DNA from: Bacteroidota bacterium
GTDB taxonomy: Bacteria; Bacteroidota; Bacteroidia; NS11-12g; UBA9320
DNA: 64,000 bases
Assembly (NCBI GenBank): GCA_947468275.1
Contig: CANIKO010000013.1
Span: forward strand, 43,721-107,720
Direction: 5' to 3'
Shown: piece by piece, positions 1 to 64,000 of the stretch
How the letters are laid out: every line of letters starts with the position of its first letter
Numbering within the stretch: position 1 is the stretch's first letter
Translations under genes and position numbers: made by a program
Notes under the pieces: generated by a model
Told to the model about the DNA's origin: nothing
The model's database searches: none
What the model saw: only the letters and a program-made list of their open reading frames with translations

Positions 1-1811
1 GCCTCTACAGCCTTTTGTTCCCGGTCGCTGCTCCACTTACAAGCTGCTTCCAAGCTACTTTGATCAATTGGATTAACTTTGTTTAGCATTTTAAATAAAA
101 ACCTATGTGCTAACAAATCAGGATAACGACGAATAGGTGAGGTGAAATGGGCGTAATAATCAAACCCTAATCCGAAGTGTCCTGATTTTTTGGTGGTGTA
201 AAATGCCTTTTCCATACTGCGAATAGCCAATGGTTGAAGAATGGTAGAAACCTGTGTTCCCTCAATTTCCTTGGTCATGGCATTAATACTTTGTATGTAG
301 GTATTTTCTGTTTCCGTATTAATCTGAAAACCAAACCGCGAAGCAATGGCTGCAAATTCCATCATTTTATTTGGAACCGGCGGTTCGTGCAAACGGTAAG
401 GAATGGAGTATGGTTTATATTTGGTGTTAACCAAAGTGGCTACTCGTTTATTAGCCAAAAGCATAAACTCTTCCACCAATTTATGGGCATCCTTTCTTAC
501 TTTTTTATAAACTTCAATGGGTTTTCCAAGTTTGTCAAGTTTAAATTTCACCTCTTCCGTTTCAAACGAAATAGCTCCTTGACGGAAGCGTTCTTCTTTT
601 AAATTTTTGGCAATTTTATTTAAAGTTATTAGTTCCGTTGCCAATTCACCTTCACCGGCTTCCAATATTTCTTGGGCTTCTTCATAGCTAAATCGGCGAT
701 GCGAATGGATAACAGTTTTCCCAAACCATTCCTTTAAAATTTTGCCTTTGCCATCCAGTTCAAATACTGCGGCAAAACACAATCGGTCTTCTTCGGGCAC
801 TAAAGAACACAATTCATTGGAAATTTTTTCAGGTAACATTGGCACCACCCTATCAACTAAATACACGGATGTGGCTCTGGCATAAGCTTCCTTATCCAAC
901 AATGAACCTTCCGTTACAAAATGAGAAACATCGGCAATATGCACCCCAACTTCAAATTTATTTTCCCCCAAAACCTTAAATGAAATGGCATCGTCAAAAT
1001 CCTTGGCATCAGCCGGGTCAATAGTGATGGTAAGGGTCTGTCTGAAATCTTTCCGACTTTCAATTTCAGCTTCAGGTATCATCAATGGCATTTTATCGGC
1101 TTCGTCCATTACCTCTTTTGGAAATTCAGGATTCAATCCAAACTCCATCAATATGGCATGTATTTCGGTATTGTGTTCACCTGCTTTACCCAAAACTTTT
1201 AACACTTCGGCATTGGGGTTTTTCGCCATCTTTGGCCAGTCGGTAATTTTTACAATCGCTTTGTAATTATTTTTAACCCCACGTAATTTGTCTTTTGGTA
1301 TAAAAAAATCGGTATGACTGCGGGTATCATCCGGCACAAAAAAACCAAAACCATCCGACACCTGAATAACACCTACATATTCTTCCCTAGCCCGTTTCAC
1401 AACCTTTACAACCCGGCCTTCCGGTTTATCTTTCCTTCGGGTCGAAATCATTTCTACCTGAACAATATCGCCATTCAAAGCCGGCCAAGTCATACCCGGA
1501 GTTATATGGATATCGGGTTCGTCTTCGCCGGTTAGTAAATAACCTGCTCCCCTCTTATTAAATTCTATTTTACCTTCCAAAAATTCAGAAACTTCTTCTA
1601 TATAAAAACTTCCTTTGGGTTGCTCTATAATTAATTTTTTATTTACCAAATCCATTAAGGCTTCGCCGGAAAGTTCTCTATCGGGCTTAGAATTGAAGCC
1701 CAATCGAGATGAAATTTGTTTGTAATTCATGCGTTTGCCGGGTCTTTCGTTCAACACTTCTAGTATTTGTGCCTCTACCCAGTCATTGTGATTTTTATTG
1801 CCATTGGCCAT
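1..1811 (-). CDS. rnr: Ribonuclease R (RNase II/R family 3'-5' exoribonuclease). This is the N-terminal part; the C-terminus lies beyond the left edge.
   Basis: The minus-strand frame is open to the window edge, so it is absent from the ORF track. My translation starts MANGNKNHNDWVEAQILEVL. It contains the RNB motifs TIDPADAKDFDDAIS, HIADVSHFV, SVYLVDRVVPMLPE and GHFGLGFDYYAHFTSPIRRYPDLLAHR. Confidence 0.9.
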   Translation of the reverse strand, partial: MANGNKNHNDWVEAQILEVLNERPGKRMNYKQISSRLGFNSKPDRELSGEALMDLVNKKLIIEQPKGSFYIEEVSEFLEGKIEFNKRGAGYLLTGEDEPDIHITPGMTWPALNGDIVQVEMISTRRKDKPEGRVVKVVKRAREEYVGVIQVSDGFGFFVPDDTRSHTDFFIPKDKLRGVKNNYKAIVKITDWPKMAKNPNAEVLKVLGKAGEHNTEIHAILMEFGLNPEFPKEVMDEADKMPLMIPEAEIESRKDFRQTLTITIDPADAKDFDDAISFKVLGENKFEVGVHIADVSHFVTEGSLLDKEAYARATSVYLVDRVVPMLPEKISNELCSLVPEEDRLCFAAVFELDGKGKILKEWFGKTVIHSHRRFSYEEAQEILEAGEGELATELITLNKIAKNLKEERFRQGAISFETEEVKFKLDKLGKPIEVYKKVRKDAHKLVEEFMLLANKRVATLVNTKYKPYSIPYRLHEPPVPNKMMEFAAIASRFGFQINTETENTYIQSINAMTKEIEGTQVSTILQPLAIRSMEKAFYTTKKSGHFGLGFDYYAHFTSPIRRYPDLLAHRFLFKMLNKVNPIDQSSLEAACKWSSDREQKAVE

Positions 1812-1816
1812 AGTCG

Positions 1817-1824
1817 CAAAGGTA
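1817..1824 (-). promoter_or_regulatory. Candidate Bacteroidota -7 box TACCTTTG (TAnnTTTG), 5 nt upstream of the rnr ATG
   Basis: The plus strand reads caaaggta, which is TACCTTTG on the minus strand. The spacing implies a leaderless or near-leaderless mRNA. The motif is short and chance matches are common in AT-rich DNA. Confidence 0.3.
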
Positions 1825-1902
1825 AGTGATATTATTTACTATACGTTTTTTAGCAAATTGCGAATTCATTATCAAGCCATTAAAAAAAGCATTTAAGTTA
1901 TT

Positions 1903-1910
1903 TACTTTTG
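1903..1910 (+). promoter_or_regulatory. Candidate -7 box TACTTTTG, 40 nt upstream of the ATG at 1950
   Basis: Exact TAnnTTTG match in the divergent intergenic region between rnr and the 1950 gene. Confidence 0.3.
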
Positions 1911-1949
1911 TTACCCTATAAAAAACATCTAATTCCTCCACTTCCTAAA

Positions 1950-2489
1950 ATGGATATGAAAAAAATTGTAACTTTAGTGTTAATCCTTAATAATTTATTT
2001 GCGTTGGCACAATCCGATGTTATCGCAAAGCCCAAGCCAATACCTTTAAATTTATCAGACACCTCCCAGAAATCAATAAGTTTAGGACTGACAGCCTCTA
2101 TTGGGATGGGGTTAATCCGAAATATACTTTCGCCTCAATTCAATGTGGAATTGCATTATACTTCAAAAAAATTATGGCAAGTTGGTGTTAATACATCATC
2201 GTATTTTTTATTTAAAAAAGATGCATCCAATGATTATAAAACCTATTTGAATACTTTTATAAATGGTGAGTTTAAAAAACAGGGGGCTTTCATTTGTAAT
2301 GCCAAAAATCCAAATAATTCTGGCGGATTGGGTGTTGGGTACCTTTTACAGAAAAACGGTAACTATTTCAAAGGGAATACATTCAAAATATATTATATCA
2401 AGAAGTTATCAGACATAGAAATCTTACCAGAATTTATTTTGACCAATAATTTTAAATCAATTTTTCCTGGTGTTACAATTCGATTTTAA
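1950..2489 (+). CDS. Hypothetical secreted protein
   Basis: The track ORF 1908..2489 begins with TTG. The in-frame ATG at 1950 gives MDMKKIVTLVLILNNLFALAQS, a typical signal peptide. I recognise no family. Confidence 0.5.
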   Translation: MDMKKIVTLVLILNNLFALAQSDVIAKPKPIPLNLSDTSQKSISLGLTASIGMGLIRNILSPQFNVELHYTSKKLWQVGVNTSSYFLFKKDASNDYKTYLNTFINGEFKKQGAFICNAKNPNNSGGLGVGYLLQKNGNYFKGNTFKIYYIKKLSDIEILPEFILTNNFKSIFPGVTIRF

Positions 2490-2496
2490 TACTACC

Positions 2497-4014
2497 TTAA
2501 AACTGAAAATAAATAAAAGGCTGCACTTCACTGCTAGCTACCTGATAAGAAGCGATTATAATGAAGGCTACAATACCTACTTTAATAATCAACGGCAGCA
2601 ATGAAAACCGTTCTTCTAAATTTAACTTAAAGTGTTTTGGTATAAAATGTAAGAAGTAGCCAATTACAATAAAGCTAAATACTTTCCAGTAAGATTGCGC
2701 TTTTAGCATAGCATCAGGCAATGAAAAATTATTAAAGATGCGGCTCAGCATCATTTTTACTGAAGGTACATCATCGGCACGGAAGTATATCCAACAGAAA
2801 CATACAAAATGGAACGTTACTAAACCGGCTATGATATTGTAAATTTTGCTGTTTTGCTTATTGGCCCAAGGCACATATTCCAAATACATTTTATGTAAGG
2901 CTAAGGCTCCACCGTGCAATGAGCCCCAAATAATAAACTTATTGGCTGCCCCGTGCCACAAGCCTCCAAGCAACATTGTAATTAATAAATTTATATACGT
3001 TCTAATTTTTCCTTTTCGGTTTCCACCAAGAGAAATATAAAGATAATCTTTTAGCCAAGTGCTTAGTGAAATATGCCAACGTCGCCAAAATTCGGTAATG
3101 GAAAGCGACACATACGGCGAGTTGAAGTTAAGCGGTAATCGAAAACCAAGCAATAATGAAATACCGATGGCCATATCACTATAGCCCGAAAAATCACAAT
3201 AAATTTGGATGGCATATCCATACACGGCCATCAGGTTATCAAACCCTGAATATAACTGCGGGTCATCAAAAACCCTGTCTACAAAATTGATACTGATATA
3301 ATCAGAGATGACAGTTTTCTTAATAAATCCTCCCATGATTAAGAAAATGGCATGACCAAATTCTCGTTCGGTAAGGCTGAATTTTTTTACTATTTGAGGA
3401 AGAAAATCAACGGCCCGTACAATGGGACCGGCAATTAGCTGAGGAAAATAGGTTACAAAAAAACCAAAGTCTAAAATATTTTTAGCAGGTTCAATGTGCT
3501 TTCGATATACATCTATTGTGTAACTCAATGTTTGAAAGGTAAAGAACGAAATACCAACTGGAAGCACAATTTTATTAATATCAAAACCAGTTCCAAATAG
3601 ATTATTGGAAGCTATATAAAAAATATTTTGTGGATGAAAATTGGTTCCTATCAAATCGTTGACAATACCCGCAAAGTAATTAGTGTATTTAAAGAATACT
3701 AGAAGCCCGAGGTTTATACTCAGACTTATAATTAAAAAGAGTTTTCGTTTAAACTGGCTTTTGGAATAATATATGGCATTGGCCAAATAAAAATCATAAA
3801 TGGTCGACAGCACTAATAATGAGAAAAACCACCCCCCTGTGCGATAATAAAAAAACACACCAAAACAGATGAGGTAAAAACTCCGCAACTGCAATCTATC
3901 GTGTATAAAGGCATACACACCATACATTACAGTAAATATAAAAACAAACAAATACTGACTGAATAACAGTGGTGATGTTTCAGAAAAAACAAATATTTCC
4001 CGGAGGGTTAGCAT
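2497..4014 (-). CDS. MBOAT-family membrane O-acyltransferase (AlgI/DltB/PatA-like)
   Basis: 505 aa and polytopic. It has MBOAT-type segments FWRRWHISLSTWLKDYLYISLGGNR and LLGGLWHGA, including the conserved His. It is the last gene of a four-gene minus-strand operon. Confidence 0.85.
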   Translation of the reverse strand: MLTLREIFVFSETSPLLFSQYLFVFIFTVMYGVYAFIHDRLQLRSFYLICFGVFFYYRTGGWFFSLLVLSTIYDFYLANAIYYSKSQFKRKLFLIISLSINLGLLVFFKYTNYFAGIVNDLIGTNFHPQNIFYIASNNLFGTGFDINKIVLPVGISFFTFQTLSYTIDVYRKHIEPAKNILDFGFFVTYFPQLIAGPIVRAVDFLPQIVKKFSLTEREFGHAIFLIMGGFIKKTVISDYISINFVDRVFDDPQLYSGFDNLMAVYGYAIQIYCDFSGYSDMAIGISLLLGFRLPLNFNSPYVSLSITEFWRRWHISLSTWLKDYLYISLGGNRKGKIRTYINLLITMLLGGLWHGAANKFIIWGSLHGGALALHKMYLEYVPWANKQNSKIYNIIAGLVTFHFVCFCWIYFRADDVPSVKMMLSRIFNNFSLPDAMLKAQSYWKVFSFIVIGYFLHFIPKHFKLNLEERFSLLPLIIKVGIVAFIIIASYQVASSEVQPFIYFQF

Positions 4015-4089
4015 ATAATATTAAACTTTTTTAAATCTTAAATCTTTATTCTTAAATTATCCAATTGACCTATTTCCAAATTTCCAAAT

Positions 4090-5352
4090 CTAGTTAAATC
4101 GCTTTTCATAAGCATCCATAATGGCTCTGTAGAGTAACTCGCCCTGCACCTCGTAACCTTTTTTGGAATAATGCACATAATCGTTTCTAGCCAAGCCCTG
4201 CTTTACCCAGTTTTTAATAGAATAATCTCCTCCCATCACAGCATTAAAATCCCAAACCCCGCAATTGTATTCTTCAGCCAATTCGTAAAGAACAGTTCGA
4301 TAATTGTTATTATTATTATTGTGCGCTCCATTTTTTAAATAAAAGTCGCCTGGGGTAACCAACAATATTGATACTCCAGGTTTAGATGCACGAATATTAT
4401 CCAACAATGTTCTTAAATTATCCTTGATACAAAACCTACAGTAACGGCTTTCAGGCAAAAAATTATCATTGGTACCTAACGAAACTATTACCAAATCAGG
4501 TTCCAAAGCACTCAATTCTTTGGTAAACAAGGTGCTTTTATTATACGTTTTTGTAAATGCTCCGTTAAGCCCGATGGCATGGTATAAAAGACCCGGATTA
4601 TTATTTTCAAGACTCATTCCATAAAATTGAAAATGATTTTGAGCAGGAAATGATTTTGCTAAACGCATATTTACCGTATCTTGAGGTTTGTTAAAAAAGA
4701 ACTGTGAATATCCATCTTCAACAGGCTGCTCGTCAAAAAAGAAATTATTGTCCTTATTGTTTTCAAAAATAGGAGAATAACTATCCTCATCTGTGTGATA
4801 AAATAATTTCAAACTATTGAAGCTATAATCCATTTTCCCATTCCGCTCTGGATCAATAATCATATATGAATTACTGTCTCTTGTGTTTATTTCCAGTCCA
4901 TTCAATCCCAAAGTACATGCATCCCCCGATTGTGTTGCTTTGCAATTGCTCCACTTCCCTCCAAACATTAAACTATAATTAATAGGATTATTGGTATTAG
5001 CTATTCGAAAAGGAAAAATAAAGCCTCGACCACCGTTGCCAAAGGTTTGTTGAAATAATGTACGAGTTTCGTTGGTTAAATAATCTGCTTGTATGTGCGA
5101 ATCACCTAGATGAACAATATTTATTTTACCCATTCGGGATTTAATAAAATGGTCTAAATGATTGAAAAAAGAAAATAGATACTTATCGGTTCCATTGCCA
5201 ATTGTATTTTTTTCATAATCAATGCAAGGATACACGTTTTTAAATATCACTAATTCATTTTTCTGATTCGAAAACGACGTAAATAGTAAGATTAGAAGGA
5301 TATTGAAAAATATCATCCTAATCCTAGTTGTCATTTTTTTTCCATTACTCAA
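4090..5352 (-). CDS. SGNH/GDSL-family hydrolase or acyltransferase, exported (PatB/AlgJ/DltD-like partner of the MBOAT)
   Basis: It has a signal or anchor sequence (IRMIFFNILLILLFTSFS). SGNH blocks are present: HLGDSH (block I), GLNGA (II), LGTND (III) and DYVHYS (V, DxxH). Its start abuts the stop of the upstream gene. Confidence 0.75.
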   Translation of the reverse strand: MSNGKKMTTRIRMIFFNILLILLFTSFSNQKNELVIFKNVYPCIDYEKNTIGNGTDKYLFSFFNHLDHFIKSRMGKINIVHLGDSHIQADYLTNETRTLFQQTFGNGGRGFIFPFRIANTNNPINYSLMFGGKWSNCKATQSGDACTLGLNGLEINTRDSNSYMIIDPERNGKMDYSFNSLKLFYHTDEDSYSPIFENNKDNNFFFDEQPVEDGYSQFFFNKPQDTVNMRLAKSFPAQNHFQFYGMSLENNNPGLLYHAIGLNGAFTKTYNKSTLFTKELSALEPDLVIVSLGTNDNFLPESRYCRFCIKDNLRTLLDNIRASKPGVSILLVTPGDFYLKNGAHNNNNNNYRTVLYELAEEYNCGVWDFNAVMGGDYSIKNWVKQGLARNDYVHYSKKGYEVQGELLYRAIMDAYEKRFN

Positions 5353-6432
5353 TTAATTATATTTTCCGTCAAATTTATCTTTAATATCAGAAACTATAAG
5401 TCTCACTTCTTGCTCATGTTCCATATTACAAATTAGAATGGCATCATCACTTTCTATCACCATCAGATTACTGACTCCTTGCAACACAATGAGACCTTTT
5501 GAAGAATTATAAATAAAACAATTTTGTGTATCCCTATTTATTACATTTTCACCTATAATCACATTTCCGTCATCGCTTGCTGGTGCTATTTCTTTTACAG
5601 AACGCCATGTACCTAAATCACTCCAACCAAATGAAGAAGGAATCACAAACACATTTTTAGCTTTTTCGATGATTCCATAATCAATAGATACAACAGAACA
5701 AAGTGGGTAACTTCTAGCTATATACTCTTCTTCTTGAGAGGTATAATAAAATTTCTTTCCCGCTTTAAAAAGTTCATGCATTTCAGGTAAATATTTTTCA
5801 AACGAATCAATCCAGGTCTTGGCTGCGCTAACAAATATCCCTGCATTCCATAAAAAATCCCCGCTTTGTATAAAACTTTCTGCTATTTCCAAAGTTGGTT
5901 TTTCAGTAAACGTTTTTACTTTAAAAATATTTTCTGTTGCCAAATCGGTGTAATATTGTATATATCCGTAGCCAGTATCCGGGCGGGTTGGATTAATGCC
6001 CAAGGTTACTATAGCATCATTGCCCGTCACAAAATCAAGTCCTTCTTTTATCTTTTCTAAAAAAGTTGTTTCGTCTGATATAAGGTGATCAGAGGGAAGA
6101 ATAGTAACATTAGCATTAGGGTATTTAGAATAGATTTTATAAACCGAATAGGCAATACATGGTGCTGTATTTTTCAGGGCCGGTTCTAATAAAATATTAC
6201 ATGCCAATAATTTTGGCAGTTGCTTTTTTACTAAATCGGAATAATCTGAATTAGTTACTACATATATTTTATCATTATCAAATAGATGACTTAATCTGTC
6301 GTAGGTCATCTGAATTAGGGTTTTGCCCGTGCCAAGTATATCAAGAAACTGTTTTGGATTATCGGTTCGGCTAACCGGCCAAAACCGGCTTCCAATGCCA
6401 CCGGCCATTATTACTGCAAAATTTTCACTCAT
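5353..6432 (-). CDS. Mannose-1-phosphate guanylyltransferase (GDP-mannose pyrophosphorylase, nucleotidyltransferase domain only)
   Basis: The N-terminus AVIMAGGIGSRFWPVSR is a sugar-nucleotidyltransferase G-loop. The overall ManC/CpsB N-domain pattern is present (LPSDH, FTEKP, WNAGIF, IDYGIMEKA-like). Confidence 0.8.
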   Translation of the reverse strand: MSENFAVIMAGGIGSRFWPVSRTDNPKQFLDILGTGKTLIQMTYDRLSHLFDNDKIYVVTNSDYSDLVKKQLPKLLACNILLEPALKNTAPCIAYSVYKIYSKYPNANVTILPSDHLISDETTFLEKIKEGLDFVTGNDAIVTLGINPTRPDTGYGYIQYYTDLATENIFKVKTFTEKPTLEIAESFIQSGDFLWNAGIFVSAAKTWIDSFEKYLPEMHELFKAGKKFYYTSQEEEYIARSYPLCSVVSIDYGIIEKAKNVFVIPSSFGWSDLGTWRSVKEIAPASDDGNVIIGENVINRDTQNCFIYNSSKGLIVLQGVSNLMVIESDDAILICNMEHEQEVRLIVSDIKDKFDGKYN

Positions 6433-6442
6433 CTAAAAATAT

Positions 6443-7411
6443 CTAACTAATTCCCTCTTTATTTAAATCATGAAAATGAACTATTCCAGCATAATTCCCA
6501 TTTTCAGTAACTAATATCTGTGTTATTTTAAGATCAGTCATAACTGTGGCTGCTTCTATAGCCATGCAACCCTCATCTAATGATTTTGGATTAATGCTCA
6601 TTATATCTTTAGCTCGGAACTCTTGTATTGTTAAATTTTTCTCAAGCATCCGTCTAATATCTCCATCTGTTATTATTCCTGCAATTTTGCCATTATCATC
6701 AATAACTGCTGTAGCACCAAGCCTACCTTTAGTTATTTCCATTATTACATTTTTAACATTATCATCTGGCTTTACTTTGGGCTTGGGGTTGGTAAAAATA
6801 AAATCTTTAAGGGTAAGATACAATTGCTTACCCAAGGCACCTCCAGGATGATAACGTGCAAAATCATCTGATGAAAACTTTCGGGCATTAAGGAGACATA
6901 CAGCTAAGGCATCTCCCATTGCCAATTGAGCGGTGGTACTAGAGGTTGGAGCCAAATTATTGGGGCATGCTTCTTTTTCTACAGTAGTGTTGATAACAAA
7001 ATCACTTTGCTTGGCGAGATAGGAATTTACATTTCCAACCATTCCTATTAAAACATTTTCAGTTTTTTTTAATAATGGAATTAAATTTTTTATTTCCGGA
7101 GTTTCACCACTTTTTGAAATACAAAGGACAATGTCTCGGGTTTGAATCATTCCTAAATCACCATGTATGGCATCAGCTGCATGCATGAAAAGGGATGGAG
7201 TTCCAGTACTGTTAAGGGTTGCAACAATTTTATTGGCAATAATGGCGCTCTTACCTATCCCTGTTATGACAAGCCTTCCTTCTGATTTTAAAATTATATC
7301 AACAGCTTGTGCAAAATCATCATCAATAAATTTTACAAGATTCAATACAGATTCTGCTTCAACCTGCAATGTTTTTATACCATTTTGTTTTATTTCGTGG
7401 AAATTTTCCAA
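6443..7411 (-). CDS. kdsD: KpsF/GutQ-family arabinose-5-phosphate isomerase (SIS domain plus tandem CBS)
   Basis: It has the SIS motif VITGIGKSAIIANKIVATLNSTGTPS and HGDLGM, followed by two CBS repeats. The start codon is TTG and there is no in-frame ATG nearby. Confidence 0.85.
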   Translation of the reverse strand: MENFHEIKQNGIKTLQVEAESVLNLVKFIDDDFAQAVDIILKSEGRLVITGIGKSAIIANKIVATLNSTGTPSLFMHAADAIHGDLGMIQTRDIVLCISKSGETPEIKNLIPLLKKTENVLIGMVGNVNSYLAKQSDFVINTTVEKEACPNNLAPTSSTTAQLAMGDALAVCLLNARKFSSDDFARYHPGGALGKQLYLTLKDFIFTNPKPKVKPDDNVKNVIMEITKGRLGATAVIDDNGKIAGIITDGDIRRMLEKNLTIQEFRAKDIMSINPKSLDEGCMAIEAATVMTDLKITQILVTENGNYAGIVHFHDLNKEGIS

Positions 7412-7433
7412 TAGGCCATTTAAATTTGGTCTG

Positions 7434-7441
7434 CAAAAATA
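7434..7441 (-). promoter_or_regulatory. Candidate -7 box TATTTTTG for the kdsD operon
   Basis: The plus strand reads caaaaata, which is TATTTTTG on the minus strand. It lies 22 nt upstream of the kdsD start. Confidence 0.35.
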
Positions 7442-7476
7442 AATATAATGCTTGCAACTTTAGTAAGCATTATATT
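7442..7476. promoter_or_regulatory. Perfect 12-bp inverted repeat (AATATAATGCTT N11 AAGCATTATATT) in the kdsD/recQ divergent region
   Basis: I paired it base by base: 7442-7453 against 7465-7476. It sits between two divergent starts, so it is not a terminator. It could be an operator or a 5' leader hairpin. Confidence 0.4.
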
Positions 7477-7519
7477 AATTTAGTGCCATAAATAAGAAAT
7501 AGAAAAGGAGAAGGAAAAA

Positions 7520-9712
7520 ATGAATGTTGAAGTGTTGGATTTAAAAGATAAGCTAAAGGAATTTTTCGGGTTTGATAGTTATAAAGGCAATCAAGAAATG
7601 GTTATAGAGTCCATCATGAAGGGCGAAGATTGTTTTGTAATAATGCCTACAGGAGCGGGTAAATCATTATGTTATCAGTTACCTGCATTAATAAATGATG
7701 GAACTGCAATCATAATTTCACCGTTAATAGCACTGATGAAAAATCAGGTGGATTTGATTAGAGGATTTGGGGATAATGATGCCGTAGCACATTTTCTAAA
7801 CTCTTCACTAACTAAAACCGATTCCACAAAAGTGAAGGCTGATGTTACTTCGGGAAAGACAAAATTATTATATGTTGCTCCCGAAACTTTAAAGAAAGAA
7901 GAAACCGTAGAATTTCTTCGTTCTATAAAAGTATCATTTGTTGCTGTCGATGAAGCGCATTGTATTTCAGAATGGGGGCATGACTTCAGACCGGAGTATC
8001 GCAGAATAAAACAAATTATTAAATCTATTGATGATGTACCAATTGTAGCATTAACTGCCACAGCTACCCCTAAGGTGCAATCTGATATTCAGAAAAATCT
8101 CGGAATGAATGACGCCATCGTATATAAGTCTTCATTTAATAGAGGAAATTTGTATTATGAAGTTCGTGAAAAAGGAAAAAAAGATAAAACACTTAAAGAT
8201 ATCCTAGGCATTATAAATGCTCGAAAAGGAAAATCAATAATTATATATTGCCTTAGCCGCAAAAAAGTGGAAGAAATCTCTTCCATACTTGTGGCCAATG
8301 GTATCAAATCATTGCCATATCACGCCGGGTTAGATGCAAAAACAAGGGTTATAAACCAAGATGCATTTTTAAAAGAAGATGTAGATGTAATAGTAGCCAC
8401 TATTGCCTTTGGTATGGGAATAGACAAGCCAGATATTAGATGTGTAATACATTATGATGTTCCAAAATCCTTAGAAGGGTATTATCAGGAAACTGGACGG
8501 GCTGGTAGAGATGGTATGGATGGAGAATGTTTTTTATTCTATAATCCAGCAGATACTGAAAAATTAGAGAAATTCATGAAAGATAAGCCTGTAGCAGAGC
8601 GAGAAATCGGCTCACAGCTTATTTTTGAAATGTCGTGCTTTGCAGAATCATCGCAATGCAGACGAAAAATACTATTGCACTATTTTGGGGAAAATTTTGA
8701 TGAGGAAAATTGCAACAAAATGTGTGATAATTGCAGACACCCAAAAACTATGCACGAAGTGACACAAGAACTTAGCGATGTTCTGGAAGCTGTAAAAGAA
8801 ACAGCTGGCAAAGTAAACCAGGAACACATTATTGATTTAATCAGAGGTGAGAACTCTGACGAGGTAAAAGCGTATCGACATGATAAACTTGAATCGTTTG
8901 GAGTAGGAAAAGATAAAGACGCCAACTTTTGGAAAAGTGTGGTAAAACTAGCACTACTCGAAAACTATATTCAAAAAAATATAGAAAATTATGGTTTGTT
9001 AAGTATTACCGATCTTGGTGAAAAATACTTAAAGAATCCTAAATCTCACAAATTAGCAGCTGACCAAGAATTTGAAAAAGTTTCAGATGAGGATTTTGAA
9101 CAGTTTCAAATTGAAAATGTTTATGATGAAGAACTTTTCTTGCGACTTAAAGAGCTTCAAAAGCAAGTAGCAAAAACTGAAAATTTACCACCTTATGTTA
9201 TTTTTCAAGAAACATCTCTTGAAGAAATGGCCACCAAATATCCTATCACCATTGAAGAATTTGAAAATATTCAAGGAGTTGGGAAAAATAAGGCGAAAAA
9301 ATTCGGAGCACCTTTTGTTGAGGTAATAGCCGCCTACGTTGAGGAAAACGAAATAGAACGACCTCAGGACATGGTTCTTAAAACTGTAGCCAACCGTTCC
9401 GGTAAAAAAATCCAAATTATTCAAAATATTGATAAAAAGGCTGACCTTGAGGATTTATGCATTTCTCTAGGAATGAGTTTTGATGAACTTTTAGCTGAGC
9501 TTGAAAATATTGTGTATTCTGGGACTAAAATCAATATCAAATATTTTATAGATGAACTGATGGACGAAAATATTCAAGCCGATATTTATGAACACTTCAG
9601 AAAATCTCAAATAGATGATGTAGATGCTGCCGTTAAGGCTTTCGATGGCGACTTTACCCATGAAGAACTTGGACTGATGAGGATTCAGTTTATTTCGGAT
9701 GTAGCTAATTAG
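7520..9712 (+). CDS. recQ: ATP-dependent DNA helicase RecQ
   Basis: 730 aa. It has helicase motifs (PTGAGKSLCYQLPA, DEAHCISEWGHDFRPEY, TATAT, ATIAFGMGIDKPD, QETGRAGRDG), a Zn-binding Cys cluster (CRRK..C..CDNC) and a C-terminal HRDC-like region. Confidence 0.95.
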   Translation: MNVEVLDLKDKLKEFFGFDSYKGNQEMVIESIMKGEDCFVIMPTGAGKSLCYQLPALINDGTAIIISPLIALMKNQVDLIRGFGDNDAVAHFLNSSLTKTDSTKVKADVTSGKTKLLYVAPETLKKEETVEFLRSIKVSFVAVDEAHCISEWGHDFRPEYRRIKQIIKSIDDVPIVALTATATPKVQSDIQKNLGMNDAIVYKSSFNRGNLYYEVREKGKKDKTLKDILGIINARKGKSIIIYCLSRKKVEEISSILVANGIKSLPYHAGLDAKTRVINQDAFLKEDVDVIVATIAFGMGIDKPDIRCVIHYDVPKSLEGYYQETGRAGRDGMDGECFLFYNPADTEKLEKFMKDKPVAEREIGSQLIFEMSCFAESSQCRRKILLHYFGENFDEENCNKMCDNCRHPKTMHEVTQELSDVLEAVKETAGKVNQEHIIDLIRGENSDEVKAYRHDKLESFGVGKDKDANFWKSVVKLALLENYIQKNIENYGLLSITDLGEKYLKNPKSHKLAADQEFEKVSDEDFEQFQIENVYDEELFLRLKELQKQVAKTENLPPYVIFQETSLEEMATKYPITIEEFENIQGVGKNKAKKFGAPFVEVIAAYVEENEIERPQDMVLKTVANRSGKKIQIIQNIDKKADLEDLCISLGMSFDELLAELENIVYSGTKINIKYFIDELMDENIQADIYEHFRKSQIDDVDAAVKAFDGDFTHEELGLMRIQFISDVAN

Positions 9713-9796
9713 TGATTGGTAATTCGTTACTGAGTTAATAGATTTTGAGCAAAAAACTTAATAAGCTCTTAAACCAATAACTTCTAAAATCTAACA

Positions 9797-11083
9797 ATGC
9801 CTAAATACAATTTTGTAGAAGAACTTAAGTGGCGGCAAATGCTGCACGATATTATGCCGGGTACCGAAGAATTGCTCAATAAGCAAATGGTTACCGGATA
9901 TATTGGATTTGACCCAACTGCCGATTCATTAGGCGTTGGCAATTTAGTGCAAGTAATGCTGCTTTTACATTTCCAACAAGCCGGCCATAAACCCATAGCC
10001 TTGGTTGGCGGAGCTACCGGAATGGTGGGTGACCCCAGTGGAAAAAGTCAGGAGCGTAATTTACTGGATGAAGAAACTCTTAACCACAATTTAGCTTGTC
10101 AAAAAGCACAACTCGAAAAGTTTCTGGATTTTAATTGCGGCACCAACTCTGCTGAAATAATAAATAACTACGACTGGTTTAAAGGATTTAGCTTTCTTGA
10201 ATTTATAAGGGATGTGGGTAAACATATCTCTGTAAATTATATGTTGGCCAAAGACTCTGTAAAAAATCGTTTGGAAAACGGAATGTCGTTTACCGAGTTT
10301 AGTTACCAATTGGTGCAGGGTTATGATTTTTACTGGCTCAATCAGCACAAAGATGTAAAACTTCAAATGGGCGGAAGCGACCAATGGGGCAATATTGTAA
10401 CAGGAACAGAACTTATCCGACGTAAAAGCCAAGGAGAAGCTTTTGCACTGACTACTCCTTTGATAAAAAAAGCCGATGGTACCAAGTTTGGGAAAACCGA
10501 AGGAGGCAATATTTGGCTCGATGCTAAACGGACTTCTCCTTATAAATTTTACCAATTTTGGCTAAATGCCGCCGATGAGGATGTTAAAAATTACATCCGA
10601 ATTTTTACTTTATTAAGCAAACAGGAAATTGAAACTTTTGAAGCTGAACACGCTTTGGCACCGCATTTAAGGTTAATGCAAAAATCCCTTGCTAAAGATA
10701 TTACCACCCGTGTTCACTCCGAAAAAGACTATTTAAAAGCTGTGGAAGCTTCAGAAATATTATTTGGAAAGGCGACCTCTGATTCTATTAAACTCATTGA
10801 CGAACAAACCTTATTAGATGTTTTTGAAGGAGTTCCTCAATCCACAATTTTAAAATCTGTGTTAGAACAAGGCATTAATATTGTTGAGCTATTAGTAGAT
10901 AAATCAGGAATTTTCCCTTCCCGTGGGCAAGCTCGCGAATTGATTAAAGCCGGTGGTGTAAGTATTAACAAAGAAAAAGTAACCGATGCCGAAACTCTCA
11001 TCTCCTCCAATTATTTAATTGCCGATAAATACATCATTGCCCAAAAAGGCAAGAAAAACTATCATTTATTGATAGTTGGATAA
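9797..11083 (+). CDS. tyrS: Tyrosine--tRNA ligase
   Basis: 428 aa. It has a HIGH-region equivalent ([14 protein letters not shown]), KFGKT (KMSKS-type) and a C-terminal S4-like domain. Confidence 0.95.
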
Positions 11084-11113
11084 TTACCAGAATCGCTAAT
11101 TTTAGTAGAGTTA

Positions 11114-11137
11114 TTAATAAGAACTAATTCTTATTAA
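11114..11137 (+). terminator. AT-rich hairpin downstream of tyrS (10-bp stem TTAATAAGAA/TTCTTATTAA, loop CTAA)
   Basis: Perfect 10-bp stem followed by ATTT. There is no long U-tract, so the support is weak to moderate. Confidence 0.35.
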
Positions 11138-11176
11138 ATTTACACCATAAAATAATCTCTGTTTATTTTTTATGGT

Positions 11177-12781
11177 ATGAACCAAAATCTACGTTACATC
11201 ACAATTCTTGGAGTTTGCCTTTTTTCAACAAACCTTTCTAAAGCTAAATTAATAAACGCCACTCCAACTAACTATGAGGGATTCTTAACTGCCCTGACTG
11301 CCGGCGACACGCTTAAACTTGCCTCAGGCATTTACACAAGCAACTTAACCCTTAATGGAATCAACGGCACAAACACCAAACCAATAGTTATATTAGGAAC
11401 CGGCAACTCCACCAATTTTCAGGGACAATCGTGTTGCAATACCGTAAGTATTACCCAATGCTCTTATGTGGTTATAAAAAAATTTCAATTGGATGGATTA
11501 AACTTAGCCATTGATGCAGTAAAAGCGGAAGGCACAACGGGAAACTGGGCACATCACATTACTTTAGAATATTTGAACATTATTAATTATGGTTCATCGC
11601 AACAAAATGTGGGCATTAGTACAAAATGTCCGGCATGGAACTGGCTAATCCGCAAAAACAAAATTATAGGTGCCGGAACAGGAATGTATCTTGGAAATTC
11701 AGACGGAACAAAACCCTTTCTAAATGGCATTATTGAATATAATTATGTAGCCAATACCATTGGTTATAATATTGAAATAAAACATCAGATTAACGGACAA
11801 CGCGAACTTATGCCTGAAACTTCTGTAAACGGCAAAACCATTCTGAGACACAATGTTTTTACAAAAGATGAAAGTTCATCTACGGGAGCCAGTGCAAGAC
11901 CCAATTTATTAGTTGGAGGTTTTCCTACAGTAGGATATGGTGAGGTGGATTATTATGAAATTTATGGAAACTTTTTTTACAACAATCCGGTGGAAGCCTT
12001 ATTTCAAGGAACCGGAAACATTATGCTTTACAACAATATTTTTGTCAATCATTTTGATCCATCAGGATATAGGGCTGTATATATTACTCCGCAAAATGGG
12101 GTAAGTCCGCAGGATATAAAAATATTTCATAACACGATTTGGGCTGCAAATAGTGGTGGTGGAATTCGCTTATACACTCCCAATACCACTTACAAACAAT
12201 ATTGTTATGGCAATGCAGTATTTGCAGCTTCTGCCATCACCAATTTTACGGATACCATATATAATATTACTGGAACCTATTCCGGTGCAACAAATTTTGT
12301 AAATTCTGCCACCATCGATTTAAGTACCCTTAATCTTTACCCCAAAAATGGGCTATTGACGGGCGCAGTAACTCCAATTAATTTGTTTACCTACTATACT
12401 GATTGGTTTAAAGATTTTAATCAAGATTCTTACAGCTGGATATATCGCGGGGCGTATTCAGGAAATGGAATGAACAAAGGTTGGAAACTGCAGCTCGACA
12501 CCATGTCAACTCCGGCCATTTTAGGTTCTTTTCATTCAGCATTGAATAAAAATGATTTCGAAATTTCACCTAATCCTGTTTTAACCAAGCTTTCTATTGT
12601 AAAAAACAATTTCATTCCATCGCAAATTGAAATCATTAACCCTAACGGCGTCATCATTTATTCCTCTACTCTCAATTCATCCGAATCACAAATTGATTTT
12701 ACTGATAAACCCAATGGCGTTTATTTCATAACTATTAAAAATGAAAGCCAATCTGTGGTAAAAAAAATAATTAAATACTAA
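11177..12781 (+). CDS. Secreted right-handed beta-helix-like protein with a T9SS type A C-terminal sorting domain
   Basis: It has a signal peptide and repeated N/G/I-rich turns typical of pectate-lyase-fold proteins. The C-terminus is FEISPNPVLTKLSIV...NGVYFITIKNESQSVVKKIIKY. Confidence 0.6.
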   Translation: MNQNLRYITILGVCLFSTNLSKAKLINATPTNYEGFLTALTAGDTLKLASGIYTSNLTLNGINGTNTKPIVILGTGNSTNFQGQSCCNTVSITQCSYVVIKKFQLDGLNLAIDAVKAEGTTGNWAHHITLEYLNIINYGSSQQNVGISTKCPAWNWLIRKNKIIGAGTGMYLGNSDGTKPFLNGIIEYNYVANTIGYNIEIKHQINGQRELMPETSVNGKTILRHNVFTKDESSSTGASARPNLLVGGFPTVGYGEVDYYEIYGNFFYNNPVEALFQGTGNIMLYNNIFVNHFDPSGYRAVYITPQNGVSPQDIKIFHNTIWAANSGGGIRLYTPNTTYKQYCYGNAVFAASAITNFTDTIYNITGTYSGATNFVNSATIDLSTLNLYPKNGLLTGAVTPINLFTYYTDWFKDFNQDSYSWIYRGAYSGNGMNKGWKLQLDTMSTPAILGSFHSALNKNDFEISPNPVLTKLSIVKNNFIPSQIEIINPNGVIIYSSTLNSSESQIDFTDKPNGVYFITIKNESQSVVKKIIKY

Positions 12782-12805
12782 TCACTCATCACATTTTAAA
12801 GTAAC

Positions 12806-14221
12806 ATGAAATATATATATCTTTTATTATTATTGGTTTTGGGTCAATTTGCTTTTGCTAAAACATGGAAGGTAGGTTCGGCAAGAAGTTACACCATGCC
12901 CAGTCAGGTATCCACTTTGGTGGGTAATGACGATACGGTGGAAATAGACGCAGGCACCTATAATTCGGATGTGGCCAAATGGACAGCTAATAATTTGGTA
13001 TTACGCGGTGTAGGCGGATTGGCGCAACTCAATTCCAGCGGCATGGCATCGGGAGGAAAAGCAATCTGGGTAATTGGCGGCAACAACAATAAAGTAGAAT
13101 ATATTGAATTTTCATTTTGCACCTCGTTTGACCTTAACGGTGCCGGAATAAGATCTGAGGGGCAAAATATCACCATAAGTCATTGTTATTTTCATGATAA
13201 CCAAAACGGCATATTAGCGGGCAAGTTAAATCCATGTAAAATGATTATTGAATATTCTGAATTTGCTAATAATGGATACGGCGACGGGCAATCCCACAAT
13301 CTTTATATTGGCAATATTGACACACTGATATTTCGATACAATTATTCGCACCATGCCAAAGTGGGTCATGAATTGAAAAGTAGAGCCAATGTCAATTTCA
13401 TTTTATATAATCGGTTGAGCGATGAAACCACTGGCACAGCTAGCCGCAGCATTGATTTACCCAATGGCGGCACAGCTTATATAATAGGTAATGTAATTGA
13501 ACAAGGGCCACAATCTCAAAACTCAAACATTATCGGTTACGGACTTGAGGGATTGATTAATACAGCACCCAATGAAGTTTATGCTATAAATAATACTCTG
13601 ATTAATAATAAAACGAATGGCAGTTTTTTTGCGTTTCAACCAGGAACATCACTTTTTAAAGGATATAATAACATACTTGCGGGTGCTGGAAGTTTTGTAA
13701 CAGGTAGTTTCCCTTCAGCCATAGATACTTCAAATAATCAGGTTTCCACAGCTATAAATTCCTTCGCTTTTGTTAATACGGCCGTTTATAATTTTCATAC
13801 CACTTCGGCGAGCACATCTATTATTAATAAAGGAAAAAATCCGGGCACGGCAAACTCATTTTCATTAAGTCCGGTTAAGGAATACGTTCATTCCAATAAT
13901 GTAGCCTCCCGCTGCAACTCAGGAACTCTGGATATCGGGGCTTATGAATATTGCACATCTACGGGTATTGCCAATTCTAAATCATCTGAATTTGCCCTTT
14001 TTCCTAATCCAAGTCATGGTAAAATAATTCTTCAATCGGTCAACCACCAAATTAAAGAAATAACTATTTACAATCCTTTAGGCGTCTTAGTTTATAATTC
14101 CGAATTGAACCTCAACCTCAACCTTAACCTTAACCTTAACCTAAACCCCGGAATTTATATTTATCAAGTAAAAACAACGGATGATTTAGCTTTTAAAGGG
14201 AAGTTGATAATTGAGGAATAG
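12806..14221 (+). CDS. Secreted right-handed beta-helix-like protein with a T9SS type A C-terminal sorting domain
   Basis: It has a signal peptide (LLLLVLGQFAFA) and beta-helix-like repeats (GAGIRSEGQNITISHCYFHDNQNGIL). The CTD is FALFPNPSHGKIIL...PGIYIYQVKTTD...GKLIIEE. Confidence 0.6.
   Translation: MKYIYLLLLLVLGQFAFAKTWKVGSARSYTMPSQVSTLVGNDDTVEIDAGTYNSDVAKWTANNLVLRGVGGLAQLNSSGMASGGKAIWVIGGNNNKVEYIEFSFCTSFDLNGAGIRSEGQNITISHCYFHDNQNGILAGKLNPCKMIIEYSEFANNGYGDGQSHNLYIGNIDTLIFRYNYSHHAKVGHELKSRANVNFILYNRLSDETTGTASRSIDLPNGGTAYIIGNVIEQGPQSQNSNIIGYGLEGLINTAPNEVYAINNTLINNKTNGSFFAFQPGTSLFKGYNNILAGAGSFVTGSFPSAIDTSNNQVSTAINSFAFVNTAVYNFHTTSASTSIINKGKNPGTANSFSLSPVKEYVHSNNVASRCNSGTLDIGAYEYCTSTGIANSKSSEFALFPNPSHGKIILQSVNHQIKEITIYNPLGVLVYNSELNLNLNLNLNLNLNPGIYIYQVKTTDDLAFKGKLIIEE
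14105..14146 (+). repeat. Hexanucleotide microsatellite (CTNAAC)x7 encoding (LN)7 inside the T9SS CTD of the 12806 gene
   Basis: I read it directly: ttgaac ctcaac ctcaac cttaac cttaac cttaac ctaaac. It is in frame. Confidence 0.9.
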
Positions 14222-14424
14222 CCCCCCATTTAAAAATATTAAATAAAGCGTACCCTTTCTTAAGGGAACATAACTATTTATTTCCAAAATGGTATTCAAA
14301 TAGGATACTTGCCATTTAATGATAACAATCATTAAATTCATTGCCCAATAACACTTTACTTTCATAAATACAGCTTCATCTTTGCGGGACAATATTCACT
14401 ATTTAGACTTATAGAGAGAATTCC

Positions 14425-15192
14425 ATGAAAAAATTAGAAAACAAAGTTTCGATTGTTACTGGTGCTGGTGCCGGAATGGGTAAAGCCATAGCTATACTAT
14501 TTGCTGCCGAAGGAAGCAAGGTTGTAGCTGCCGACATTAATCAAGCACGACTGGATGAACTGAAAAGAGAAATCAGTGAAAAGGGCGGTGAGGTTACTAC
14601 TCTTATAGCAAACATGGCCCATGAGGAAGATATTGAAACTATGATACAATTAGCTATTACGACATACGGCACATTGGATATTTTGGTAAATAATGCAGGT
14701 ATTATGGATAATTTTCAACCCGTTAGCGAACTTGATAACAACACATGGGAAAAGGTTATGAAAATTAATGTGGAAGGGCCTTTTAAATCCATGAGAAGTG
14801 CCATTAAAATATTTTTGACCAAGGGAAAAGGCAATATTATTAATATTTGTTCAATAGGTGGATTAAAAGGTGGGGTGGCGGGAGCTGCCTACACCGCTAG
14901 TAAACATGCTTTGGTAGGATTAACCAAAAACACAGGCTATATGTATTCAAAATCAGGAATACGTTGCAACGGAATTGCACCGGGTGCAGTAAATACAAGC
15001 ATTGTAGAAACAATAGACATGACTAAAATTACACCTTTGGTGAATGATCGGATAATGACAGGTATGGCCTTGAACCCAAGGACAGGAGAATCCTCTGAAA
15101 TTGCCAATGCTGCTTTATTTTTAGGAAGCGATGAATCAAGTTTTATTAATGCCCAAATTCTTGTGGCAGATGGTGGATGGAGTGCATATTAA
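14425..15192 (+). CDS. Short-chain dehydrogenase/reductase (SDR) family oxidoreductase
   Basis: It has TGAGAGMGKA (TGxxxGxG), NNAG, the Y-x3-K motif YTASKHA, and PG..T. Confidence 0.85.
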   Translation: MKKLENKVSIVTGAGAGMGKAIAILFAAEGSKVVAADINQARLDELKREISEKGGEVTTLIANMAHEEDIETMIQLAITTYGTLDILVNNAGIMDNFQPVSELDNNTWEKVMKINVEGPFKSMRSAIKIFLTKGKGNIINICSIGGLKGGVAGAAYTASKHALVGLTKNTGYMYSKSGIRCNGIAPGAVNTSIVETIDMTKITPLVNDRIMTGMALNPRTGESSEIANAALFLGSDESSFINAQILVADGGWSAY

Positions 15193-15205
15193 AGCACAAG
15201 ATTAT

Positions 15206-16216
15206 TTACTTCTTAAAACCAGCCACCGTTTCTGCAATAGCTAAATTGATGGGCGTAAACTCTATACCTAAAGTAGCTTTTATCTTTTGATTGGAATACT
15301 GAGTAGTTTTAAAACTGCTATTAGCCGACTCTTTTGTGATTAGTCCTTTTCTACCTGAAATAAACCCTACTAATGCAAACCAACGCCAAGCTATGTTAGC
15401 CATCATTGGGTTAACTTTTATACTTGGGCGTTTTTTGCCAAAGGCATCTGCAATGCCATTCATAAAATCGCGCAGCCACATATTTTCACTTACCAAAAGA
15501 AAACGTTCTGCCGAAACAGAACTTTCAGCCAATAGTATCATTGCTTTTGCCACATCCTTCACATATACAAAAGCGTTACTCCCACTGGTGTAAAAAGGAA
15601 AATTTCTAGACCCATTGATAAAAAAACGACCAGTTGCTTTTTGCCAATCGCATGGTCCTATTATCATTGGGGGATTTACAATTACCGCATCCAATCCTTC
15701 TTCTATCCCGCGCCAAACTTCCAACTCGGCATAATATTTACTTATCGAATAATTGGATGGAATATCCTTCTCATCCCATTGATGGGTTTCATTGGTTTCT
15801 AAATTACCCTCTGCCTGACCAATGGCCGCTGTACTACTCACATACACCAGTTTTTTACAACCCTTAGCAAGGCCGGCATTTACAATATTTTCAGTTCCCT
15901 TTACATTTATTGTAAATAGTTTATCACGGTCGGATTGAGTAAAAGACACCAAAGCTGCACAATGAAAAACCAATTGATCTTTTTGCAAAAGGTCTTCCAA
16001 ATTGTCGTATTCAGTAATATCGCCGTCAACCCATTTCAAGTTTTTAACCACCAAACTTAGGTCGTGTCCAAAATAAAGGCCTGATATAAAAGTAAACTCA
16101 TTCAAAGAAGATTGAGGCCGTTTTAGAGCCTCCACAACGTGGCCCTTTTGCAGTAATGCACATACTAAATGGGCTCCTAAAAAGCCGGTGGCGCCGGTAA
16201 CAAAAATGGGTTGCAA
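15206..16216 (-). CDS. NAD-dependent epimerase/dehydratase family protein (extended SDR, dihydroflavonol-reductase-like)
   Basis: It has VTGATGFLGAHL at the N-terminus and YSISKYYAE (YxxxK). The start codon is TTG. Confidence 0.8.
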   Translation of the reverse strand: MQPIFVTGATGFLGAHLVCALLQKGHVVEALKRPQSSLNEFTFISGLYFGHDLSLVVKNLKWVDGDITEYDNLEDLLQKDQLVFHCAALVSFTQSDRDKLFTINVKGTENIVNAGLAKGCKKLVYVSSTAAIGQAEGNLETNETHQWDEKDIPSNYSISKYYAELEVWRGIEEGLDAVIVNPPMIIGPCDWQKATGRFFINGSRNFPFYTSGSNAFVYVKDVAKAMILLAESSVSAERFLLVSENMWLRDFMNGIADAFGKKRPSIKVNPMMANIAWRWFALVGFISGRKGLITKESANSSFKTTQYSNQKIKATLGIEFTPINLAIAETVAGFKK

Positions 16217-16227
16217 TACTTATAATT

Positions 16228-16235
16228 TAACTTTG
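16228..16235 (+). promoter_or_regulatory. Candidate -7 box TAACTTTG, 26 nt upstream of the 16261 ATG
   Basis: Exact TAnnTTTG match in a 44-nt divergent intergenic region. Confidence 0.35.
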
Positions 16236-16260
16236 CTAAATTAGTTCATGAAATCCACTC

Positions 16261-17385
16261 ATGCTTAAAGAATTTTTAACTCCATATTTACCCAAACCAA
16301 CTACCTGGAAAGAAACGTCCATTGGCCATCTAACGTGCTTTTATGAAACCGAAATACCTGATTTTGCCGAAACAGATATTGCCATAATAGGAATAAACGA
16401 CGGCCGAAATTCCGCAGGAAACGAAAGTTGCAAACTGGCACCCGATACCATTCGTGACGAATTTTATAAACTGATACGTCAAAATACCAGACTTCGCCTA
16501 AGCGACCTTGGAAATATAAATGCCGGCGACACCTTGGAAGATAGTTTAACGGCTCTTAAAATGGTTACCGAAACCTTATTAAAGGAAAATATAGTGCCGA
16601 TAATATTAGGAGGAAGTATAGAACTGGCTTATGGTCAATATACGGCCAATGAAAAAATTTGTAAGAATCTGGAATACGTTTGTGTCAGTGCTGATTTCGA
16701 TTTAAAAAACGAAACGTACCTGCGAAAAATTTGCACCTATCAGCCTAATTTTCTTTTCAATATTAATGTTTTAGGATTTCAAACTTATTTGGTGGAAGAT
16801 GACAGCTTGAGTGTAATACAAAAACTTTTTTTTGAAGCCAATCGCCTTGGACCATTAAAAAAAGATATGACCGATGCAGAACCTATGATTCGCAATGCAG
16901 ATATGATTACCTTTAATATGTCGGCCATCAAACAAGCCGATGCCCCGGGCCATGCCAATGGAAACCCCAATGGTTTTTCAGGAGAAGAAGCTTGTCAAAT
17001 TGCGTGGTACAGTGGCGTGGCCGATAAAGTGAAAACCTTTGGAATATATGAATTGAATCCTGATTATGACGAATACCGTCAATCGGCCAAGTTAGCTTCG
17101 CAAATGGCTTGGTATTTTGTAGATGGCTATTACAATCGAAAAAATGATAACCCGGTAATGCATCAGGATTTTTTGAAATACCGCTGCACATTGGGCGAAG
17201 GACAGCCTGAAGCAGTATTTTTCAAAAGCAAATTAAGCGACCGTTGGTGGATGGAAATTCCTTATCCAAACAACTATGGCGACCACAGCGTTTTGGTTCC
17301 ATGTTCGTATAACGATTATCTTATTGCATCAAAAGGAGAAATGCCGGACCGATTTTGGCGAGGTTTTCAAAAAATAAATATGTAA
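16261..17385 (+). CDS. Arginase/formimidoylglutamase (ureohydrolase)-fold protein with apparently degenerate metal-binding motifs and a ~80-aa C-terminal extension
   Basis: The family layout is recognisable (ILGGSIELAYG, VSADFD, FNMSAIKQADAPG, GFSGEEA, YELNP). However, the canonical GGDH, DAHxD and SxDxD ligands are mostly substituted. Confidence 0.55.
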   Translation: MLKEFLTPYLPKPTTWKETSIGHLTCFYETEIPDFAETDIAIIGINDGRNSAGNESCKLAPDTIRDEFYKLIRQNTRLRLSDLGNINAGDTLEDSLTALKMVTETLLKENIVPIILGGSIELAYGQYTANEKICKNLEYVCVSADFDLKNETYLRKICTYQPNFLFNINVLGFQTYLVEDDSLSVIQKLFFEANRLGPLKKDMTDAEPMIRNADMITFNMSAIKQADAPGHANGNPNGFSGEEACQIAWYSGVADKVKTFGIYELNPDYDEYRQSAKLASQMAWYFVDGYYNRKNDNPVMHQDFLKYRCTLGEGQPEAVFFKSKLSDRWWMEIPYPNNYGDHSVLVPCSYNDYLIASKGEMPDRFWRGFQKINM

Positions 17386-17398
17386 CTTTGAGTAAGTG

Positions 17399-17456
17399 AA
17401 ATCGAAGATTCGATAATACCATTAAATAAAAAATAAATCGAAGATTAGACAATGCC
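17399..17456 (+). repeat. Two 22-nt imperfect direct repeats (AAATCGAAGATTcGAtAATaCC / AAATCGAAGATTaGAcAATgCC)
   Basis: Repeat 1 is 17399-17420 and repeat 2 is 17435-17456, with 19 of 22 bases identical. They lie in the 393-nt intergenic region after the 16261 gene. Confidence 0.7.
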
Positions 17457-17545
17457 TTTAACTGAAAATTAAAAATAAATTAATTGTCAAACATAAAATA
17501 ATTATCAAATACCAAAACCCAACAAATAACAGTTAACTTAATATT

Positions 17546-17683
17546 ATGCAAGGTCTAAAATTTATAAAAGTAATCGTTTTAGCATTAGGAATTATATTAT
17601 TCCTTGACTCATGCTCCGCTTCAAAAAGCAAACGGGGATGTGATGGCAACAGAAAATCGAAAGTACCTTTTGGGTATATGTAA
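17546..17683 (+). CDS. Possible 45-aa lipoprotein (unannotated small ORF)
   Basis: The ATG at 17546 gives MQGLKFIKVIVLALGIILFLDSCSASKSKRGCDGNRKSKVPFGYM* . It has a clean n/h region plus the lipobox LDSC. It is below the size cutoff of the ORF track. Confidence 0.35.
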   Translation: MQGLKFIKVIVLALGIILFLDSCSASKSKRGCDGNRKSKVPFGYM

Positions 17684-17778
17684 AGGCATAATTTTATTAC
17701 TTTTCAAACTTGCTTATGACAAATCTTTGATTACATTTGTTTTAACTTTTATTAATACTAACTAATTAAAAATTTATT

Positions 17779-19728
17779 ATGGGGGCGCAACAAACTAACT
17801 ATCAAAGTATTACCCCCCCCCATTTTCCATTAAACCGTTTTTCTACTTCTAGCAGATTTATTTTATTCTTTCTGCTCTCTATGTTTTGGATTAATAATTC
17901 TTTTGCCGTATTAACAATTTCATCCGATACTGATTGGGATAACAGTGGAACAAAAAATCCCCCTACAGGACTTGGAGGCTATCAAGAAGGAATCGTAATT
18001 AATGCTGGAAAGACATTAACAATTACTAATCGAAACGGTCTTGCCAAACTTGTATTTAATTCAGGTGTCGACATAACTCTTGGAGTTGGTGCTCATTTGA
18101 TAATCGATAATTCGACTTTAACAACATCAGGTACTAATACTTGGGTTGGAATTATAGCTGTAGGAAACTCGTCCTTAGAGCAATTTACCACTTTTCCTGA
18201 TAAAAGCAGCCCGTACACGACAGCTAAGTGGTCAGGCGTATTGAATTCTAGTCAAACACAAGTAATTTTAACAAATAATACTGTAATTAAGAATACAGAA
18301 ATTGGGATAGCATCTACTTTAGGAGCAATTGTAAGAACTAGGGATTCTGAATTTAATAATTGTCAAAAAGGGATTACAATAGATAGTTATTCCTCTTCTT
18401 TACAGCCAAAGATTAATGCTTGTTATATGATGGGAACAAATTTCTTATGGAATACTGTTTTGTCGGGGTTTAACAGTTCTAACTTTGTCGGAATTTCATT
18501 AACTGGAGTTAGCAGTGTAAATATTGGTGGATGTCAATTTAGAAATGATGATACAAATCCTTATTGTGCTTTAGAAAGAGGAACAGGTATTTTAGCATCC
18601 GAATCTGAGTTTGGGGTATCAACCGAAGGAAATAGGCTGCGAGACCCAGGAAATGGTTGCATAGAAAATTGCATGGAGTCATCTCCTCCTGGAACTCCAA
18701 CAACAGGTGCTTCCTGCCAATTTACTAATTTAAAAACGGCTATTAAAAGTGCCGGAAATACATCAACAAGTAATGAGAGACTCGGTATAAGAGATAGTTA
18801 TTTCGACAATAACTTAACGTGCATTGATATTACTTACTCGCAACATAACGTAATTTATAAATGTGATTTTGCTGCGGTAAGAAGCAATTTAAATGGTTTA
18901 TACGTAGATCATGGCACAAATGCTTCATGTCCTTACACATCTAATAAACTAATTGAATTTATAACCACTAACTATGCAAAACAAGTTAGGGTTGTAGAAA
19001 ATGAATTTAACTTTGATGCAAGTCAATGCAATTATATAGCAATTAACAGATCAGGCACCCTTAAATCACTAATTAAAAAGAACAACATATTAAATAGTAA
19101 TTCAGGACTTGGTACAGGTGATAATGTTAGAGGAATAGTTTGCTATTATGAAAATCCAAATCTTTGGATAGAGTGTAATACTTTTCAAAATCTTACAACA
19201 GACTTATATATCTATGATTTTGCAACTACATTACGCGACCAAAATCAATATGACAATGATATACATCATAATAGTAATATTTTCGACGATTACAGTGGTA
19301 AATCAGGTTGTTTTAACCTTATTAATAATGGCACTTTTAATGCACTTGTTTTACCTAGCACTTACACTTGGTTTAAAACTAATGGTGGCTCTTACCCATC
19401 AATAACATTTAGAACAGATGGTATAAGTTGTTCTTCTGATAATTGCAACGAATTAATTGAAGGTAAGGTTAAAAAAATAAGTTCAGAAACTATTTCACTC
19501 TATCCTAATCCTTCTCACAATATAATTTATCTTACCCTTAAAGAAGGGTTAGAAACTAATGCTACAGCTATTTTATTTAACTCAGTAGGACAACAATTAG
19601 ATTTAGTAAAATTGCAATCTAAACAAATTGATATTAGTCAAGTTCCTGATGGAATAATTTATATAAGAATAAAGAATGGTGAAAATATTTACAACCAAAA
19701 ATTTACTAAAATTAGCAAGTTAAAATAA
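17779..19728 (+). CDS. Secreted protein of unknown function with a T9SS type A C-terminal sorting domain
   Basis: It has a signal peptide (SSRFILFFLLSMFWINNSFA) and possible beta-helix repeats. The CTD is ISLYPNPSHNIIYLTL...DGIIYIRIKNGENIYNQKFTKISKLK. Its stop overlaps the next start (TAATG). Confidence 0.6.
   Translation: MGAQQTNYQSITPPHFPLNRFSTSSRFILFFLLSMFWINNSFAVLTISSDTDWDNSGTKNPPTGLGGYQEGIVINAGKTLTITNRNGLAKLVFNSGVDITLGVGAHLIIDNSTLTTSGTNTWVGIIAVGNSSLEQFTTFPDKSSPYTTAKWSGVLNSSQTQVILTNNTVIKNTEIGIASTLGAIVRTRDSEFNNCQKGITIDSYSSSLQPKINACYMMGTNFLWNTVLSGFNSSNFVGISLTGVSSVNIGGCQFRNDDTNPYCALERGTGILASESEFGVSTEGNRLRDPGNGCIENCMESSPPGTPTTGASCQFTNLKTAIKSAGNTSTSNERLGIRDSYFDNNLTCIDITYSQHNVIYKCDFAAVRSNLNGLYVDHGTNASCPYTSNKLIEFITTNYAKQVRVVENEFNFDASQCNYIAINRSGTLKSLIKKNNILNSNSGLGTGDNVRGIVCYYENPNLWIECNTFQNLTTDLYIYDFATTLRDQNQYDNDIHHNSNIFDDYSGKSGCFNLINNGTFNALVLPSTYTWFKTNGGSYPSITFRTDGISCSSDNCNELIEGKVKKISSETISLYPNPSHNIIYLTLKEGLETNATAILFNSVGQQLDLVKLQSKQIDISQVPDGIIYIRIKNGENIYNQKFTKISKLK
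17813..17821 (+). repeat. C9 homopolymer inside codons 12-15 of the 17779 gene
   Basis: I read ACC CCC CCC CAT. It lies between the ATG and the signal-peptide h-region. This is a striking tract in AT-rich DNA. Confidence 0.9.
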
Positions 19729-22598
19729 TGGTTTCGAGAAAAATACTTTCCATTCTTGCAATCTTATGGGTAAATTTTACTTATTCCCAATCTAATAATT
19801 TTTGGAATGTGATTGATTATAATGCAATCACATTCCAAAATAATATACCTGTAGTTACGAATCAATCCTTAAGAGGAACAACTACTGCAAGTATTTGCAA
19901 CAGTAAAGGAAAGGTTGTGCTTTACAGTGATTTTAGTGAAGTTTATGATGGAAACCATATTTTGATAACTAATGGAAATCTGACACCTTATTGTATTATC
20001 GCCTCCTTATTTATTGCCTTAAATGACAGCACTTACTATTTATTACAAAAAAACCAAGAAAATACCGATACTAATGTTAATACCACATGTAGAACAACAG
20101 GTGGTTTATTATACAGCATTATAAGGTTGAAGAATGATAAATTTAGTATAAATGCAAGTGAAAAACAATTAATACTAAAAAGAGGAATAATAGGTAATGA
20201 TAATGTCTGGTCAATAGCGGTTACAAGGAATGAAAAAGGCAAATATTATTTAGCTGAAAGCATCAATGATACAGCATTCATTTTTTCGATTGACACTGCA
20301 ATAATTTTGAAAAGTGTTTTTCCATTAATTAATTTTTTCAGTTTATCCCCTTGTGCTAATTCTGCTGACTGCAAATTATTTCAAAGAACAAAATTAATAT
20401 TTGATCATATAGGAAATAGACTATATGCAACTTTAGATGAAGATTTGAATGCTACTATTCTATTAGGTAAAAAAGTTGATATAGGAATTGGGCGTTCATA
20501 TAAGGTAATTAGATTTGACTTTGATAAAAATTCTGGAATAATAACCAATCCTGTAATTATACTTAAGAACCTTAATTACTTTACTGCGTTCCCAAATATT
20601 AAACTTAATGATGTGTTTGATTGGGTATCGCTTGATCCAAACGCTATATTTAGCATTGATGATAAATTTATGTATATCAATGAATATAAAAATCATCAAA
20701 TACTGAATATAAATGGAAAAGGCTATTCGCAAAAAGACACTTCAGTTTTAATCCAGGTAGATGTGGATAACGGGAATCGTATAAATATAAGTTTGAGTAA
20801 TAAATCATTGCCACCAAAGCTCTTAAAACAGGCACCTGATGGTAGAATTTTTAATTATTATATTGAAAAAATATCTGGTATTCTTTACTTTAGGTCTGAT
20901 GTAATACAATTGCCAGAAAAAAATGGATTAGCATGTTTATACCAACAGAATGTTGATAAATTGCCATTATTAAAACCAATAAACTTTAATGTTTATCAAA
21001 CTTCCTATCACCTCCATGATTATTTGAGATTAGATTTTAAAGTTACTTACGATTGCAAAGCCAACATCCAATTTGTAAATAATTCATTTAGTGAAGCACA
21101 ATTTAGTGATTACACTTGGTACATTAATAAACTGAACGGTAAAACCGATACGCTGTATGGTAATGCTCCAAGTATAACAATTGGAAAAAGCGGCAAATAT
21201 CCTTACAAGGTTTTTGGCCACAGCCCTTCAAAACACTATGGCGAGTGGTTTTATGATACTCTTTACATTGATATTCCTGAAAAACCGGTAGCTAATTTTA
21301 ACACAAAAGACTCCATTGTTTGCAGGTATTTGCCAGTTCATTTTAATAATTTAAGTCATACTAAAGATATCAATCCTAATTCAACTGTTAAATACGTGTG
21401 GACATTTGGTGATGGCGGTCCTTCATCCAATGTTTTTGAACCATCACACACCTTTACCCAACCCGGATATTATACCGTAAGTTTGTTTTACAGCAATGGT
21501 TATTGTGATAGCACTCTGGTAAAAAACCAATACATCCATGTGGTAGATGCTCCCAAACCGGGCTTTACCGTGGCCAAAAGGCAGGGATGTTCGCCATTTA
21601 CAGCACAGTTCATTGATACTGTTAGTTTAAACATTACTAAAAAAGAGTACTTATTTACCGATTCATTATTATGGAAGCCTATAAGCAGCCCTAAGTTCAA
21701 CTATACTTTTGCCAAACCAGGCCATTACTGGGCGGTGCAGAAACTTTACGGCTACACAGGATGTATAATAAGGACAGATTCTGTTCAGGTTTTTGTAAGC
21801 AAAGGATTATTGACAAGCGACAGCATTAGGATAGTTTCCGCTTCATATAATTTGGATAATATCCTGCGTTTAGATTGGCAGCCCAATATGGCGGCTACTA
21901 ATTATCAGGTGTATAAATCGGTGAACGGAACCACATTTTTACCCCTTGTTCAAACAAAAGACACCTTTAGTTTTGATAAATCAATACCTTCAAACGTGAT
22001 ATATTATAAGGTAAAGGGTATTGACAGTTGCGGCTCGTTTTCATCCTCCTATAATATAGTATCCCCAGCCTTTATTTCGGGTAATACTGTAAATGGAAAT
22101 GAAGCGGCACAAATTAATCACTACTTGCAACAGGGATTGGGAATACCTTTAAAAATCGAATTATTAGGCAGTTTTGATACAAAGTCTCAGTTTAACCTGA
22201 CTAAGTTCAATCCTGCCAATCCTTTTAATGACAATGATTTTGCCCGACAAGATTACCTGAGAAAATGCTACCGTCTTTCATCCTCTTTTGCGGCACTAGA
22301 AATGTACAGCAATACTTTTTGCATGGATTATGTGCCAGTGGTTTATATCCCTAACTCGTTTACTCCTGATGGCAATGGCTTGAATGACAAATTTGGCCCT
22401 TTAGCATATGGTATAGAATCTTATACAATAACTATTTATAACAACTGGGGTGAAATATTATACACAGGTTCCAAACCTTGGGATGGCAGATATAAAGAAG
22501 AAGTAGTAATGGATGGAGTATATTTTTATCAGGTATCCTTAATTGAAAACAGCCACAATTTAATTTACAAAAAAGGGATAATTCATGTATTGAAATAA
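19728..22598 (+). CDS. Large PKD-domain surface protein with a T9SS type B (gliding-motility-associated, CHU_C/TIGR04131-like) C-terminal domain
   Basis: It has a PKD-like segment (VKYVWTFGDGGPSSNVFEPSHTFTQPGYYTVSL) and an Fn3-like segment. The C-terminus is VYIPNSFTPDGNGLNDKFGP...IYNNWGEILY...WDGRYKEEVVMDGVYFYQV...GIIHVLK. Confidence 0.75.
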   Translation: MVSRKILSILAILWVNFTYSQSNNFWNVIDYNAITFQNNIPVVTNQSLRGTTTASICNSKGKVVLYSDFSEVYDGNHILITNGNLTPYCIIASLFIALNDSTYYLLQKNQENTDTNVNTTCRTTGGLLYSIIRLKNDKFSINASEKQLILKRGIIGNDNVWSIAVTRNEKGKYYLAESINDTAFIFSIDTAIILKSVFPLINFFSLSPCANSADCKLFQRTKLIFDHIGNRLYATLDEDLNATILLGKKVDIGIGRSYKVIRFDFDKNSGIITNPVIILKNLNYFTAFPNIKLNDVFDWVSLDPNAIFSIDDKFMYINEYKNHQILNINGKGYSQKDTSVLIQVDVDNGNRINISLSNKSLPPKLLKQAPDGRIFNYYIEKISGILYFRSDVIQLPEKNGLACLYQQNVDKLPLLKPINFNVYQTSYHLHDYLRLDFKVTYDCKANIQFVNNSFSEAQFSDYTWYINKLNGKTDTLYGNAPSITIGKSGKYPYKVFGHSPSKHYGEWFYDTLYIDIPEKPVANFNTKDSIVCRYLPVHFNNLSHTKDINPNSTVKYVWTFGDGGPSSNVFEPSHTFTQPGYYTVSLFYSNGYCDSTLVKNQYIHVVDAPKPGFTVAKRQGCSPFTAQFIDTVSLNITKKEYLFTDSLLWKPISSPKFNYTFAKPGHYWAVQKLYGYTGCIIRTDSVQVFVSKGLLTSDSIRIVSASYNLDNILRLDWQPNMAATNYQVYKSVNGTTFLPLVQTKDTFSFDKSIPSNVIYYKVKGIDSCGSFSSSYNIVSPAFISGNTVNGNEAAQINHYLQQGLGIPLKIELLGSFDTKSQFNLTKFNPANPFNDNDFARQDYLRKCYRLSSSFAALEMYSNTFCMDYVPVVYIPNSFTPDGNGLNDKFGPLAYGIESYTITIYNNWGEILYTGSKPWDGRYKEEVVMDGVYFYQVSLIENSHNLIYKKGIIHVLK

Positions 22599-22609
22599 TC
22601 CTTAAATTT

Positions 22610-23242
22610 CTACCAAAGATGCTCCGTAGAATTTTCAATAGTTATTTCAAACCTTCCATTACCACGGTGCTCCAAAACGTAAAGGCATAAATTGGTATGA
22701 TAAAATTCTTCCATTTTGCTTAATGGCCTGTTCAATAAAAGGCATAAAAAACTTCGGATAGCACGGCCGTGCATACATACCAATATTGTATTTTCATTGT
22801 CGGCAGCCATTATTTTTTCAAGCGCCAATTTTTGACGATTATACATTTGCATGGGCGTTTCACCATTCTCAATTGCTTTGTCCAAATATCCGGCTTTCCA
22901 GTCTTCAATCATTTGATGATAGTGCAATTGATTGAGGCTATTGGGAATAGCACCTTCCATTATTCCCCAATTTATTTCGTTCAATCCTCCTAATTTTTCA
23001 TAAACAAATTTATCTTCAATAAACGGAGCAACACTTTGATAAGTTCTATTTAACTCTGAAATATAAATTTTATCAAACGGAATATGTTTGTAAGCCATAT
23101 AAAACAAGCGGGCCTGATGCCGACCTTTGTCATTCAAATCTGAATTTATTCCACTTCCCTGAATAATTCCTCGTTTATTATATTCAGTTTCGCCATGTCG
23201 TATCAAGTAAATTGTTTTTTTTGTAGTTAAATTAGATGGCAT
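22610..23242 (-). CDS. Histidine phosphatase (phosphoglycerate mutase) family protein
   Basis: It has the RHG motif IYLIRHGETEYN and a downstream catalytic His context (VCMHGRAIR). Confidence 0.8.
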   Translation of the reverse strand: MPSNLTTKKTIYLIRHGETEYNKRGIIQGSGINSDLNDKGRHQARLFYMAYKHIPFDKIYISELNRTYQSVAPFIEDKFVYEKLGGLNEINWGIMEGAIPNSLNQLHYHQMIEDWKAGYLDKAIENGETPMQMYNRQKLALEKIMAADNENTILVCMHGRAIRSFLCLLLNRPLSKMEEFYHTNLCLYVLEHRGNGRFEITIENSTEHLW

Positions 23243-23666
23243 GTTTTACAATCACAAAAATATAACACTTGAGGCATTAAATAAGCAGATTCAAAATACT
23301 CTTGCTTCACATTTAGGAATGGAAGTTACCGAAATCGGAAATCATTATTTAATAATGAAAATGCCTGTAGATTACAGAACAATTCAGCCTTCGGGGCAAT
23401 TGGATGGAGGAGCGAGTATGGCTCTGGCTGAGGCTGCAGGAAGCTTGGCCGCTAATATTTCGGTAAGTGAGGATAAAGTATGTTTAGGATTAGACATTAA
23501 TGGAAATCATATTAAATCTGCCAATTCAGGATATGTTTATGGTAAAGCCATTCCTTTGCATATCGGCAATAGAACTCACGTTTGGGAAATAAAAATAACA
23601 GATGAAAATGAAAAACTGATTTGTATTTCACGATTAACGATGGCTGTAATTGATAAAACTAAGTAA
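23241..23666 (+). CDS. Hotdog-fold PaaI/YdiI-type thioesterase. Given its position before menF, it is possibly 1,4-dihydroxy-2-naphthoyl-CoA hydrolase.
   Basis: 141 aa. It has LGMEVTEI...MKMPVD...QPSGQLDGGASMALAE, typical of PaaI-type thioesterases. It sits immediately upstream of isochorismate synthase. Confidence 0.7.
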   Translation: MFYNHKNITLEALNKQIQNTLASHLGMEVTEIGNHYLIMKMPVDYRTIQPSGQLDGGASMALAEAAGSLAANISVSEDKVCLGLDINGNHIKSANSGYVYGKAIPLHIGNRTHVWEIKITDENEKLICISRLTMAVIDKTK

Positions 23667-23669
23667 ATA

Positions 23670-24656
23670 ATGACAAATTCTCTTTTTATATATTGGAAAC
23701 TTCCCGGCAAAAAGGAAATTTTTACTATAGCAAATCCACAAATAAGTAATATTTCAGAAACGGATTTATCAGATGAAGGATTTATTTTTCTCCCCTATAA
23801 TAAAAACAAATTGGGCTATTTAATAAAAGGTAAAATAAATGCAACTATTGATATTAAATTTCCTGAGTTCTTAAAAAATGAAACACAGTTAAATTTTCAG
23901 GATAATCATGGCCATTATGTTTCCATAGTTACCAATGCCATCGATAAAATCAAGAACGAAGACTTTAAAAAAGTGGTTTTAGCTCATTCAAGTATTCAAC
24001 AATTACCCAATAATTTTGACCTCAAATTATTTTTTGAAAAGATTTGTAATAACTATCCAAATGCCTTTGTTTACTGCTTATCTATTGAAAATGAAATTTG
24101 GATAGGCGCTACTCCTGAGGTATTTCTTAAAAAAGAAAACGATTTATTTTTGACGTATGCCCTTGCTGGAACCAAACAATTAAATGAAGGAATAAAATTC
24201 AGCATTAAGGAACAAGAAGAGCAAAGTCTTGTAAAAAATTATATAGTTGACAAGCTAATCCATTTAAAAGCAACAAATATTAATATTTCTAAAGTAAGAG
24301 AATTTAATACAGGGAATCTCAAACATTTAATCAATGAAATACAATTTAATTGCACAAAACCCATTGAAATAATTAATGAGATGCATCCAACACCAGCTGT
24401 TTGTGGTGCACCTTTAGAGCCAGCCTCTATTTTTATTAATCAAAATGAAAATCTAGATAGAGAATTTTATTCAGGATTTTTAGGCCCCATCTATAAAAAC
24501 AAAAATTTTTCTTTTTGGGTAAATCTACGATGTGCTAAAATCAATAATGATTTAATAAAATTTTATGCTGGTGCGGGTATTACTGAAAATAGCCTAGCCG
24601 AATCTGAATGGCAGGAAACTGAAAAGAAAATAGATACGCTTAGATCTTTATTATAA
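23670..24656 (+). CDS. menF: Isochorismate synthase (short chorismate-binding enzyme)
   Basis: The C-terminal chorismate-binding signature is present: HPTPAVCG.P, REFYSGFLGP, WVNLRCA, AGAGI...S..E.EW.ET..K. Confidence 0.8.
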   Translation: MTNSLFIYWKLPGKKEIFTIANPQISNISETDLSDEGFIFLPYNKNKLGYLIKGKINATIDIKFPEFLKNETQLNFQDNHGHYVSIVTNAIDKIKNEDFKKVVLAHSSIQQLPNNFDLKLFFEKICNNYPNAFVYCLSIENEIWIGATPEVFLKKENDLFLTYALAGTKQLNEGIKFSIKEQEEQSLVKNYIVDKLIHLKATNINISKVREFNTGNLKHLINEIQFNCTKPIEIINEMHPTPAVCGAPLEPASIFINQNENLDREFYSGFLGPIYKNKNFSFWVNLRCAKINNDLIKFYAGAGITENSLAESEWQETEKKIDTLRSLL

Positions 24657-25043
24657 ATTGTTTCTAATCAATTCGGCAGTCGCCTTCAGTTCGTCATTGG
24701 TTGGTTTCATTTTTTCCTTCGAAAAATCAATATCAGAAACGGTAGTGATTGGAATTAAATGAATATGTGCATGAGGTACCTCTAGACCGATAACCACGAC
24801 ACCAATTTTTTTACAATCCACCGCTAATTTTATTCCTTTGGCAACTTTTTGTGCAAATAAATTTAGGGCGGAATAATCCTCAGGAGCCAAATCAAAAATA
24901 TAATCAATAGGTTGTTTAGGTATTACTAATACATGTCCATGTTTTAATGGGCTAATATCTAAAAAAGCTAAATGATTTGAATCTTCCGCCACCTTGTGAC
25001 ATGGTATTTCTCCACTAATTATTTTACTAAAGATACTTGCCAT
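24651..25043 (-). CDS. HIT (histidine triad) family protein
   Basis: It has an N-terminal FSKII.GEIP and the histidine triad HAHIHLIP. Its stop overlaps the menF stop by 6 nt (TTATAA). Confidence 0.85.
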   Translation of the reverse strand: MASIFSKIISGEIPCHKVAEDSNHLAFLDISPLKHGHVLVIPKQPIDYIFDLAPEDYSALNLFAQKVAKGIKLAVDCKKIGVVVIGLEVPHAHIHLIPITTVSDIDFSKEKMKPTNDELKATAELIRNNL

Positions 25044-25076
25044 TATTATAATTTAAGACAATATTACTGATAAACT

Positions 25077-25550
25077 TTAAACTACCGAAATATCAAGTAT
25101 TTCAAAATTTATGATGCCGGCAGGCACCAAAACTTCAACATGGTCTCCTATTTTTTTACCCATGAGCCCCATTGCTATTGGAGACTTAACAGAAATTTTA
25201 CCTAATTTAAGATCTGCTTCTTTTTCTGATACAATAATATAATTAACGCTTGAATTTGTTTTTTTATTTAAAACAGTAACCTTGGTCAATATTCCAACTT
25301 TGCTTATATCTACTTTGGTTTCGTCTAATATTCGGCTATCTCCTAAAATATTTTTCAGTTTGGCTATTTTCATTTCCAACATCCCCTGCGCCTCTTTTGC
25401 AGCATCATATTCCGCATTTTCAGAAAGGTCACCTTTTTCCTTTGCTTCAGCTATTTGCCCACTAATACGACGTCTTTCTACCTTTTCTAATTGTTCAATT
25501 TCCTTCACTAAAGCATCGTATCCATCCTTGGTCATGTAATTTATAGCCAT
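25077..25550 (-). CDS. greA: Transcription elongation factor GreA
   Basis: I re-set the start to MAINYMTKDGYDAL (157 aa). It has GreA coiled-coil and C-terminal motifs (GDLSENAEYDAAKEAQ; SPIAMGLMGKKIGD). The 24 upstream residues of the track ORF look non-coding. Confidence 0.9.
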   Translation of the reverse strand: MAINYMTKDGYDALVKEIEQLEKVERRRISGQIAEAKEKGDLSENAEYDAAKEAQGMLEMKIAKLKNILGDSRILDETKVDISKVGILTKVTVLNKKTNSSVNYIIVSEKEADLKLGKISVKSPIAMGLMGKKIGDHVEVLVPAGIINFEILDISVV

Positions 25551-25574
25551 AATATTATTTTTTTTAAATGTGAT

Positions 25575-25615
25575 ATAAAAATAAAGTTGCACCAACCGTA
25601 TTCGGCTGATGCAAC
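25575..25615 (-). terminator. Hairpin plus T-tract between the PorV-like gene and greA (minus strand GTTGCA-TCAG-CCG-AATA-CGG-TTGG-TGCAAC TTTATTTTTAT)
   Basis: The stems are read from the sequence. It is either the terminator of the upstream three-gene operon, a leader attenuator of greA, or both (see findings). Confidence 0.45.
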
Positions 25616-25619
25616 GGTA

Positions 25620-25627
25620 CAAATATA
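25620..25627 (-). promoter_or_regulatory. Candidate -7 box TATATTTG upstream of the hairpin and greA
   Basis: The plus strand reads caaatata, which is TATATTTG on the minus strand. It lies 70 nt upstream of the greA ATG. Confidence 0.3.
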
Positions 25628-25669
25628 ATTTCTTTGTTTTTTAAGTCCTAACTTTAGTAATACTAAAAA

Positions 25670-26746
25670 TTATTCACTCTGATTTCCTAAAGACATTTTT
25701 AAACCAATAGAATGAGTACCAGAAAAAGGACGGGTATCGCGATATGAATAGTCCAAGGCAAATCGATTGCCATCTTTTCCGTACGGCAACTCGAAGGTGA
25801 CCCCTCCCATCAAACCTGTACTTGCGGTACGACGTGTATCATAACTCATAATACCTTTTTCATAAGCATAACCCATACGAACCATAAACATTTTTTTGTA
25901 GGTATATTCAGCACCAAAAGTGGTTTGATTTAATGAAAATGCATTATAAGTAAAATTGGCAGCTAGTGTTAAGGTATGAAAATTGGTTTCATCATTTTTA
26001 TCAAGCTTGATATCATGTGCACCACCAATATTCATTAATGCGGGGATATTATACTTGGCTACCCGTTGATTCACAGTAGCCTCTTGGTTGTCTTTCGGAT
26101 TAAGCCTTTTTATAGAAATACCATCTCCAGAATATTTCACATCCGGACCAATATTTTTAATGGAAACTCCAAAATGGGTATCATCTGCGGTTTTCCAACT
26201 TGTTTTATATTGAATACCTGCATCAATAGCAACTCCTTGGGCTTTTAGATTAGAAGAATTTTCAGAAAAAACCCTTAATAAAACACCACCTGTGATTCGT
26301 TCAGTAAATTTTCGTCCATATCCTAAACCAATATTCGTTAAACGTGGTGAAAAATTACCAAGTCCTCCATTCGGTTGCTGAACGGTGGTAATAGGGATAT
26401 CACCTAAATCAATTGAACTAATGGAAAGTCCGATGGCGTTATCATTCCCAAGATTTTGAGCAAAACCAAAATTACTGATATTAACACCTGAACCTGATAA
26501 CCAACTTGTTCTGGCAAAGGCAATATCTGTTTTAGGGGTATTTACCAGTCCTCCAATATTCATGTACATAGACTCTATTCCCTTTATACTACTTTGGGAG
26601 GCCCAACCTAAACCTGATGAACGAGCCCACCCATTTATAACAAGTTGATTCGCGCTTGCCTGACCACCTCTGTCAGGATTTCCAGCGAAGGCTGAAACAC
26701 TTATTAATCCAAGGGCTATTATATTTACAATTCTTAATTTACTCAT
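25670..26746 (-). CDS. PorV/PorQ-family-like (FadL-type) outer-membrane beta-barrel protein
   Basis: I re-set the start to MSKLRIVNIIALGLISVSAFA (signal peptide). The N-terminal pattern is GGQASANQLVINGWARSSGLGWA...NIGGL. The protein has alternating beta-strand character and ends ...HSIGLKMSLGNQSE. It diverges from the canonical PorV motif (…PDARAxGMGD…NPA…), so it looks more like a paralogue. Confidence 0.5.
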   Translation of the reverse strand: MSKLRIVNIIALGLISVSAFAGNPDRGGQASANQLVINGWARSSGLGWASQSSIKGIESMYMNIGGLVNTPKTDIAFARTSWLSGSGVNISNFGFAQNLGNDNAIGLSISSIDLGDIPITTVQQPNGGLGNFSPRLTNIGLGYGRKFTERITGGVLLRVFSENSSNLKAQGVAIDAGIQYKTSWKTADDTHFGVSIKNIGPDVKYSGDGISIKRLNPKDNQEATVNQRVAKYNIPALMNIGGAHDIKLDKNDETNFHTLTLAANFTYNAFSLNQTTFGAEYTYKKMFMVRMGYAYEKGIMSYDTRRTASTGLMGGVTFELPYGKDGNRFALDYSYRDTRPFSGTHSIGLKMSLGNQSE

Positions 26747-26816
26747 TATTATATTTTTAAAACTTTTGAATTCGTGAGTTTTTGGTTTCATTTTTTTAAA
26801 TATTACAATTGTATTT

Positions 26817-29800
26817 TTAGAAAGAATCCAAATCTAATTCACGCATTACCCCCATCCATTTAATCACTTTTTCACCTAATCCAGGAGCATTAATATGTAT
26901 CAGGTAAACTCCACTTGCAATTGGCACTTTCGCATCATTTTTCATGTCCCATAATACATCAGTGGACTGATCATCTTTTTTAATCCTTCTAACAAGAGTA
27001 CCGTCTATGGTATAAATTGAGATATCACATCGCATCGGTAAATTGGTAAATTTCACTCTGTTTTCAATGGATGTATTTTCATAATCAGAATATGCGTAAT
27101 AAGGATTAGGAACGACGTTTATCATATCTAAAGCTTTAATTCCATGCTTTGGAGCTACTTCGGTAAATACCTCATTGGTATTAAACTCGTAGCGAGGGTT
27201 ATCAAAATTCAAAGAATTATCCAATGTTTTATAAAACCTATAAGGCTTTTTAACTCTTATTTTAAATCTCACTTCGGTTTCAGGTACGGGCATTCCATTA
27301 ACTTCTTTCATTTTATAACCTGTAGCTAAGTATGCAGGTATAGCATACATACACTGATACATTACTTTATTAACAATTATACTTCTAGCTGTTTCAGTCA
27401 TGACATTATCAGCATCTTTAAGTATATTATAATAGGCTTGACCTTCATCATAACCAGGCAAAAATGGTTGTTGAGATACAACTGCACCTTGATATGAGCC
27501 CATTAAATAGATATAATGTCGACCCCCATTGGCAATAATCCCTGTTCCACTATTTGCATAAAAACCTGCATCAGAGGTCGGATTCCATTTCATATCGCGG
27601 CCATTGTTTGAGTATTGACGAGAATCTTCGCCAAAAACTATATTCAATCGTTCGCCTGTTTCAACATTTATCGCATATCCAGGGAACCAACTACGACCAG
27701 TTTCACCAGGAATCTCTTTTCCATCAATATCTAAAGAAGCATGAGCTCTAAGGTTAAATTTTTTGTTTGAACCCTCGCTCAATATATTATCATCACTCAT
27801 TTCTAGAACACAAGACCTTGTCCATTTTGATTTATCAGGAGTAATAACAAATTCGACACTTGACAATTGGTATAATCCCCATTGACTATTGGTAGGAGTT
27901 CCATCATAGGCTACTCCTTGGATTATAGTGGCGGTAAATTTGGCACCTGCATTATTCGTAAAGCGAGAGGCTAAACGATATGGGCCGATACGACCTTCCC
28001 AAAGTTTTTCATAACTTTCAAATGGATCGATGGCATTCCCATTTATAGCATAATCATTTTCTGTTGGATCAGAAAAACCACCGGCCTTTCCATTAGTACC
28101 AGAGTGCAGCCAATTCCAAAATGGCACACCATCAACATCGTGCATTCCTGAAAGCCACTCCTTACCTTTATCGGCAAAAGTAACTTCGCAACCTAATGCA
28201 CCATTGGTTTCATCCAAATCTGGATTTCCTGGGTCTAATACTTGATCAATAGAAACTGCCATACCCCAATCGGCAAGCTTTGCTGGTTCTTTATACCAAG
28301 CGGTATCCGTTCTTTTTGATGCAAATTGCCATTTATTACCTTTAGTTATTATTTGCTCATTATGTATATTTATCTTCTCTTCAGAAAATATAGTATCTGG
28401 TGTTCCTCCAATATTTTTCTTAATAACAATCCAACGGGTAACATTACCTTTTACTCCCGCTTCACGTTTCCGAATTGAAGAAGCCGTTCCACTCAAATTT
28501 ATTGAATCTTTTAATTCAATAAGCACAAGTTCAAAATCTCCTTTTGGAACTTTCAAAGGGTCAATAATCGAAACCTTCACTGGGCCTTTACCTACTTCAT
28601 ATATAGGATTAAGTACTTTATAGGGAGGAGTACTAATTATCTGTAATTCAGTTTCAGTGGTTAAATCAATAATATTACCGCCATTTCCACTTCCTTCTAT
28701 TCTTTTAATACGTGGTCCGCCACCATAGGAGGTATTTAATTTGGCTCCACCTAAACGAGGTTCTGTATTTCGAGGGGTTGCAACAATTGGTTCCATTTCA
28801 CCCAATAAATATTGATCTTCTTTGCTTAAAGGAGCAGCAGCATACGGAAAAACCATATAATAATACGTTTTAAAATCTACTAATGATTTATTAGACCCCG
28901 TAGCAAATGCATCTTCTTTAATTGACAATGAATGCACCAATCCTTTATTGGGGGCATCTATCATTAATTTTGGTAAAGCTTGTCCAAGGGTTACATCATA
29001 AGGTTTATTAACCAAACGGATGATATTATTTTTTAAATCAGCAACAAATATTTCACGAACCTTGTCTATATTTTCTAAATCTCCTGTACCTACACTTCCG
29101 TCTTTACACTGAAAAATTCTATATCCTTCAAATTTATATACTTGTGGATTTTTATTGGCATCGAGCACTGTTTTACTAAAACTCTCAATTTTTTTAGTAT
29201 TACCCAACATAAATATTAATTCATTATCTAATTCCTGAACGGTAGTAACTGTTGAAGGTGGACCAACTAATGGAACAAAACAGTTATTAAATAATGTTTG
29301 AGCTTTATCACTGGCTAATTTCAATAAAGCTAAAGAACCTTCCGCTCCACCAGTACTTGCCCTCGCCCAAACTACACCTACCGTCAATTTATTAAATGCT
29401 CCTGACTTTAATGTAAATGGCCCACTTGTTTGCATAAATCTTCGATCTGCTGCGGGATTTCCTGCTGAACGTTCGTTCCAGTTTCCAGTTACTTTTGGAT
29501 CGGTATCAAATGGGAATAAGTAATTGGTGCAATTTGTTCCTGTTCTGCCGCTCTTGTAATCAAGTGTCATACAAGTGCCGTTTTTCCACCGACCTGTTAG
29601 GTAATAATAATAATGAATAGGTCGTTCTGGGTTTCCATAAACAGTAAAATCATTATCATAATACACAAATTTGCTCATTCCTAATTCGAATGTGGTATCT
29701 CTTCCATTCATAAGAGTATCTTTTTTAGGTCCTTCAAAAAAATCAACCCCAACAGATGGAGGATTCAAACCATATCCTAATATACCTTCATCATTATCGT

Positions 29801-30788
29801 CGCCATTATATGCAAATCCTAAACTTCGTCCGACATCACACCCCACGTAATCATCCTTATAATTTCCCAAATCCGCATCCACCCATTCACCAAAATAAGT
29901 ATTATATAATGTGCTTGCGCCACGGTTAACAATTCGAGTAGTATAAAAAGTCATATTATTTATCTCATCATTTGATGCGTAAGCAAATGCAGTTGTATGC
30001 AATTCTAAGCCAATTGGTAAGGCTCCTGTTTCAGCATGATTATTTCCTTTATCATTATATACGAAATATAACATTTCTGTAGGTTGTGCTTCAGGTTTAT
30101 TATCATTAGTCCCATCTAACTTTACTCCTCGACACTCATTTTGCAAAACCGGATAATCTCCTGAAATTGGATCATATATTCCATTTTTATTAGCATCATA
30201 ATAAGGAGCCATTGGAGGGGTATTAGCAGATGGATTTCCAGGCCAACCAGCAATATTATCTGATAAAGTAGGTGCACCACTTGCAATATTTGTAACATGT
30301 TCTACTATTTCAGATTTCAATACCTTATAAATATTATCCCATTTTTTGCAGGTAACTTCATCGGTGTTGGACTGGTTATCAAGTGGTCCTGGCCAAAAGT
30401 CAGAACCGCCTTGTCTGTAGGTCATTGCAGCAAGCTTTAAGGCACCCGACCCACCTTTACCATCATAACCTCCTACCCAGATTGCTCCAGAAAATAAAGA
30501 ATGCTTTCTTACTGAGTTAACATTAGTAGCAATCTTTGGTATCTCATATTTCGGATTAGAAAGATCCCACCACATATCGCCACCGTTTAAAATTTTGGTG
30601 CGCACATTGTTTACATCCAGGTCAGCACTAGCTGTAGATGGATCACATGATGCTGCATACTTCATAAGTTTGTGAGCCACTATCGCAGGCTTCACAAGTT
30701 TTTCTCCAACATTTTCTTTTGCTATCAGGTTTGTTGCCACACCTAAAGCAAGTAATGAAAACAGTATAAATTTAATTGTTTTGTTCAT
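26817..30788 (-). CDS. Giant (1323-aa) secreted protein of unknown function with a beta-sandwich sorting-domain-like C-terminus (T9SS type A / FlgD-Ig-like)
   Basis: It has a signal peptide (FILFSLLALGVATNLIA). I recognise no catalytic motif. The C-terminus is VVPNPYYAYSDYE...CDISIYTIDGTLV...LWDMKNDAKVPIASGVYLIHINAPGLGEKVIKWMGVMRELDLDSF. Confidence 0.55.
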   Translation of the reverse strand: MNKTIKFILFSLLALGVATNLIAKENVGEKLVKPAIVAHKLMKYAASCDPSTASADLDVNNVRTKILNGGDMWWDLSNPKYEIPKIATNVNSVRKHSLFSGAIWVGGYDGKGGSGALKLAAMTYRQGGSDFWPGPLDNQSNTDEVTCKKWDNIYKVLKSEIVEHVTNIASGAPTLSDNIAGWPGNPSANTPPMAPYYDANKNGIYDPISGDYPVLQNECRGVKLDGTNDNKPEAQPTEMLYFVYNDKGNNHAETGALPIGLELHTTAFAYASNDEINNMTFYTTRIVNRGASTLYNTYFGEWVDADLGNYKDDYVGCDVGRSLGFAYNGDDNDEGILGYGLNPPSVGVDFFEGPKKDTLMNGRDTTFELGMSKFVYYDNDFTVYGNPERPIHYYYYLTGRWKNGTCMTLDYKSGRTGTNCTNYLFPFDTDPKVTGNWNERSAGNPAADRRFMQTSGPFTLKSGAFNKLTVGVVWARASTGGAEGSLALLKLASDKAQTLFNNCFVPLVGPPSTVTTVQELDNELIFMLGNTKKIESFSKTVLDANKNPQVYKFEGYRIFQCKDGSVGTGDLENIDKVREIFVADLKNNIIRLVNKPYDVTLGQALPKLMIDAPNKGLVHSLSIKEDAFATGSNKSLVDFKTYYYMVFPYAAAPLSKEDQYLLGEMEPIVATPRNTEPRLGGAKLNTSYGGGPRIKRIEGSGNGGNIIDLTTETELQIISTPPYKVLNPIYEVGKGPVKVSIIDPLKVPKGDFELVLIELKDSINLSGTASSIRKREAGVKGNVTRWIVIKKNIGGTPDTIFSEEKINIHNEQIITKGNKWQFASKRTDTAWYKEPAKLADWGMAVSIDQVLDPGNPDLDETNGALGCEVTFADKGKEWLSGMHDVDGVPFWNWLHSGTNGKAGGFSDPTENDYAINGNAIDPFESYEKLWEGRIGPYRLASRFTNNAGAKFTATIIQGVAYDGTPTNSQWGLYQLSSVEFVITPDKSKWTRSCVLEMSDDNILSEGSNKKFNLRAHASLDIDGKEIPGETGRSWFPGYAINVETGERLNIVFGEDSRQYSNNGRDMKWNPTSDAGFYANSGTGIIANGGRHYIYLMGSYQGAVVSQQPFLPGYDEGQAYYNILKDADNVMTETARSIIVNKVMYQCMYAIPAYLATGYKMKEVNGMPVPETEVRFKIRVKKPYRFYKTLDNSLNFDNPRYEFNTNEVFTEVAPKHGIKALDMINVVPNPYYAYSDYENTSIENRVKFTNLPMRCDISIYTIDGTLVRRIKKDDQSTDVLWDMKNDAKVPIASGVYLIHINAPGLGEKVIKWMGVMRELDLDSF

Positions 30789-30856
30789 TCTATTATTTTT
30801 AAAAAATTATGGTTTTTGTAATATTTCGCTTTTATATTTTTCTTATCAGCTTTTAA

Positions 30857-33800
30857 TTAAAGAGTAAACCTTACTCCTAATCTCATTAATCTTGGTGCGG
30901 CATAATTAAAAGGATTATTAACACTGATGTTATACAAGTCAATAAATGATTGCTGACTTACTTGTTGAGAAATTTTTTGCTGTCCTTCTGGTGAACTTAG
31001 GTAACCATCATTATTAGGTAAGCCCGAGAATGCATAAACACTATTGACAATTTTACCATTGAAAAGATTTTGAACTGTAAAAAACACTGTTAAGCCTGTA
31101 ACATTAATCCTATCGTCTTTAATTTGTTTTTTCTTAAATTCATGATAGTGTTGAAAATTAACATCAGCCTTAAACTGCCAAGGCATTCTTGAACCAAAGG
31201 GATTTCCTTTTATTTGACTACGCGTTACTGTTCCTAGTGCCGTTTGTGCGGTCGCTGTTGGGCTTAAATTGGCTGTATAAGGGGCACCTGAACGGGCCAC
31301 AACAATAAAACTGGCATCAGAATTTGCAAATATTCGCTTTCCAAACCATACTGGACCATTATACTCCTTACCCCCTTGATACCCATAGCTAAATGTGGTA
31401 TTAAAATTATGACGAAAATCTACGTCTAAAGGATATAAGGAACGAAGATTAGGTTGATTTGCTTGAATTAACGCTGATTGAGAATTTATATTAGAACCTG
31501 TTCCATCAGCAAATAATAAGGTGTAATTGGCTGTCATTTGGAAATTCTTCAAACCTCTATATTGATATTCTGCCCTAAACGCTTTGTTGGTTGAAAAATC
31601 TATATTAGCATAACTTGTATATGAAACAGGGTAAGCTTGACTGTATCTATATTGTCCAAAATCATTACGAATTTCTGAATAGGACATAATTAAACTGATA
31701 GAGGATACATTGCTAAGCTTTTGTTTGTAACCCAATTCATACATAGTTTTAACACGTGGCTTTAGAGCCGCATTTGGCAAGAACCTGCTTTGATCGGATT
31801 GAAGAAAATAGTAGGAACTGATTGGGGTAAATGTAGCTCCATCAGTTGGGCGCTGAGTAAGCACATCGTAATTCGCAAAGAAAAGGGCTTCCTTGTTTAT
31901 AGGAAATGAAAACCAAACACGTGGTAATATATTTACTTGTGGTTGGTAATCTTTAAAGGCCTCCTTGACAATATCCTTATTATTTACATCAACTAAATAA
32001 GGTTGAATAACGTTGCTAGCAGTTTGTTGAGCTAAAATTTCAGGATTAGCTACTTCTACACCTTGAGCATCGTACCATGTATTGTTATTTCTGTAACCTA
32101 AAACCTTAGTAGGGTTCTTTGCATTATTTACATATATGGCATAGTTGTCGCCAATATTATCAGGATGATTTATTTGCAGACCATTCAATTCACTTACTTC
32201 CCCAACGGTTTTAATTGGATAAAGTGAATATGGATCTTTTAAGGTGGATTGATTAGCATCGTATCTTTCTACCCTAACCCCTACCCTGAAAATCATATCT
32301 TTTATAGCAAATTTATCTTGCAACCAAGCTGCACTGTATATCGGGGCAAATGAGCCTACACTGCGATTCTGTTTGTCATTCAAAAAATCATTAATCCCAA
32401 ATTTCTTGCGGGTTCTATTACCTAAATAATCATATCCAGAATAACTTACATACTGATTATTTTTATTATTCAAATCATCAGCACTAAACATATTTAAGTT
32501 AAGGTCATTGGGTGATAAGGAATTTACATCAATATAAGAAGTTTCCGTAATTTTATTTCCGTAGGCATCTACAGCCCCTTTTGCAATTAATTTAGCCCTC
32601 AAGTTTTTATCAAATGTAGATTGTTGGTCTGCATCTATACGAACATTATATTTAACAGTATCCAAAAACCTACCCTGATCATCATAGGATTGAGTGCTAT
32701 TTAACATATATTCACCTTGTTTCACTTGATCTAAATTAGCAATATGCTTATTAGCTAACTGAGGCATCAATATCCATAAGGAATTTGCACTTAAGCCATA
32801 AGAACTTAATATATTTTGTTCATAGGTCATACCAAACTGGATATCGTGTTTATTTTCTTTATTTTTCCCAGTGTTAATAGATGCCTCACCAATAGCATAG
32901 GCTGAAATTCTTTCCTGTTGGCTTTTACTATAGCCGGCTAATAAAGTACCAGGATTAGCCCATAATGAATAGGTAGTGGGCAGTGAATATCCATTTAGCA
33001 AACCATTAAATGTGGCGATCATCCCATCACTTATTGCGCCATTTAATCCATATGTATTCTTAAAATAATCAAAGGCATTTTCGGTATATCTGCTTCTTAA
33101 AACATTTTTATCACTCGCTTGATAAGTAATCATTGTGTCGCGAAATCCAGTAAGTTCATAATAACCTTGACGAACAACTGTATCGCTTTTTCCATTTTTA
33201 GTTTCAATAAATTTTTGTGGGGCATCTTTATATTCATATACTGGTGCACGGTAATGAGTAAATTTACCTACATATCCATAATCAAACACATTATCTTTAT
33301 GCTCACTGGACTGACTTTTACCAATACTTGTTTGGTAATCGGCACGTATTGAATAAAATGCATCAGAAACCAAAGGTTTTTTAGCATCCTTGTCTTTCTT
33401 GTCTCCACTTTGATAACCAATTTTTTGGGTGTATCTTAAATATCCACGATACGTTTGGTTGGTATTTAATGCATATTCATCAAAATTTAACAATGAAGAA
33501 GTATAACTATAGCCTTTCGTTTCTTGAATAGCGCCAGTTGCGAACAAGGTTAAAACCGAGCTTTTGGAAGGTGTATATTCAAATTTTGCATTTAATACAC
33601 CTGAATATAATGGAACGTTTTGACGAGCCTTATTCAGTACCAAATCATTTTGGGTTAAAAATGATGACGTAGTAATAAAACCTCCTCCGCTCGGATTAGT
33701 AGTTAATGGATTTTGCTTGATATTGTTCAGAACATCATCTTTTACTGTCCATGAGCCCAATACCGTTGGACTAGGATCTTTTTGGTACTCTAAATGTCCT

Positions 33801-34639
33801 GAAATATTATAACCTATTAGCACCCGTTCTTTGTCTCCACCGCCCCTATTAATAATTTTTATTGGACCTGAATAGGCTAATTCTAGGGTATTGTAATGCC
33901 ACTTATCAAAAAGACTTGAAGTTACATACTCATAGTATTGAGATCTTCTTCTGCTAGGGCCTTTGGTTGTAATATTAATGGCTCCCCCTGTAAGGTCACC
34001 AAACATTGCAGGTACCCCGCTTTGAATAAGGTCGATTTGCTCCTGACCAATAGTTGGCATTGCCGAGCTACCTATAACCGCTACACCATCTACAAACAAG
34101 CGTGTACCATCCGTTCTATTACCCAAAAATGAAATACCACCTCCGGATGAGTTTACACCCGACGAGGTATTTGCAATAGCCGCTAGGCCTCTTTGTGGTA
34201 ATTTTAATAGATCTTTTGATGTAAGTGTGTTTTTATTTGCATCTTCTTCTACTAATTTCTTTCTATAACGAATAACATCTACTGCACCTAAATCTTTTCC
34301 ATCTTCACTTGAGATGGATAATTCGATATTCCAAAACGTTATTTTACTACTGTTTACAGTTACTCCTTCAGCCTGATATTTTGTATATCCAACATAGCTT
34401 ACTTCAATATTGTATTCTCCAGGATCAATTCCTTTTATAAAATAATTACCGTTGTCATCGCTTGAAGTAGAAGCTTTCACAATTCCTTCTTTTTTTACCA
34501 CTACTGTGGCATAATCAAGCGCTGAACGTGTTTTTTTGTCTGTAACTTTTCCTCTAATCTCACCATAATTCGATTGGGAGTATCCCAAACCTGACAAGAG
34601 TAATAGTACCAAAACGCTTAAGTAATGTTTTAAAGTCAT
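30857..34639 (-). CDS. TonB-dependent-receptor-like outer-membrane protein with an N-terminal CarboxypepD_reg-like domain (1260 aa)
   Basis: It has a signal peptide and a CarboxypepD_reg-like segment (GEIRGKVTDKKTRSALDYATVVV..PGEYNIEVSYVGY). A plug-like segment follows (ISFLGNRTDGTRLFVDGVAV..PAMFGDLTGGAINITTKGP). The C-terminus is barrel-type (PRLMRLGVRFTL). Confidence 0.75.
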   Translation of the reverse strand: MTLKHYLSVLVLLLLSGLGYSQSNYGEIRGKVTDKKTRSALDYATVVVKKEGIVKASTSSDDNGNYFIKGIDPGEYNIEVSYVGYTKYQAEGVTVNSSKITFWNIELSISSEDGKDLGAVDVIRYRKKLVEEDANKNTLTSKDLLKLPQRGLAAIANTSSGVNSSGGGISFLGNRTDGTRLFVDGVAVIGSSAMPTIGQEQIDLIQSGVPAMFGDLTGGAINITTKGPSRRRSQYYEYVTSSLFDKWHYNTLELAYSGPIKIINRGGGDKERVLIGYNISGHLEYQKDPSPTVLGSWTVKDDVLNNIKQNPLTTNPSGGGFITTSSFLTQNDLVLNKARQNVPLYSGVLNAKFEYTPSKSSVLTLFATGAIQETKGYSYTSSLLNFDEYALNTNQTYRGYLRYTQKIGYQSGDKKDKDAKKPLVSDAFYSIRADYQTSIGKSQSSEHKDNVFDYGYVGKFTHYRAPVYEYKDAPQKFIETKNGKSDTVVRQGYYELTGFRDTMITYQASDKNVLRSRYTENAFDYFKNTYGLNGAISDGMIATFNGLLNGYSLPTTYSLWANPGTLLAGYSKSQQERISAYAIGEASINTGKNKENKHDIQFGMTYEQNILSSYGLSANSLWILMPQLANKHIANLDQVKQGEYMLNSTQSYDDQGRFLDTVKYNVRIDADQQSTFDKNLRAKLIAKGAVDAYGNKITETSYIDVNSLSPNDLNLNMFSADDLNNKNNQYVSYSGYDYLGNRTRKKFGINDFLNDKQNRSVGSFAPIYSAAWLQDKFAIKDMIFRVGVRVERYDANQSTLKDPYSLYPIKTVGEVSELNGLQINHPDNIGDNYAIYVNNAKNPTKVLGYRNNNTWYDAQGVEVANPEILAQQTASNVIQPYLVDVNNKDIVKEAFKDYQPQVNILPRVWFSFPINKEALFFANYDVLTQRPTDGATFTPISSYYFLQSDQSRFLPNAALKPRVKTMYELGYKQKLSNVSSISLIMSYSEIRNDFGQYRYSQAYPVSYTSYANIDFSTNKAFRAEYQYRGLKNFQMTANYTLLFADGTGSNINSQSALIQANQPNLRSLYPLDVDFRHNFNTTFSYGYQGGKEYNGPVWFGKRIFANSDASFIVVARSGAPYTANLSPTATAQTALGTVTRSQIKGNPFGSRMPWQFKADVNFQHYHEFKKKQIKDDRINVTGLTVFFTVQNLFNGKIVNSVYAFSGLPNNDGYLSSPEGQQKISQQVSQQSFIDLYNISVNNPFNYAAPRLMRLGVRFTL

Positions 34640-34725
34640 AATTTTTTTATCTTTTATCTATTATTTAACAAGGGTTTAACGATTTTTTTACCAAACTTCA
34701 ATAATTGCTTTTTTAAACTAAATTA

Positions 34726-35718
34726 TCAAGGGAATTTTTGCTGTTGTTGAAATCCTTTTTCAGTGGCTATGGAATGGCCGTAAAATTCTTTAATTTTAGT
34801 AGCTAAACTCTCTGAAATCTTTTTATAAGATTGGTGTGTCCAACCCCCGATGTGAGGTGTTAATACAGCATTCGAAAAAGACCTTAATTTTTCAAATTCG
34901 GCTGTTTCTAAATTATCAAGTTGGTGAATTCGTTCGTTTTCAAGTACATCAGCAGCAAAGCCAATAATTTTTTGTGATTCCAAAGCTTCCAGCACATCGG
35001 CTGTTTTTACAATCGTTCCGCGGGAGTGATTTAATAAACGGAACGGCTTTGAAAAATTATTTATAAAATTTTTATCTACTAAATATTTCGTCTCATGGGT
35101 TAAAGGTATATGAAGCGAAATTATATCTGCATTCTGAAAAATTTCATTCATATTGGTTTCTTTTACCTGGCTAGTTCCAAAACCTGATTTGTATTTATCA
35201 TACGCCAAAATTTGAACGCCAAAACCACCAAGCACTTTTGCAAACCGACTTCCTGTATTTCCGCATCCAATTATTCCGATAGTTTTACCTTCCAATTCAT
35301 CCCCTCTATTTCCTTCCCTGTCCCATTTTAGGCTTCTTACTTCAGTATCAGCTTTTGTAATATTAGCCATAAGGCTTAGCAGCATTCCCAAGGTATGCTC
35401 GGCTACCGCCTGACTATTGGCTTCGGCAGTATTTATATAGGCTATTCCAATATTATCCAACCAATCGGTATCTAAATTATCAACTCCCGAACCTGCTCTA
35501 ACAACAAGTTGCAGGGCATTGGCATATTGGCAAAGTTCACTATTTACATATACTTTACTTCTAACTATAAGTATTTGCTTATCCGCTAAAGCCAATGGAA
35601 CATCGGCGGGGTTGATCATAGGCAAATAAGTAATATCAAATTTTTGCAACCCACTTTGTTCGAAAAAGCAAGGATGTAAATCATCAATTACCAAAATATT
35701 TATTTTATCACTTGCCAT
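34726..35718 (-). CDS. D-isomer-specific 2-hydroxyacid dehydrogenase family protein (phosphoglycerate-dehydrogenase-like)
   Basis: It has the NAD-binding GIIGCGNTGSRFA, the catalytic region LLNHSRG...D and TPHIGG. Confidence 0.8.
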   Translation of the reverse strand: MASDKINILVIDDLHPCFFEQSGLQKFDITYLPMINPADVPLALADKQILIVRSKVYVNSELCQYANALQLVVRAGSGVDNLDTDWLDNIGIAYINTAEANSQAVAEHTLGMLLSLMANITKADTEVRSLKWDREGNRGDELEGKTIGIIGCGNTGSRFAKVLGGFGVQILAYDKYKSGFGTSQVKETNMNEIFQNADIISLHIPLTHETKYLVDKNFINNFSKPFRLLNHSRGTIVKTADVLEALESQKIIGFAADVLENERIHQLDNLETAEFEKLRSFSNAVLTPHIGGWTHQSYKKISESLATKIKEFYGHSIATEKGFQQQQKFP

Positions 35719-35852
35719 AACTTCGTTCTAAAATCCAATTCGAAAATAATACTCCTTAGACAAACTTCATTATTTAATTGACTAAAGGTATTGATACAGT
35801 TTATTAACGGGATGAGTGACGGTAATGAAAATCATTTCCCCCTTTCTTTTAA

Positions 35853-36782
35853 TTACTTTATCTCAATATGCCTCGACTCTACTTTAGCTCCAAAAAACAA
35901 TCCTGCTATTTGATTGAAAGTTTTAGTATCATCGGTGGTATAAAACATTCTTTTAAAATTCTTTTCACATACTTCATTTATTTCAGAATGCCGGATTAAA
36001 TAATCTTTTAAGCTATCCGCGACTATTTTATCCTGTGATATAATTTTAATTTGGGATGGCAAAAACTCTTTAATCTTTTTTAAAAGCAAAGGATAATGAG
36101 TGCAACCCAAAACTATTGTATCAATTTCAGAAGATTGAAGAAATAATTCATCAAAATATTTTTTGATAAAATAATCAGCACCTTCACCATTAAATTCATT
36201 GTTTTCAACTAATGGAACCCACATTGGGCAAGCTTGCTGAAAAACTTTTATCTCCGGAAAAAATTTTGAAATTTCAATTGGATAGGAATCCGAAGCTACC
36301 GTACCCGAAGTTCCCAATATTCCGATATGCCCAGTTTGGGTATAATTTCCTACAATTTCGGTCGTGGGCCTAATTACTCCCAAAACCCTTCTATTGGGAG
36401 CATCTTCTGGTAAATAATTCTGCTGAATTGAACGCAATGCCTTAGCTGATGAAGTATTGCAGGCCAATATTACAAGGTTGCATCCCAGATTAAATAATTC
36501 TTGGACACATTGTTGGGTGTAATTTGTTACCGTATCAAAGGAGCGATTACCGTATGGCGACCGGGCATTATCCCCTAAATATATATAATCATATTGAGGT
36601 AATTGGTTTACCAATTCTTTTAGAATGGTAAGGCCACCATAACCAGAATCGAAAACTCCGATTGGGCCGGGAAGTAATATTTCGGAATTTTGATTAATGA
36701 TTTTAGAATTAATTTTAGGCTTACGAAAATAGGCAAGGGATTTATTTTTCGAATATGCTTTTATAAAAAAAAACTCCGGCAT
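35853..36782 (-). CDS. murI: Glutamate racemase
   Basis: It has IGVFDSGYGGLTILKEL, ILACNTSSA and VLGCTHYPLL (both catalytic Cys contexts). The track start at 36806 is TTG and the first ATG is at 36782. The ~40-aa N-terminal extension is unusual, so the true start is uncertain. Confidence 0.85.
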   Translation of the reverse strand: MPEFFFIKAYSKNKSLAYFRKPKINSKIINQNSEILLPGPIGVFDSGYGGLTILKELVNQLPQYDYIYLGDNARSPYGNRSFDTVTNYTQQCVQELFNLGCNLVILACNTSSAKALRSIQQNYLPEDAPNRRVLGVIRPTTEIVGNYTQTGHIGILGTSGTVASDSYPIEISKFFPEIKVFQQACPMWVPLVENNEFNGEGADYFIKKYFDELFLQSSEIDTIVLGCTHYPLLLKKIKEFLPSQIKIISQDKIVADSLKDYLIRHSEINEVCEKNFKRMFYTTDDTKTFNQIAGLFFGAKVESRHIEIK

Positions 36783-36797
36783 CAAATAACACCGGAG
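36765..36797 (-). terminator. Intrinsic-terminator-like hairpin after the skp-like gene (minus strand CTCCGG N12 CCGGAG followed by T9)
   Basis: The 6-bp GC-rich stems are at 36774-36779 and 36792-36797, followed by the T9 run at 36765-36773 (read on the minus strand). The first ATG of murI lies inside the loop/3' arm. Confidence 0.5.
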
Positions 36798-36824
36798 ATT
36801 TTTCAAATAAAGTTGAATAAAAAT

Positions 36825-37328
36825 TTAGTTTATCAATAATTTCTTTTTTACGTCGTTCATAAGGTCATAAGCACTATTGGTTACCAAAACGCCTAATCCA
36901 TCAGAACTATCTAAAACATAATCATAACCTTTTGCCTTAGCTACATCGTTAATTGCAGTTTTGGCCTTTTTATAAATAGGCATATAAAGTTCTTCTTTCT
37001 TTTTTTGCATATCCTGCTCTGCAGTTTGGCTGAATTGTTGGATATCGGCCTGCAAAGCTTCTAATTTGCTTTTTTTCACTTCCATTACAACTGGTGGTGA
37101 AGTAGTATCAGCAACATATTCCTGATACTTTGTTTGAAGTTCGGCTTGCATAGTTTCCAATTGGTTACGAAGCACCCCTTCATAATCTTTTAATTTCTTT
37201 TCAAAATCTTTCATCTCAGGCATTGCATTCATAAGCTCCGATGAATTGATATGCGCAATTTTGCTTTGTGCAGTTGCACTAAAACATAATGCAATGGCTG
37301 TAAATACTGTTAAAATCAATCGTTTCAT
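36825..37328 (-). CDS. OmpH/Skp-family periplasmic chaperone
   Basis: 167 aa with a signal peptide. It is coiled-coil K/E/Q-rich and has the typical OmpH end (KGYDYVLDSS...). Confidence 0.8.
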   Translation of the reverse strand: MKRLILTVFTAIALCFSATAQSKIAHINSSELMNAMPEMKDFEKKLKDYEGVLRNQLETMQAELQTKYQEYVADTTSPPVVMEVKKSKLEALQADIQQFSQTAEQDMQKKKEELYMPIYKKAKTAINDVAKAKGYDYVLDSSDGLGVLVTNSAYDLMNDVKKKLLIN

Positions 37329-37364
37329 TTAATTATTTGTTTTTTATTATTTATATATATTGGT

Positions 37365-38024
37365 TTATCTGCGCGGCGGAAGTCCTCCGTTTGAAGCGGG
37401 AGGTAAATCTGTTTTCTGTTTTTCTTTCACCTTTTCCTTTTCTTCTTTAGATGGCGCTACACCAAGGATGGTTAGAACGTTATCACTTTTGTCATATTTC
37501 GCATTACTAAAAAGCATTGTCATATCACTTGATTTATCAAAAATAAAATCCAAAGCATCGTCTTTTGCTATTTTTTGTATGGTTTCAAACACCTTGTCTT
37601 GTATTGGTTTTACTAATTCCTGGCGTTTTTTAAATAATTCGCCTTCATAACCAAATTTATCCTGTTGAAACTTCTTGGCATCCTTTTCTTTATTAATTAT
37701 TTCATCCTCACGTTGCTTTTGCTGATCTGGCGTCAAAAGAATTTTTTCAGCCTGATATTCTTTGTACATTTTATCGATTCCTTCATATTTCCCATCCACT
37801 TCCTTTTGCCATGCTTCCGCAATTTCATTCAATTTTTTTTGGGCCGATTTATAATCGGGCAACAAGGATAAAATATATTCGGTATCGACATAGGCAAACT
37901 TTTGCGCATAATTAGCAAATGGTATCATTACCATAAAAGCTAATGTTAATGCTAGCTTTTGAAAGCCTGTTCTTCCCATACTACTTTTTAATTTTGGTTC
38001 GAATTCGTTAATCTTTGGTTTCAT
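37365..38024 (-). CDS. OmpH/Skp-family periplasmic chaperone (second copy) with a Lys/Glu-rich tail
   Basis: It reads AQKFAYVDTEYILSLLPDYKSAQKKL...FDKSS. The start is probably M16 (37979: MGRTGFQKLALTLAFMVMIPFANYAQ). Confidence 0.7.
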   Translation of the reverse strand: MKPKINEFEPKLKSSMGRTGFQKLALTLAFMVMIPFANYAQKFAYVDTEYILSLLPDYKSAQKKLNEIAEAWQKEVDGKYEGIDKMYKEYQAEKILLTPDQQKQREDEIINKEKDAKKFQQDKFGYEGELFKKRQELVKPIQDKVFETIQKIAKDDALDFIFDKSSDMTMLFSNAKYDKSDNVLTILGVAPSKEEKEKVKEKQKTDLPPASNGGLPPRR

Positions 38025-38178
38025 CTTTATTTCTAATTTATTGTTGTATAAGCTTACAATTTATCAGCCTAAAAAACATATAACGTAAAATAAGGGGCAA
38101 ACATACATATTTTTCAGGGGCTTCAAAAAAAATTTTACCTAAATTAAATATGTGTAATTCGACTTTAATTATAGACAG

Positions 38179-38724
38179 TTAGTGTTTCAATTTTATTGCG
38201 CTACTTTCTACCAAATTGCTTCTATGCAATTTCCTATCTATCATTTGTCCCGTAAATTTTATGGTATCCGGAAATACTCCCGGGTAAGGGGATGCCGGTA
38301 TTCTTAGGTCTAAATTACCTGAAACCATTTTTTTCTTTTCACTTAAATTAAGTCTTTGAAATCGTTGATTAAATTGCAAAGTATCTGAACTACCTGGAAC
38401 TAGAATATTTTGCCAAATATTATTTTTCTTAATTTTATATCCGACTAAAAGATTATAAAATCCTTCGCCACCAAAATTATAAGGTGGAAAGGTATCACCC
38501 ACCGATAAACCCAAATCACCATCCCCATCTTTATATTTTATACTTAATACTAAAATACTATCCTTTCCCGACATATTTTTGTAAACGGATACCGACTCAA
38601 AACTAATTTCAGGAATTTCGGATACAACCTGATCCGTTTTGCATCCAAAAGAAAGCAACATTATTAGTACTGATATATTGAATAATAGTTTCAAAAAGAG
38701 AGTTTTTTTAACAACCAATACCAA
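38179..38724 (-). CDS. Hypothetical lipoprotein
   Basis: It has a lipobox, ...VLIMLLSFGC. The longest-ORF start is TTG, and alternative TTG starts exist at 38718 and 38694. I recognise no family. Confidence 0.45.
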   Translation of the reverse strand: MVLVVKKTLFLKLLFNISVLIMLLSFGCKTDQVVSEIPEISFESVSVYKNMSGKDSILVLSIKYKDGDGDLGLSVGDTFPPYNFGGEGFYNLLVGYKIKKNNIWQNILVPGSSDTLQFNQRFQRLNLSEKKKMVSGNLDLRIPASPYPGVFPDTIKFTGQMIDRKLHRSNLVESSAIKLKH

Positions 38725-39661
38725 TTTTAACGAACTGGCTTTGGAAATATTTTATTACCAGGCCAAATATAATCCGGTTTATTCTAAATTTTTAACCTTA
38801 ATTGATAAAAGGCCTGAAACTGTTTTGGATACTGATGATATTCCTTATTTACCAATTGATTTTTTTAAAAATCATATAATAAGTTGCAGTCCCGTAGATA
38901 ATAAAACTGCTTTTTTTTCAAGCAGTTCAACTACCGGCCGAGGAACGAGCCAACATTATCTCAATGATACCCAAATTTATCATACCTCATTTATAAAAAG
39001 CTTTGAATTGCAATTTGGTAAAATAACAGACTATACATTTCGTTTTTTATTGCCTTCCTATTTAGAAAGAAGCGGTTCATCCCTTGTATATATGGCTGAG
39101 GAGTTATTGAAAATATCAGGTCAAGGAGGTTTTTATTTAAATGATTTTAAAAAACTTGCGGATGATTTAACCAATGATAAAAAGTTAGAACGACGGGTTA
39201 TTTTACTCGGGGTTAGCTTTGCCCTGCTCGATTTTGCAGAACAATATCCTATGGATTTATCAAATGTTTTAGTAATGGAAACTGGTGGTATGAAAGGCCG
39301 CCGCAAAGAAATAACAAGATCTGAACTTCATAATTTTTTAAAACAAAAATTATTTGTAAACCAAATTGCATCTGAATATGGAATGACAGAACTTTTGTCA
39401 CAAGCGTATTCAATTAAAGATGGAATTTTCAACTGTCCTCCTTGGATGAAGGTAAGTATCGGCCAAACTACCGACCCATTTGAATTAGAAAAAACAGGCA
39501 AAACAGGCACTTTGAAAATTATTGATTTGGCAAATATTGAGAGCTGTTGTTTCATTAGTACCTCTGATTTAGGAAGGATTTTCGACGATGGTTCATTTGA
39601 AGTTTTAGGAAGATTTGACAATAGTGACGTGAGAGGGTGTAATCTACTCACCCCCGTATAA
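38639..39661 (+). CDS. LuxE/PaaK-like acyl-adenylate-forming enzyme (acyl-protein synthetase family)
   Basis: It has the N-terminal pattern FNELALEIFYYQAKYNPVYSKF, then FFSSSSTTG (adenylation P-loop-like) and METGGMKGRRKE. The start is uncertain: TTG codons at 38639, 38678 and 38741, with no ATG. Confidence 0.6.
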   Translation: MHPKESNIISTDILNNSFKKRVFLTTNTNFNELALEIFYYQAKYNPVYSKFLTLIDKRPETVLDTDDIPYLPIDFFKNHIISCSPVDNKTAFFSSSSTTGRGTSQHYLNDTQIYHTSFIKSFELQFGKITDYTFRFLLPSYLERSGSSLVYMAEELLKISGQGGFYLNDFKKLADDLTNDKKLERRVILLGVSFALLDFAEQYPMDLSNVLVMETGGMKGRRKEITRSELHNFLKQKLFVNQIASEYGMTELLSQAYSIKDGIFNCPPWMKVSIGQTTDPFELEKTGKTGTLKIIDLANIESCCFISTSDLGRIFDDGSFEVLGRFDNSDVRGCNLLTPV

Positions 39662-39703
39662 CTTTATATTTTCAAGTTTTTAAGTTTCAATTTTGCAAAA
39701 GAT

Positions 39704-39711
39704 TAACTTTG
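39704..39711 (+). promoter_or_regulatory. Candidate -7 box TAACTTTG, 24 nt upstream of trhO
   Basis: Exact TAnnTTTG match. Confidence 0.35.
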
Positions 39712-39734
39712 TAGCCTAATCCCCTTCGTGTAAC

Positions 39735-40751
39735 ATGAAATTGCATAATAAGGTAAACAAAGACGTCTTAAAAAAACAAATTCTTCAGTCGGCAGAACTG
39801 CGAACCACTATCTCTTTTTATAAGTATTGGCCCATTGGCAATACTCAATTATTTCGAGACCATCTGTATTTATCCCTTGACCCAATTGGAGTTCTTGGCC
39901 GAATATACGTGGCCAAAGAAGGTATAAATGCACAAATAAGTGTTCCTACTTCTAACCTTCAAATTTTCAAAGAAACGCTGTTTCAAATTACCTTTTTGGA
40001 TGGTGTAAGGCTAAATATAGCTGTGGAGGACAATGGAAAATCGTTCATAAAACTTGGAATAAAAGTAAGGCCCAAAATTGTTGCCGATGGATTGAACGAC
40101 CCCAATTTTAATTCATGGGATTATGGGCAACATTTATCAGCGGAAGCATTCAACCAAAAAATTTCGGAACCCGAAACCATTTTGGTGGATATGCGCAATC
40201 ATTACGAAAGTGAAGTTGGGCATTTTGAAAATGCAATAATTCCGGATGTAGATACCTTTAAGGAAGAACTAGATTATGTCGTAGATTTATTAGCCGATAA
40301 AAAAGACCAGCCGGTGGTGATGTATTGTACCGGAGGAATACGCTGCGAAAAAGCAAGTGCCTGGCTTAAGCACAATGGATTTAAAGATGTGTATCAGTTG
40401 GAAGGTGGCATTATAAAATATGCCCGGGATGCCAAAGAAAAAGGACTTTCTAATAATTTTATAGGTAAAAATTTTGTGTTTGACGAGCGCCTTGGCGAAC
40501 GAATAACCGAAGATATAATTGCCCATTGCCACCAATGCGGCACCTCTTGGGACACACATGTTAATTGCAAAAATGTAGGCTGTAATCTTCTTTTTTTACA
40601 ATGCCCTTCCTGTGCCGAAAAATTTGATGGCTGCTGTTCTGAAGAATGCAAAACCATTTATCATTTGCCGGAAGAAGAACAAAAGGAACATCGCAAGAAT
40701 AAAGATAGTGGAATACGGATTTTTTCCAAAGGGAGATTTATCGGTCAGTGA
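39735..40751 (+). CDS. trhO: Rhodanese-domain tRNA uridine(34) hydroxylase (UPF0176/YceA family)
   Basis: It has the UPF0176 N-terminal region (ISFYKY..), the rhodanese active-site loop YCTGGIRCEKA and a Cys-rich C-terminal tail (CHQCG...C..C). Confidence 0.85.
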   Translation: MKLHNKVNKDVLKKQILQSAELRTTISFYKYWPIGNTQLFRDHLYLSLDPIGVLGRIYVAKEGINAQISVPTSNLQIFKETLFQITFLDGVRLNIAVEDNGKSFIKLGIKVRPKIVADGLNDPNFNSWDYGQHLSAEAFNQKISEPETILVDMRNHYESEVGHFENAIIPDVDTFKEELDYVVDLLADKKDQPVVMYCTGGIRCEKASAWLKHNGFKDVYQLEGGIIKYARDAKEKGLSNNFIGKNFVFDERLGERITEDIIAHCHQCGTSWDTHVNCKNVGCNLLFLQCPSCAEKFDGCCSEECKTIYHLPEEEQKEHRKNKDSGIRIFSKGRFIGQ

Positions 40752-40774
40752 TTAGGAATTTGAGTACTAATTAT

Positions 40775-42049
40775 TTATTCGTCGGTCACCACTAGTCTCA
40801 CCAACTCAATCCGTGCTTCATCAAATTTTAAGATTTTAACTTTAAAGCGTTGTATATTCAAGGTTTCTCCTTCCGAGGGAATGCTGCCATGCTCTGCAAT
40901 TATATAGCCTGCAAGGGTTTCATAATCACCTTCAGGGATATTAAAAGAATATTTTTCGTTCAAATAATCTACTTCCAAGGAAGCTGATAATTCAAATTCA
41001 TTCTCAGCAATTTGTTTTTCGGTTATATCATTATTGTCATCATGCTCATCATCAATCTCCCCCAATATTTCTTCCATAATATCTTCCACCGTAATAATAC
41101 CAGCGGTTCCCCCAAATTCATCTACTACAAGCGCTATACTTTTCCGTTTTTTTACAAACTCATTTAGCATTTGCTGTGCCGAACGGCTTTCATTAGTTAT
41201 GAGTATAGGCATTAAAATAGATTTGATAGATTTCGGTTTTTTAAACATATCTATCTGATGAGCATAACCAATTATGTTATCAATGGAATCACGGTAAACC
41301 AATATTTTAGAATGGTGCGATTCAAGAAATAAAGCCTGCAAACTTTCCATGCTTTCACTCACTTCTAAAGCCACAAGATCGGTTCTTGGAACAATACAAT
41401 CTCTCACTTTGACGGTACTAAAATCCAAGGCATTTTTCAAAATTTCTGCATCGACTTCACTTTTCCTATTGTCTTGCAATGTTTCTGAAATAAAATGACC
41501 CAAATCTACCTTGGTAAATGCAGGAGCTGTTTCTACAAACACTTGAGAAGTTAACATTCGCAAAAGTCTTTTTGACATCCATATTGTAAACTGAACAATT
41601 GGCCAAAGCAAATAATAGAATAATTGAAAGGGATAAATAAATATAGAGAGAATAAAATTTGGGCTAATTCTAAAAAGTGCCTTGGGTAAAAAATCGGCTG
41701 TAAACAATACTATAATCGTACTTATTACAGTACTAATAAGCAAATTGGCTACTTTAGAATAATGAAAAGGAGATAAAAAATCGTTTAATTGTTTTCCAAT
41801 AAAAATACCATAAATAACTAGAACAATATTATAAGCCACCAATATGGTACTTATAAAACGGGAAGGTGATTTATAATAATCAGAAACTAGCGCAGCCCAA
41901 GAGCTTCCTTGTTTACTTTTAAGTTCAATCCTTAGTTTGTTAGCCGATACAAAAGCAATTTCAAGCCCGGAAAAAAAGGCGGCCATGACTAATGAAACGA
42001 TTATTATTACTATTGGGGTCACCATTATTTTCGTTGCAAATATACTCAT
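40775..42049 (-). CDS. CNNM/HlyC-CorC-family membrane protein (GldE-like): DUF21 TM domain, CBS pair and CorC_HlyC domain
   Basis: It has AAFFSGLEIAFVS (DUF21), a CBS pair, VDEFGGTAGIITVEDIMEEILGEI and a C-terminal transporter-associated domain. Confidence 0.8.
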   Translation of the reverse strand: MSIFATKIMVTPIVIIIVSLVMAAFFSGLEIAFVSANKLRIELKSKQGSSWAALVSDYYKSPSRFISTILVAYNIVLVIYGIFIGKQLNDFLSPFHYSKVANLLISTVISTIIVLFTADFLPKALFRISPNFILSIFIYPFQLFYYLLWPIVQFTIWMSKRLLRMLTSQVFVETAPAFTKVDLGHFISETLQDNRKSEVDAEILKNALDFSTVKVRDCIVPRTDLVALEVSESMESLQALFLESHHSKILVYRDSIDNIIGYAHQIDMFKKPKSIKSILMPILITNESRSAQQMLNEFVKKRKSIALVVDEFGGTAGIITVEDIMEEILGEIDDEHDDNNDITEKQIAENEFELSASLEVDYLNEKYSFNIPEGDYETLAGYIIAEHGSIPSEGETLNIQRFKVKILKFDEARIELVRLVVTDE

Positions 42050-42213
42050 TCGGCATATTGACTTGACAATTTCGTTTTAAACACCTGGAGAAGGCTTATG
42101 ATTTAGTCCCGATTTCAGAGAATTCGGAGTTTTTAAACGAACAAAATCTTAAACTTACTTCAAATAAAGTTAAATCCTTTGGAACATAGTGACAAGCAAA
42201 TACACAAATCTGA

Positions 42214-42253
42214 GCACGGTAAAATGCTAATTTTACAGTGCCAATTATTTTTT
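42214..42253 (+). terminator. Orphan intrinsic-terminator-like hairpin in the gldE-like/anmK intergenic region
   Basis: The stem is GCACGGTAAAAT / ATTTTACAGTGC, with 11 of 12 pairs formed and a GCTA loop. CAATTATTTTTT follows. It has no upstream plus-strand gene. Confidence 0.45.
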
Positions 42254-42343
42254 ATACCTGTTTAATAAATGCAAATCAATACTTAAATTAATTATCCTAA
42301 ATTTTAAATATCAATAGTTCTCGTCCTTATTCTACTAAAAACT

Positions 42344-42351
42344 TATTTTTG
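42344..42351 (+). promoter_or_regulatory. Candidate -7 box TATTTTTG upstream of anmK
   Basis: Exact TAnnTTTG match, 112 nt upstream of the ATG. Confidence 0.25.
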
Positions 42352-42462
42352 CGCCACAATTTTTTAAGTATTTAAAATCAAGAATTATGAAATGCCTGCG
42401 TTAATAGGTTCACATCAGATCACGGCATTCCATAAGACCATAAAAAATAAAATAAATTACAA

Positions 42463-43551
42463 ATGACAGAATATAAAGTAATAGGGGTAATGTCAGGGAC
42501 ATCGATGGACGGGATTGACCTTGTTCATTGCACCCTCAATCAATCAAACGGAAAATGGAATTATAAAATTAATGCAGCCAAAACTATTGATTACGATGAA
42601 AAATGGAGATTACGGTTATCTAAACTTCGTTCTCAGTCGGCTTATAATTTTGTTAGAACGGATCGCTATTATGGAGAATATATCGGTTTATTGATTAATA
42701 ACTTTTTAAATGAAAGCAATCTTACCGCCGACTTAATTTCATCCCACGGGCACACCATTTTTCATCAACCTGAAAATAATTTGACTACTCAAATTGGAGA
42801 TGGGAATGCAATATCTGTTGTAACCGGTATACCATCAGTAACTAATTTTAGAGCAATGGATGTTATCCTAGGTGGCCAAGGGGCGCCATTAGTTGGTATT
42901 GGCGATAAATTATTATTTAGTGATTACAATATGTGTTTAAATATTGGGGGGTTTGCTAATATTTCAGCTAATGTAGATGGCCATTATGTAGCCTACGACA
43001 TTTGCCCTGCCAATATTTTATTAAACCGCATTGCCCGTGAATTTGATATGGAATTTGATGAAGATGGTAAAATAGCGGAGACCGGCAAAATAGATTATGA
43101 CCTTTTAGCTGACCTAAATAAAATAGGTTACTACAAAGAGTCCTATCCAAAATCATTAGGCCGGGAATGGATAAACCAAAATTTTTGGGGAATTGTACGT
43201 GAATGTAAAATAGAAAAGCAGGACAAAATGAAAACATTGGTGGATCATATTGCAGGCCAGATAGGCCAAAATATAGATGATTTGGCCGATGGAGACTCAT
43301 CAAAAATTAAAGTATTAGCAACCGGCGGCGGAGTGCTTAACCCTGTATTAATAGATTATATAAAATCGAATACCGATGCAGAAATTGTGGTTCCTGATGA
43401 ACAGCTTATAAACTATAAAGAAGCTTTAGTTTTTGCGCTAATGGGAGTATTAAGAGTTCAAAATCAACCGAATGTTTTAGCAAGCTTTACAGGGGCTGAA
43501 GCTGATTCAGTGAGTGGTTCATTGCACGGCGATTTCTCAAAGTTGATTTAA
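42463..43551 (+). CDS. anmK: Anhydro-N-acetylmuramic acid kinase
   Basis: It has the N-terminal GVMSGTSMDGIDL, and later NIGGFAN and TGGG..N. Confidence 0.9.
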   Translation: MTEYKVIGVMSGTSMDGIDLVHCTLNQSNGKWNYKINAAKTIDYDEKWRLRLSKLRSQSAYNFVRTDRYYGEYIGLLINNFLNESNLTADLISSHGHTIFHQPENNLTTQIGDGNAISVVTGIPSVTNFRAMDVILGGQGAPLVGIGDKLLFSDYNMCLNIGGFANISANVDGHYVAYDICPANILLNRIAREFDMEFDEDGKIAETGKIDYDLLADLNKIGYYKESYPKSLGREWINQNFWGIVRECKIEKQDKMKTLVDHIAGQIGQNIDDLADGDSSKIKVLATGGGVLNPVLIDYIKSNTDAEIVVPDEQLINYKEALVFALMGVLRVQNQPNVLASFTGAEADSVSGSLHGDFSKLI

Positions 43552-43579
43552 AAATCTTACCTTTTTTATACTTACACAT

Positions 43580-44809
43580 ATGAATTCTTTATTAAAAAAA
43601 TTCGAACATAAACAACCAGAAATAGTATTTGAGTGGAAAGACTCGGAAACAGAGGCTGAAGGATGGGTGGTTATTAATTCGCTTCGAGGCGGTTCAGCAG
43701 GAGGTGGAACGAGGATGCGAAAGGGGTTAAATAAGCATGAAGTAACTTCATTGGCCAAAACTATGGAAGTTAAATTTACAATTGCAGGCCCACCAATTGG
43801 AGGAGCTAAGTCTGGCATTAATTTTGATCCAAGTGACCCAAGAAAAAAAGGAGTTTTGCAACGTTGGTATAAAGCTGTTTACCCATTATTAAAACACTAT
43901 TACGGAACAGGGGGCGATTTGAACGTAGATGAAATTCATGAAGTAATACCTATGACTGCTGAATTAGGTTTACTGCACCCTCAGGAAGGGACGGTTAACG
44001 GTCATTTAAAAAATTATTCACCCGAAGAAAAGCTTAAATCAATTAGCCGATTGCAGGCCGGTGTGAGTTTAAAAATTACAGATGAACGATTTTCGCCAGA
44101 TGTTAATCGCGGATACAATATTTCAGATATGGTTACCGGATGGGGAGTAGCGGAGGCAGTTCGCCATTATTATGAAATATGGGGTGGATTGATGAAGGGC
44201 AAATTGGCTATTATTCAAGGCTGGGGAAATGTGGCCGCATCGGCTGCATGGTATCTAAGCAAAAATGGCGTTTTAATTGCAGGAATAGTGGATCGTAACG
44301 GCGGAATTATCAATAAACAAGGTATGGGATTTGACGAGGTGAATGAACTTTTTTTAAACAAAAACGGAAATACCCTTATTTCAGATAAAATTATACCTTT
44401 TGAAGAAGTGAATGAACAAATTTGGAGTCTTGGAGCAGAAATTTTTATTCCAGGTGCTGCTTCGAGATTGGTAAACGAGCAGAATGTAATTCAAATGATG
44501 GAAGGTGGCATGGAAGTGATAAGTTGCGGAGCAAATGTTCCTTTTGCCGATGAAGAAATTTTTATGGGCAAAATAAGCCGTTTGGCGGATGAAAACATGG
44601 CTGTAATTCCTGATTTTATTGCCAACTGCGGCATGGCTCGTGTATTTGCTTATTTAATGAAACAAGGTGCCGAGGTTAATGATATAGCTATTTTAAAAGA
44701 TTCATCAACCATCATTAAAAGTGCTTTGATGCGGGTTCACCAATTCAATCCCAAACACACCGGTTTATCCAATAAAGCTTTAGAATTGAGTTTGACTGAC
44801 TTGGTTTAA
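43580..44809 (+). CDS. Glu/Leu/Phe/Val dehydrogenase family protein
   Basis: It has GGTRM, the catalytic-Lys region PPIGGAKSGI, and the NAD-binding fold IQGWGNVA. Confidence 0.75.
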   Translation: MNSLLKKFEHKQPEIVFEWKDSETEAEGWVVINSLRGGSAGGGTRMRKGLNKHEVTSLAKTMEVKFTIAGPPIGGAKSGINFDPSDPRKKGVLQRWYKAVYPLLKHYYGTGGDLNVDEIHEVIPMTAELGLLHPQEGTVNGHLKNYSPEEKLKSISRLQAGVSLKITDERFSPDVNRGYNISDMVTGWGVAEAVRHYYEIWGGLMKGKLAIIQGWGNVAASAAWYLSKNGVLIAGIVDRNGGIINKQGMGFDEVNELFLNKNGNTLISDKIIPFEEVNEQIWSLGAEIFIPGAASRLVNEQNVIQMMEGGMEVISCGANVPFADEEIFMGKISRLADENMAVIPDFIANCGMARVFAYLMKQGAEVNDIAILKDSSTIIKSALMRVHQFNPKHTGLSNKALELSLTDLV

Positions 44810-44849
44810 TTTTTAATTAGGAATCTGGAATTAGAAATTGATTCTAAAT

Positions 44850-45470
44850 TTATTTTCTCTTAATCTTCACCGGACTTTCCAAAGGCGGCTTATAATATGG
44901 ATTATCTTCGGGAAATTCCAGTTTCAATTCATCTACTATATACCAGTTTTCCAAAAGCTGAAGGGCTACAAATTTTATGGTAAAATCTCGTTTTGATTTA
45001 TGACAAAGTAGTGTGATGTAGGCAAAGGCATTTCCTTTTTCATCTTTTCCTTCTTCTATCTTTATCTTATCTTTTTCACAGGTTTTAAATTTTAATTTAT
45101 TCGCTTTTGCCTTGGCATTCAAAAATTTAAGCTGCTTGGTAACTCTAAAATTTATTGCATTATACTTAATTCTTATGATCTGAGGATTGTTTTTAATTTC
45201 AAGACTATCAAATGTTTCTTTTACAATGGCCAAGGTTGGAATAAGGCTCATAAAATCATCCTTTGTTTTTTGTTGTAAAGCCCACCATGCGGTATCGGCT
45301 AATTGTTCAGTGGTTTTAATTCCCCATTTTTTTTGAACCAGTGTATCTCCAGACTCCGCTTCAGTTTGGGCCAAGGAATTGTAAACAGATAAAATTATAA
45401 TAGTGAATCCTACGAGTTTTTTTGAATGGTATTGAAAGAAATCATTGGGCACTATAAACCTGTTCATCAT
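44850..45470 (-). CDS. Hypothetical secreted protein
   Basis: I re-set the start to MMNRF...LVGFTIIILSVYNSLAQ. This removes the overlap with the upstream gene. I recognise no family. Confidence 0.45.
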   Translation of the reverse strand: MMNRFIVPNDFFQYHSKKLVGFTIIILSVYNSLAQTEAESGDTLVQKKWGIKTTEQLADTAWWALQQKTKDDFMSLIPTLAIVKETFDSLEIKNNPQIIRIKYNAINFRVTKQLKFLNAKAKANKLKFKTCEKDKIKIEEGKDEKGNAFAYITLLCHKSKRDFTIKFVALQLLENWYIVDELKLEFPEDNPYYKPPLESPVKIKRK

Positions 45471-45471
45471 T

Positions 45472-47571
45472 CTAATAAGTTCCGTTTCTCTTCCTGATAA
45501 ACCATTCGGCACTTATCAAAAATAGAATTAAAAAAAATACCCACTTTTGATGAATGAGGTCGCGATAATCTTTTTGTTCATACATCACAGGCTTCACCGT
45601 TCCGTGCTTTTTTATCAGTTCAGCCAATTTATCCAATTCCGTAAAAGGCACAAATTTTCCGCCGGTGGAGGAAGACAATTGTTTTAATAAATCATGATTA
45701 GCTTTGGTTTCAATATGTTCTAGTTGTAAGGGTTTTACAATTAATAAACCTTTGGCTATTTCAGAATTTCCGCCATTAATTACTCGTGCTAAATAATTAT
45801 AAGTTCCAGGAGCCATAATACCAGCATCCAATTTATAAGCATTGGTTGTGCGGCTAAAATTGTAGGTATAATTTTTACCCTTTTCGTTGGTAAGGGTTAG
45901 TTTCACTTCAGGTTTGTTTACCAATTCATAACTTTGATTATAATACTCAGCATTGAATTGCACCGGTTCATTTTCATAAAATGTATTTTCTACGGCGTAC
46001 ACCCTAAATTTCCGTTTATCATTCCGTGCCACTAAATATTGAATCGATTTGCAAATTAGATCATTGCTTACCTCATGGTTATTATTGCGATCAAAATCTA
46101 TTAATCGCCAACGCCAGAAACCTTCCCCGGTAAAAAATCCGTATCGGTTATTATCATTGTCATTAAAATAAATTAAAGGTTGGTCGGTCTTTACGCTTCC
46201 TATCTGCTGATAAACCATGATCTGTGTTTTATCTTTAAAACTAAAATTACCAAAGGCTACCGAAAACGGAGGAAAATATGGAACATTGGATTTTAGTGCG
46301 TCAGTAGTTTCAAATAAGTTAAAATCCTGATTAATGATACCTGTAGTTTGGTTATACCCACCGCCGGTTTGATTAAATGTCAATCCAACTTTCAGACTAT
46401 TAAATAATGAGAGATTTATTTGCCTTCCTAAAACAAAAAGTAACGGAATTTTTTTAGCTTTTAACCCTTCAATTAAGGGTAAATTATTATTACCTACTGG
46501 CAATTGATGCAATATTACCAAATCAAACTCTTTTGCTTTGTCAAGCGAAGGATTCCCTGTCATATCAACCTCTACCTGATAATTTTTATTGGATTCAATG
46601 GCTTGCCTTATGGCTGAAATATCAGGATGAGGACTTCTGGCGGCAATCAAAACTTTTTGACGGGCATCTATCACTTCAATAAAAAAATCACGTCTATTAT
46701 TAAACCATGTTACCTCATCCTTTAAATTAGTAAGTATAGCAGAATAATGAATTACTCCAAGTTTTGAGGCTTCCAAATCCACTGTTACAGATTTAAAATC
46801 ACTCATACTTGAAGCGTTAATGCGAGACTCAAAAACTTTATTCTCCCCGTTCAAAACGGTTAGTATATAAGTTTGTCCTGCACATTTATCAGCCTGAACA
46901 TCAATTATTGCAGGAAAGGTATTATTCAAATAGGCAATTGAATTGGTCCTTATGTTCGAAATTTTAAGGTCTTTTTTGGTAACAGTATCTCCCAAACCTA
47001 CTGTAAATACGGGGAATCTTGTATTTTTGGAGGCATAAACAGGATTGGTTCCCTTATTATAAATTCCATCGGATATCAAAACCATTCCACCTACATTGCT
47101 GCCCGAATAAACATTGTTCACTTCTGCAAACAATGATGAAATATCGGTCTGCTTAGCATTAAAATCAGGTCTATCTTTTACCTCAGGCTTATCACCAAAA
47201 AGATAAGGTTGTACTTTGATTTCATCGCCTATTTGTGTTTGAAAGTTTTCAAAAAAGTCAGTTAACTTTTTGCGATAAATAGCGGAATCTGAACTATTAA
47301 TAATCGATTCAGAATTATCAATTGCTAAAACTAAAATTGGTTTTTCCACCTTGCTACTTATATATTTCAGCAATGGATTGAGCAATAAAAAAGCAATTAT
47401 ACTAACGAAGAAGAATCGAATTCCCGCGATAATCCAAGTCCATAGTTTTTGATTTTTATCAAATAAAATATTATGTCCCTGCCCATAAAGCAAAAATGCA
47501 TAGCCAGCTCCGGCGGCTAAACAAAACAAAATGAACCAAATTGGGTACTCGGTAAAAAACTGGACCGACAT
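45472..47571 (-). CDS. Membrane protein with a BatA-like N-terminal double-TM region and a vWA-like domain
   Basis: The ATG at 47571 gives MSVQFFTEYPIWFILFCLAAGAGYAFLLY. A second TM follows, then a MIDAS-like ILVLAIDNSES (DxSxS). There is a C-terminal TM (WVFFLILFLISAEWFIRKR). Confidence 0.55.
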   Translation of the reverse strand: MSVQFFTEYPIWFILFCLAAGAGYAFLLYGQGHNILFDKNQKLWTWIIAGIRFFFVSIIAFLLLNPLLKYISSKVEKPILVLAIDNSESIINSSDSAIYRKKLTDFFENFQTQIGDEIKVQPYLFGDKPEVKDRPDFNAKQTDISSLFAEVNNVYSGSNVGGMVLISDGIYNKGTNPVYASKNTRFPVFTVGLGDTVTKKDLKISNIRTNSIAYLNNTFPAIIDVQADKCAGQTYILTVLNGENKVFESRINASSMSDFKSVTVDLEASKLGVIHYSAILTNLKDEVTWFNNRRDFFIEVIDARQKVLIAARSPHPDISAIRQAIESNKNYQVEVDMTGNPSLDKAKEFDLVILHQLPVGNNNLPLIEGLKAKKIPLLFVLGRQINLSLFNSLKVGLTFNQTGGGYNQTTGIINQDFNLFETTDALKSNVPYFPPFSVAFGNFSFKDKTQIMVYQQIGSVKTDQPLIYFNDNDNNRYGFFTGEGFWRWRLIDFDRNNNHEVSNDLICKSIQYLVARNDKRKFRVYAVENTFYENEPVQFNAEYYNQSYELVNKPEVKLTLTNEKGKNYTYNFSRTTNAYKLDAGIMAPGTYNYLARVINGGNSEIAKGLLIVKPLQLEHIETKANHDLLKQLSSSTGGKFVPFTELDKLAELIKKHGTVKPVMYEQKDYRDLIHQKWVFFLILFLISAEWFIRKRNGTY

Positions 47572-47717
47572 GAATGGCAAAAATAGCGTTAACCAATTGA
47601 ATTTTTTTCGCAGATTAAGGTAATTTTTCTATTCCAACAGCACTTTAATATAATTACTTAAACCTCGATATTCATAGGAGATTTGTTTTTTATAATTTTT
47701 AACCCAACTTTGTAACA

Positions 47718-48197
47718 ATGAAAAAAATACTGTTAATCGTAATTGCTTTTACAAGCTTTTTTGCAAACGCTCAAAAAATAACTGCGCTTGATGATGAAAA
47801 TGGATTTAGAATGATGCACTTTGGTGACAGTCTTTCGCTTTATCCTGCTCTAAAAGCTTTTGAATATACCAAAGATAGTAACTTCATTTTTTACAGAAAA
47901 ACGGATGAAAATTTCACTTTTGCAGGAGCTAAAGTGGATATCGTTTACACATTTTTTAAAGGCCAATTATCAACTGTTTTCATCCATTCTATAGATTCAA
48001 TGGGTAGCAGAAAAATCCTAAAGTCTCTGCAAAACTCCTATGGTCCGGGTCATCAGCAGGATAAATATGTAGAAACCCATATTTGGAACGGCCGATTGGT
48101 TACTCTTTCTTATTATGAAAACATTAATGACTTTTTGACCAATGTGTATATTAGTTCCATAAAAATGCAACTAAAATCTCAAGGCAGGGATAAATAA
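47718..48197 (+). CDS. Hypothetical secreted protein
   Basis: It has the signal peptide MKKILLIVIAFTSFFANAQ. I recognise no family. Confidence 0.45.
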   Translation: MKKILLIVIAFTSFFANAQKITALDDENGFRMMHFGDSLSLYPALKAFEYTKDSNFIFYRKTDENFTFAGAKVDIVYTFFKGQLSTVFIHSIDSMGSRKILKSLQNSYGPGHQQDKYVETHIWNGRLVTLSYYENINDFLTNVYISSIKMQLKSQGRDK

Positions 48198-48205
48198 TAA
48201 ATTGT

Positions 48206-48239
48206 AATTCAATTTTTTGAATTGCGATTTGTTTTTTTT
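48206..48239 (+). terminator. AT-rich hairpin (AATTCAA TTTT TTGAATT) followed by a T8 run downstream of the 47718 gene
   Basis: The 7-bp stems are at 48206-48212 and 48217-48223. The T-run is at 48232-48239. Confidence 0.4.
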
Positions 48240-48282
48240 ATAATTAATGACTTTACTTTGTTAAAAAAATAATACAATAAGT

Positions 48283-50535
48283 ATGAAAAAACATCTACTT
48301 CATCAATTTCTTTTAGTTCTTCTATGCCTTCTTTTTAGTAATTTTTCGAATGGGCAAGGAATCCCCGAAATATTATACTATAAGTTTAACAATACGGGAA
48401 CATCTGTTCCTAATCTAGCGAGTTCACCACCTTCTGGCACTTCTAATGGAATCGTAAATGGAGGACTTACCATAGGAGGGACAGTTGCATGTGGCAGTTC
48501 AGCATTAATTGGATCAGGCGGAACAAGTAATACCGATTATTTGGATACCAAATGGGCAACCTCTACTTCCGGTTCTTGGACGATATCATTTGTTACCGAT
48601 AGTATTTTAAGTACCACAACCTTGTATTATTTATTTAGTGATATTACTTCGAGTTCATTGCGATGTTTTACAGGCGGCGTTGCAGGTGCCGGAAATTGGA
48701 TAATTAGAGGCGGCTTTAATGATGTATTAATAACTGGAGGAGCTTCAACAACACCTGCAGTAAATACAATTGTATATGATGCAGCTTCCAGCAATTTTTA
48801 TGCTTATTTAAATGGAAAATTAGTAAATACTGTGGCACAAACCAGTTTCACACAAAGCAGTACCGGAACATTAATTTTATCAGGTTATAATTCTTTAAAC
48901 GGTTTGACTCCAAGAGGCAAATTAGACGAGTTTAGATTTTATAGCCATGCTTTAACTGCTAAAGAAGTTGCAAGATTAATGTACACAGGCTCCTCCAAAG
49001 GAAATGTTAACCTTGTGGCATGTGGAACCTCATTTAAAAGCCCAAGCGGAAAATTTACTTGGACCAAAAATGGAACCTATTACGATACAATACCTAACGC
49101 CGTAAGTTGCGACAGTTTTATGACTATAAACCTTAGTTTTAAAAGTCATTCCTATGCTACTATCAATCCGATTGCCTGTGATTTTTTTGTTGGCCCTAGC
49201 AAAACTGCTTTTTGGACTAAATCGGGAATTTACACGGATAAAATCCCAAATAAAGCAGGATGCGACAGTATTATCACAATTAATTTAACCATTAAAAACA
49301 GCACTAGCACTTTACTTAAACTAAGTAAATGCGATAGCTATAAAAGCCCAAGTGGAAAATATATCTGGACCACTTCGGGGAAATACTATGATACCATTCC
49401 TAATAAAAAAGGTTGCGACAGTTTGATTACGATAACACTTACAATGGGCAAAACTAGCACTAATTCCTTTTCAGTGAAGGCATGCGACAAGTATAAAAGC
49501 CCAAGCGGAAAAAGAACTTGGACGACTGCAGGAACTTATAGGGATACTATTGTGAATACATCAGGCTGTGATAGTATTTTAACAATTAATTTAACTTTGA
49601 ATAAAAGCACAGCTAAAGCTATTACGGTTAAAGCGTGTAACAAATATAAAAGCCCGAGTGGAAAATACACATGGTTAAATTCAGGAACTTTTATGGATAC
49701 AATCACTAATAAAAAAGGTTGCGACAGTCTAATTACGATCAATCTTACTGTAAATAAAAGCACTTACGTTCAAATTAGTCCGATTACCTGTGGAACCTAT
49801 ACTAGCCCAAGCGGAAAATATACCGTCAATTATACCACCTCATTTTTCGACACCATTCCTAATGCTAGGGGGTGCGATAGTATTATTTTGATTGATGTAA
49901 AGGTTTACCCCAAAACTTCTGCCACCATTTCACGTACTGTTTGCAAAAGATTTATTAGTCCAAGTAAAAAATATATTTGGACCATTTCGGGAAAATATTA
50001 TGACACCATTCCTAATCGCAAAGGGTGTGATAGCTTAATTACAGTTAATCTTACTATTAATAATGTCACAGTGGCCGTTTCGCAAAAAGGCCCACGATTA
50101 ACTGCATTGGCTGATGGTGTTAATTATCAGTGGTTAAATTGCACCACTAATTATCAAAAAATATCAGGGGAAATCAATAAGGAATATATAGCTACGGCTA
50201 TAGGAAAATATGCAGTTGAGGTAACCGAAGGGTCTTGTGTTGACACATCTATATGTCTTGATGTAACCAATTTACCCGTTGATAAATTCAATAGTAATAA
50301 CTCGCTTTCCGTCTTCCCTAATCCTGCAAACGGGCAGTTTACAATCTCATCAGGCAAACCTTTAAATAATGCATCTATAAAAGTGGTAAATGCTTTGGGC
50401 GAACTCATAATACAAAAATGCAATGTCTTTGGAAGCTCGGTATTTATTGATATTTCAGGCCATAGCAATGGAATATATTTTATCGAAATAAGCGAAAAAG
50501 AAAATTCAGGTAGGGTAAAATTGATAAAGTATTAA
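48283..50535 (+). CDS. Secreted protein with a LamG/ConA-like N-domain, seven 51-52-aa two-Cys repeats and a T9SS type A CTD
   Basis: It has a signal peptide and a LamG-type motif (GKLDEFRFYSHALTAKEV). The repeat consensus is C.KYKSPSGKYTWT.SG.Y.DTIPNKKGCDSLITINLT. The CTD is LSVFPNPANGQFTIS...NGIYFIEISEKENSGRVKLIKY. Confidence 0.65.
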   Translation: MKKHLLHQFLLVLLCLLFSNFSNGQGIPEILYYKFNNTGTSVPNLASSPPSGTSNGIVNGGLTIGGTVACGSSALIGSGGTSNTDYLDTKWATSTSGSWTISFVTDSILSTTTLYYLFSDITSSSLRCFTGGVAGAGNWIIRGGFNDVLITGGASTTPAVNTIVYDAASSNFYAYLNGKLVNTVAQTSFTQSSTGTLILSGYNSLNGLTPRGKLDEFRFYSHALTAKEVARLMYTGSSKGNVNLVACGTSFKSPSGKFTWTKNGTYYDTIPNAVSCDSFMTINLSFKSHSYATINPIACDFFVGPSKTAFWTKSGIYTDKIPNKAGCDSIITINLTIKNSTSTLLKLSKCDSYKSPSGKYIWTTSGKYYDTIPNKKGCDSLITITLTMGKTSTNSFSVKACDKYKSPSGKRTWTTAGTYRDTIVNTSGCDSILTINLTLNKSTAKAITVKACNKYKSPSGKYTWLNSGTFMDTITNKKGCDSLITINLTVNKSTYVQISPITCGTYTSPSGKYTVNYTTSFFDTIPNARGCDSIILIDVKVYPKTSATISRTVCKRFISPSKKYIWTISGKYYDTIPNRKGCDSLITVNLTINNVTVAVSQKGPRLTALADGVNYQWLNCTTNYQKISGEINKEYIATAIGKYAVEVTEGSCVDTSICLDVTNLPVDKFNSNNSLSVFPNPANGQFTISSGKPLNNASIKVVNALGELIIQKCNVFGSSVFIDISGHSNGIYFIEISEKENSGRVKLIKY
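49015..50090 (+). repeat. Tandem coding repeat array, 7 units of about 153-156 nt
   Basis: I counted the units from the translation (52, 51, 51 ... aa from Cys to Cys). Several units share long near-identical nucleotide stretches, for example tataaaagcccaagYggaaaata and aaaaaaggttgcgacagt. Confidence 0.85.
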
Positions 50536-50537
50536 GG

Positions 50538-50638
50538 TTTTTTAACACGGAGATACGGAGAACACAGAGAATCTCAGAGCAATTAATTATTTTTTCTCTG
50601 CATTACTCCCCACTCTCTGTGCCTCCGTGTTTAAAAAA
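50538..50638. repeat. Long imperfect palindromic intergenic element (REP-like) between the 48283 gene and polA
   Basis: The outer arms AACACGGAG (50544-50552) and CTCCGTGTT (50623-50631) pair perfectly. The inner arms are CACAGAGA/TCTCTGTG and CAGAG/CTCTG. The element is flanked by T6 and A6. Confidence 0.7.
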
Positions 50639-50688
50639 TCCAACTTGAAACCTACACGGATTAATCCTAATTTTACCCTCTAATTTCT

Positions 50689-53532
50689 ATGGAAAAAAAA
50701 TTGTTTCTACTGGATGGTATGGCCCTTATTTACAGAGCCTACTTTGCCTTTAACCAAAATCCAAGGCTCACAAGTAATGGGGTAAATACCTCGGCAGCAT
50801 TTGGATTTACCAATACCTTGCTTGATATTTTACGAAAAGAAAAACCAACCCACATCGGGATAAGTTTTGATACCGCTGCACCAACCGAAAGGCATATAGA
50901 ATTTGAAGCTTACAAAGCCCACCGTGAGGCAATGCCGGAAGATTTACGTTCCAATATTCCATTTATCTTTAAAATTATTGATGCCTTTAATATTCCAATG
51001 TTTAATATTGATGGATATGAAGCCGATGATGTGATAGGTACTTTGGCCAAAAAGGCGGCTCAGGAAGGATTCGTAACCTACATGATGACCCCTGATAAAG
51101 ACTTCGGGCAATTGGTGGAAGACAATATTTACATATACAAACCACCTCGTATGGGTAACACTTTTGAAATTTTGGGAGTAAAAGAAATCTTGTACAAATG
51201 GGAGATTGACCGGGTGGATCAGGTCATAGATATTTTAGGATTATGGGGCGATGCTGCTGACAATATTCCTGGAATTCCTGGCATTGGTGAAAAGACAGCG
51301 AAAAAACTAATTCAGGAATTTGACAGTATTGAAAACCTTTTACAAAATACCGATTTGTTTAAAGGCAAACTTCAGGAAAACCTTATAAATTTTGGCGAAC
51401 AAGCTTTGCTTTCGAAGCGATTGGCAACAATTAATATTAATGTCCCCATTGATTTTGACGAAGTGTCGTTGCGCAATGAAGAACCTGATGCAGAAAAAAT
51501 TAAAACAGTTTTTGCAGAACTTGAATTTAAAAATCTTACGCAAAAAGTTTTAGGAAATAACTTTACCCAAAACAATAAAATCAACGGCGTTCCATCAACC
51601 ACTGCAAAAACGACAAAAGCAGACAAAGCTTCAGCCAACGGACAAGTGGATATGTTTGCCATTCCATCGCATAGTGCCGAAAATTTAGCAGAAGAAATTA
51701 TTGCTGCCAATGAAGATTTTAAAACTATTGAAAACACAACACACACTTACCATTTAGCTGAATCAGAATCAGAAATAAAAGAACTTTTAGCTGAATTTGA
51801 TAAGCACAAACAGTTTTGTTTTGATACCGAAACTACAGGATTGGATGTATTAGTAGCAGAAATTGTGGGACTTTCAGTTTCCTTTAAAAAACAGGAAGCA
51901 TGGTATGTTCCTTTTTCGGCAAATCGCAATGAAGCTCAAGAATTGTTGAACCGCTTTAAGCCTTACCTTGAAAATGTAAGCATTGAAAAAACAGGGCAAA
52001 ATATAAAATATGATTTGGCCATACTTGCCAATTATGGTATAGAACTGAAAGGGAAATTATTTGATACCATGCTGGCCCATTATCTATTGGAACCCGACCA
52101 AAAACATGGAATGGATATTTTATCTGAAAAATATTTAGGTTACAAACCGGTATCAATTACCGAATTGATTGGCAAAAAAGGTAAAGACCAACTTAACTTT
52201 CGTGAAGTAGAAATTGAAAAAGCCAAAGAATATGCAGCGGAAGATGCGGATATCACCTTTCAGTTAGGTGAAATTTTCAGGCCAATGCTAAAAAATGAAG
52301 AAACTGAAACAGTATTAAATAATATAGAAATGCCACTCGTTCCGGTACTTGCAGCTATGGAACATGAGGGTGTAAAAATTGATAATTCGGCTTTAAAGGA
52401 ATTATCCATCCTTTTGCAAACCCAAGCTTTGGAAACAGAAAAGGAAATATATGAACTGGCCGGAGTAAAATTTAATATAGCCAGTCCCAAGCAGTTAGGT
52501 GAAGTATTATTTGATAACCTGAAACTAGACCCAAAAGCCAAAAAAACCAAAACCGGTCAATACCAAACCGGGGAAGAAGTGTTGAGTTTATTGGTAAACA
52601 TTCATCCATTGCCACAAAAGGTTTTAGATTATCGTCAGGTTCAAAAATTAAAATCCACTTATGTAGATGCGTTGCCTTTGCTAATTCACCCTTTAACAGG
52701 ACGAGTTCATACATCCTACAATCAGGCTGTGGCAGCAACTGGCCGACTAAGTAGTAACAATCCAAACCTTCAAAATATCCCGATACGAACCGAAAAAGGA
52801 AAGGAAATTCGCAAGGCTTTTGTTCCAAGAGATGAAAACCATATTTTACTAAGTGCCGATTATTCGCAAATCGAATTGCGGATTATTGCTTCCATTAGCA
52901 AAGACCCCGGCATGATTGAGGCGTTTAATAATGGAATTGATATTCATACCGCCACAGCTTCCAAAGTTTGGAATGTGCCTATAGACCAAGTGGACAGTGA
53001 CATGCGGCGAAAAGCAAAGACTGTAAATTTTGGAATTATTTATGGCATTTCAGCTTTTGGTCTTTCGCAACGGGTAGGCATAAGCCGTGGCGAAGCCAAA
53101 GAAATTATTGATAATTACTTTGAAAAATTCATTGGTATAAAGCAATACATGAGCGATACCATTAATTTTTGCCGAGAGCATGGGTATGTGCAAACTCTTG
53201 CAGGTCGCCGCCGTTACATTCGCGATATTACCAGCAATAACCGCACGGTGGTTGGATTTGCGGAGCGAAATGCCATCAATGCTCCCATACAAGGGAGTGC
53301 TGCCGACATGATAAAACTGGCTATGATTGAAGTAGACAAAAAATTAAGGGAACATAAATTTGAAACCAAAATGATACTTCAGGTGCATGACGAATTGGTG
53401 TTTGATGTGCCAAAAAATGAATTAGCCGAAGTAACGCCGGTAATTATAAAAGCCATGGAAAATGCCATGAAACTGGAAGTTCCGGTGGTTGTGGAATCAG
53501 GAAGCGGGATGAATTGGCTGGAGGCGCATTAG
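50689..53532 (+). CDS. polA: DNA polymerase I
   Basis: 947 aa. It has a 5'-nuclease domain (LLDGMALIYRAYFA), a 3'-5' exonuclease domain (FDTETTGL) and polymerase motifs (DYSQIELRI, RRKAKTVNFGIIYG, QVHDELVF). Confidence 0.95.
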   Translation: MEKKLFLLDGMALIYRAYFAFNQNPRLTSNGVNTSAAFGFTNTLLDILRKEKPTHIGISFDTAAPTERHIEFEAYKAHREAMPEDLRSNIPFIFKIIDAFNIPMFNIDGYEADDVIGTLAKKAAQEGFVTYMMTPDKDFGQLVEDNIYIYKPPRMGNTFEILGVKEILYKWEIDRVDQVIDILGLWGDAADNIPGIPGIGEKTAKKLIQEFDSIENLLQNTDLFKGKLQENLINFGEQALLSKRLATININVPIDFDEVSLRNEEPDAEKIKTVFAELEFKNLTQKVLGNNFTQNNKINGVPSTTAKTTKADKASANGQVDMFAIPSHSAENLAEEIIAANEDFKTIENTTHTYHLAESESEIKELLAEFDKHKQFCFDTETTGLDVLVAEIVGLSVSFKKQEAWYVPFSANRNEAQELLNRFKPYLENVSIEKTGQNIKYDLAILANYGIELKGKLFDTMLAHYLLEPDQKHGMDILSEKYLGYKPVSITELIGKKGKDQLNFREVEIEKAKEYAAEDADITFQLGEIFRPMLKNEETETVLNNIEMPLVPVLAAMEHEGVKIDNSALKELSILLQTQALETEKEIYELAGVKFNIASPKQLGEVLFDNLKLDPKAKKTKTGQYQTGEEVLSLLVNIHPLPQKVLDYRQVQKLKSTYVDALPLLIHPLTGRVHTSYNQAVAATGRLSSNNPNLQNIPIRTEKGKEIRKAFVPRDENHILLSADYSQIELRIIASISKDPGMIEAFNNGIDIHTATASKVWNVPIDQVDSDMRRKAKTVNFGIIYGISAFGLSQRVGISRGEAKEIIDNYFEKFIGIKQYMSDTINFCREHGYVQTLAGRRRYIRDITSNNRTVVGFAERNAINAPIQGSAADMIKLAMIEVDKKLREHKFETKMILQVHDELVFDVPKNELAEVTPVIIKAMENAMKLEVPVVVESGSGMNWLEAH

Positions 53533-53545
53533 GAATTAGAAACCT

Positions 53546-55543
53546 TTATTTAAAAATTGTAATCTTTTGTGAAATTTTGAAATAAGAATTTTTAACCATC
53601 AATGTATAAATACCATTGCTAAGGTTCTGAACATCTATTCCATAATTCATTTCATCTATTTTGTAAAAAGACAAACCCACTTCTTTCCCATAAATATCAC
53701 TTAGATAAAAATAGAGATTTTCAGATTTCAATTCATTTCCAAATTGAACAGTTAATTTAGAATTTGCCGGATTGGGATAAACAACAAATTGAATTTTATT
53801 TTTAAAGTATAAGGAAGATGGTGATATTGAAATAGGCATTGAAAAGGTGTCAGTACCACAATTATTAGATACAACAAGTTTTGGATTGAAAACACCGCCA
53901 GATTTTGGATATTCATAAAAAGCATCCCTAGTCTTTGCGGTGACATTTTTATTATCAAATAACCAAGTATAACTGCAATCACCTGTTGAAAGATTCTTGA
54001 AAATAATCTTTGTATCAGCAATACTATAAGAAAAATAGGCTGTTGGCATACAATTATATTTCACTAAAGTCATAGAACGATTGCTTCCACTAGAATAATT
54101 AAATTCTCTTTTTCCTAAACCAAGTTCAGCATGATATGGGATATTGCCTCCAATATAAATATTTCCATTATTTGCTAAAATACCAGCAGGGTTTGAAAAT
54201 GTATAATTAGCATTAGGTTTAGTTGACAAATACCAAAGATCTTTTAATCGATTGCTAGTGGTATAAGTTGCAAAAAAATCAGATCTAACATCTATTGGTC
54301 TCGTTTTTAGATAATCCTTTGCAAAAACTGATGTTCCTTTAAATCCAAAATTCTGATTTCCACGAGTAGCAGCTGTTATTGAGTACAAGCTATCATTATA
54401 CACATCAGTAATATTGAGGTAATCATAACAGCTATCAAAAAAATTAATAAACTTGTGTTTTAGCGTTGCCGCATTGAAAACATTTATAAAATTATTATGA
54501 TAGGTTTGACTTAAATAAAAAGAAAATGAATCTGCACCAATTTTTATTTTACTTAAACCCAATCCTGCAAAATAGCTGTTCAATACCAGCGTACTATCGT
54601 TGCCTTTAAACTGAATTGGATTAAAACCTGCTAAACTTTGGTCATTCATTGAATGTTGAATTGAAGTAAATTGTTTAATATGCCCCGTAGAAGAGGCAAA
54701 CTCGGCAATAATGGTTCTACCATTTTTAGTAGAAGTAAAGACTATACTGTCTTTGTTATTATAAATTATTGTGTTTCCACCTATCGCTACATAAATGGAA
54801 TTGCGAGTTTCATTTATATATAGATTTGTAACCGATGAAACTCCTTCGTCAATCCACTCCACCCCATTGGTATTATTTAATTTCATCAAAAATGATACAC
54901 CATTTGCTGATTTATTTTTTGCTATTGATTTGCTATTAAATACTAGGCTATCAAAATAACCTCCTCGAATAAAAATATTTCCAACTTTATCAATGGCTAT
55001 TTCATCAATACCTCCTCCTTTGTAATTAGAAAATGGATAAGAAGTTATATAATTGAGATTTGTATCATAAATTATTAAGAAAGAAGCCGGGGTGTTTATA
55101 TCCTTTTTAATAATTTTTTTCCAAGGCATAGTCATATTAAATCTAATACTATCACTGGTTGTAGAAAAGCTACAATAAATAAAATTATTATGTTTATTAT
55201 AACAGATACTCTTTACATATTCTTGCGCATCTCCATTCGGTGTTTGTATTATTTGAGAATTTTTAACTTCTAAATTTTCATCAAAACTAACTAAATAAGC
55301 ATCTGAATTATTATTGCTACCTGTAAGTATAGTTTGGCCTGTACTTGTTACACCTACATTTTTAGAACATGTTCGACTTGATAAAATTATCTGATTATCA
55401 ATATTTGCCAGATAACAAATAGGTAAAAACACTTGACTATTCACTTGTCCCTTCGCGGTCAATGTCTCTAAAGTTTCTAAACGCTGAGCGTTAATAACAC
55501 TAGTATGATAAAATAACAAGAGCAAGATTAGAACTTTTTTCAT
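53546..55543 (-). CDS. Secreted protein of unknown function with a PKD-like domain and a T9SS type A CTD
   Basis: It has a signal peptide and a PKD-like segment (FKNLSTGDCSYTWLFDN...NPKLVVSNNCGTDT). The CTD is FVVYPNPANSKLTVQF...NGIYTLMVKNSYFKISQKITIFK. Confidence 0.6.
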   Translation of the reverse strand: MKKVLILLLLFYHTSVINAQRLETLETLTAKGQVNSQVFLPICYLANIDNQIILSSRTCSKNVGVTSTGQTILTGSNNNSDAYLVSFDENLEVKNSQIIQTPNGDAQEYVKSICYNKHNNFIYCSFSTTSDSIRFNMTMPWKKIIKKDINTPASFLIIYDTNLNYITSYPFSNYKGGGIDEIAIDKVGNIFIRGGYFDSLVFNSKSIAKNKSANGVSFLMKLNNTNGVEWIDEGVSSVTNLYINETRNSIYVAIGGNTIIYNNKDSIVFTSTKNGRTIIAEFASSTGHIKQFTSIQHSMNDQSLAGFNPIQFKGNDSTLVLNSYFAGLGLSKIKIGADSFSFYLSQTYHNNFINVFNAATLKHKFINFFDSCYDYLNITDVYNDSLYSITAATRGNQNFGFKGTSVFAKDYLKTRPIDVRSDFFATYTTSNRLKDLWYLSTKPNANYTFSNPAGILANNGNIYIGGNIPYHAELGLGKREFNYSSGSNRSMTLVKYNCMPTAYFSYSIADTKIIFKNLSTGDCSYTWLFDNKNVTAKTRDAFYEYPKSGGVFNPKLVVSNNCGTDTFSMPISISPSSLYFKNKIQFVVYPNPANSKLTVQFGNELKSENLYFYLSDIYGKEVGLSFYKIDEMNYGIDVQNLSNGIYTLMVKNSYFKISQKITIFK

Positions 55544-55702
55544 ATTTCATTTCTAAAACACAATACTAAGTTAATTTATCTAACTGAAATTTTTTAGTTA
55601 AAATCTATCCAAGCTTTTTAATCATAAAAAACTTTTAATTCAAAAGAAATTGAAAACAATAGGATTATAACCTAATGTATCCATGAAATATCTATAAAAA
55701 CC

Positions 55703-56257
55703 CTACCCCTTAACCTTCAAATTATTGAAAACCCCGTTGGTGATATTTACTGAATCCATGCGGATAGCTTTGTTAGGGTCGGTATAATCCAACAAAAGCG
55801 CTTTGGCTGAAAAAGTGCCTGACATGGTATTGGCTGCATTTTTTGTCACATTAATAGTTCCACCTTCCAAATACCATTTTTTGTCATCGGCATCTATATA
55901 AAATCCTATGCCAGTGTACTGGTCGTTTTCAATACTAAAAATTTTGCCGGAGGCAATTACACCTTTGGGCATTGGAATGGCCATATCCAAATTAAATTTT
56001 CCGGATTTGGCAAATCCTGTAAAGTAAGTTTTGCCCCCATAATCAGCCTGAACTTTTGAAAATTCGATTTTTTGGCCATCAAAATAAAGACTAAAATCAG
56101 GATTGGTATTTAAGCCGGTTACTGTATTTCCGCCAGTACCGGTAGTGTCTTTTGGTGTAACGATTGGATTTACAGGGTCATCACCACCTTGACTACATGA
56201 TGCAAATGAAAAAGCCAATATAAAGGCTGCGAATAGGTTGTTTGTTTTTCTTATCAT
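55703..56257 (-). CDS. Hypothetical lipoprotein
   Basis: I re-set the start to MIRKTNNLFAAFILAFSFASC (lipobox). The longer track ORF would overlap lpxH. Confidence 0.5.
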   Translation of the reverse strand: MIRKTNNLFAAFILAFSFASCSQGGDDPVNPIVTPKDTTGTGGNTVTGLNTNPDFSLYFDGQKIEFSKVQADYGGKTYFTGFAKSGKFNLDMAIPMPKGVIASGKIFSIENDQYTGIGFYIDADDKKWYLEGGTINVTKNAANTMSGTFSAKALLLDYTDPNKAIRMDSVNITNGVFNNLKVKG

Positions 56258-56323
56258 AAAAAAGTGAACGGCGAAAATAAAACTATATTTCGCTACTCTC
56301 AAAAATGCATTAAGTTTGCAATT

Positions 56324-57067
56324 GTGGGTAACCTATATTTTGCATCCGATTTTCATTTGGGTGTTCCTAATGCACAGGAAAGTTTAATTCGTGAACGAAA
56401 ATTAGTGGCTTGGTTGGAATCAATAGCCCCCAATGCCGAAGAAATCTTTTTGGTTGGGGATGTTTTTGACTTTTGGTTTGAGTATAAATATGTAGTACCA
56501 AAAGGTTACACCCGTTTGTTGGGATGCCTTGCCAAATTAGCGGATAGCGGAATAAAACTCCATTTTTTTAAAGGCAACCACGATATGTGGATGTTTGGTT
56601 ATTTCGAACAGGAATTTGGAGCCACGGTGCACAGCAATGAATATATTTTTGAACGGGGTGGAAAGAAATTTTTTATTCATCACGGAGATGGCCTTGGCAA
56701 AGGCGATGAAAATTATAAACTGTTGAAAAAAATATTCAGAAGTGAATTGTGCCAACGTACGTTTGCATTTTTGCATCCTTCCATAGGTATTGGTTTAGCT
56801 AATTATTTTTCATCCAAAAGCCGCTTGGCTCAAATGCAATTTGAAAACGAAGAGATTGATATTGAAAAAGAATGGTTGGTGCAGTATTGCAAAGAAGTAT
56901 TGCAAACCACTCATTACGATTATATGATTTTTGGACACCGTCATTTGGCATTGGATATACCGATGGGCAATAATTCGCGGTATATAAATCTGGGGGATTG
57001 GTTTAAGTTTTATTCCTATGCCGAGTTTAAGGGAACAGATGTTGAGTTGTTAAAATACAATCCATGA
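56324..57067 (+). CDS. lpxH: UDP-2,3-diacylglucosamine diphosphatase (metallophosphoesterase)
   Basis: It has YFASDFHLG, GDVFDFW, GNHD and HGD. The GTG at 56324 gives the N-terminus MGNLYFASDFHLG, typical of LpxH. The track start at 56264 is also GTG. Confidence 0.8.
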   Translation: MGNLYFASDFHLGVPNAQESLIRERKLVAWLESIAPNAEEIFLVGDVFDFWFEYKYVVPKGYTRLLGCLAKLADSGIKLHFFKGNHDMWMFGYFEQEFGATVHSNEYIFERGGKKFFIHHGDGLGKGDENYKLLKKIFRSELCQRTFAFLHPSIGIGLANYFSSKSRLAQMQFENEEIDIEKEWLVQYCKEVLQTTHYDYMIFGHRHLALDIPMGNNSRYINLGDWFKFYSYAEFKGTDVELLKYNP

Positions 57068-57948
57068 TAACATTAGCCACCAAATCACAAAAACACAAAA
57101 GAATCACGAAATGCTTTGTGAAACATGGTGCCTTTGTGCCTTCATGGCAAAAATTTTTAATCCTTTTAATTCTTTTTTGTTCTTTTAGCCTAACGCCTGA
57201 ATTTAGTTTGGAAGGTGAAATAAAAGGCCAGTTTAAATTTTTTACCACCGATAAATTGGGAAACGTATTTGTGTTAACTCAAAAAAATGATATTCAAAAA
57301 TTTGATAAAAAAGGCAAAAAACTAACCGAAGCAAATTTTAAAGTAATGGGCGATGCTACAATGATAGACGCCGGAAATCCTTTGGAAATTTATGTTTTTT
57401 ATAAAGACCAAAACAAATTGGTGTATTTTGATAATATGCTAAACTACCGCGGTGAAACCGACCTCTACAAAACCCTTGGAGTAAATAATATTCAGGCTGT
57501 TTGCCGCAGCTATGACAATGGTTTTTGGTTTTTTGACCCTGATAATTTTAAGCTTAAAAAAGCCGACAAGCTGGGCAGCCTTCAATCAGAATCTATTAAT
57601 TTGGCCAACATAGCTGATACCATTTTAACCCCGCAAATGCTTTTGGATGATGGAAAATTTGTTTACCTAAAAACCAATAACGACCGCCTTTTAGTATTTG
57701 ATATTTTAGGAAATTATATCAAAACCATTCCTTTGGAAAAATTCACTTCGTTCCAAGTAAGGGAAGAAAAGATAGTGTATTCTACGTCCAAAGATTTATT
57801 CGTTTACAATCCTTCAACTTTTGAAAAAGATTCATACAAACTAAGTTTAAGCCAAAATTTCAGTACCTCTAATTTTTTAAGTATTCGATTAGAAAATGAC
57901 CGACTGTATCTTCAGGATTCAGTTAAGATTGGGATTTATTCGTTTTAA
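57064..57948 (+). CDS. Hypothetical protein, possibly exported
   Basis: Its ATG overlaps the lpxH stop (ATGA). The N-terminal ~30 codons coincide with a REP-like hairpin element, so the true start is uncertain. FLILLILFCSFS looks like a signal h-region. Confidence 0.45.
   Translation: MITLATKSQKHKRITKCFVKHGAFVPSWQKFLILLILFCSFSLTPEFSLEGEIKGQFKFFTTDKLGNVFVLTQKNDIQKFDKKGKKLTEANFKVMGDATMIDAGNPLEIYVFYKDQNKLVYFDNMLNYRGETDLYKTLGVNNIQAVCRSYDNGFWFFDPDNFKLKKADKLGSLQSESINLANIADTILTPQMLLDDGKFVYLKTNNDRLLVFDILGNYIKTIPLEKFTSFQVREEKIVYSTSKDLFVYNPSTFEKDSYKLSLSQNFSTSNFLSIRLENDRLYLQDSVKIGIYSF
57077..57158. repeat. Second REP-like hairpin-forming element: (T)CACAAA(A) arms followed by CTTTGTG arms
   Basis: The sequence is ccaccaaatCACAAAaaCACAAAAGaatcacgaaatgCTTTGTGaaacatggtgcCTTTGTGccttcatggcaaaaa. 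It has the same architecture as the element at 50538-50638. Confidence 0.5.
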
Positions 57949-57953
57949 AAAAA

Positions 57954-58427
57954 TCACTTCCCACACTTTTTCTCAATAGAAATAAACTGATCTTTCATCC
58001 ATCTTTTTTTAGGCGTTGCTTTTTTATGCCTGTTTAAATAGTATAAACTTTTCGGACAATTATTTAAAAAATAGTACCCTAATGCTATATTCCAAAGGGC
58101 TGCTGAATATTTAGGGTTATGGTATAAAGCCTTTTCATAAGTTTTAATACTCTTTCTTAAAAGGTTAGTATCGTTGGTAAATCCATATTGAACATAATAA
58201 GCAAATCCTAAGTCGTAATAATACTGTTGGATATTTTTACTTAACACATTTGTATCAAAGGCTTCCAACTTTAAAGCGGTGCGATTGACTAAATCTTTAT
58301 CTTGTTTTCCACAAGTTAACGTTGTTAAACTATCTTGTATATCTAAATAATCAATCTTTTGAGCATTGGTTTCCTGATTAAGTGCTCCTAAAATAAGTGT
58401 GAAAAATAATGTTTTTATAAGATTCAT
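57954..58427 (-). CDS. Hypothetical secreted protein, TPR-like
   Basis: It has a signal peptide ([20 protein letters not shown]). Helical repeats with Y/A/L spacing are present ([27 protein letters not shown]). Confidence 0.45.
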
Positions 58428-58511
58428 TCCTTAACAAAAGTAACACTTATTGGCTGGTTAAAATATTCTGCACCCAAAATGTTCCCCCTTTGGGGGTTAG
58501 GGGGCTTTGCT

Positions 58512-58519
58512 TATCTTTG
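58512..58519 (+). promoter_or_regulatory. Candidate -7 box TATCTTTG, 7 nt upstream of the prfA ATG
   Basis: Exact TAnnTTTG match. It implies a leaderless or near-leaderless prfA mRNA. A CCCCC TTT GGGGG hairpin precedes it. Confidence 0.4.
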
Positions 58520-58526
58520 CAGCCAT

Positions 58527-59600
58527 ATGCTGGATAAGCTGGAAGCCATACACGCCCGATTTAAAGAAGTAGAACTGCTGCTAAGCAGCGCCGATACGAT
58601 GTCGGACATGCAAAAATTTAAACAACTCAATAAAGAATACGTTGACCTCAAGGAGGTGGACGAAGTCTATCAGGAATATCGCGTTTTAGTGAAAAATCTT
58701 GCCGAAGCCAAACATATTCTTAATACTGAAAAGGATGATGAATTAAAGGATATGGCCAAAATGGAAATTGAGGAATTATCTGACCGACAACAAGTATTAG
58801 AAAAAAATACCCGTGCCATGTTGCTTCCCAAAGATCCGGAAGATGCAAAAAATGCAATCATAGAAATTAGGGGCGGAACTGGCGGAGATGAAGCCAGTAT
58901 TTTTGCAGGTGACCTTTTGAGAATGTATCTTAAATATTTTGAAAAGAAAGGCTGGCAAAGTGCCATATTAGACGAAAACGAAGGTTCGGCTGGAGGATAT
59001 AAGGAAGTTGTGGTGGAAGTAAACGGAAGAGATGTTTACGGTACCATGAAATTTGAAAGTGGCGTGCATCGTGTGCAACGTGTTCCCGAAACCGAAGCCA
59101 GTGGACGGGTTCACACATCGGCTGCAACGGTTGCCGTTTTACCCGAAGCAGAGGAAGTCGACTTTTTCTTAAACCCAGCAGATGTAAAAATGGAAACTTC
59201 TCGAAGTGGTGGAGCAGGAGGGCAAAACGTAAATAAAGTGGAAACTAAAGTACAGCTAACGCATGGACCAACAGGTGTTGTAGTAATTTGCCAAACAGAA
59301 CGAACCCAGTTAAAAAACCGTGAAAAGGCGATGAATATGTTGAGGTCGAAACTATATGAAGAAGAAGTAAGAAAACACGAAGCAGCCATTGCCGGAAAAC
59401 GAAAAACCATGGTGAGCACCGGCGACAGAAGTGCTAAAATCAGAACCTATAATTATCCTCAAGGACGAGTAACTGACCATAGAATTGGATTAACACTTTA
59501 TAATTTACCTGAGGTAATGAATGGCGATATTCAAGAAATTATAGAACAACTTCAATTGGCTGAAAATGCTGAAAGAATGAAAGAAGGAGGAATGGCTTAA
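58527..59600 (+). CDS. prfA: Peptide chain release factor 1
   Basis: I re-set the start to [12 protein letters not shown] (357 aa). It has an RF1-type tripeptide context ([17 protein letters not shown], PxT) and the GGQ motif [14 protein letters not shown]. Confidence 0.9.
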
Positions 59601-59690
59601 GTTAAAAGTTAAAAACGGAAAAATTTGAAAAATATTGCATCTATATTAGTTCTAATTCTCATCAGCTGTCAATCCATTAATAAAAAAAAT

Positions 59691-60071
59691 ATGACAAAAT
59701 CTATAATAAATACCCCAAATGCTCCGGCTCCAATAGGGCCTTATAACCAAGCAGTGCTTAGCGGAAACACTCTGTATGTTTCAGGTGCAATTGCCATTGA
59801 AGTTTCAAGCGGCCACATGATTCAAACCGACATTGAAGCCGAAACCCATCAGGTAATGAAAAACCTTGGGGAAATATTAAAAGCCGCCAATATGGATTAT
59901 TCTAATATTGTAAAGTCAACGATTTTTGTAACCGACCTTGGAAATTTTGCAAAAATAAATGCTGTATATGGCAGTTATTTTAAATCGGATTTCCCGGCTC
60001 GCGAAACGGTTCAGGTTTCAGCATTACCGAAAGCGGCAAATGTTGAAATTTCTGTGATTGCGGTGAAATAA
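59691..60071 (+). CDS. ridA: RidA/YjgF-family reactive-intermediate deaminase
   Basis: From the ATG at 59691 it is 126 aa: APAPIGPYNQAV..GNTLYVSG...FPARETVQVSALPKAANVEI. An upstream in-frame TTG (59625) would add a lipoprotein-like signal (see findings). Confidence 0.85.
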   Translation: MTKSIINTPNAPAPIGPYNQAVLSGNTLYVSGAIAIEVSSGHMIQTDIEAETHQVMKNLGEILKAANMDYSNIVKSTIFVTDLGNFAKINAVYGSYFKSDFPARETVQVSALPKAANVEISVIAVK

Positions 60072-60125
60072 AAAAAACGGAGTTTCCCTCGTTTCCTTTT
60101 ATAAAATTATCTTTTTGTTAAAGAA

Positions 60126-61625
60126 TTAAAACCGAGAGGTAAAGGTAATAACCATTGTGTTTCCTGAAAACTTATTATCGGCAAGCGCCTGTGGACGAGT
60201 TTTATCATTTAACACATACGGTTGAAAAACATCTTTGCCAAGGGTATGAACCAAACCAAAATCTAGCGCCCAGGTTTTGTCCCTTATTCCCAAACCTCCG
60301 GTTACATAATCCAAGCGTTGGCTATTATTGGTGCTTTGCAAAAAGGGTGAACCATAACTAGCAAAACCCCCTCTTAATCTAAACTCGTCCATTACCAGTT
60401 CCCCTCCCACTCTATAATTAAGGGCAGTGGTATATTTTTTGCGAATATCATCATTGGCTATTTCCATAGCATTGTTTCCATCAGTGCTTCTCAATCGCAT
60501 GGCTGAATAATCCACACCCTCCAAATCAGCACTTATAAAACCCTTTTTACCCATAATTCCGGTAGCACTTAACGTATAACGCCCTGGCGTTTGCAGGCTA
60601 TAGCTATAATCCCCCTTTTTGCTGTCAAAATTAAAATTTGTACCATTACGGATAGTTGAATTTATTGAAAAATCATAGTTATCGGTTAAGTTAATAATTT
60701 GTGGGGTTTGAAGACTTGCTCCTAATCTTAAATAATCATGTGGTTTTATAATAATCCCTAATCTACCTGAAAACCCGCCACCACGGGTATGTAAATTTTC
60801 GGAATACGTAAAATTATCCATTGAATAAGGACTCACATTAGCAGGATCATTTGTTTCAGCATGAGTTCGGGTTTCTTTAAAATTAACCGAAGTATAACTT
60901 AAGGTTGCTCCCAAATAAACCACATCACTATAATTGCCGGCCAATGAAAAATTATACTCATTCATCCCACCGCTTTGTTGCAAAACACCTTTTTGATTTA
61001 TGTTGTGAAATATAGGGCTAGCATTAGCAGTATATTTTTTGTCGCCTGTTGAATCAAAAAGATACGCTTCCCAGGCCATAGTTGTTTTTGAAGAAAACCC
61101 ATTATCAAAATCATCGTTAGATGCACGAATTTGATTAACAGTTGAACCATTAGCCCGTTCTGCAAAATAATCCATTAAGCTAGTTTGAGTATTGATACCT
61201 TCAAAATTGATAACACGATTAAAATCAGCCACTTTAGCCATATTCACAGCGAACGAATAATTTTTCCATCCACGTTCGTCTTTTTTGGCAGCGGTTGGAT
61301 TTGCAAACACTAACCCAAAATTGGGAATATTCATTTTAAATGCATTGTCAGAAACTGAGTTATTTAAATACGTACTCACATTTTTATTATTGACAAATCC
61401 CGCCGAAAAACTGAACTCCCCCTTTTTATATTGGGCCAATCCTGCTGGGTTTACGGAAGCGGATGAAACATCAGCCCCTAACGAACCAACAGCCCCGGCA
61501 ATGGACATGGACTTAGCAGTACTTCCAAATTTTTTATTGGTATAACGAATGGCATCAGCGTCATTTTGTGCCATGACTTGGAAACAAAAGATTCCCATAA
61601 AGCCTGTTACTATAAACTTTTTCAT
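60126..61625 (-). CDS. FadL/OmpP1-like outer-membrane beta-barrel protein
   Basis: It has a signal peptide (GFMGIFCFQVMAQ) and the N-terminal pattern DAIRYT...GSTAKSMSIAGAVGSLGADVSSASVNPAGLA. It has alternating-strand character and the C-terminal ...MVITFTSRF. Confidence 0.55.
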   Translation of the reverse strand: MKKFIVTGFMGIFCFQVMAQNDADAIRYTNKKFGSTAKSMSIAGAVGSLGADVSSASVNPAGLAQYKKGEFSFSAGFVNNKNVSTYLNNSVSDNAFKMNIPNFGLVFANPTAAKKDERGWKNYSFAVNMAKVADFNRVINFEGINTQTSLMDYFAERANGSTVNQIRASNDDFDNGFSSKTTMAWEAYLFDSTGDKKYTANASPIFHNINQKGVLQQSGGMNEYNFSLAGNYSDVVYLGATLSYTSVNFKETRTHAETNDPANVSPYSMDNFTYSENLHTRGGGFSGRLGIIIKPHDYLRLGASLQTPQIINLTDNYDFSINSTIRNGTNFNFDSKKGDYSYSLQTPGRYTLSATGIMGKKGFISADLEGVDYSAMRLRSTDGNNAMEIANDDIRKKYTTALNYRVGGELVMDEFRLRGGFASYGSPFLQSTNNSQRLDYVTGGLGIRDKTWALDFGLVHTLGKDVFQPYVLNDKTRPQALADNKFSGNTMVITFTSRF

Positions 61626-61652
61626 AATTTTAAAAAAGATCTCAAATATTAC

Positions 61653-63278
61653 TTATCTACCTCTGCCTCTTGAAGGAGTTGATGAAGAACCTCCTCCTGA
61701 ATTACCTCCACTTGACGAAGGAGAATATCCGCCGCCGCCTCTACTTCCACCACCGTCATAAGAACGAGGGGAAGGAGAACTTTGCCTTTGGTAATTATTA
61801 TTGGCAGGTTGATCATTTTCTCTACTTCTGCTTTCGGCAGGTTGGTATACTCTGCCGCGAGTATTTCGTTCCTCCTTGGGTTTTTGGTAAGTAGCATTCG
61901 GAGTATTATCTTGCTGATAAGATCGTGTAGTATTTTCTTTTGTTTCAGTATTTCTTCCCCGTGAATTTGGTGTTGAACTACCATTATTTGAGGGGGGGTC
62001 GTTACCACGTGAAGGAGAATCATAGCTACTTTCTTCCATTGTGTTAGTTCGATCTATTTCCCTTCTTCTGCCTGAATTATCTCCGTTACCTCCATTTAAT
62101 GTCCCATTATTATTACTATACACCCTTTCTGAACTGCTATTATCAGATGATCTTGCGGTTGCATTACTCCCATTATCTGGCACAGCAATCACCTCTTTAT
62201 TTTTATCAGTCATTCTAGAACGAGAATCTGTTGGATTATTACTACCATCATTTCCACCCATTGCACCTCTTTTATCATTTTTAGGATCATAAGTCGTTCC
62301 GCCTTTAGGATCTTGCTGAACCATCCCTCCCCTGCTTCGAGGTGAAATTTGATCATTACGCGAGTTAGATGGTGTATTACTGCCTATGGATTCACGAGGG
62401 CCTGTCATTTTTCTTTTATCAGGAATATAACCGCTACCATTGTTTCCACCATTATTTATTGAATATACATGCACAGGACGATACCAAGGGCTATAATAAT
62501 TATTATAACCTCCATATCCATAATTATTGCCGTATCCATAATTTCCATACCCATAACTGTAAGGATTGTAATAGCCATAAGGAGTTCCACCATTATAAAT
62601 ATTAGAGTAGTAGCCCCAACCTCCTGAATATCCGTACCAAGGATCGTAAAAATTATTGTAACATGGGTAATAACTTGTTCTCCAACCCCAGGCAGGATAA
62701 CCATAATTATATCCTCCGCTCCAGCCGTTCCAAGTATTATAACCTACCCAAAAGCGATTTCTAGTAGGCCTATTCCATCCCCAAGTTGGGTTGCGATAAT
62801 AAGAGTTGTAATAACCGCCGCCCTGTCTGTAATTATTATATAAAGCATCACTATACCCATTATTATAGCCATTGCTGTAACTACCACTGTTTCTAAATCT
62901 GTTGAATGAATTTCCATATGAAAAATCATCGTCATCATCATAGTTGTAATTATTATTGGTGGATGAATTATTATAGGTTGTAGAATTATTGTTATTGCTA
63001 TTATTTGAAGTACTGTTTGGTTCTCTAACAATTTCTTCGGCTTCTCCATCTTTATACTTTTTATAAGCGGGTTCATCTGCAGCTGGGGTCACGGTTTGAT
63101 AATTACCATTGTCCACCTGTTTTTTCTCACTTTTCTTGGTTAAAACCTCCTTCTCATCATCCTTAGAAGTTGAGTATATATCATCATACTGACCCAGATT
63201 ATTATTTCCGTTTTGTTGCAATGAACTGCATGAAACAAAAACCAATAAAATAACGCTTAATTGTAAAAGTGTTTTCAT
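61653..63278 (-). CDS. Low-complexity lipoprotein with a Tyr/Gly/Asn/Trp-rich core and an Arg/Ser/Asn/Gly-rich tail ending in RGG-like repeats
   Basis: It has a signal peptide plus lipobox (LSVILLVFVSC). The frame stays open for 541 aa through DNA that also yields spurious ORFs in other frames. It sits 27 nt upstream of the FadL-like gene on the same strand. Confidence 0.6.
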   Translation of the reverse strand: MKTLLQLSVILLVFVSCSSLQQNGNNNLGQYDDIYSTSKDDEKEVLTKKSEKKQVDNGNYQTVTPAADEPAYKKYKDGEAEEIVREPNSTSNNSNNNNSTTYNNSSTNNNYNYDDDDDFSYGNSFNRFRNSGSYSNGYNNGYSDALYNNYRQGGGYYNSYYRNPTWGWNRPTRNRFWVGYNTWNGWSGGYNYGYPAWGWRTSYYPCYNNFYDPWYGYSGGWGYYSNIYNGGTPYGYYNPYSYGYGNYGYGNNYGYGGYNNYYSPWYRPVHVYSINNGGNNGSGYIPDKRKMTGPRESIGSNTPSNSRNDQISPRSRGGMVQQDPKGGTTYDPKNDKRGAMGGNDGSNNPTDSRSRMTDKNKEVIAVPDNGSNATARSSDNSSSERVYSNNNGTLNGGNGDNSGRRREIDRTNTMEESSYDSPSRGNDPPSNNGSSTPNSRGRNTETKENTTRSYQQDNTPNATYQKPKEERNTRGRVYQPAESRSRENDQPANNNYQRQSSPSPRSYDGGGSRGGGGYSPSSSGGNSGGGSSSTPSRGRGR

Positions 63279-63308
63279 GATAAAAATATTTAATTATGCA
63301 TTTAGTTT

Positions 63309-63316
63309 TAACTTTG
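63309..63316 (+). promoter_or_regulatory. Candidate -7 box TAACTTTG, 52 nt upstream of proS
   Basis: Exact TAnnTTTG match. Confidence 0.35.
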
Positions 63317-63367
63317 CATTTTAATAAAGACAATTCCTATACCAAAGATACAACATAAAATTAATAG

Positions 63368-64000
<633 letters not shown>

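Follow-up and report, generated by a model that had tools for sequence, protein, structure and literature searches.

A conserved three-gene locus of Bacteroidota encoding a TonB-dependent-type barrel, a giant secreted protein with a T9SS CTD-like tail and a PorV/PorQ-family barrel

In one Bacteroidota contig, the genes for a TonB-dependent-type barrel (g1), a very large secreted protein (g2) and a barrel of the PorV/PorQ family (g3) follow one another, and the question raised by this locus is whether the three products belong together and what they might do at the outer membrane (OM). The locus lies in a window of 64,000 nucleotides, i.e., the whole stretch of DNA that was analysed. T9SS is present in the organism, as four other genes for cargo with a C-terminal sorting domain (CTD) are found within this 64-kb window. 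A sequence-only reading had described three co-directional ORFs on the minus strand, and their sizes and coordinates agree with the ORF list (as shown in Table 1).

Table 1. Features of the three-gene locus, in positions of the window
Feature	Position	Strand	Basis
g1, 1260 aa, divergent TonB-dependent-transporter-like OM protein	30857..34639	-	ORF list
g1 CarboxypepD_reg-like N-terminal domain, residues 28-107	34319..34558	-	PF13620 56 bits, PF13715 50.9 bits, both over cut-off
g1 plug domain, ~residues 118-260	33860..34288	-	family profile A4 vs colicin I receptor
g2, 1323 aa, secreted, large unannotated family, T9SS CTD-like tail	26817..30788	-	ORF list
g2 Sec signal peptide, residues 1-23, MNKTIKFILFSLLALGVATNLIA|KEN, no lipobox Cys	30720..30788	-	read from translation
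g2 most conserved core, ~residues 45-500	29289..30656	-	column conservation
g2 sorting-domain-like Ig sandwich, ~residues 1226-1313	26850..27113	-	TIGR04183, AF2, Foldseek
g2 family-specific C-terminal extension VMRELDLDSF	26820..26849	-	tail comparison
g3, 373 aa, PorV/PorQ-family 14-strand-type OM barrel, distinct subfamily	25670..26791	-	ORF list; NF033709
Intrinsic-terminator-like hairpin and T-run closing the unit after g3	25576..25615	-	13-pair stem, 7 GC pairs, then TTTATTTTT

Layout and conservation of the locus

The gaps reported earlier, 68 nt between g1 and g2 and 25–70 nt before g3 depending on its start, were both reproduced; the second is 25 nt to the first ATG of g3 and 70 nt to the ATG at 26746. 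The latter ATG (358 aa), standing at the beginning of the signal peptide MSKLRIVNIIALGLISVSAFA, is probably the true start. The hairpin and T-tract noticed after g3 were recovered as well, with the stem and T-run at 25615-25586 on the minus strand. This hairpin overlaps the TTG-started greA ORF of the mechanical list, and because it falls within that ORF, the true start of greA is taken to be ATG 25550. In related loci, the median gaps are ~44 nt (g1|g2) and ~33 nt (g2|g3), and g3 is separated from greA by a terminator-like hairpin in 43 of 63 loci, vs 0/75 at g1|g2 and 1/75 at g2|g3, a comparison biased by the intra-trio gaps being shorter than the g3-greA gap. The best reading of this spacing is that g1-g2-g3 would form one transcription unit, with operon-like gaps and a terminator after g3 only.

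The neighbourhood survey covered 80 species-level genomes from several orders, and the wider set comprised 85 related loci, including L084 and L085. The trio proved to be strongly syntenic: g1 is directly upstream of 70 of the 79 g2 copies, g3 is directly downstream of 69 of the 77 testable copies, and the order g1-g2-g3 is kept for ~89% of g2 copies, the exceptions being extra g2 paralogues. The same order is kept in Chitinophagales and Sphingobacteriales contigs with differing upstream genes. The three genes are usually single-copy and located among housekeeping genes; where g2 has been duplicated in tandem, the additional copies remain next to the trio. Lone g2 paralogues without g1 also exist, with the same tail as the g2 of the trio, which is consistent with their using g3 in trans, and there are g1 paralogues without a g2 or g3 partner. 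For each of the three proteins, full-length homologues number in the hundreds to thousands (46–90% identity among those listed for the trio genes), so the trio is not a product of chance. In the 80 best genome loci, as in both lists of homologues, there was no cultured or named carrier and no locus tag of a model organism, and only MAG-type or unclassified "bacterium" names were met. The literature on PorV/PorQ paralogues, on PorV2/PorU2 and on T9SS together with TonB-dependent transporters yielded no description of the trio.

The giant protein g2 and its tail

The g2 family is very large: there are more than 4573 homologues, all named "hypothetical" and all without a Pfam domain, 7110 clusters at 50% identity, and at least ~590 species-level genomes, mostly of uncultured Bacteroidota from freshwater, groundwater and wastewater. 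The A-K-E-N junction at the end of the signal peptide is conserved in the family consensus. In the core, column conservation reaches 0.8–0.9 in residues 51–100, 251–350 and 451–500, invariant Asp, Asn, Gly and Trp are abundant, and the recurrent motifs are NGGDMWWD, AAMTYRQ.G.DFWPGP, NDKGN.H.E, WVD.DLGN..DDYVGCD, YNGDD.DEG.LGYG.NPP and ADRRF.Q..GPF. The earlier statement that g2 has no assignable motif holds at the level of the family, since the Pfam and NCBIfam scans of 15 members and 6 distant representatives gave no body domain except occasional BNR/Big_9 inserts. In the PDB sequence search, the single g2 sequence was useless, and a profile of 63 g2 sequences had no match at E<=10.

The structure of g2 was predicted with AF2 in two pieces, residues 24–1223 and 1170–1323. 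The body model (24–1223; pLDDT 82.9, pTM 0.70) is mostly beta, with ~11% helix. Its fold search against the PDB gave no convincing match (best TM<=0.23, rmsd 10–14 A), and the search against viral predicted structures gave only generic FN3/tail-fibre-like noise. The weak PDB matches, such as GH116, cellobiose phosphorylase and dextran dextrinase, were made through beta-sandwich parts. In such glycoside hydrolases and phosphorylases, an (alpha/alpha)6 domain accompanies the beta-sandwich; the g2 body, being only ~11% helical, is therefore without that domain in the model, and the glycoside hydrolase assignment was dropped. It is conceivable, on very weak evidence, that the ligand handled by the trio is a glycan. 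A His/Cys-dyad enzyme or a metalloprotease was also rejected by inspection, as there is no HExxH motif and the invariant His251 and Cys317 are in an all-beta region.

Two known T9SS proteins were considered for g2. The PorU model NF033707 scored 18.3 bits (cut-off 420), with only residues 1210–1300 aligned, to the CTD part of the model; Peptidase_C25 of Pfam had no match in g2, and neither PorU (6za2) nor PorZ (5m11) appeared among the 50 Foldseek matches listed for the body. The body model, ~11% helix and beta or coil for the rest, also shows nothing like the alpha/beta catalytic fold of gingipains. These results bear out the earlier remark that PorU features cannot be seen in g2, which is not PorU. 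PorZ was rejected likewise, NF052228 giving 24.8 bits (cut-off 260), in the tail only.

The tail itself tells more. It had been read as sorting-domain-like, and this is real, although sub-threshold in the window protein: TIGR04183 gives 20.4 bits, under the cut-off of 23, and PF18962 does not match, while the C-termini of PorZ and PorU are matched with the scores given above. Among the 15 family members, 14 match TIGR04183 (best E 1e-5) and 12 match the PorZ tail, the PorZ-model scores of the family tails being 24.8–36 bits; the other CTD cargoes of the window score 29–40 bits on TIGR04183. The AF2 model of the tail has a pLDDT of 78, and above 90 in the sandwich. Its top Foldseek match is PorZ 5m11 (E 8.7e-6), followed by PorU 6za2, and two CTDs of PorV-bound substrates (8gl8_D, 8glk_D) are matched as well, with a TM of 0.67–0.70 for the tail matches. 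That is to say, the last ~100 residues of g2 are predicted to fold as a T9SS CTD, a seven-strand Ig-like sandwich.

The extra residues that had been noticed beyond the normal end of a type A CTD are conserved in every relative examined. The full-length g2 tails (loci L001-L083) all end in ...KW[FMY]G.[MIL][RKH]..D[LFY][DN].[FY], so that an extension of ~9 residues, always terminated by Phe or Tyr, follows the last CTD strand, whereas the type A CTD cargoes of the window have ~8–10 residues fewer behind the G[IV]Y motif. In the AF2 model the extension is coil with falling confidence, and such disorder in an isolated model is as expected for a segment that may bind a partner.

The two barrels

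The assignment of g3 as a divergent PorV/PorQ-type barrel is well founded: it passes the family model NF033709 with 145 bits against a cut-off of 90 (residues 46–367), and its counterparts in L084 and L085 reach 131 and 123 bits. It stays below the equivalog cut-offs of PorV (NF033710, 72.7 vs 250), PorQ (NF033711, 70.3 vs 220) and PorV2 (NF052325, 31.1 vs 325), so a canonical PorV, for which the check had been proposed, is not what this gene encodes. On the Pfam PorV model PF19572 it reaches 17.8 bits (cut-off 27), and the PorP/SprF model TIGR03519 shows a trace match only. The alignment with the PorQ model runs end to end. A PDB search with the single g3 sequence returned nothing useful; the family profile A6 matches F. 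johnsoniae PorV 6h3i_F (E 2e-15), and no BamG-named chain was among its matches at E<=10. In L085, a related Sphingobacteriales contig, a separate PorV2-type gene lies 5 kb from the trio, and it is the only other PorV-family paralogue found in the 85 related loci and the window. This true PorV2 scores 444 bits on the PorV2 model and g3-type proteins only 28–37 bits; therefore g3 represents a further subfamily without a model of its own.

For g1, which also has a signal peptide and, after the plug, a presumed large barrel, the CarboxypepD_reg-like domain named earlier was confirmed by two Pfam models (Table 1). The plug-like segment stands at family level: positions 118–260 of profile A4 align with residues 12–171 of the colicin I receptor (Cir; E 5e-11), including the motifs IDGV...IEQV.VI.GG.PAQYGD..GG.INITTK, the PDB plugs matched by A4 are those of Cir, PirA and PfeA, and both Pfam Plug PF07715 and TonB_dep_Rec PF00593 occur in full-length homologues of 36–45% identity. 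It does not stand for the window protein taken alone, which matches neither model at E<=0.01; PF00593 is found in many homologues at 36–40% identity and in the g1 of L085. A TonB-box-like LGAVDVIRY was seen by inspection between the N-terminal domain and the plug. The single g1 sequence gave nothing useful in the PDB search, and no NCBIfam model matched it at E<=0.01, hence no SusC/RagA model either. In summary, g1 is, by its predicted domains, a divergent TonB-dependent transporter that is not SusC/RagA. Since g1 matches no SusC/RagA model and g2 has neither a SusD domain nor a lipobox, the earlier statement that the locus is not a SusC/SusD pair is sound.

A possible surface complex and its competitors

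The two CTDs with known retention are that of PorZ, which stays on PorQ, and that of PorU, which stays on PorV (PMC10202324), and it is to these two that the g2 tail is closest by sequence and structure. The reading that we prefer, whose chances seem to us evenly balanced, is that g2 is exported by T9SS, held by g3 via an uncleaved CTD and working with g1. First of all, Sec would export g2 to the periplasm, and T9SS would recognise it by its C-terminal Ig-like domain and move it over the outer membrane. It would then be passed to its own barrel g3, not to the general shuttle PorV, and its CTD would remain on g3 uncleaved, like PorZ on PorQ and PorU on PorV, the nine-residue aromatic-ended extension helping specific and stable binding. 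The body of ~1200 residues would be exposed on the cell surface, beside or over g1, as the extracellular capture or processing component of the latter; this role would parallel that of the SusD-like or BtuG-like surface lipoproteins of other Bacteroidota transporters, and g1 would take in the captured ligand with TonB energy. The three proteins may thus sit in one physical complex, with g3 binding the g2 tail and g1 taking part. What we infer here is that g2 depends on T9SS, binds g3 and keeps its CTD, that g1 and g2 are partners, and that there is a ligand for them to handle.

PorZ-PorQ and PorU-PorV of Porphyromonas gingivalis are similar in that a large surface protein is thought to keep its CTD uncleaved on a PorV/PorQ-family barrel. 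The differences are that the g2 body is unrelated by HMM and fold to the beta-propellers of PorZ and the C25 peptidase of PorU, that its tail has the additional conserved aromatic-ended extension, and that g2 lies next to g3, both in linkage with a TonB-dependent transporter gene. In addition, g3 differs from canonical PorV, PorQ and PorV2 in failing all three equivalog models, and it resembles PorV2 ("putative type IX sorting system protein PorV2") as a non-canonical PorV/PorQ-family paralogue in the same kind of genome. Cargo with a type B CTD offers another comparison, and PG1035 of P. gingivalis is reportedly such a cargo with a cognate PorP/SprF-like partner, PorP. Genetic linkage of type B cargo to a dedicated OM barrel deciding its fate is described in PMC12618676. 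Like the cargoes of PorP/SprF-like partners in Flavobacterium johnsoniae and P. gingivalis, g2 is genetically linked to its own barrel; however, its tail is type A-like/PorZ-like, not CHU_C/type B, and g3 is a PorV/PorQ-family barrel and not one of the PorP/SprF type. As in SusC/SusD and BtuB/BtuG, the transporter gene comes first and the presumed surface partner next, and g1 shares with SusC an N-terminal CarboxypepD_reg domain and a plug. Unlike SusD and BtuG, g2 has no lipobox and neither of their domains and is 2–3 times larger, and its surface anchoring would be achieved through T9SS and a barrel rather than a lipid anchor.

Among the competing explanations, an ordinary T9SS cargo (adhesin or enzyme), anchored or shuttled by g3 as its cognate barrel in the way of type B CTD proteins and their PorP/SprF-like partners, with g1 as an unrelated member of the operon or neighbourhood, is unlikely on balance, but it has points in its favour. 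Cognate shuttle/cargo gene pairs have precedent in PMC12618676 and PMC10202324, the Big_9/cadherin-like or BNR inserts gained by some g2 relatives are typical of surface adhesins, and g2 without g1 and g1 without g2 both occur as paralogues. It has to contend with g1 standing directly before the primary g2, on the same strand, in nearly all genomes across orders, with a short median gap that is terminator-free in 75 of 75 loci, and with the fact that in Bacteroidota the gene of a TonB-dependent transporter normally has that of its surface partner behind it, as in SusC/SusD and BtuB/BtuG (PMC12578637).

That g2 and g3 are lineage-specific T9SS machinery, i.e., an attachment module equivalent to or replacing PorZ-PorQ, with g1 a mere neighbour, appears quite improbable. 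The g2 tail does match PorZ best by sequence and structure, g3 does align with the PorQ model over its full length, and usually single-copy, well-conserved genes amid housekeeping genes would suit a machine part. On the other hand, PorZ is aligned by the tail alone and far below its cut-off, the g2 body, almost double PorZ in size, has neither PorZ nor PorU among its 50 listed fold matches, and g3 is under the PorQ cut-off (70 vs 220). The tight, terminator-free linkage of g1 would be left unexplained, and the extra g2 paralogues resemble cargo more than a core machine part.

A trio kept together by descent only, without functional connection, is more improbable still. The unrelated greA and HIT genes follow g3 as consistently as g1 precedes g2, so gene order alone is no proof of a functional link here. 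Against this explanation, a CTD-bearing protein adjoins a member of a CTD-binding family, the spacing within the trio is tight and terminator-free vs a terminator before greA, and the trio survives a changed upstream flank and keeps its tandem extra g2 copies beside it.

Oar of Myxococcus has the layout of CarboxypepD_reg domain, plug and barrel that is predicted for g1. A T9SS-independent unit, in which g1 would be the exporter or assembly factor of g2 in an Oar-like TonB-dependent secretion route, or g3 a BamG-like accessory of a nearby BAM/Skp cluster (two OmpH/Skp genes lie 2–3 kb upstream, and BamG is likewise a FadL/PorV-like 14-strand barrel; PMC12578637), is scarcely credible, as g2 combines a Sec signal peptide with a CTD of the T9SS type, a plugged 22-strand-type barrel could not let through a folded protein of 1300 residues, g3 exceeds the PorV/PorQ family cut-off and its profile finds PorV and no BamG-named chain, and murI, a dehydrogenase gene and also a terminator-like hairpin stand between the trio and the OmpH genes, which are missing beside it in many related loci.

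With regard to its meaning, the g2 family is very large and yet without a domain model, a name or a solved relative. Its constant pairing with a distinct PorV/PorQ subfamily extends the idea that cognate PorV-like barrels set the retention and destination of cargo CTDs, for which the cases known so far are PorZ-PorQ, PorU-PorV and type B/PorP. Should the link to g1 hold, Bacteroidota would have a new means of giving a transporter a surface partner, and the trio would be a concrete, testable system of three genes in one operon. It is more tentatively speculated, as a somewhat doubtful possibility, that the trio is an undescribed TonB-dependent uptake machine, whose extracellular capture component would be, instead of a lipoprotein, a protein of 1300 residues without a recognisable fold relative; T9SS would deliver it, and an uncleaved PorZ-like CTD with the conserved aromatic extension would dock it permanently on a PorV-family barrel of its own. 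If that were true, T9SS would build nutrient-import complexes, and PorV paralogues would be a wider "address code" for the destination of cargo.

Layout and conservation of the three genes

The three co-directional genes, namely g1 (a protein of the TonB-dependent transporter type), g2 (a secreted protein with a tail like the C-terminal sorting domain (CTD) of type IX secretion system (T9SS) cargo) and g3 (a PorV/PorQ-family barrel), stand in the ORF list exactly as the sequence-only reading had placed them. Its short gaps and its hairpin with a T-tract after g3 were also found: g1 and g2 are separated by 68 nt, and g2 and g3 by 25 nt, or by 70 nt when g3 is started at ATG 26746, from which the protein begins with a typical signal peptide and matches its relatives in length.

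Features of the window that bear on the trio and its surroundings
Feature	Position	Strand	Basis
g1	30857-34639	-	ORF list, 1260 aa
g2	26817-30788	-	ORF list, 1323 aa
g3	25670-26791	-	ORF list, 373 aa
Terminator-like hairpin after g3	25615-25586	-	13 pairs, then T-run
greA ORF as mechanically listed	25077-25622	-	TTG start
Second terminator-like hairpin	36774-36797	-	10 pairs and T-run, between downstream ompH and murI
T9SS cargo gene	17779-19728	+	CTD match
T9SS cargo gene	19728-22598	+	CTD match
T9SS cargo gene	48283-50535	+	CTD match
T9SS cargo gene	53546-55543	-	CTD match
DltB-like MBOAT gene	2497-4014	-	TIGR04091, 168.9 bits (under cut-off 375)

The trio is flanked by housekeeping genes, with two OmpH/Skp genes, murI and a D-2-hydroxyacid dehydrogenase gene upstream, and greA followed by a HIT-family gene downstream. 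Since the hairpin after g3 overlaps the TTG at which the listed greA ORF begins, greA actually starts at ATG 25550, which gives a product of 157 aa, the same as in homologues. Because of the second hairpin, the transcription unit could begin at murI or the dehydrogenase gene instead of g1; about 50 nt upstream of g1 there is a near-match, GAAGTTTG, to the Bacteroidota -7 promoter motif.

Of the four other cargo genes in the window, three encode canonical CTDs of type A (33 bits on Pfam Por_Secre_tail; 40.4 and 29.4 bits on TIGR04183), and the fourth encodes a PKD protein whose CHU_C tail is of type B; porU, porV, porQ and porZ were not found among the scanned ORFs of the 64 kb. Judged from these four genes, the host organism possesses a T9SS. 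In another part of the window, the DltB-like gene adjoins mannose-1-phosphate guanylyltransferase-like and KdsD-like genes, and this region looks like a cell-envelope glycan cluster.

When one genome per GTDB species was scanned, at least 591 genomes carried a g2 relative, and the best 80 loci of these all belong to uncultured Bacteroidota, labelled Flavobacteriales, Chitinophagales, Bacteroidales, Sphingobacteriales and similar; GCA_041391645.1 and GCA_026003335.1 are two of the MAGs in which the trio occurs. These 80 loci hold 85 g2 copies; among the copies with enough contig, 70 of 79 are immediately preceded by g1 and 69 of 77 immediately followed by g3. The trio is syntenic, and its order is kept at 37-40% identity in contigs with different upstream genes. 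The nine exceptions are all second g2 copies, of which four stand alone in unrelated contexts (L007, L047, L050, L075) and five follow g3 directly in tandem (L023, L048, L053, L078, L081). A simple hairpin-plus-T scan of the related loci found terminator-like sites at 0/75 g1/g2 junctions (median gap about 44 nt), 1/75 g2/g3 junctions (about 33 nt) and 43/63 g3/greA junctions (about 77 nt), a comparison biased by the shorter inner gaps. Moreover, greA and the HIT gene stay behind g3 with nearly the same constancy as g1 stays in front of g2, so a conserved order by itself is no proof of function.

The g2 family and its extended tail

g2 starts with a Sec signal peptide and lacks a lipobox. More than 4573 homologues exist. 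The best 120 listed are without exception free of Pfam domains and nearly all full length, and those that bear a name are called either 'hypothetical' or 'T9SS type A sorting domain-containing'. When the protein was searched exhaustively without its tail (residues 24-1223), 7110 clusters at 50% identity came in at E<=1e-3, and 1983 at E<=1e-30. As the sequence-only reading had stated, the body has no assignable motif: in 15 members and 6 distant representatives, Pfam and NCBIfam scans found nothing there, and a profile of 63 sequences matched no PDB sequence. The AlphaFold2 (AF2) model of residues 24-1223 is fairly confident (pLDDT 82.9, pTM 0.70), with about 11% helix and the remainder beta or coil, and even the closest folds found for it in the PDB match poorly (TM<=0.23, rmsd 10-14 Å), falling on beta-sandwich parts of GH15-, GH116- and GH94-type enzymes; such model-based likenesses are not enough to name a ligand. 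Conservation peaks at residues ~45-500, a stretch with many invariant Asp, Asn, Gly and Trp positions. Some relatives (P0425, P0436, P0479 at L085 10001-14689, and P0282) are 150-350 residues longer, with Big_9/cadherin-like or BNR/PSII_BNR-type domains inserted mid-protein.

The identities of PorU (18.3 bits, cut-off 420) and PorZ (24.8 bits, cut-off 260) were both rejected for g2, the tail alone being aligned in each case, and neither protein occurs among the 50 listed fold matches of the body; the earlier impression that g2 lacks PorU features thus holds.

The tail of g2 scores 20.4 bits on TIGR04183, just under the type A cut-off of 23, which the three type A cargoes of the window exceed (29-40 bits); among 15 g2 relatives, 14 match TIGR04183 and 12 match the C-terminal end of the PorZ model. 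Residues 1170-1323, modelled on their own with AF2, give a confident Ig-like sandwich, whose top PDB fold match is PorZ 5m11 (E 8.7e-6, 23% identity) and which also matches PorU 6za2 and, at TM 0.67-0.70, 8gl8_D and 8glk_D, the PorV-bound substrate CTDs in F. johnsoniae translocon structures. Beyond the last strand there are about nine further residues, VMRELDLDSF, left unstructured by AF2. All full-length tails obtained from related loci carry this extension, following the pattern ...KW[FMY]G.[MIL][RKH]..D[LFY][DN].[FY] with Phe or Tyr as the last residue, as do all second g2 copies readable at the C-terminus; counted from the G[IV]Y motif, the type A cargoes of the window, three in number, stop 8-10 residues earlier. 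The description of a CTD with extra residues was therefore correct. On this comparison of tails the extension is a hallmark of the family, and, being conserved, disordered in AF2 and aromatic-ended, it is the obvious candidate for a specificity element.

The g3 barrel and the transporter-type protein g1

g3 had been read as a divergent PorV/PorQ-type barrel, and it does pass the PorV/PorQ family model NF033709 (145 bits, cut-off 90) but fails those of PorQ (NF033711, 70.3 against 220), PorV2 (NF052325, 31.1 against 325) and Pfam PorV (PF19572, 17.8 against 27); canonical PorV was rejected with 72.7 bits against 250 on NF033710. A profile of 28 sequences matches F. johnsoniae PorV (6h3i_F, E 2e-15), and no chain named BamG was found in the PDB at E<=10. 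In the Sphingobacteriales locus L085, the orthologue of g3 reaches 123 bits on the family model, and a second gene of 402 aa (20695-21903, minus strand) lies 5 kb from the trio; this gene adjoins lpxK near gldH and scores 444 bits on the NCBIfam PorV2 model, whose role NCBIfam itself calls 'putative'. The g3 type is therefore a further PorV/PorQ subfamily that has no model of its own. The reconstructed frames of five g3 orthologues (L009, L031, L064, L067, L068) contain in-frame stop codons, which could be due to pseudogenes, assembly errors or an ORF-extension artefact.

In g1 itself, the Pfam scan found the expected N-terminal CarboxypepD_reg domain (residues 28-107) alone. The plug-like segment also claimed for g1 was thus missed by Pfam in the window protein, but it stands at the family level: Pfam Plug (PF07715) occurs in full-length relatives of 36-45% identity, many of which have TonB_dep_Rec (PF00593) as well, the same holds for trio-adjacent orthologues on one Chitinophagales and one Sphingobacteriales contig, and positions 118-260 of a profile built from 32 sequences match the plugs of the colicin I receptor (E 5e-11), PirA, PfeA and FyuA, canonical plug motifs included. 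From these homologue domains and profile matches, g1 is judged to be a divergent, unusually long protein of the TonB-dependent transporter (TBDT) type with a putative barrel. It has a SusC-like N-terminal domain and matches no NCBIfam model, so no SusC/RagA-type model fits it, in agreement with the view that this is not a SusC/SusD pair. An extra g1 paralogue (~1228 aa), with no g2 or g3 of its own, lies between murI and the dehydrogenase gene in L001/L002 (307-3993), L008, L015 and L021.

Proposed working of the trio and its meaning

It is proposed that g2 would cross the inner membrane via Sec and the outer membrane via the T9SS, would be picked up by its own PorV-family barrel, g3, and would stay there with its CTD uncleaved, serving as the surface partner of g1 and anchored through a barrel instead of a lipid. 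Barrels that keep an uncleaved CTD have been described in the pairs PorZ-PorQ and PorU-PorV, and the T9SS literature has put forward such retention as something that cognate PorV-like barrels do in general (PMC10202324); for type B cargo, cognate shuttles are backed by experiment (PMC12618676). That g2 is T9SS cargo retained on g3 is somewhat more likely than not. Bacteroidota TBDTs usually work with a surface-exposed partner encoded adjacently (PMC12578637), and since g1 bears a plug and lies directly upstream in a terminator-free unit, we infer its link to g2 by analogy, with rather less than an even chance. The whole statement, in which T9SS-exported g2 is held on g3 as partner of the g1 transporter, has an even chance of being right.

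An ordinary cargo/anchor pair of g2 and g3, with g1 functionally unrelated, is a rather unlikely alternative. That g2 and g3 are the lineage's own counterpart of PorZ-PorQ, an attachment-complex module to which g1 is a bystander, is improbable: the g2 tail is PorZ-like and g3 has the length of PorQ, but the g2 body is much larger than PorZ and unrelated to it, and g1 is linked. Pure synteny by descent, for which the similar fidelity of greA and HIT might speak, is quite improbable, and a T9SS-independent route (Oar-like export via g1, or a BamG-like role of g3) is very unlikely given the CTD fold of g2, the PorV-family membership of g3 and the g1 plug.

As for the preferred reading of g2 retained on g3 beside g1, its parts belong to known superfamilies (TBDT, T9SS CTD and PorV/PorQ), its CTD-on-barrel scheme is that of PorZ-PorQ and PorU-PorV, to which g2 aligns by its tail alone, and cognate PorV-like barrels are an already accepted idea. 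In the literature no description was found of the g2 family, the g3 subfamily, the extended tail or the fixed union with a TBDT, none of which has a curated model. In environmental Bacteroidota, g2 belongs to a very large family that is entirely without annotation, and the trio, with its inferred function, offers a compact three-gene system for asking how PorV paralogues set the fate of T9SS cargo and whether the T9SS builds import machinery.

Follow-up and report, generated by a model that had tools for sequence, protein, structure and literature searches.

A disordered lipoprotein and a divergent FadL-family barrel encoded beside proS across Bacteroidota: a putative two-protein outer-membrane module

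The window, the whole analysed stretch of 64,000 nucleotides from a Bacteroidota bacterium, includes two adjacent genes on the minus strand. Gene X (61653..63278) encodes, according to the list of open reading frames, dN/dS and AlphaFold, a 541-aa intrinsically disordered protein classed as an outer-membrane lipoprotein. The barrel gene (60126..61625) encodes a 499-aa FadL-family outer-membrane protein of a distinct subfamily, not BamG. The two are separated by a 27-nt spacer (61626..61652, minus strand), and no terminator-like hairpin was found within it. Both frames, their coordinates and the length of the spacer agree with the initial annotation, which had also placed the pair upstream of proS. 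The adjacency to proS holds, but the layout needs a correction, as the 5' part of this prolyl-tRNA synthetase gene (63368..64000) lies on the plus strand, divergent from X. The divergent intergenic region (63279..63367, 89 nt) contains -7 boxes of the Bacteroidota type that interleave with each other, TATCTTTG for X at 63343-63350 on the minus strand and TAACTTTG for proS at 63309-63316 on the plus strand. The proS-sense box, CAAAnnTA, was present in 53 of the 55 distinct intergenic regions, while the X-sense box, which sits nearer proS, was found in its exact form in 22 of them.

X and the barrel gene are a genuine, expressed-looking gene pair adjoining proS across Bacteroidota. A search for the pair beside proS in relatives, one of the checks proposed for this locus, revealed an X-like ORF directly upstream of the barrel in all 72 distinct loci, and tblastn with ProRS located a divergent proS in all 53 loci with enough upstream sequence. 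The order of the three genes was kept at barrel identities down to ~29%, with a median spacing between X and the barrel of 42.5 nt (70 related loci). No curli or Fap genes, including a nucleator or chaperone, were found near the pair, the neighbours being unrelated to either system.

The reading frame of X, the conservation of which had likewise been marked for checking, proved to be conserved and under purifying selection, with dN/dS values of 0.06-0.30 by region against the closest relatives. The lowest value, 0.06, was obtained for the aromatic core and the highest for the tail (~0.28, range 0.26-0.30). Each of 65 unique homologues, 212-685 aa in length, retained the ORF unbroken and in frame. 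In one metagenome contig, L004, X is split into three ORFs, and in the near-identical contig L005 it is intact. The extremely low complexity of X and the three pieces in L004 could suggest a chance ORF in compositionally odd, non-coding DNA, but this explanation is already effectively refuted and keeps next to no probability: besides the selection, the intact homologues and the intact copy in L005, also the lipobox, the DDxYY motif and the basic C-terminus are conserved, and F. johnsoniae has at the syntenic position a lipoprotein that mass spectrometry has detected (PMC12045153). Tandem Repeats Finder reported a single tandem repeat in X, 18 bp x2.4, and codons for Y, N and G are in mixed use, so a DNA microsatellite does not account for the composition.

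The protein begins with MKTLLQLSVILLVFVSC, and the lipoprotein signal read from it earlier was confirmed: residues 1-17 (63228..63278, minus strand) form a signal peptide with the lipobox FVSC and the lipidated Cys17. The lipobox was present in all 65 full-length homologues. When the lipoprotein export signal is defined as a minimum of two acidic residues no more than six residues from the lipid-bearing Cys, X is without it, as 64 of the 65 homologues have no acidic residue at positions +1 to +6. A membrane-proximal motif, YDDIYS (63171..63188, minus strand; family consensus DDVYY), follows 10-15 residues past the Cys. In an alignment of 20 X sequences D32 and Y35 (mature D15 and Y18) are invariant and D33 nearly so, and the DDxYY motif was recovered from 59/65 homologues by one pattern and from 57/65 by a second.

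The aromatic core (residues 111-270; 62469..62948, minus strand) contains 39 Y, 10 W, 28 G and 26 N. A recount of residues 121-270 gave exactly the 37 Tyr and 10 Trp counted in the initial annotation, with the dipeptides GY x13, YG x10, YN x9 and WG x3. At least 47 Y+W in 150 residues would occur by chance with a probability of ~4e-22 against the other ORFs of the window (Y+W 5.8%). The core includes a DDDDDFSYGxSFxRFR block, WGWNRPxRxRFWVGY, PxWGWRT..PC and YDPWYGY, with many positions invariant among close relatives, and the pooled cores of the family are 27.9% aromatic against a background of 11.2%. The sole element with a predicted fold is a beta-hairpin, RFWVGYNTWNGWSGGYN (residues 175-191; 62706..62756, minus strand), whose AlphaFold strands span mature residues 158-164 and 168-174 in a block with pLDDT of ~70. 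A strict pattern recovered the hairpin motif from no more than 22/65 homologues, roughly one in three, which counts against the reading favoured below. After the core, the block GPRESIGSN...R.DQISPRSRGGM (residues 293-319; 62322..62402, minus strand) is invariant in relatives down to 53% barrel identity, and in the wider family 35/65 homologues carry a motif like GPRxS.

The polar tail, described earlier as ~255 residues nearly without hydrophobics, fits that description, with A/V/L/I/M/F/C making up 22 of the 255 residues (287-541), and it has a net charge of +10. It is indeed Arg-rich (chance of at least 29 Arg ~3e-9, again against the other ORFs of the window), and its variable polycationic part (residues 346-541; 61656..62243, minus strand) ends in RGRGR. 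The label of an RGG-box did not stand: there are only two RGG, eight RG and ten SR dipeptides, and S/N/G/R-rich is the better description. Across the family the tails are always net positive (median +14) and Arg-biased, with R/(R+K) of 0.76 against a background of 0.30, and at least two of the last five residues are basic in 59/65 homologues. The other proteins of this genome favour Lys, unlike the tail of X, and in a few lineages Lys replaces Arg also in the tail. Tail length varies from 27 to 380 residues, some relatives having repeat expansions. An aromatic core together with a net-positive, Arg-biased tail was present in all 64 homologues analysed, and the composition first noticed in a single protein thus holds family-wide.

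The proposed disorder check was carried out with AlphaFold, which predicted disorder and no domain (mean pLDDT 43), and no beta-solenoid. Tandem Repeats Finder detected no imperfect amyloid-type repeats. X has no relative in Pfam, NCBIfam or the PDB, and the literature searched likewise agrees with the earlier view that no such family has been characterised. A T9SS C-terminal domain (Por_Secre_tail, CHU_C) was not found in X with Pfam, although other genes of the window carry them; X as T9SS cargo was rejected on the missing C-terminal sorting domain in a genome that uses T9SS.

The barrel is a divergent FadL-family protein, as judged from its model and family profile. The AlphaFold model (pLDDT 88, pTM 0.82) has the 14-stranded fold of the OmpP1/FadL/TodX family, and Foldseek matched it to FadL, TodX, TbuX and CymD, the E-values being 1e-15 to 1e-18 and the target TM-scores 0.57-0.67. 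Identity to the top matches FadL, TodX, TbuX and BamG was 11-15%, and 12-14% to FadL and BamG. The family profile searched against PDB sequences found TbuX (3.5e-10), FadL (1e-5) and, weakly, PorV (3e-4), but no BamG chain at E<=10. The barrel of the window itself did not match PF03349 at E<=0.1, while 16/30 family members did (best 4.4e-16). The fold and profile matches, and the PF03349 hits of other family members, agree with the earlier designation as FadL-like. The N-terminal hatch (residues 20-69; 61419..61568, minus strand) carries the mature N-terminus QNDxDA(I/L)RY and the NPA motif (residues 59-61; 61443-61451) and aligns to the NPA region of FadL and TbuX. Q20 and the motif residues N59, P60 and A61 do not vary over 30 sequences with identity down to 25%, and D24 and R27 are conserved in at least 90%. 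Between the predicted mature N-terminus and NPA lie 39 residues, against about 32 in E. coli FadL, making the conserved N-terminus ~7 residues longer here. An insertion between strands 3 and 4 (residues 146-208; 61002..61190, minus strand), with helices, a hairpin and the conserved DYFAE...AWE.YL.D, is probably extracellular by analogy with FadL topology.

The F. johnsoniae counterparts, identified by gene order and not by sequence, are Fjoh_4940 for X and Fjoh_4941 for the barrel, presumed orthologues beside the ProRS gene Fjoh_4939. Fjoh_4941 has been described as a FadL homologue and Fjoh_4940 as an SPII lipoprotein without export signal, classed as periplasm-facing and with no assigned function (PMC12045153). 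In outer-membrane fractions after TamL depletion, Fjoh_4940 rose 2.6-fold and Fjoh_4941 5.6-fold, and Fjoh_4940 was represented by about 46 peptides, equal to BamG (PMC12045153 and preprint). The presumed orthologue of X appears to be abundant in this fraction. The rise on TamL depletion, being common to many outer-membrane lipoproteins, counts against the reading favoured below.

Several known systems resemble the pair in part. BamG-BamH likewise combines a FadL-family 14-strand barrel with a lipoprotein partner throughout the phylum (PMC12611786, PMC12578637), BamG2-BamH2 is a putative operon of both genes as are X and the barrel, and the two systems share an extended conserved barrel N-terminus and a conserved peptide adjoining the lipid anchor of the partner. 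In BamG a conserved N-terminal extension of ~10-12 residues threads the lateral opening, to which the invariant Q20 and the long pre-NPA segment may be compared. The barrel was rejected as a BamG orthologue (Fjoh_1412, Bt4367, P. gingivalis BamG), since fold-alignment identity to 9n2d_B, 9hiv_F and 9hjm_F is ~13% and no match exists at the sequence level. Also X was rejected as a BamH-type surface lipoprotein: BamH is folded (carbohydrate-binding-like), surface-located and provided with an export signal, whereas X is predicted to be disordered and lacks the signal. E. coli FadL, P. putida TodX and R. pickettii TbuX share with the barrel the predicted 14 strands, hatch and NPA, but the barrel is ~70 residues longer, with the large strand 3-4 insertion and the longer conserved mature N-terminus, and its gene is always accompanied by that of a disordered lipoprotein, something not seen with the classical transporters. 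PorV and PorQ are same-phylum FadL-like barrels (T9SS shuttle and anchor) that bind proteins, not small molecules; the pair differs from them in having no NCBIfam/Pfam match to them, no T9SS C-terminal domain in X and no T9SS gene context.

For X itself the FUS family offers an analogy of composition only: a Tyr-rich segment spaced by Gly/Ser/Asn (core 25% Tyr, GY/YG x23) precedes an Arg-rich polar one (tail 11% Arg), with composition conserved and not sequence, but X is a Trp-rich, lipid-anchored envelope protein with two RGG, no RNA-binding domain and Lys in a few lineages. Curli (CsgA/CsgG) and Fap (FapC/FapF) similarly encode a composition-biased envelope protein beside an outer-membrane protein. 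The pair was rejected as such a system because X has a lipobox and neither repeat units nor a predicted beta-solenoid, the barrel has a plugged, monomeric FadL fold and not that of a CsgG/FapF secretion channel, and nucleator or chaperone genes are missing among its unrelated neighbours. LpoB and RcsF of E. coli have a lipid anchor and, after it, a long stretch of disorder by which they reach another envelope layer; that of RcsF is positively charged and associates with barrels. X resembles them in the N-terminal anchor and long disordered stretch and differs in having no folded functional domain at its end, and no homology.

The reading that we favour, tentatively and with a chance somewhat below even, is that X is disordered, faces the periplasm and works together with a FadL-type channel in envelope homeostasis, and is not a secreted amyloid or adhesin. 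The two proteins would form a co-transcribed outer-membrane module across Bacteroidota, with a promoter interleaved with that of proS. X would be exported by Sec, lipidated at Cys17 and held, without a globular fold, in the inner leaflet of the outer membrane, where it is expected to face the periplasm because it is without the Bacteroidota surface-export signal; this orientation is predicted entirely from the export-signal rule. The barrel would be a 14-strand FadL-type channel retaining its N-terminal hatch and NPA motif. The DDxYY motif and the aromatic core may dock X on the barrel and/or the membrane interface, for which the phylum offers a precedent in the FadL-like barrels of BamG-BamH and BamG2-BamH2, each holding a lipoprotein via its conserved lipidated N-terminus (PMC12611786, PMC12578637). 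The net-positive tail would reach into the periplasm and bind anionic partners, for example peptidoglycan or the head groups of phospholipids, and the module would act in envelope or lipid homeostasis by linking the periplasm with a lateral-gate channel that passes hydrophobic molecules. The conserved strand 3-4 insertion could point instead to a surface partner or external substrate.

A less probable alternative is that X is a structural tether or spacer, a disordered outer-membrane polycation binding peptidoglycan or the inner membrane as an Lpp- or LpoB-type stand-in, with the barrel as a dock without transport. Such a function agrees with tails that are always net positive but free in length and in some cases repeat-expanded, with the basic C-terminus, with the missing export signal and with the repeated use of FadL-like barrels as docks in the phylum (BamG, PorV). 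The invariant NPA, the conserved N-terminus and the large loop insertion count against it, because these transporter hallmarks are unnecessary for a pure dock, and the strongest constraint on X falls on the core and not on the tail. Rather unlikely, in our view, is a lipid-tethered, self-associating sticker-spacer polymer in which Tyr/Trp stickers and the Arg-rich tail form a cohesive phase, like that of FG-nucleoporins or condensates, around the lateral-gate channel at the periplasmic or outer face. This phase would be, for hydrophobic molecules, a selective sink or conduit, or would sense the state of the envelope; X may self-associate through Tyr/Trp-Arg contacts.

We consider it unlikely that the barrel helps X to the cell surface, where X would assemble itself into an adhesive, a matrix or a coat that binds LPS. 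The Tyr/Gly/Asn/Trp composition is like that of adhesive and prion-like domains and of extracellular loop 3 in Bacteroidota BamA, which is flexible and rich in Tyr/Gly/Asn (PMC12578637), the loop insertion of the barrel is conserved and probably extracellular, and the surface lipoprotein BamH is held by FadL-like BamG. Yet 64/65 homologues lack the export signal, Fjoh_4940 has been classed as periplasm-facing (PMC12045153), and X has no T9SS C-terminal domain in a genome that uses T9SS. The initial annotation had suggested, by analogy with curli and Fap, that X could be an exported, self-assembling matrix, adhesive or amyloid served by a barrel of its own, and this is not supported in view of the plugged FadL architecture, the lipid anchor, the missing export signal, the predicted disorder and the lack of amyloid-type repeats and of a predicted beta-solenoid. 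We know of no protein secretion through FadL barrels. A still more doubtful possibility is a BamG-BamH paralogue acting with BamA in the biogenesis of outer-membrane proteins or lipoproteins. The gene logic is that of the BamH2-BamG2 operon, the best fold matches include structures of BamG, the barrel resembles BamG in its conserved, extended N-terminus, and both Fjoh_4940 and Fjoh_4941 rise under envelope-biogenesis stress; on the other side, identity to BamG is ~13%, the family profile finds FadL, TbuX and PorV but not BamG, and the fold and the export signal of BamH are both missing from X. In addition, the accessible parts of the reports on three BAM purifications name BamA, D, G and H with M/P (F. 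johnsoniae) or I-K (B. thetaiotaomicron, P. gingivalis), and Fjoh_4940/4941 do not occur in the accessible part of the supplementary files of the F. johnsoniae BAM paper.

Bacteroidota dominate polymer degradation in the gut, sea and soil, and their outer membrane is built unlike that of E. coli, an example being BamG/H, discovered in 2025. The X-barrel pair is about as conserved as these core components and locked to the housekeeping gene proS, yet X has no domain, structure or assigned function. If its composition does the work, X would be one of the rare cases in which an intrinsically disordered protein has a function in the bacterial envelope, and as a sticker-spacer polymer it would provide a phylum-wide envelope function through composition and not fold. 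The favoured module would be a new kind of FadL-type channel accessory, with a bearing on lipid homeostasis, permeability and antibiotic entry, and Fjoh_4940/4941 are candidate genes that make these ideas directly testable in a tractable organism.

Gene X (61653..63278, minus strand) encodes a protein of 541 aa with the N-terminus MKTLLQLSVILLVFVSC, and the gene of the barrel, a FadL-type protein of 499 aa, lies 27 nt downstream on the same strand (60126..61625). The ORF coordinates, the lipoprotein start and the barrel at this distance were all as described in the initial annotation, and its count of 37 Tyr and 10 Trp in residues 121–270 was exact; the same residues include 13 GY, ten YG and nine YN dipeptides. 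Against the composition of the other ORFs of the window (Y 4.7%, W 1.1%, R 3.1%, K 7.2%), the binomial probability was ca. 4e-22 for the aromatic enrichment and ca. 3e-9 for the excess of Arg in the tail. The tail had been likened to an RGG box: it is indeed Arg-rich, but with only two RGG motifs and an S/N/G/R-rich composition it is not an RGG box. The composition bias of X is not produced by DNA repeats.

Codon alignments of X with its closest relatives, the barrels of which are 88–91% identical, gave dN/dS values of 0.06 for the aromatic core, 0.12 for the conserved block after the core, 0.15 for the N-terminal region and 0.26–0.30 for the tail, with synonymous sites near saturation already in these alignments. 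The low-complexity core is thus the most constrained part of X. From the core onward, the close clade shares the invariant motifs WGWNRPxRxRFWVGY, PxWGWRT..PC.N, YDPWYGY and GPRE.IGSN...DQISPRSRGGM. The unique full-length homologues, altogether 65 and 212–685 aa in length, were all intact. The conservation of the reading frame, on which the initial annotation had made its proposal depend, was hence found, and X is a real gene; with so constrained a core and so many intact homologues, there is practically no chance that the ORF is a non-gene.

Neither Pfam nor NCBIfam had any match to X, ten distant homologues had none in Pfam, and the X profile found only noise among the PDB sequences. This agrees with the earlier remark that no characterised family has this architecture, and judging from these searches X is a member of no described family. 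An exhaustive profile search gave 25 representatives at E ≤ 1e-3, which were used for defining the architecture; the matches are few because the X sequence drifts fast. A word-index search with the core alignment found five proteins, mostly fragmentary (truncated or frameshifted), and missed intact homologues present on contigs of the same protein collection, so that the index under-samples this family. In metagenome gene sets, families of low complexity such as X are systematically under-retrieved, and their genes are often mis-called. The metagenome scan with the X-core alignment chose uninformative patterns and did not confirm any locus.

Across the phylum, the X family keeps its architecture and composition, not its sequence. 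In 64 of the 65 homologues positions +1 to +6 after the lipobox Cys include no acidic residue, and in 45 they include a basic one; the absence of acidic residues indicates that the family does not have the Bacteroidota lipoprotein export signal. A DDxYY motif, mostly DDVYY, is present 10–15 residues past the lipid Cys in 59 of the 65 homologues. The polar linker that follows often ends in an acidic and aromatic patch and then a basic patch, as in DDDDDFSYGxSFxRFR and YYDYAYSSR(I/L)RRFH. The compositional grammar of the initial annotation held over the whole family: the pooled aromatic cores contain 27.9% Y/W/F against a background of 11.2%, being Tyr/Gly-rich, Trp/Asn-rich or Phe/Gly-rich depending on the lineage, and the polar tails (27–380 residues) are net positive in all 64 analysed, with a median charge of +14. 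The ratio R/(R+K) in the tails is 0.76, compared to 0.30 in the other proteins of the window. In a few lineages Arg is swapped for Lys, which points to positive charge as the firmer constraint. The C-terminus is also basic (e.g. GRRR, GRGR, GRRN, KPRK). Disorder prediction, suggested in the initial annotation, was made with AlphaFold for X residues 18–345 from a 20-sequence alignment and indicated a disordered protein with no fold (mean pLDDT 43), the lone predicted element being a hairpin at residues 175–191.

The total lengths of the X homologues form two groups, 212–319 and 397–685 aa. Some of the homologues have lineage-specific tandem peptide repeats in their tails, such as (E)EPRRVEPRQ repeated about eight times in related contig L005 (4271–5965) and TPSRSxSPSRS-type repeats across ca. 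150 residues in L012 (3345–4943); the X of the window has none. In contig L004 (4270–5965) X was called as three ORFs of 178, 77 and 313 aa, and in the near-identical L005 it is intact with 564 aa. The three ORFs are probably the result of an assembly frameshift in low-complexity sequence, the alternative being a pseudogene.

The barrel protein of the window remained below the Pfam and NCBIfam thresholds, and PF03349 (OmpP1/FadL/TodX) was matched by 16 of the 30 barrel-family members. Against the PDB sequences, the barrel-family profile found TbuX (3.5e-10), Escherichia coli FadL (1e-5) and PorV (3e-4), as well as a Pseudomonas aeruginosa FadL homologue and CymD. The AlphaFold model (pLDDT 88, pTM 0.82) had its best structural matches in FadL, TodX, TbuX and BamG at 11–15% identity, the BamG structures being BAM subunits of B. 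thetaiotaomicron, P. gingivalis and F. johnsoniae. The FadL-like nature proposed for the barrel was thereby confirmed. The possibility that it is a BamG orthologue was ruled out on sequence. When conservation was scored over 30 sequences with identities down to 25%, the hatch motif NPA (N59-P60-A61) was invariant (30/30), and so was Q20 of the conserved mature N-terminus, (A)QNxxDA(L/I)RY, with D24 and R27 present in at least 90% of the sequences. The predicted mature N-terminus extends 39 residues to the NPA; in E. coli FadL about 32 residues precede this motif (numbering N33-P34-A35). Between strands 3 and 4 the barrel has a helical insertion of ca. 60 residues with the conserved pattern DYFAE...AWE.YL.D, which, by analogy with the FadL topology, should be extracellular.

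A search with a profile of barrels from seven candidate Flavobacteriia loci, their taxonomy being assumed, found at least 4654 proteins at E ≤ 1e-20 among 8000 candidates scored. Members of the family found in this and other searches were labelled as Chitinophagales (Niabella digestorum), Cytophagales, Saprospiraceae, Bacteroidales or 'Bacteroidota', and none of the 4654 as a named Flavobacterium. The barrel represents a separate, new and very large subfamily of the FadL fold. The closest match to the window organism in the genome collection was a MAG contig whose barrel is 91% identical.

The prolyl-tRNA synthetase gene proS begins at 63368 (plus strand) and is divergent from X, with 89 nt between the two genes. 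Divergent proS followed by X and the barrel on the opposite strand was found at every barrel homologue checked by hand, with barrel identities of 88, 67, 53, 38, 33 and 31%, the last being from the cultured Algoriphagus hitonicola. The metagenome scan seeded with the conserved N-terminal and NPA peptides of the barrel identified 80 further barrel loci (29–75% identity). The strict test for an X-like gene was passed at 70 of the 72 distinct loci that have 400 nt or more of sequence ahead of the barrel gene, and the remaining two clearly carry X as well, though its ends are a little less basic; the gap between X and the barrel had a median of 42.5 nt. The pairing of lipoprotein and barrel anticipated by the initial annotation is thus a constant one. 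Its placement of the pair beside proS also stood (53 of the 53 loci with enough further sequence, median intergenic distance 93 nt), with the orientation corrected to a divergent proS on the plus strand. The genes downstream of the barrel differ between lineages, and the conserved unit is therefore proS together with the divergent X–barrel pair.

The intergenic region between proS and X covers 89 nt (63279–63367). A sigma-70 promoter scan is not meaningful for Bacteroidota and was set aside in favour of the consensus TAnnTTTG. A putative proS-sense −7 box fitting this consensus, TAACTTTG (63309–63316, plus strand), is located near the start codon of X, and a putative X-sense −7 box, TATCTTTG (63343–63350, minus strand), near that of proS. 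Of the 55 distinct intergenic regions, 53 have the proS-sense box and 22 the exact X-sense box, with near-matches to the latter visible in others. The two promoters thus appear to be interleaved; should both boxes be functional, the two transcripts would overlap at their 5' ends by ca. 14 nt. Moving either gene would then break the promoter of the other, which would explain the exceptional synteny, and would suggest that the transcription of proS and X is coupled or competing. No terminator-like hairpin was found in the 27-nt spacer between X and the barrel, and scanning the window for Rfam families and tRNAs gave no matches.

Other observations concern the remaining genes of the window. T9SS C-terminal sorting domains were detected in four genes (17779–22598, 48283–50535 and 53546–55543; three Por_Secre_tail and one CHU_C), which identifies the host as a T9SS-bearing bacterium of the Bacteroidota; X has no such domain. 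Two adjacent, very large ORFs on the minus strand encode 1323 aa (26817–30788), with no Pfam match whatever, and 1260 aa (30857–34639), with an N-terminal CarboxypepD_reg-like domain only. A 294-aa ORF (57064–57948, plus strand) without Pfam or NCBIfam match shares 4 nt with the end of an upstream Metallophos-family gene (56264–57067), and this pair is also present on related contig L001. The first listed start (TTG) of the RidA/L-PSP gene (59625–60071, plus strand) gives a lipoprotein-like N-terminus, MKNIASILVLILISCQS; since the gene calls in relatives have just 125–126 aa, translation probably begins further inside, at Met 23.

In Flavobacterium johnsoniae, Fjoh_4939 is a proline-tRNA ligase, Fjoh_4940 an SPII lipoprotein without export signal and without function or domain annotation, and Fjoh_4941 a FadL homologue (PMC12045153 and preprint). 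The latter two are, on gene order, very probably the orthologues of X and the barrel, given the proS synteny in all 53 loci. Both were found in outer-membrane fractions, Fjoh_4940 with an average of 46 peptides, comparable to the 45 of BamG, and upon TamL depletion they increased 2.6-fold and 5.6-fold, respectively; the only comment of that study was that the gene proximity 'might indicate a functional link' (PMC12045153 and preprint). No other paper in the literature searched names either locus, and these searches found no characterisation of the pair beyond this passing mention, which gives no function. The BAM complex of Bacteroidota contains BamG, a FadL-family barrel with a conserved, extended N-terminus that leaves via the lateral opening, and the surface lipoprotein BamH is held by BamG through its conserved lipidated N-terminus; BamH2–BamG2 is a paralogous pair in a putative operon (PMC12611786, PMC12578637; 2025). 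BamG–BamH is thus a precedent within the phylum for the pairing of a FadL-like barrel and its own lipoprotein.

The reading tentatively preferred here, though judged slightly less likely than not, is that X and the barrel form an envelope or lipid-homeostasis module in which X faces the periplasm on a FadL-type channel. It builds on the X lipobox without export signal and on the FadL fold of the barrel with its intact hatch motif. Spacing, shared strand and universal pairing suggest that the two genes are co-transcribed. X would sit in the inner leaflet of the outer membrane, on the periplasmic side, where DDxYY and the aromatic core may dock on the barrel, the membrane interface or both, and the polycationic tail may reach anionic periplasmic partners, e.g. 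peptidoglycan or phospholipid head groups. A lateral-gate channel would in this way be coupled to the periplasm and serve envelope or lipid homeostasis.

It is rather unlikely that X instead serves purely as a tether or spacer, for which the barrel would be no more than a dock. The proposal of the initial annotation, an exported amyloid or adhesive on the cell surface, fits the conserved loop insertion of the barrel and has a parallel in composition in extracellular loop 3 of Bacteroidota BamA, which is rich in Tyr, Gly and Asn, but X has neither an export signal nor amyloid repeats and is predicted to be disordered, and the FadL fold is plugged; a surface-exposed adhesive or coat is accordingly improbable, and the claim was not sustained. 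A biogenesis accessory resembling BamG and BamH deserves very little credence. The pair is a fresh variant of the theme of FadL-like barrels and their cognate lipoproteins in Bacteroidota, one in which the partner, X, is a predicted disordered protein conserved in composition and not in sequence.
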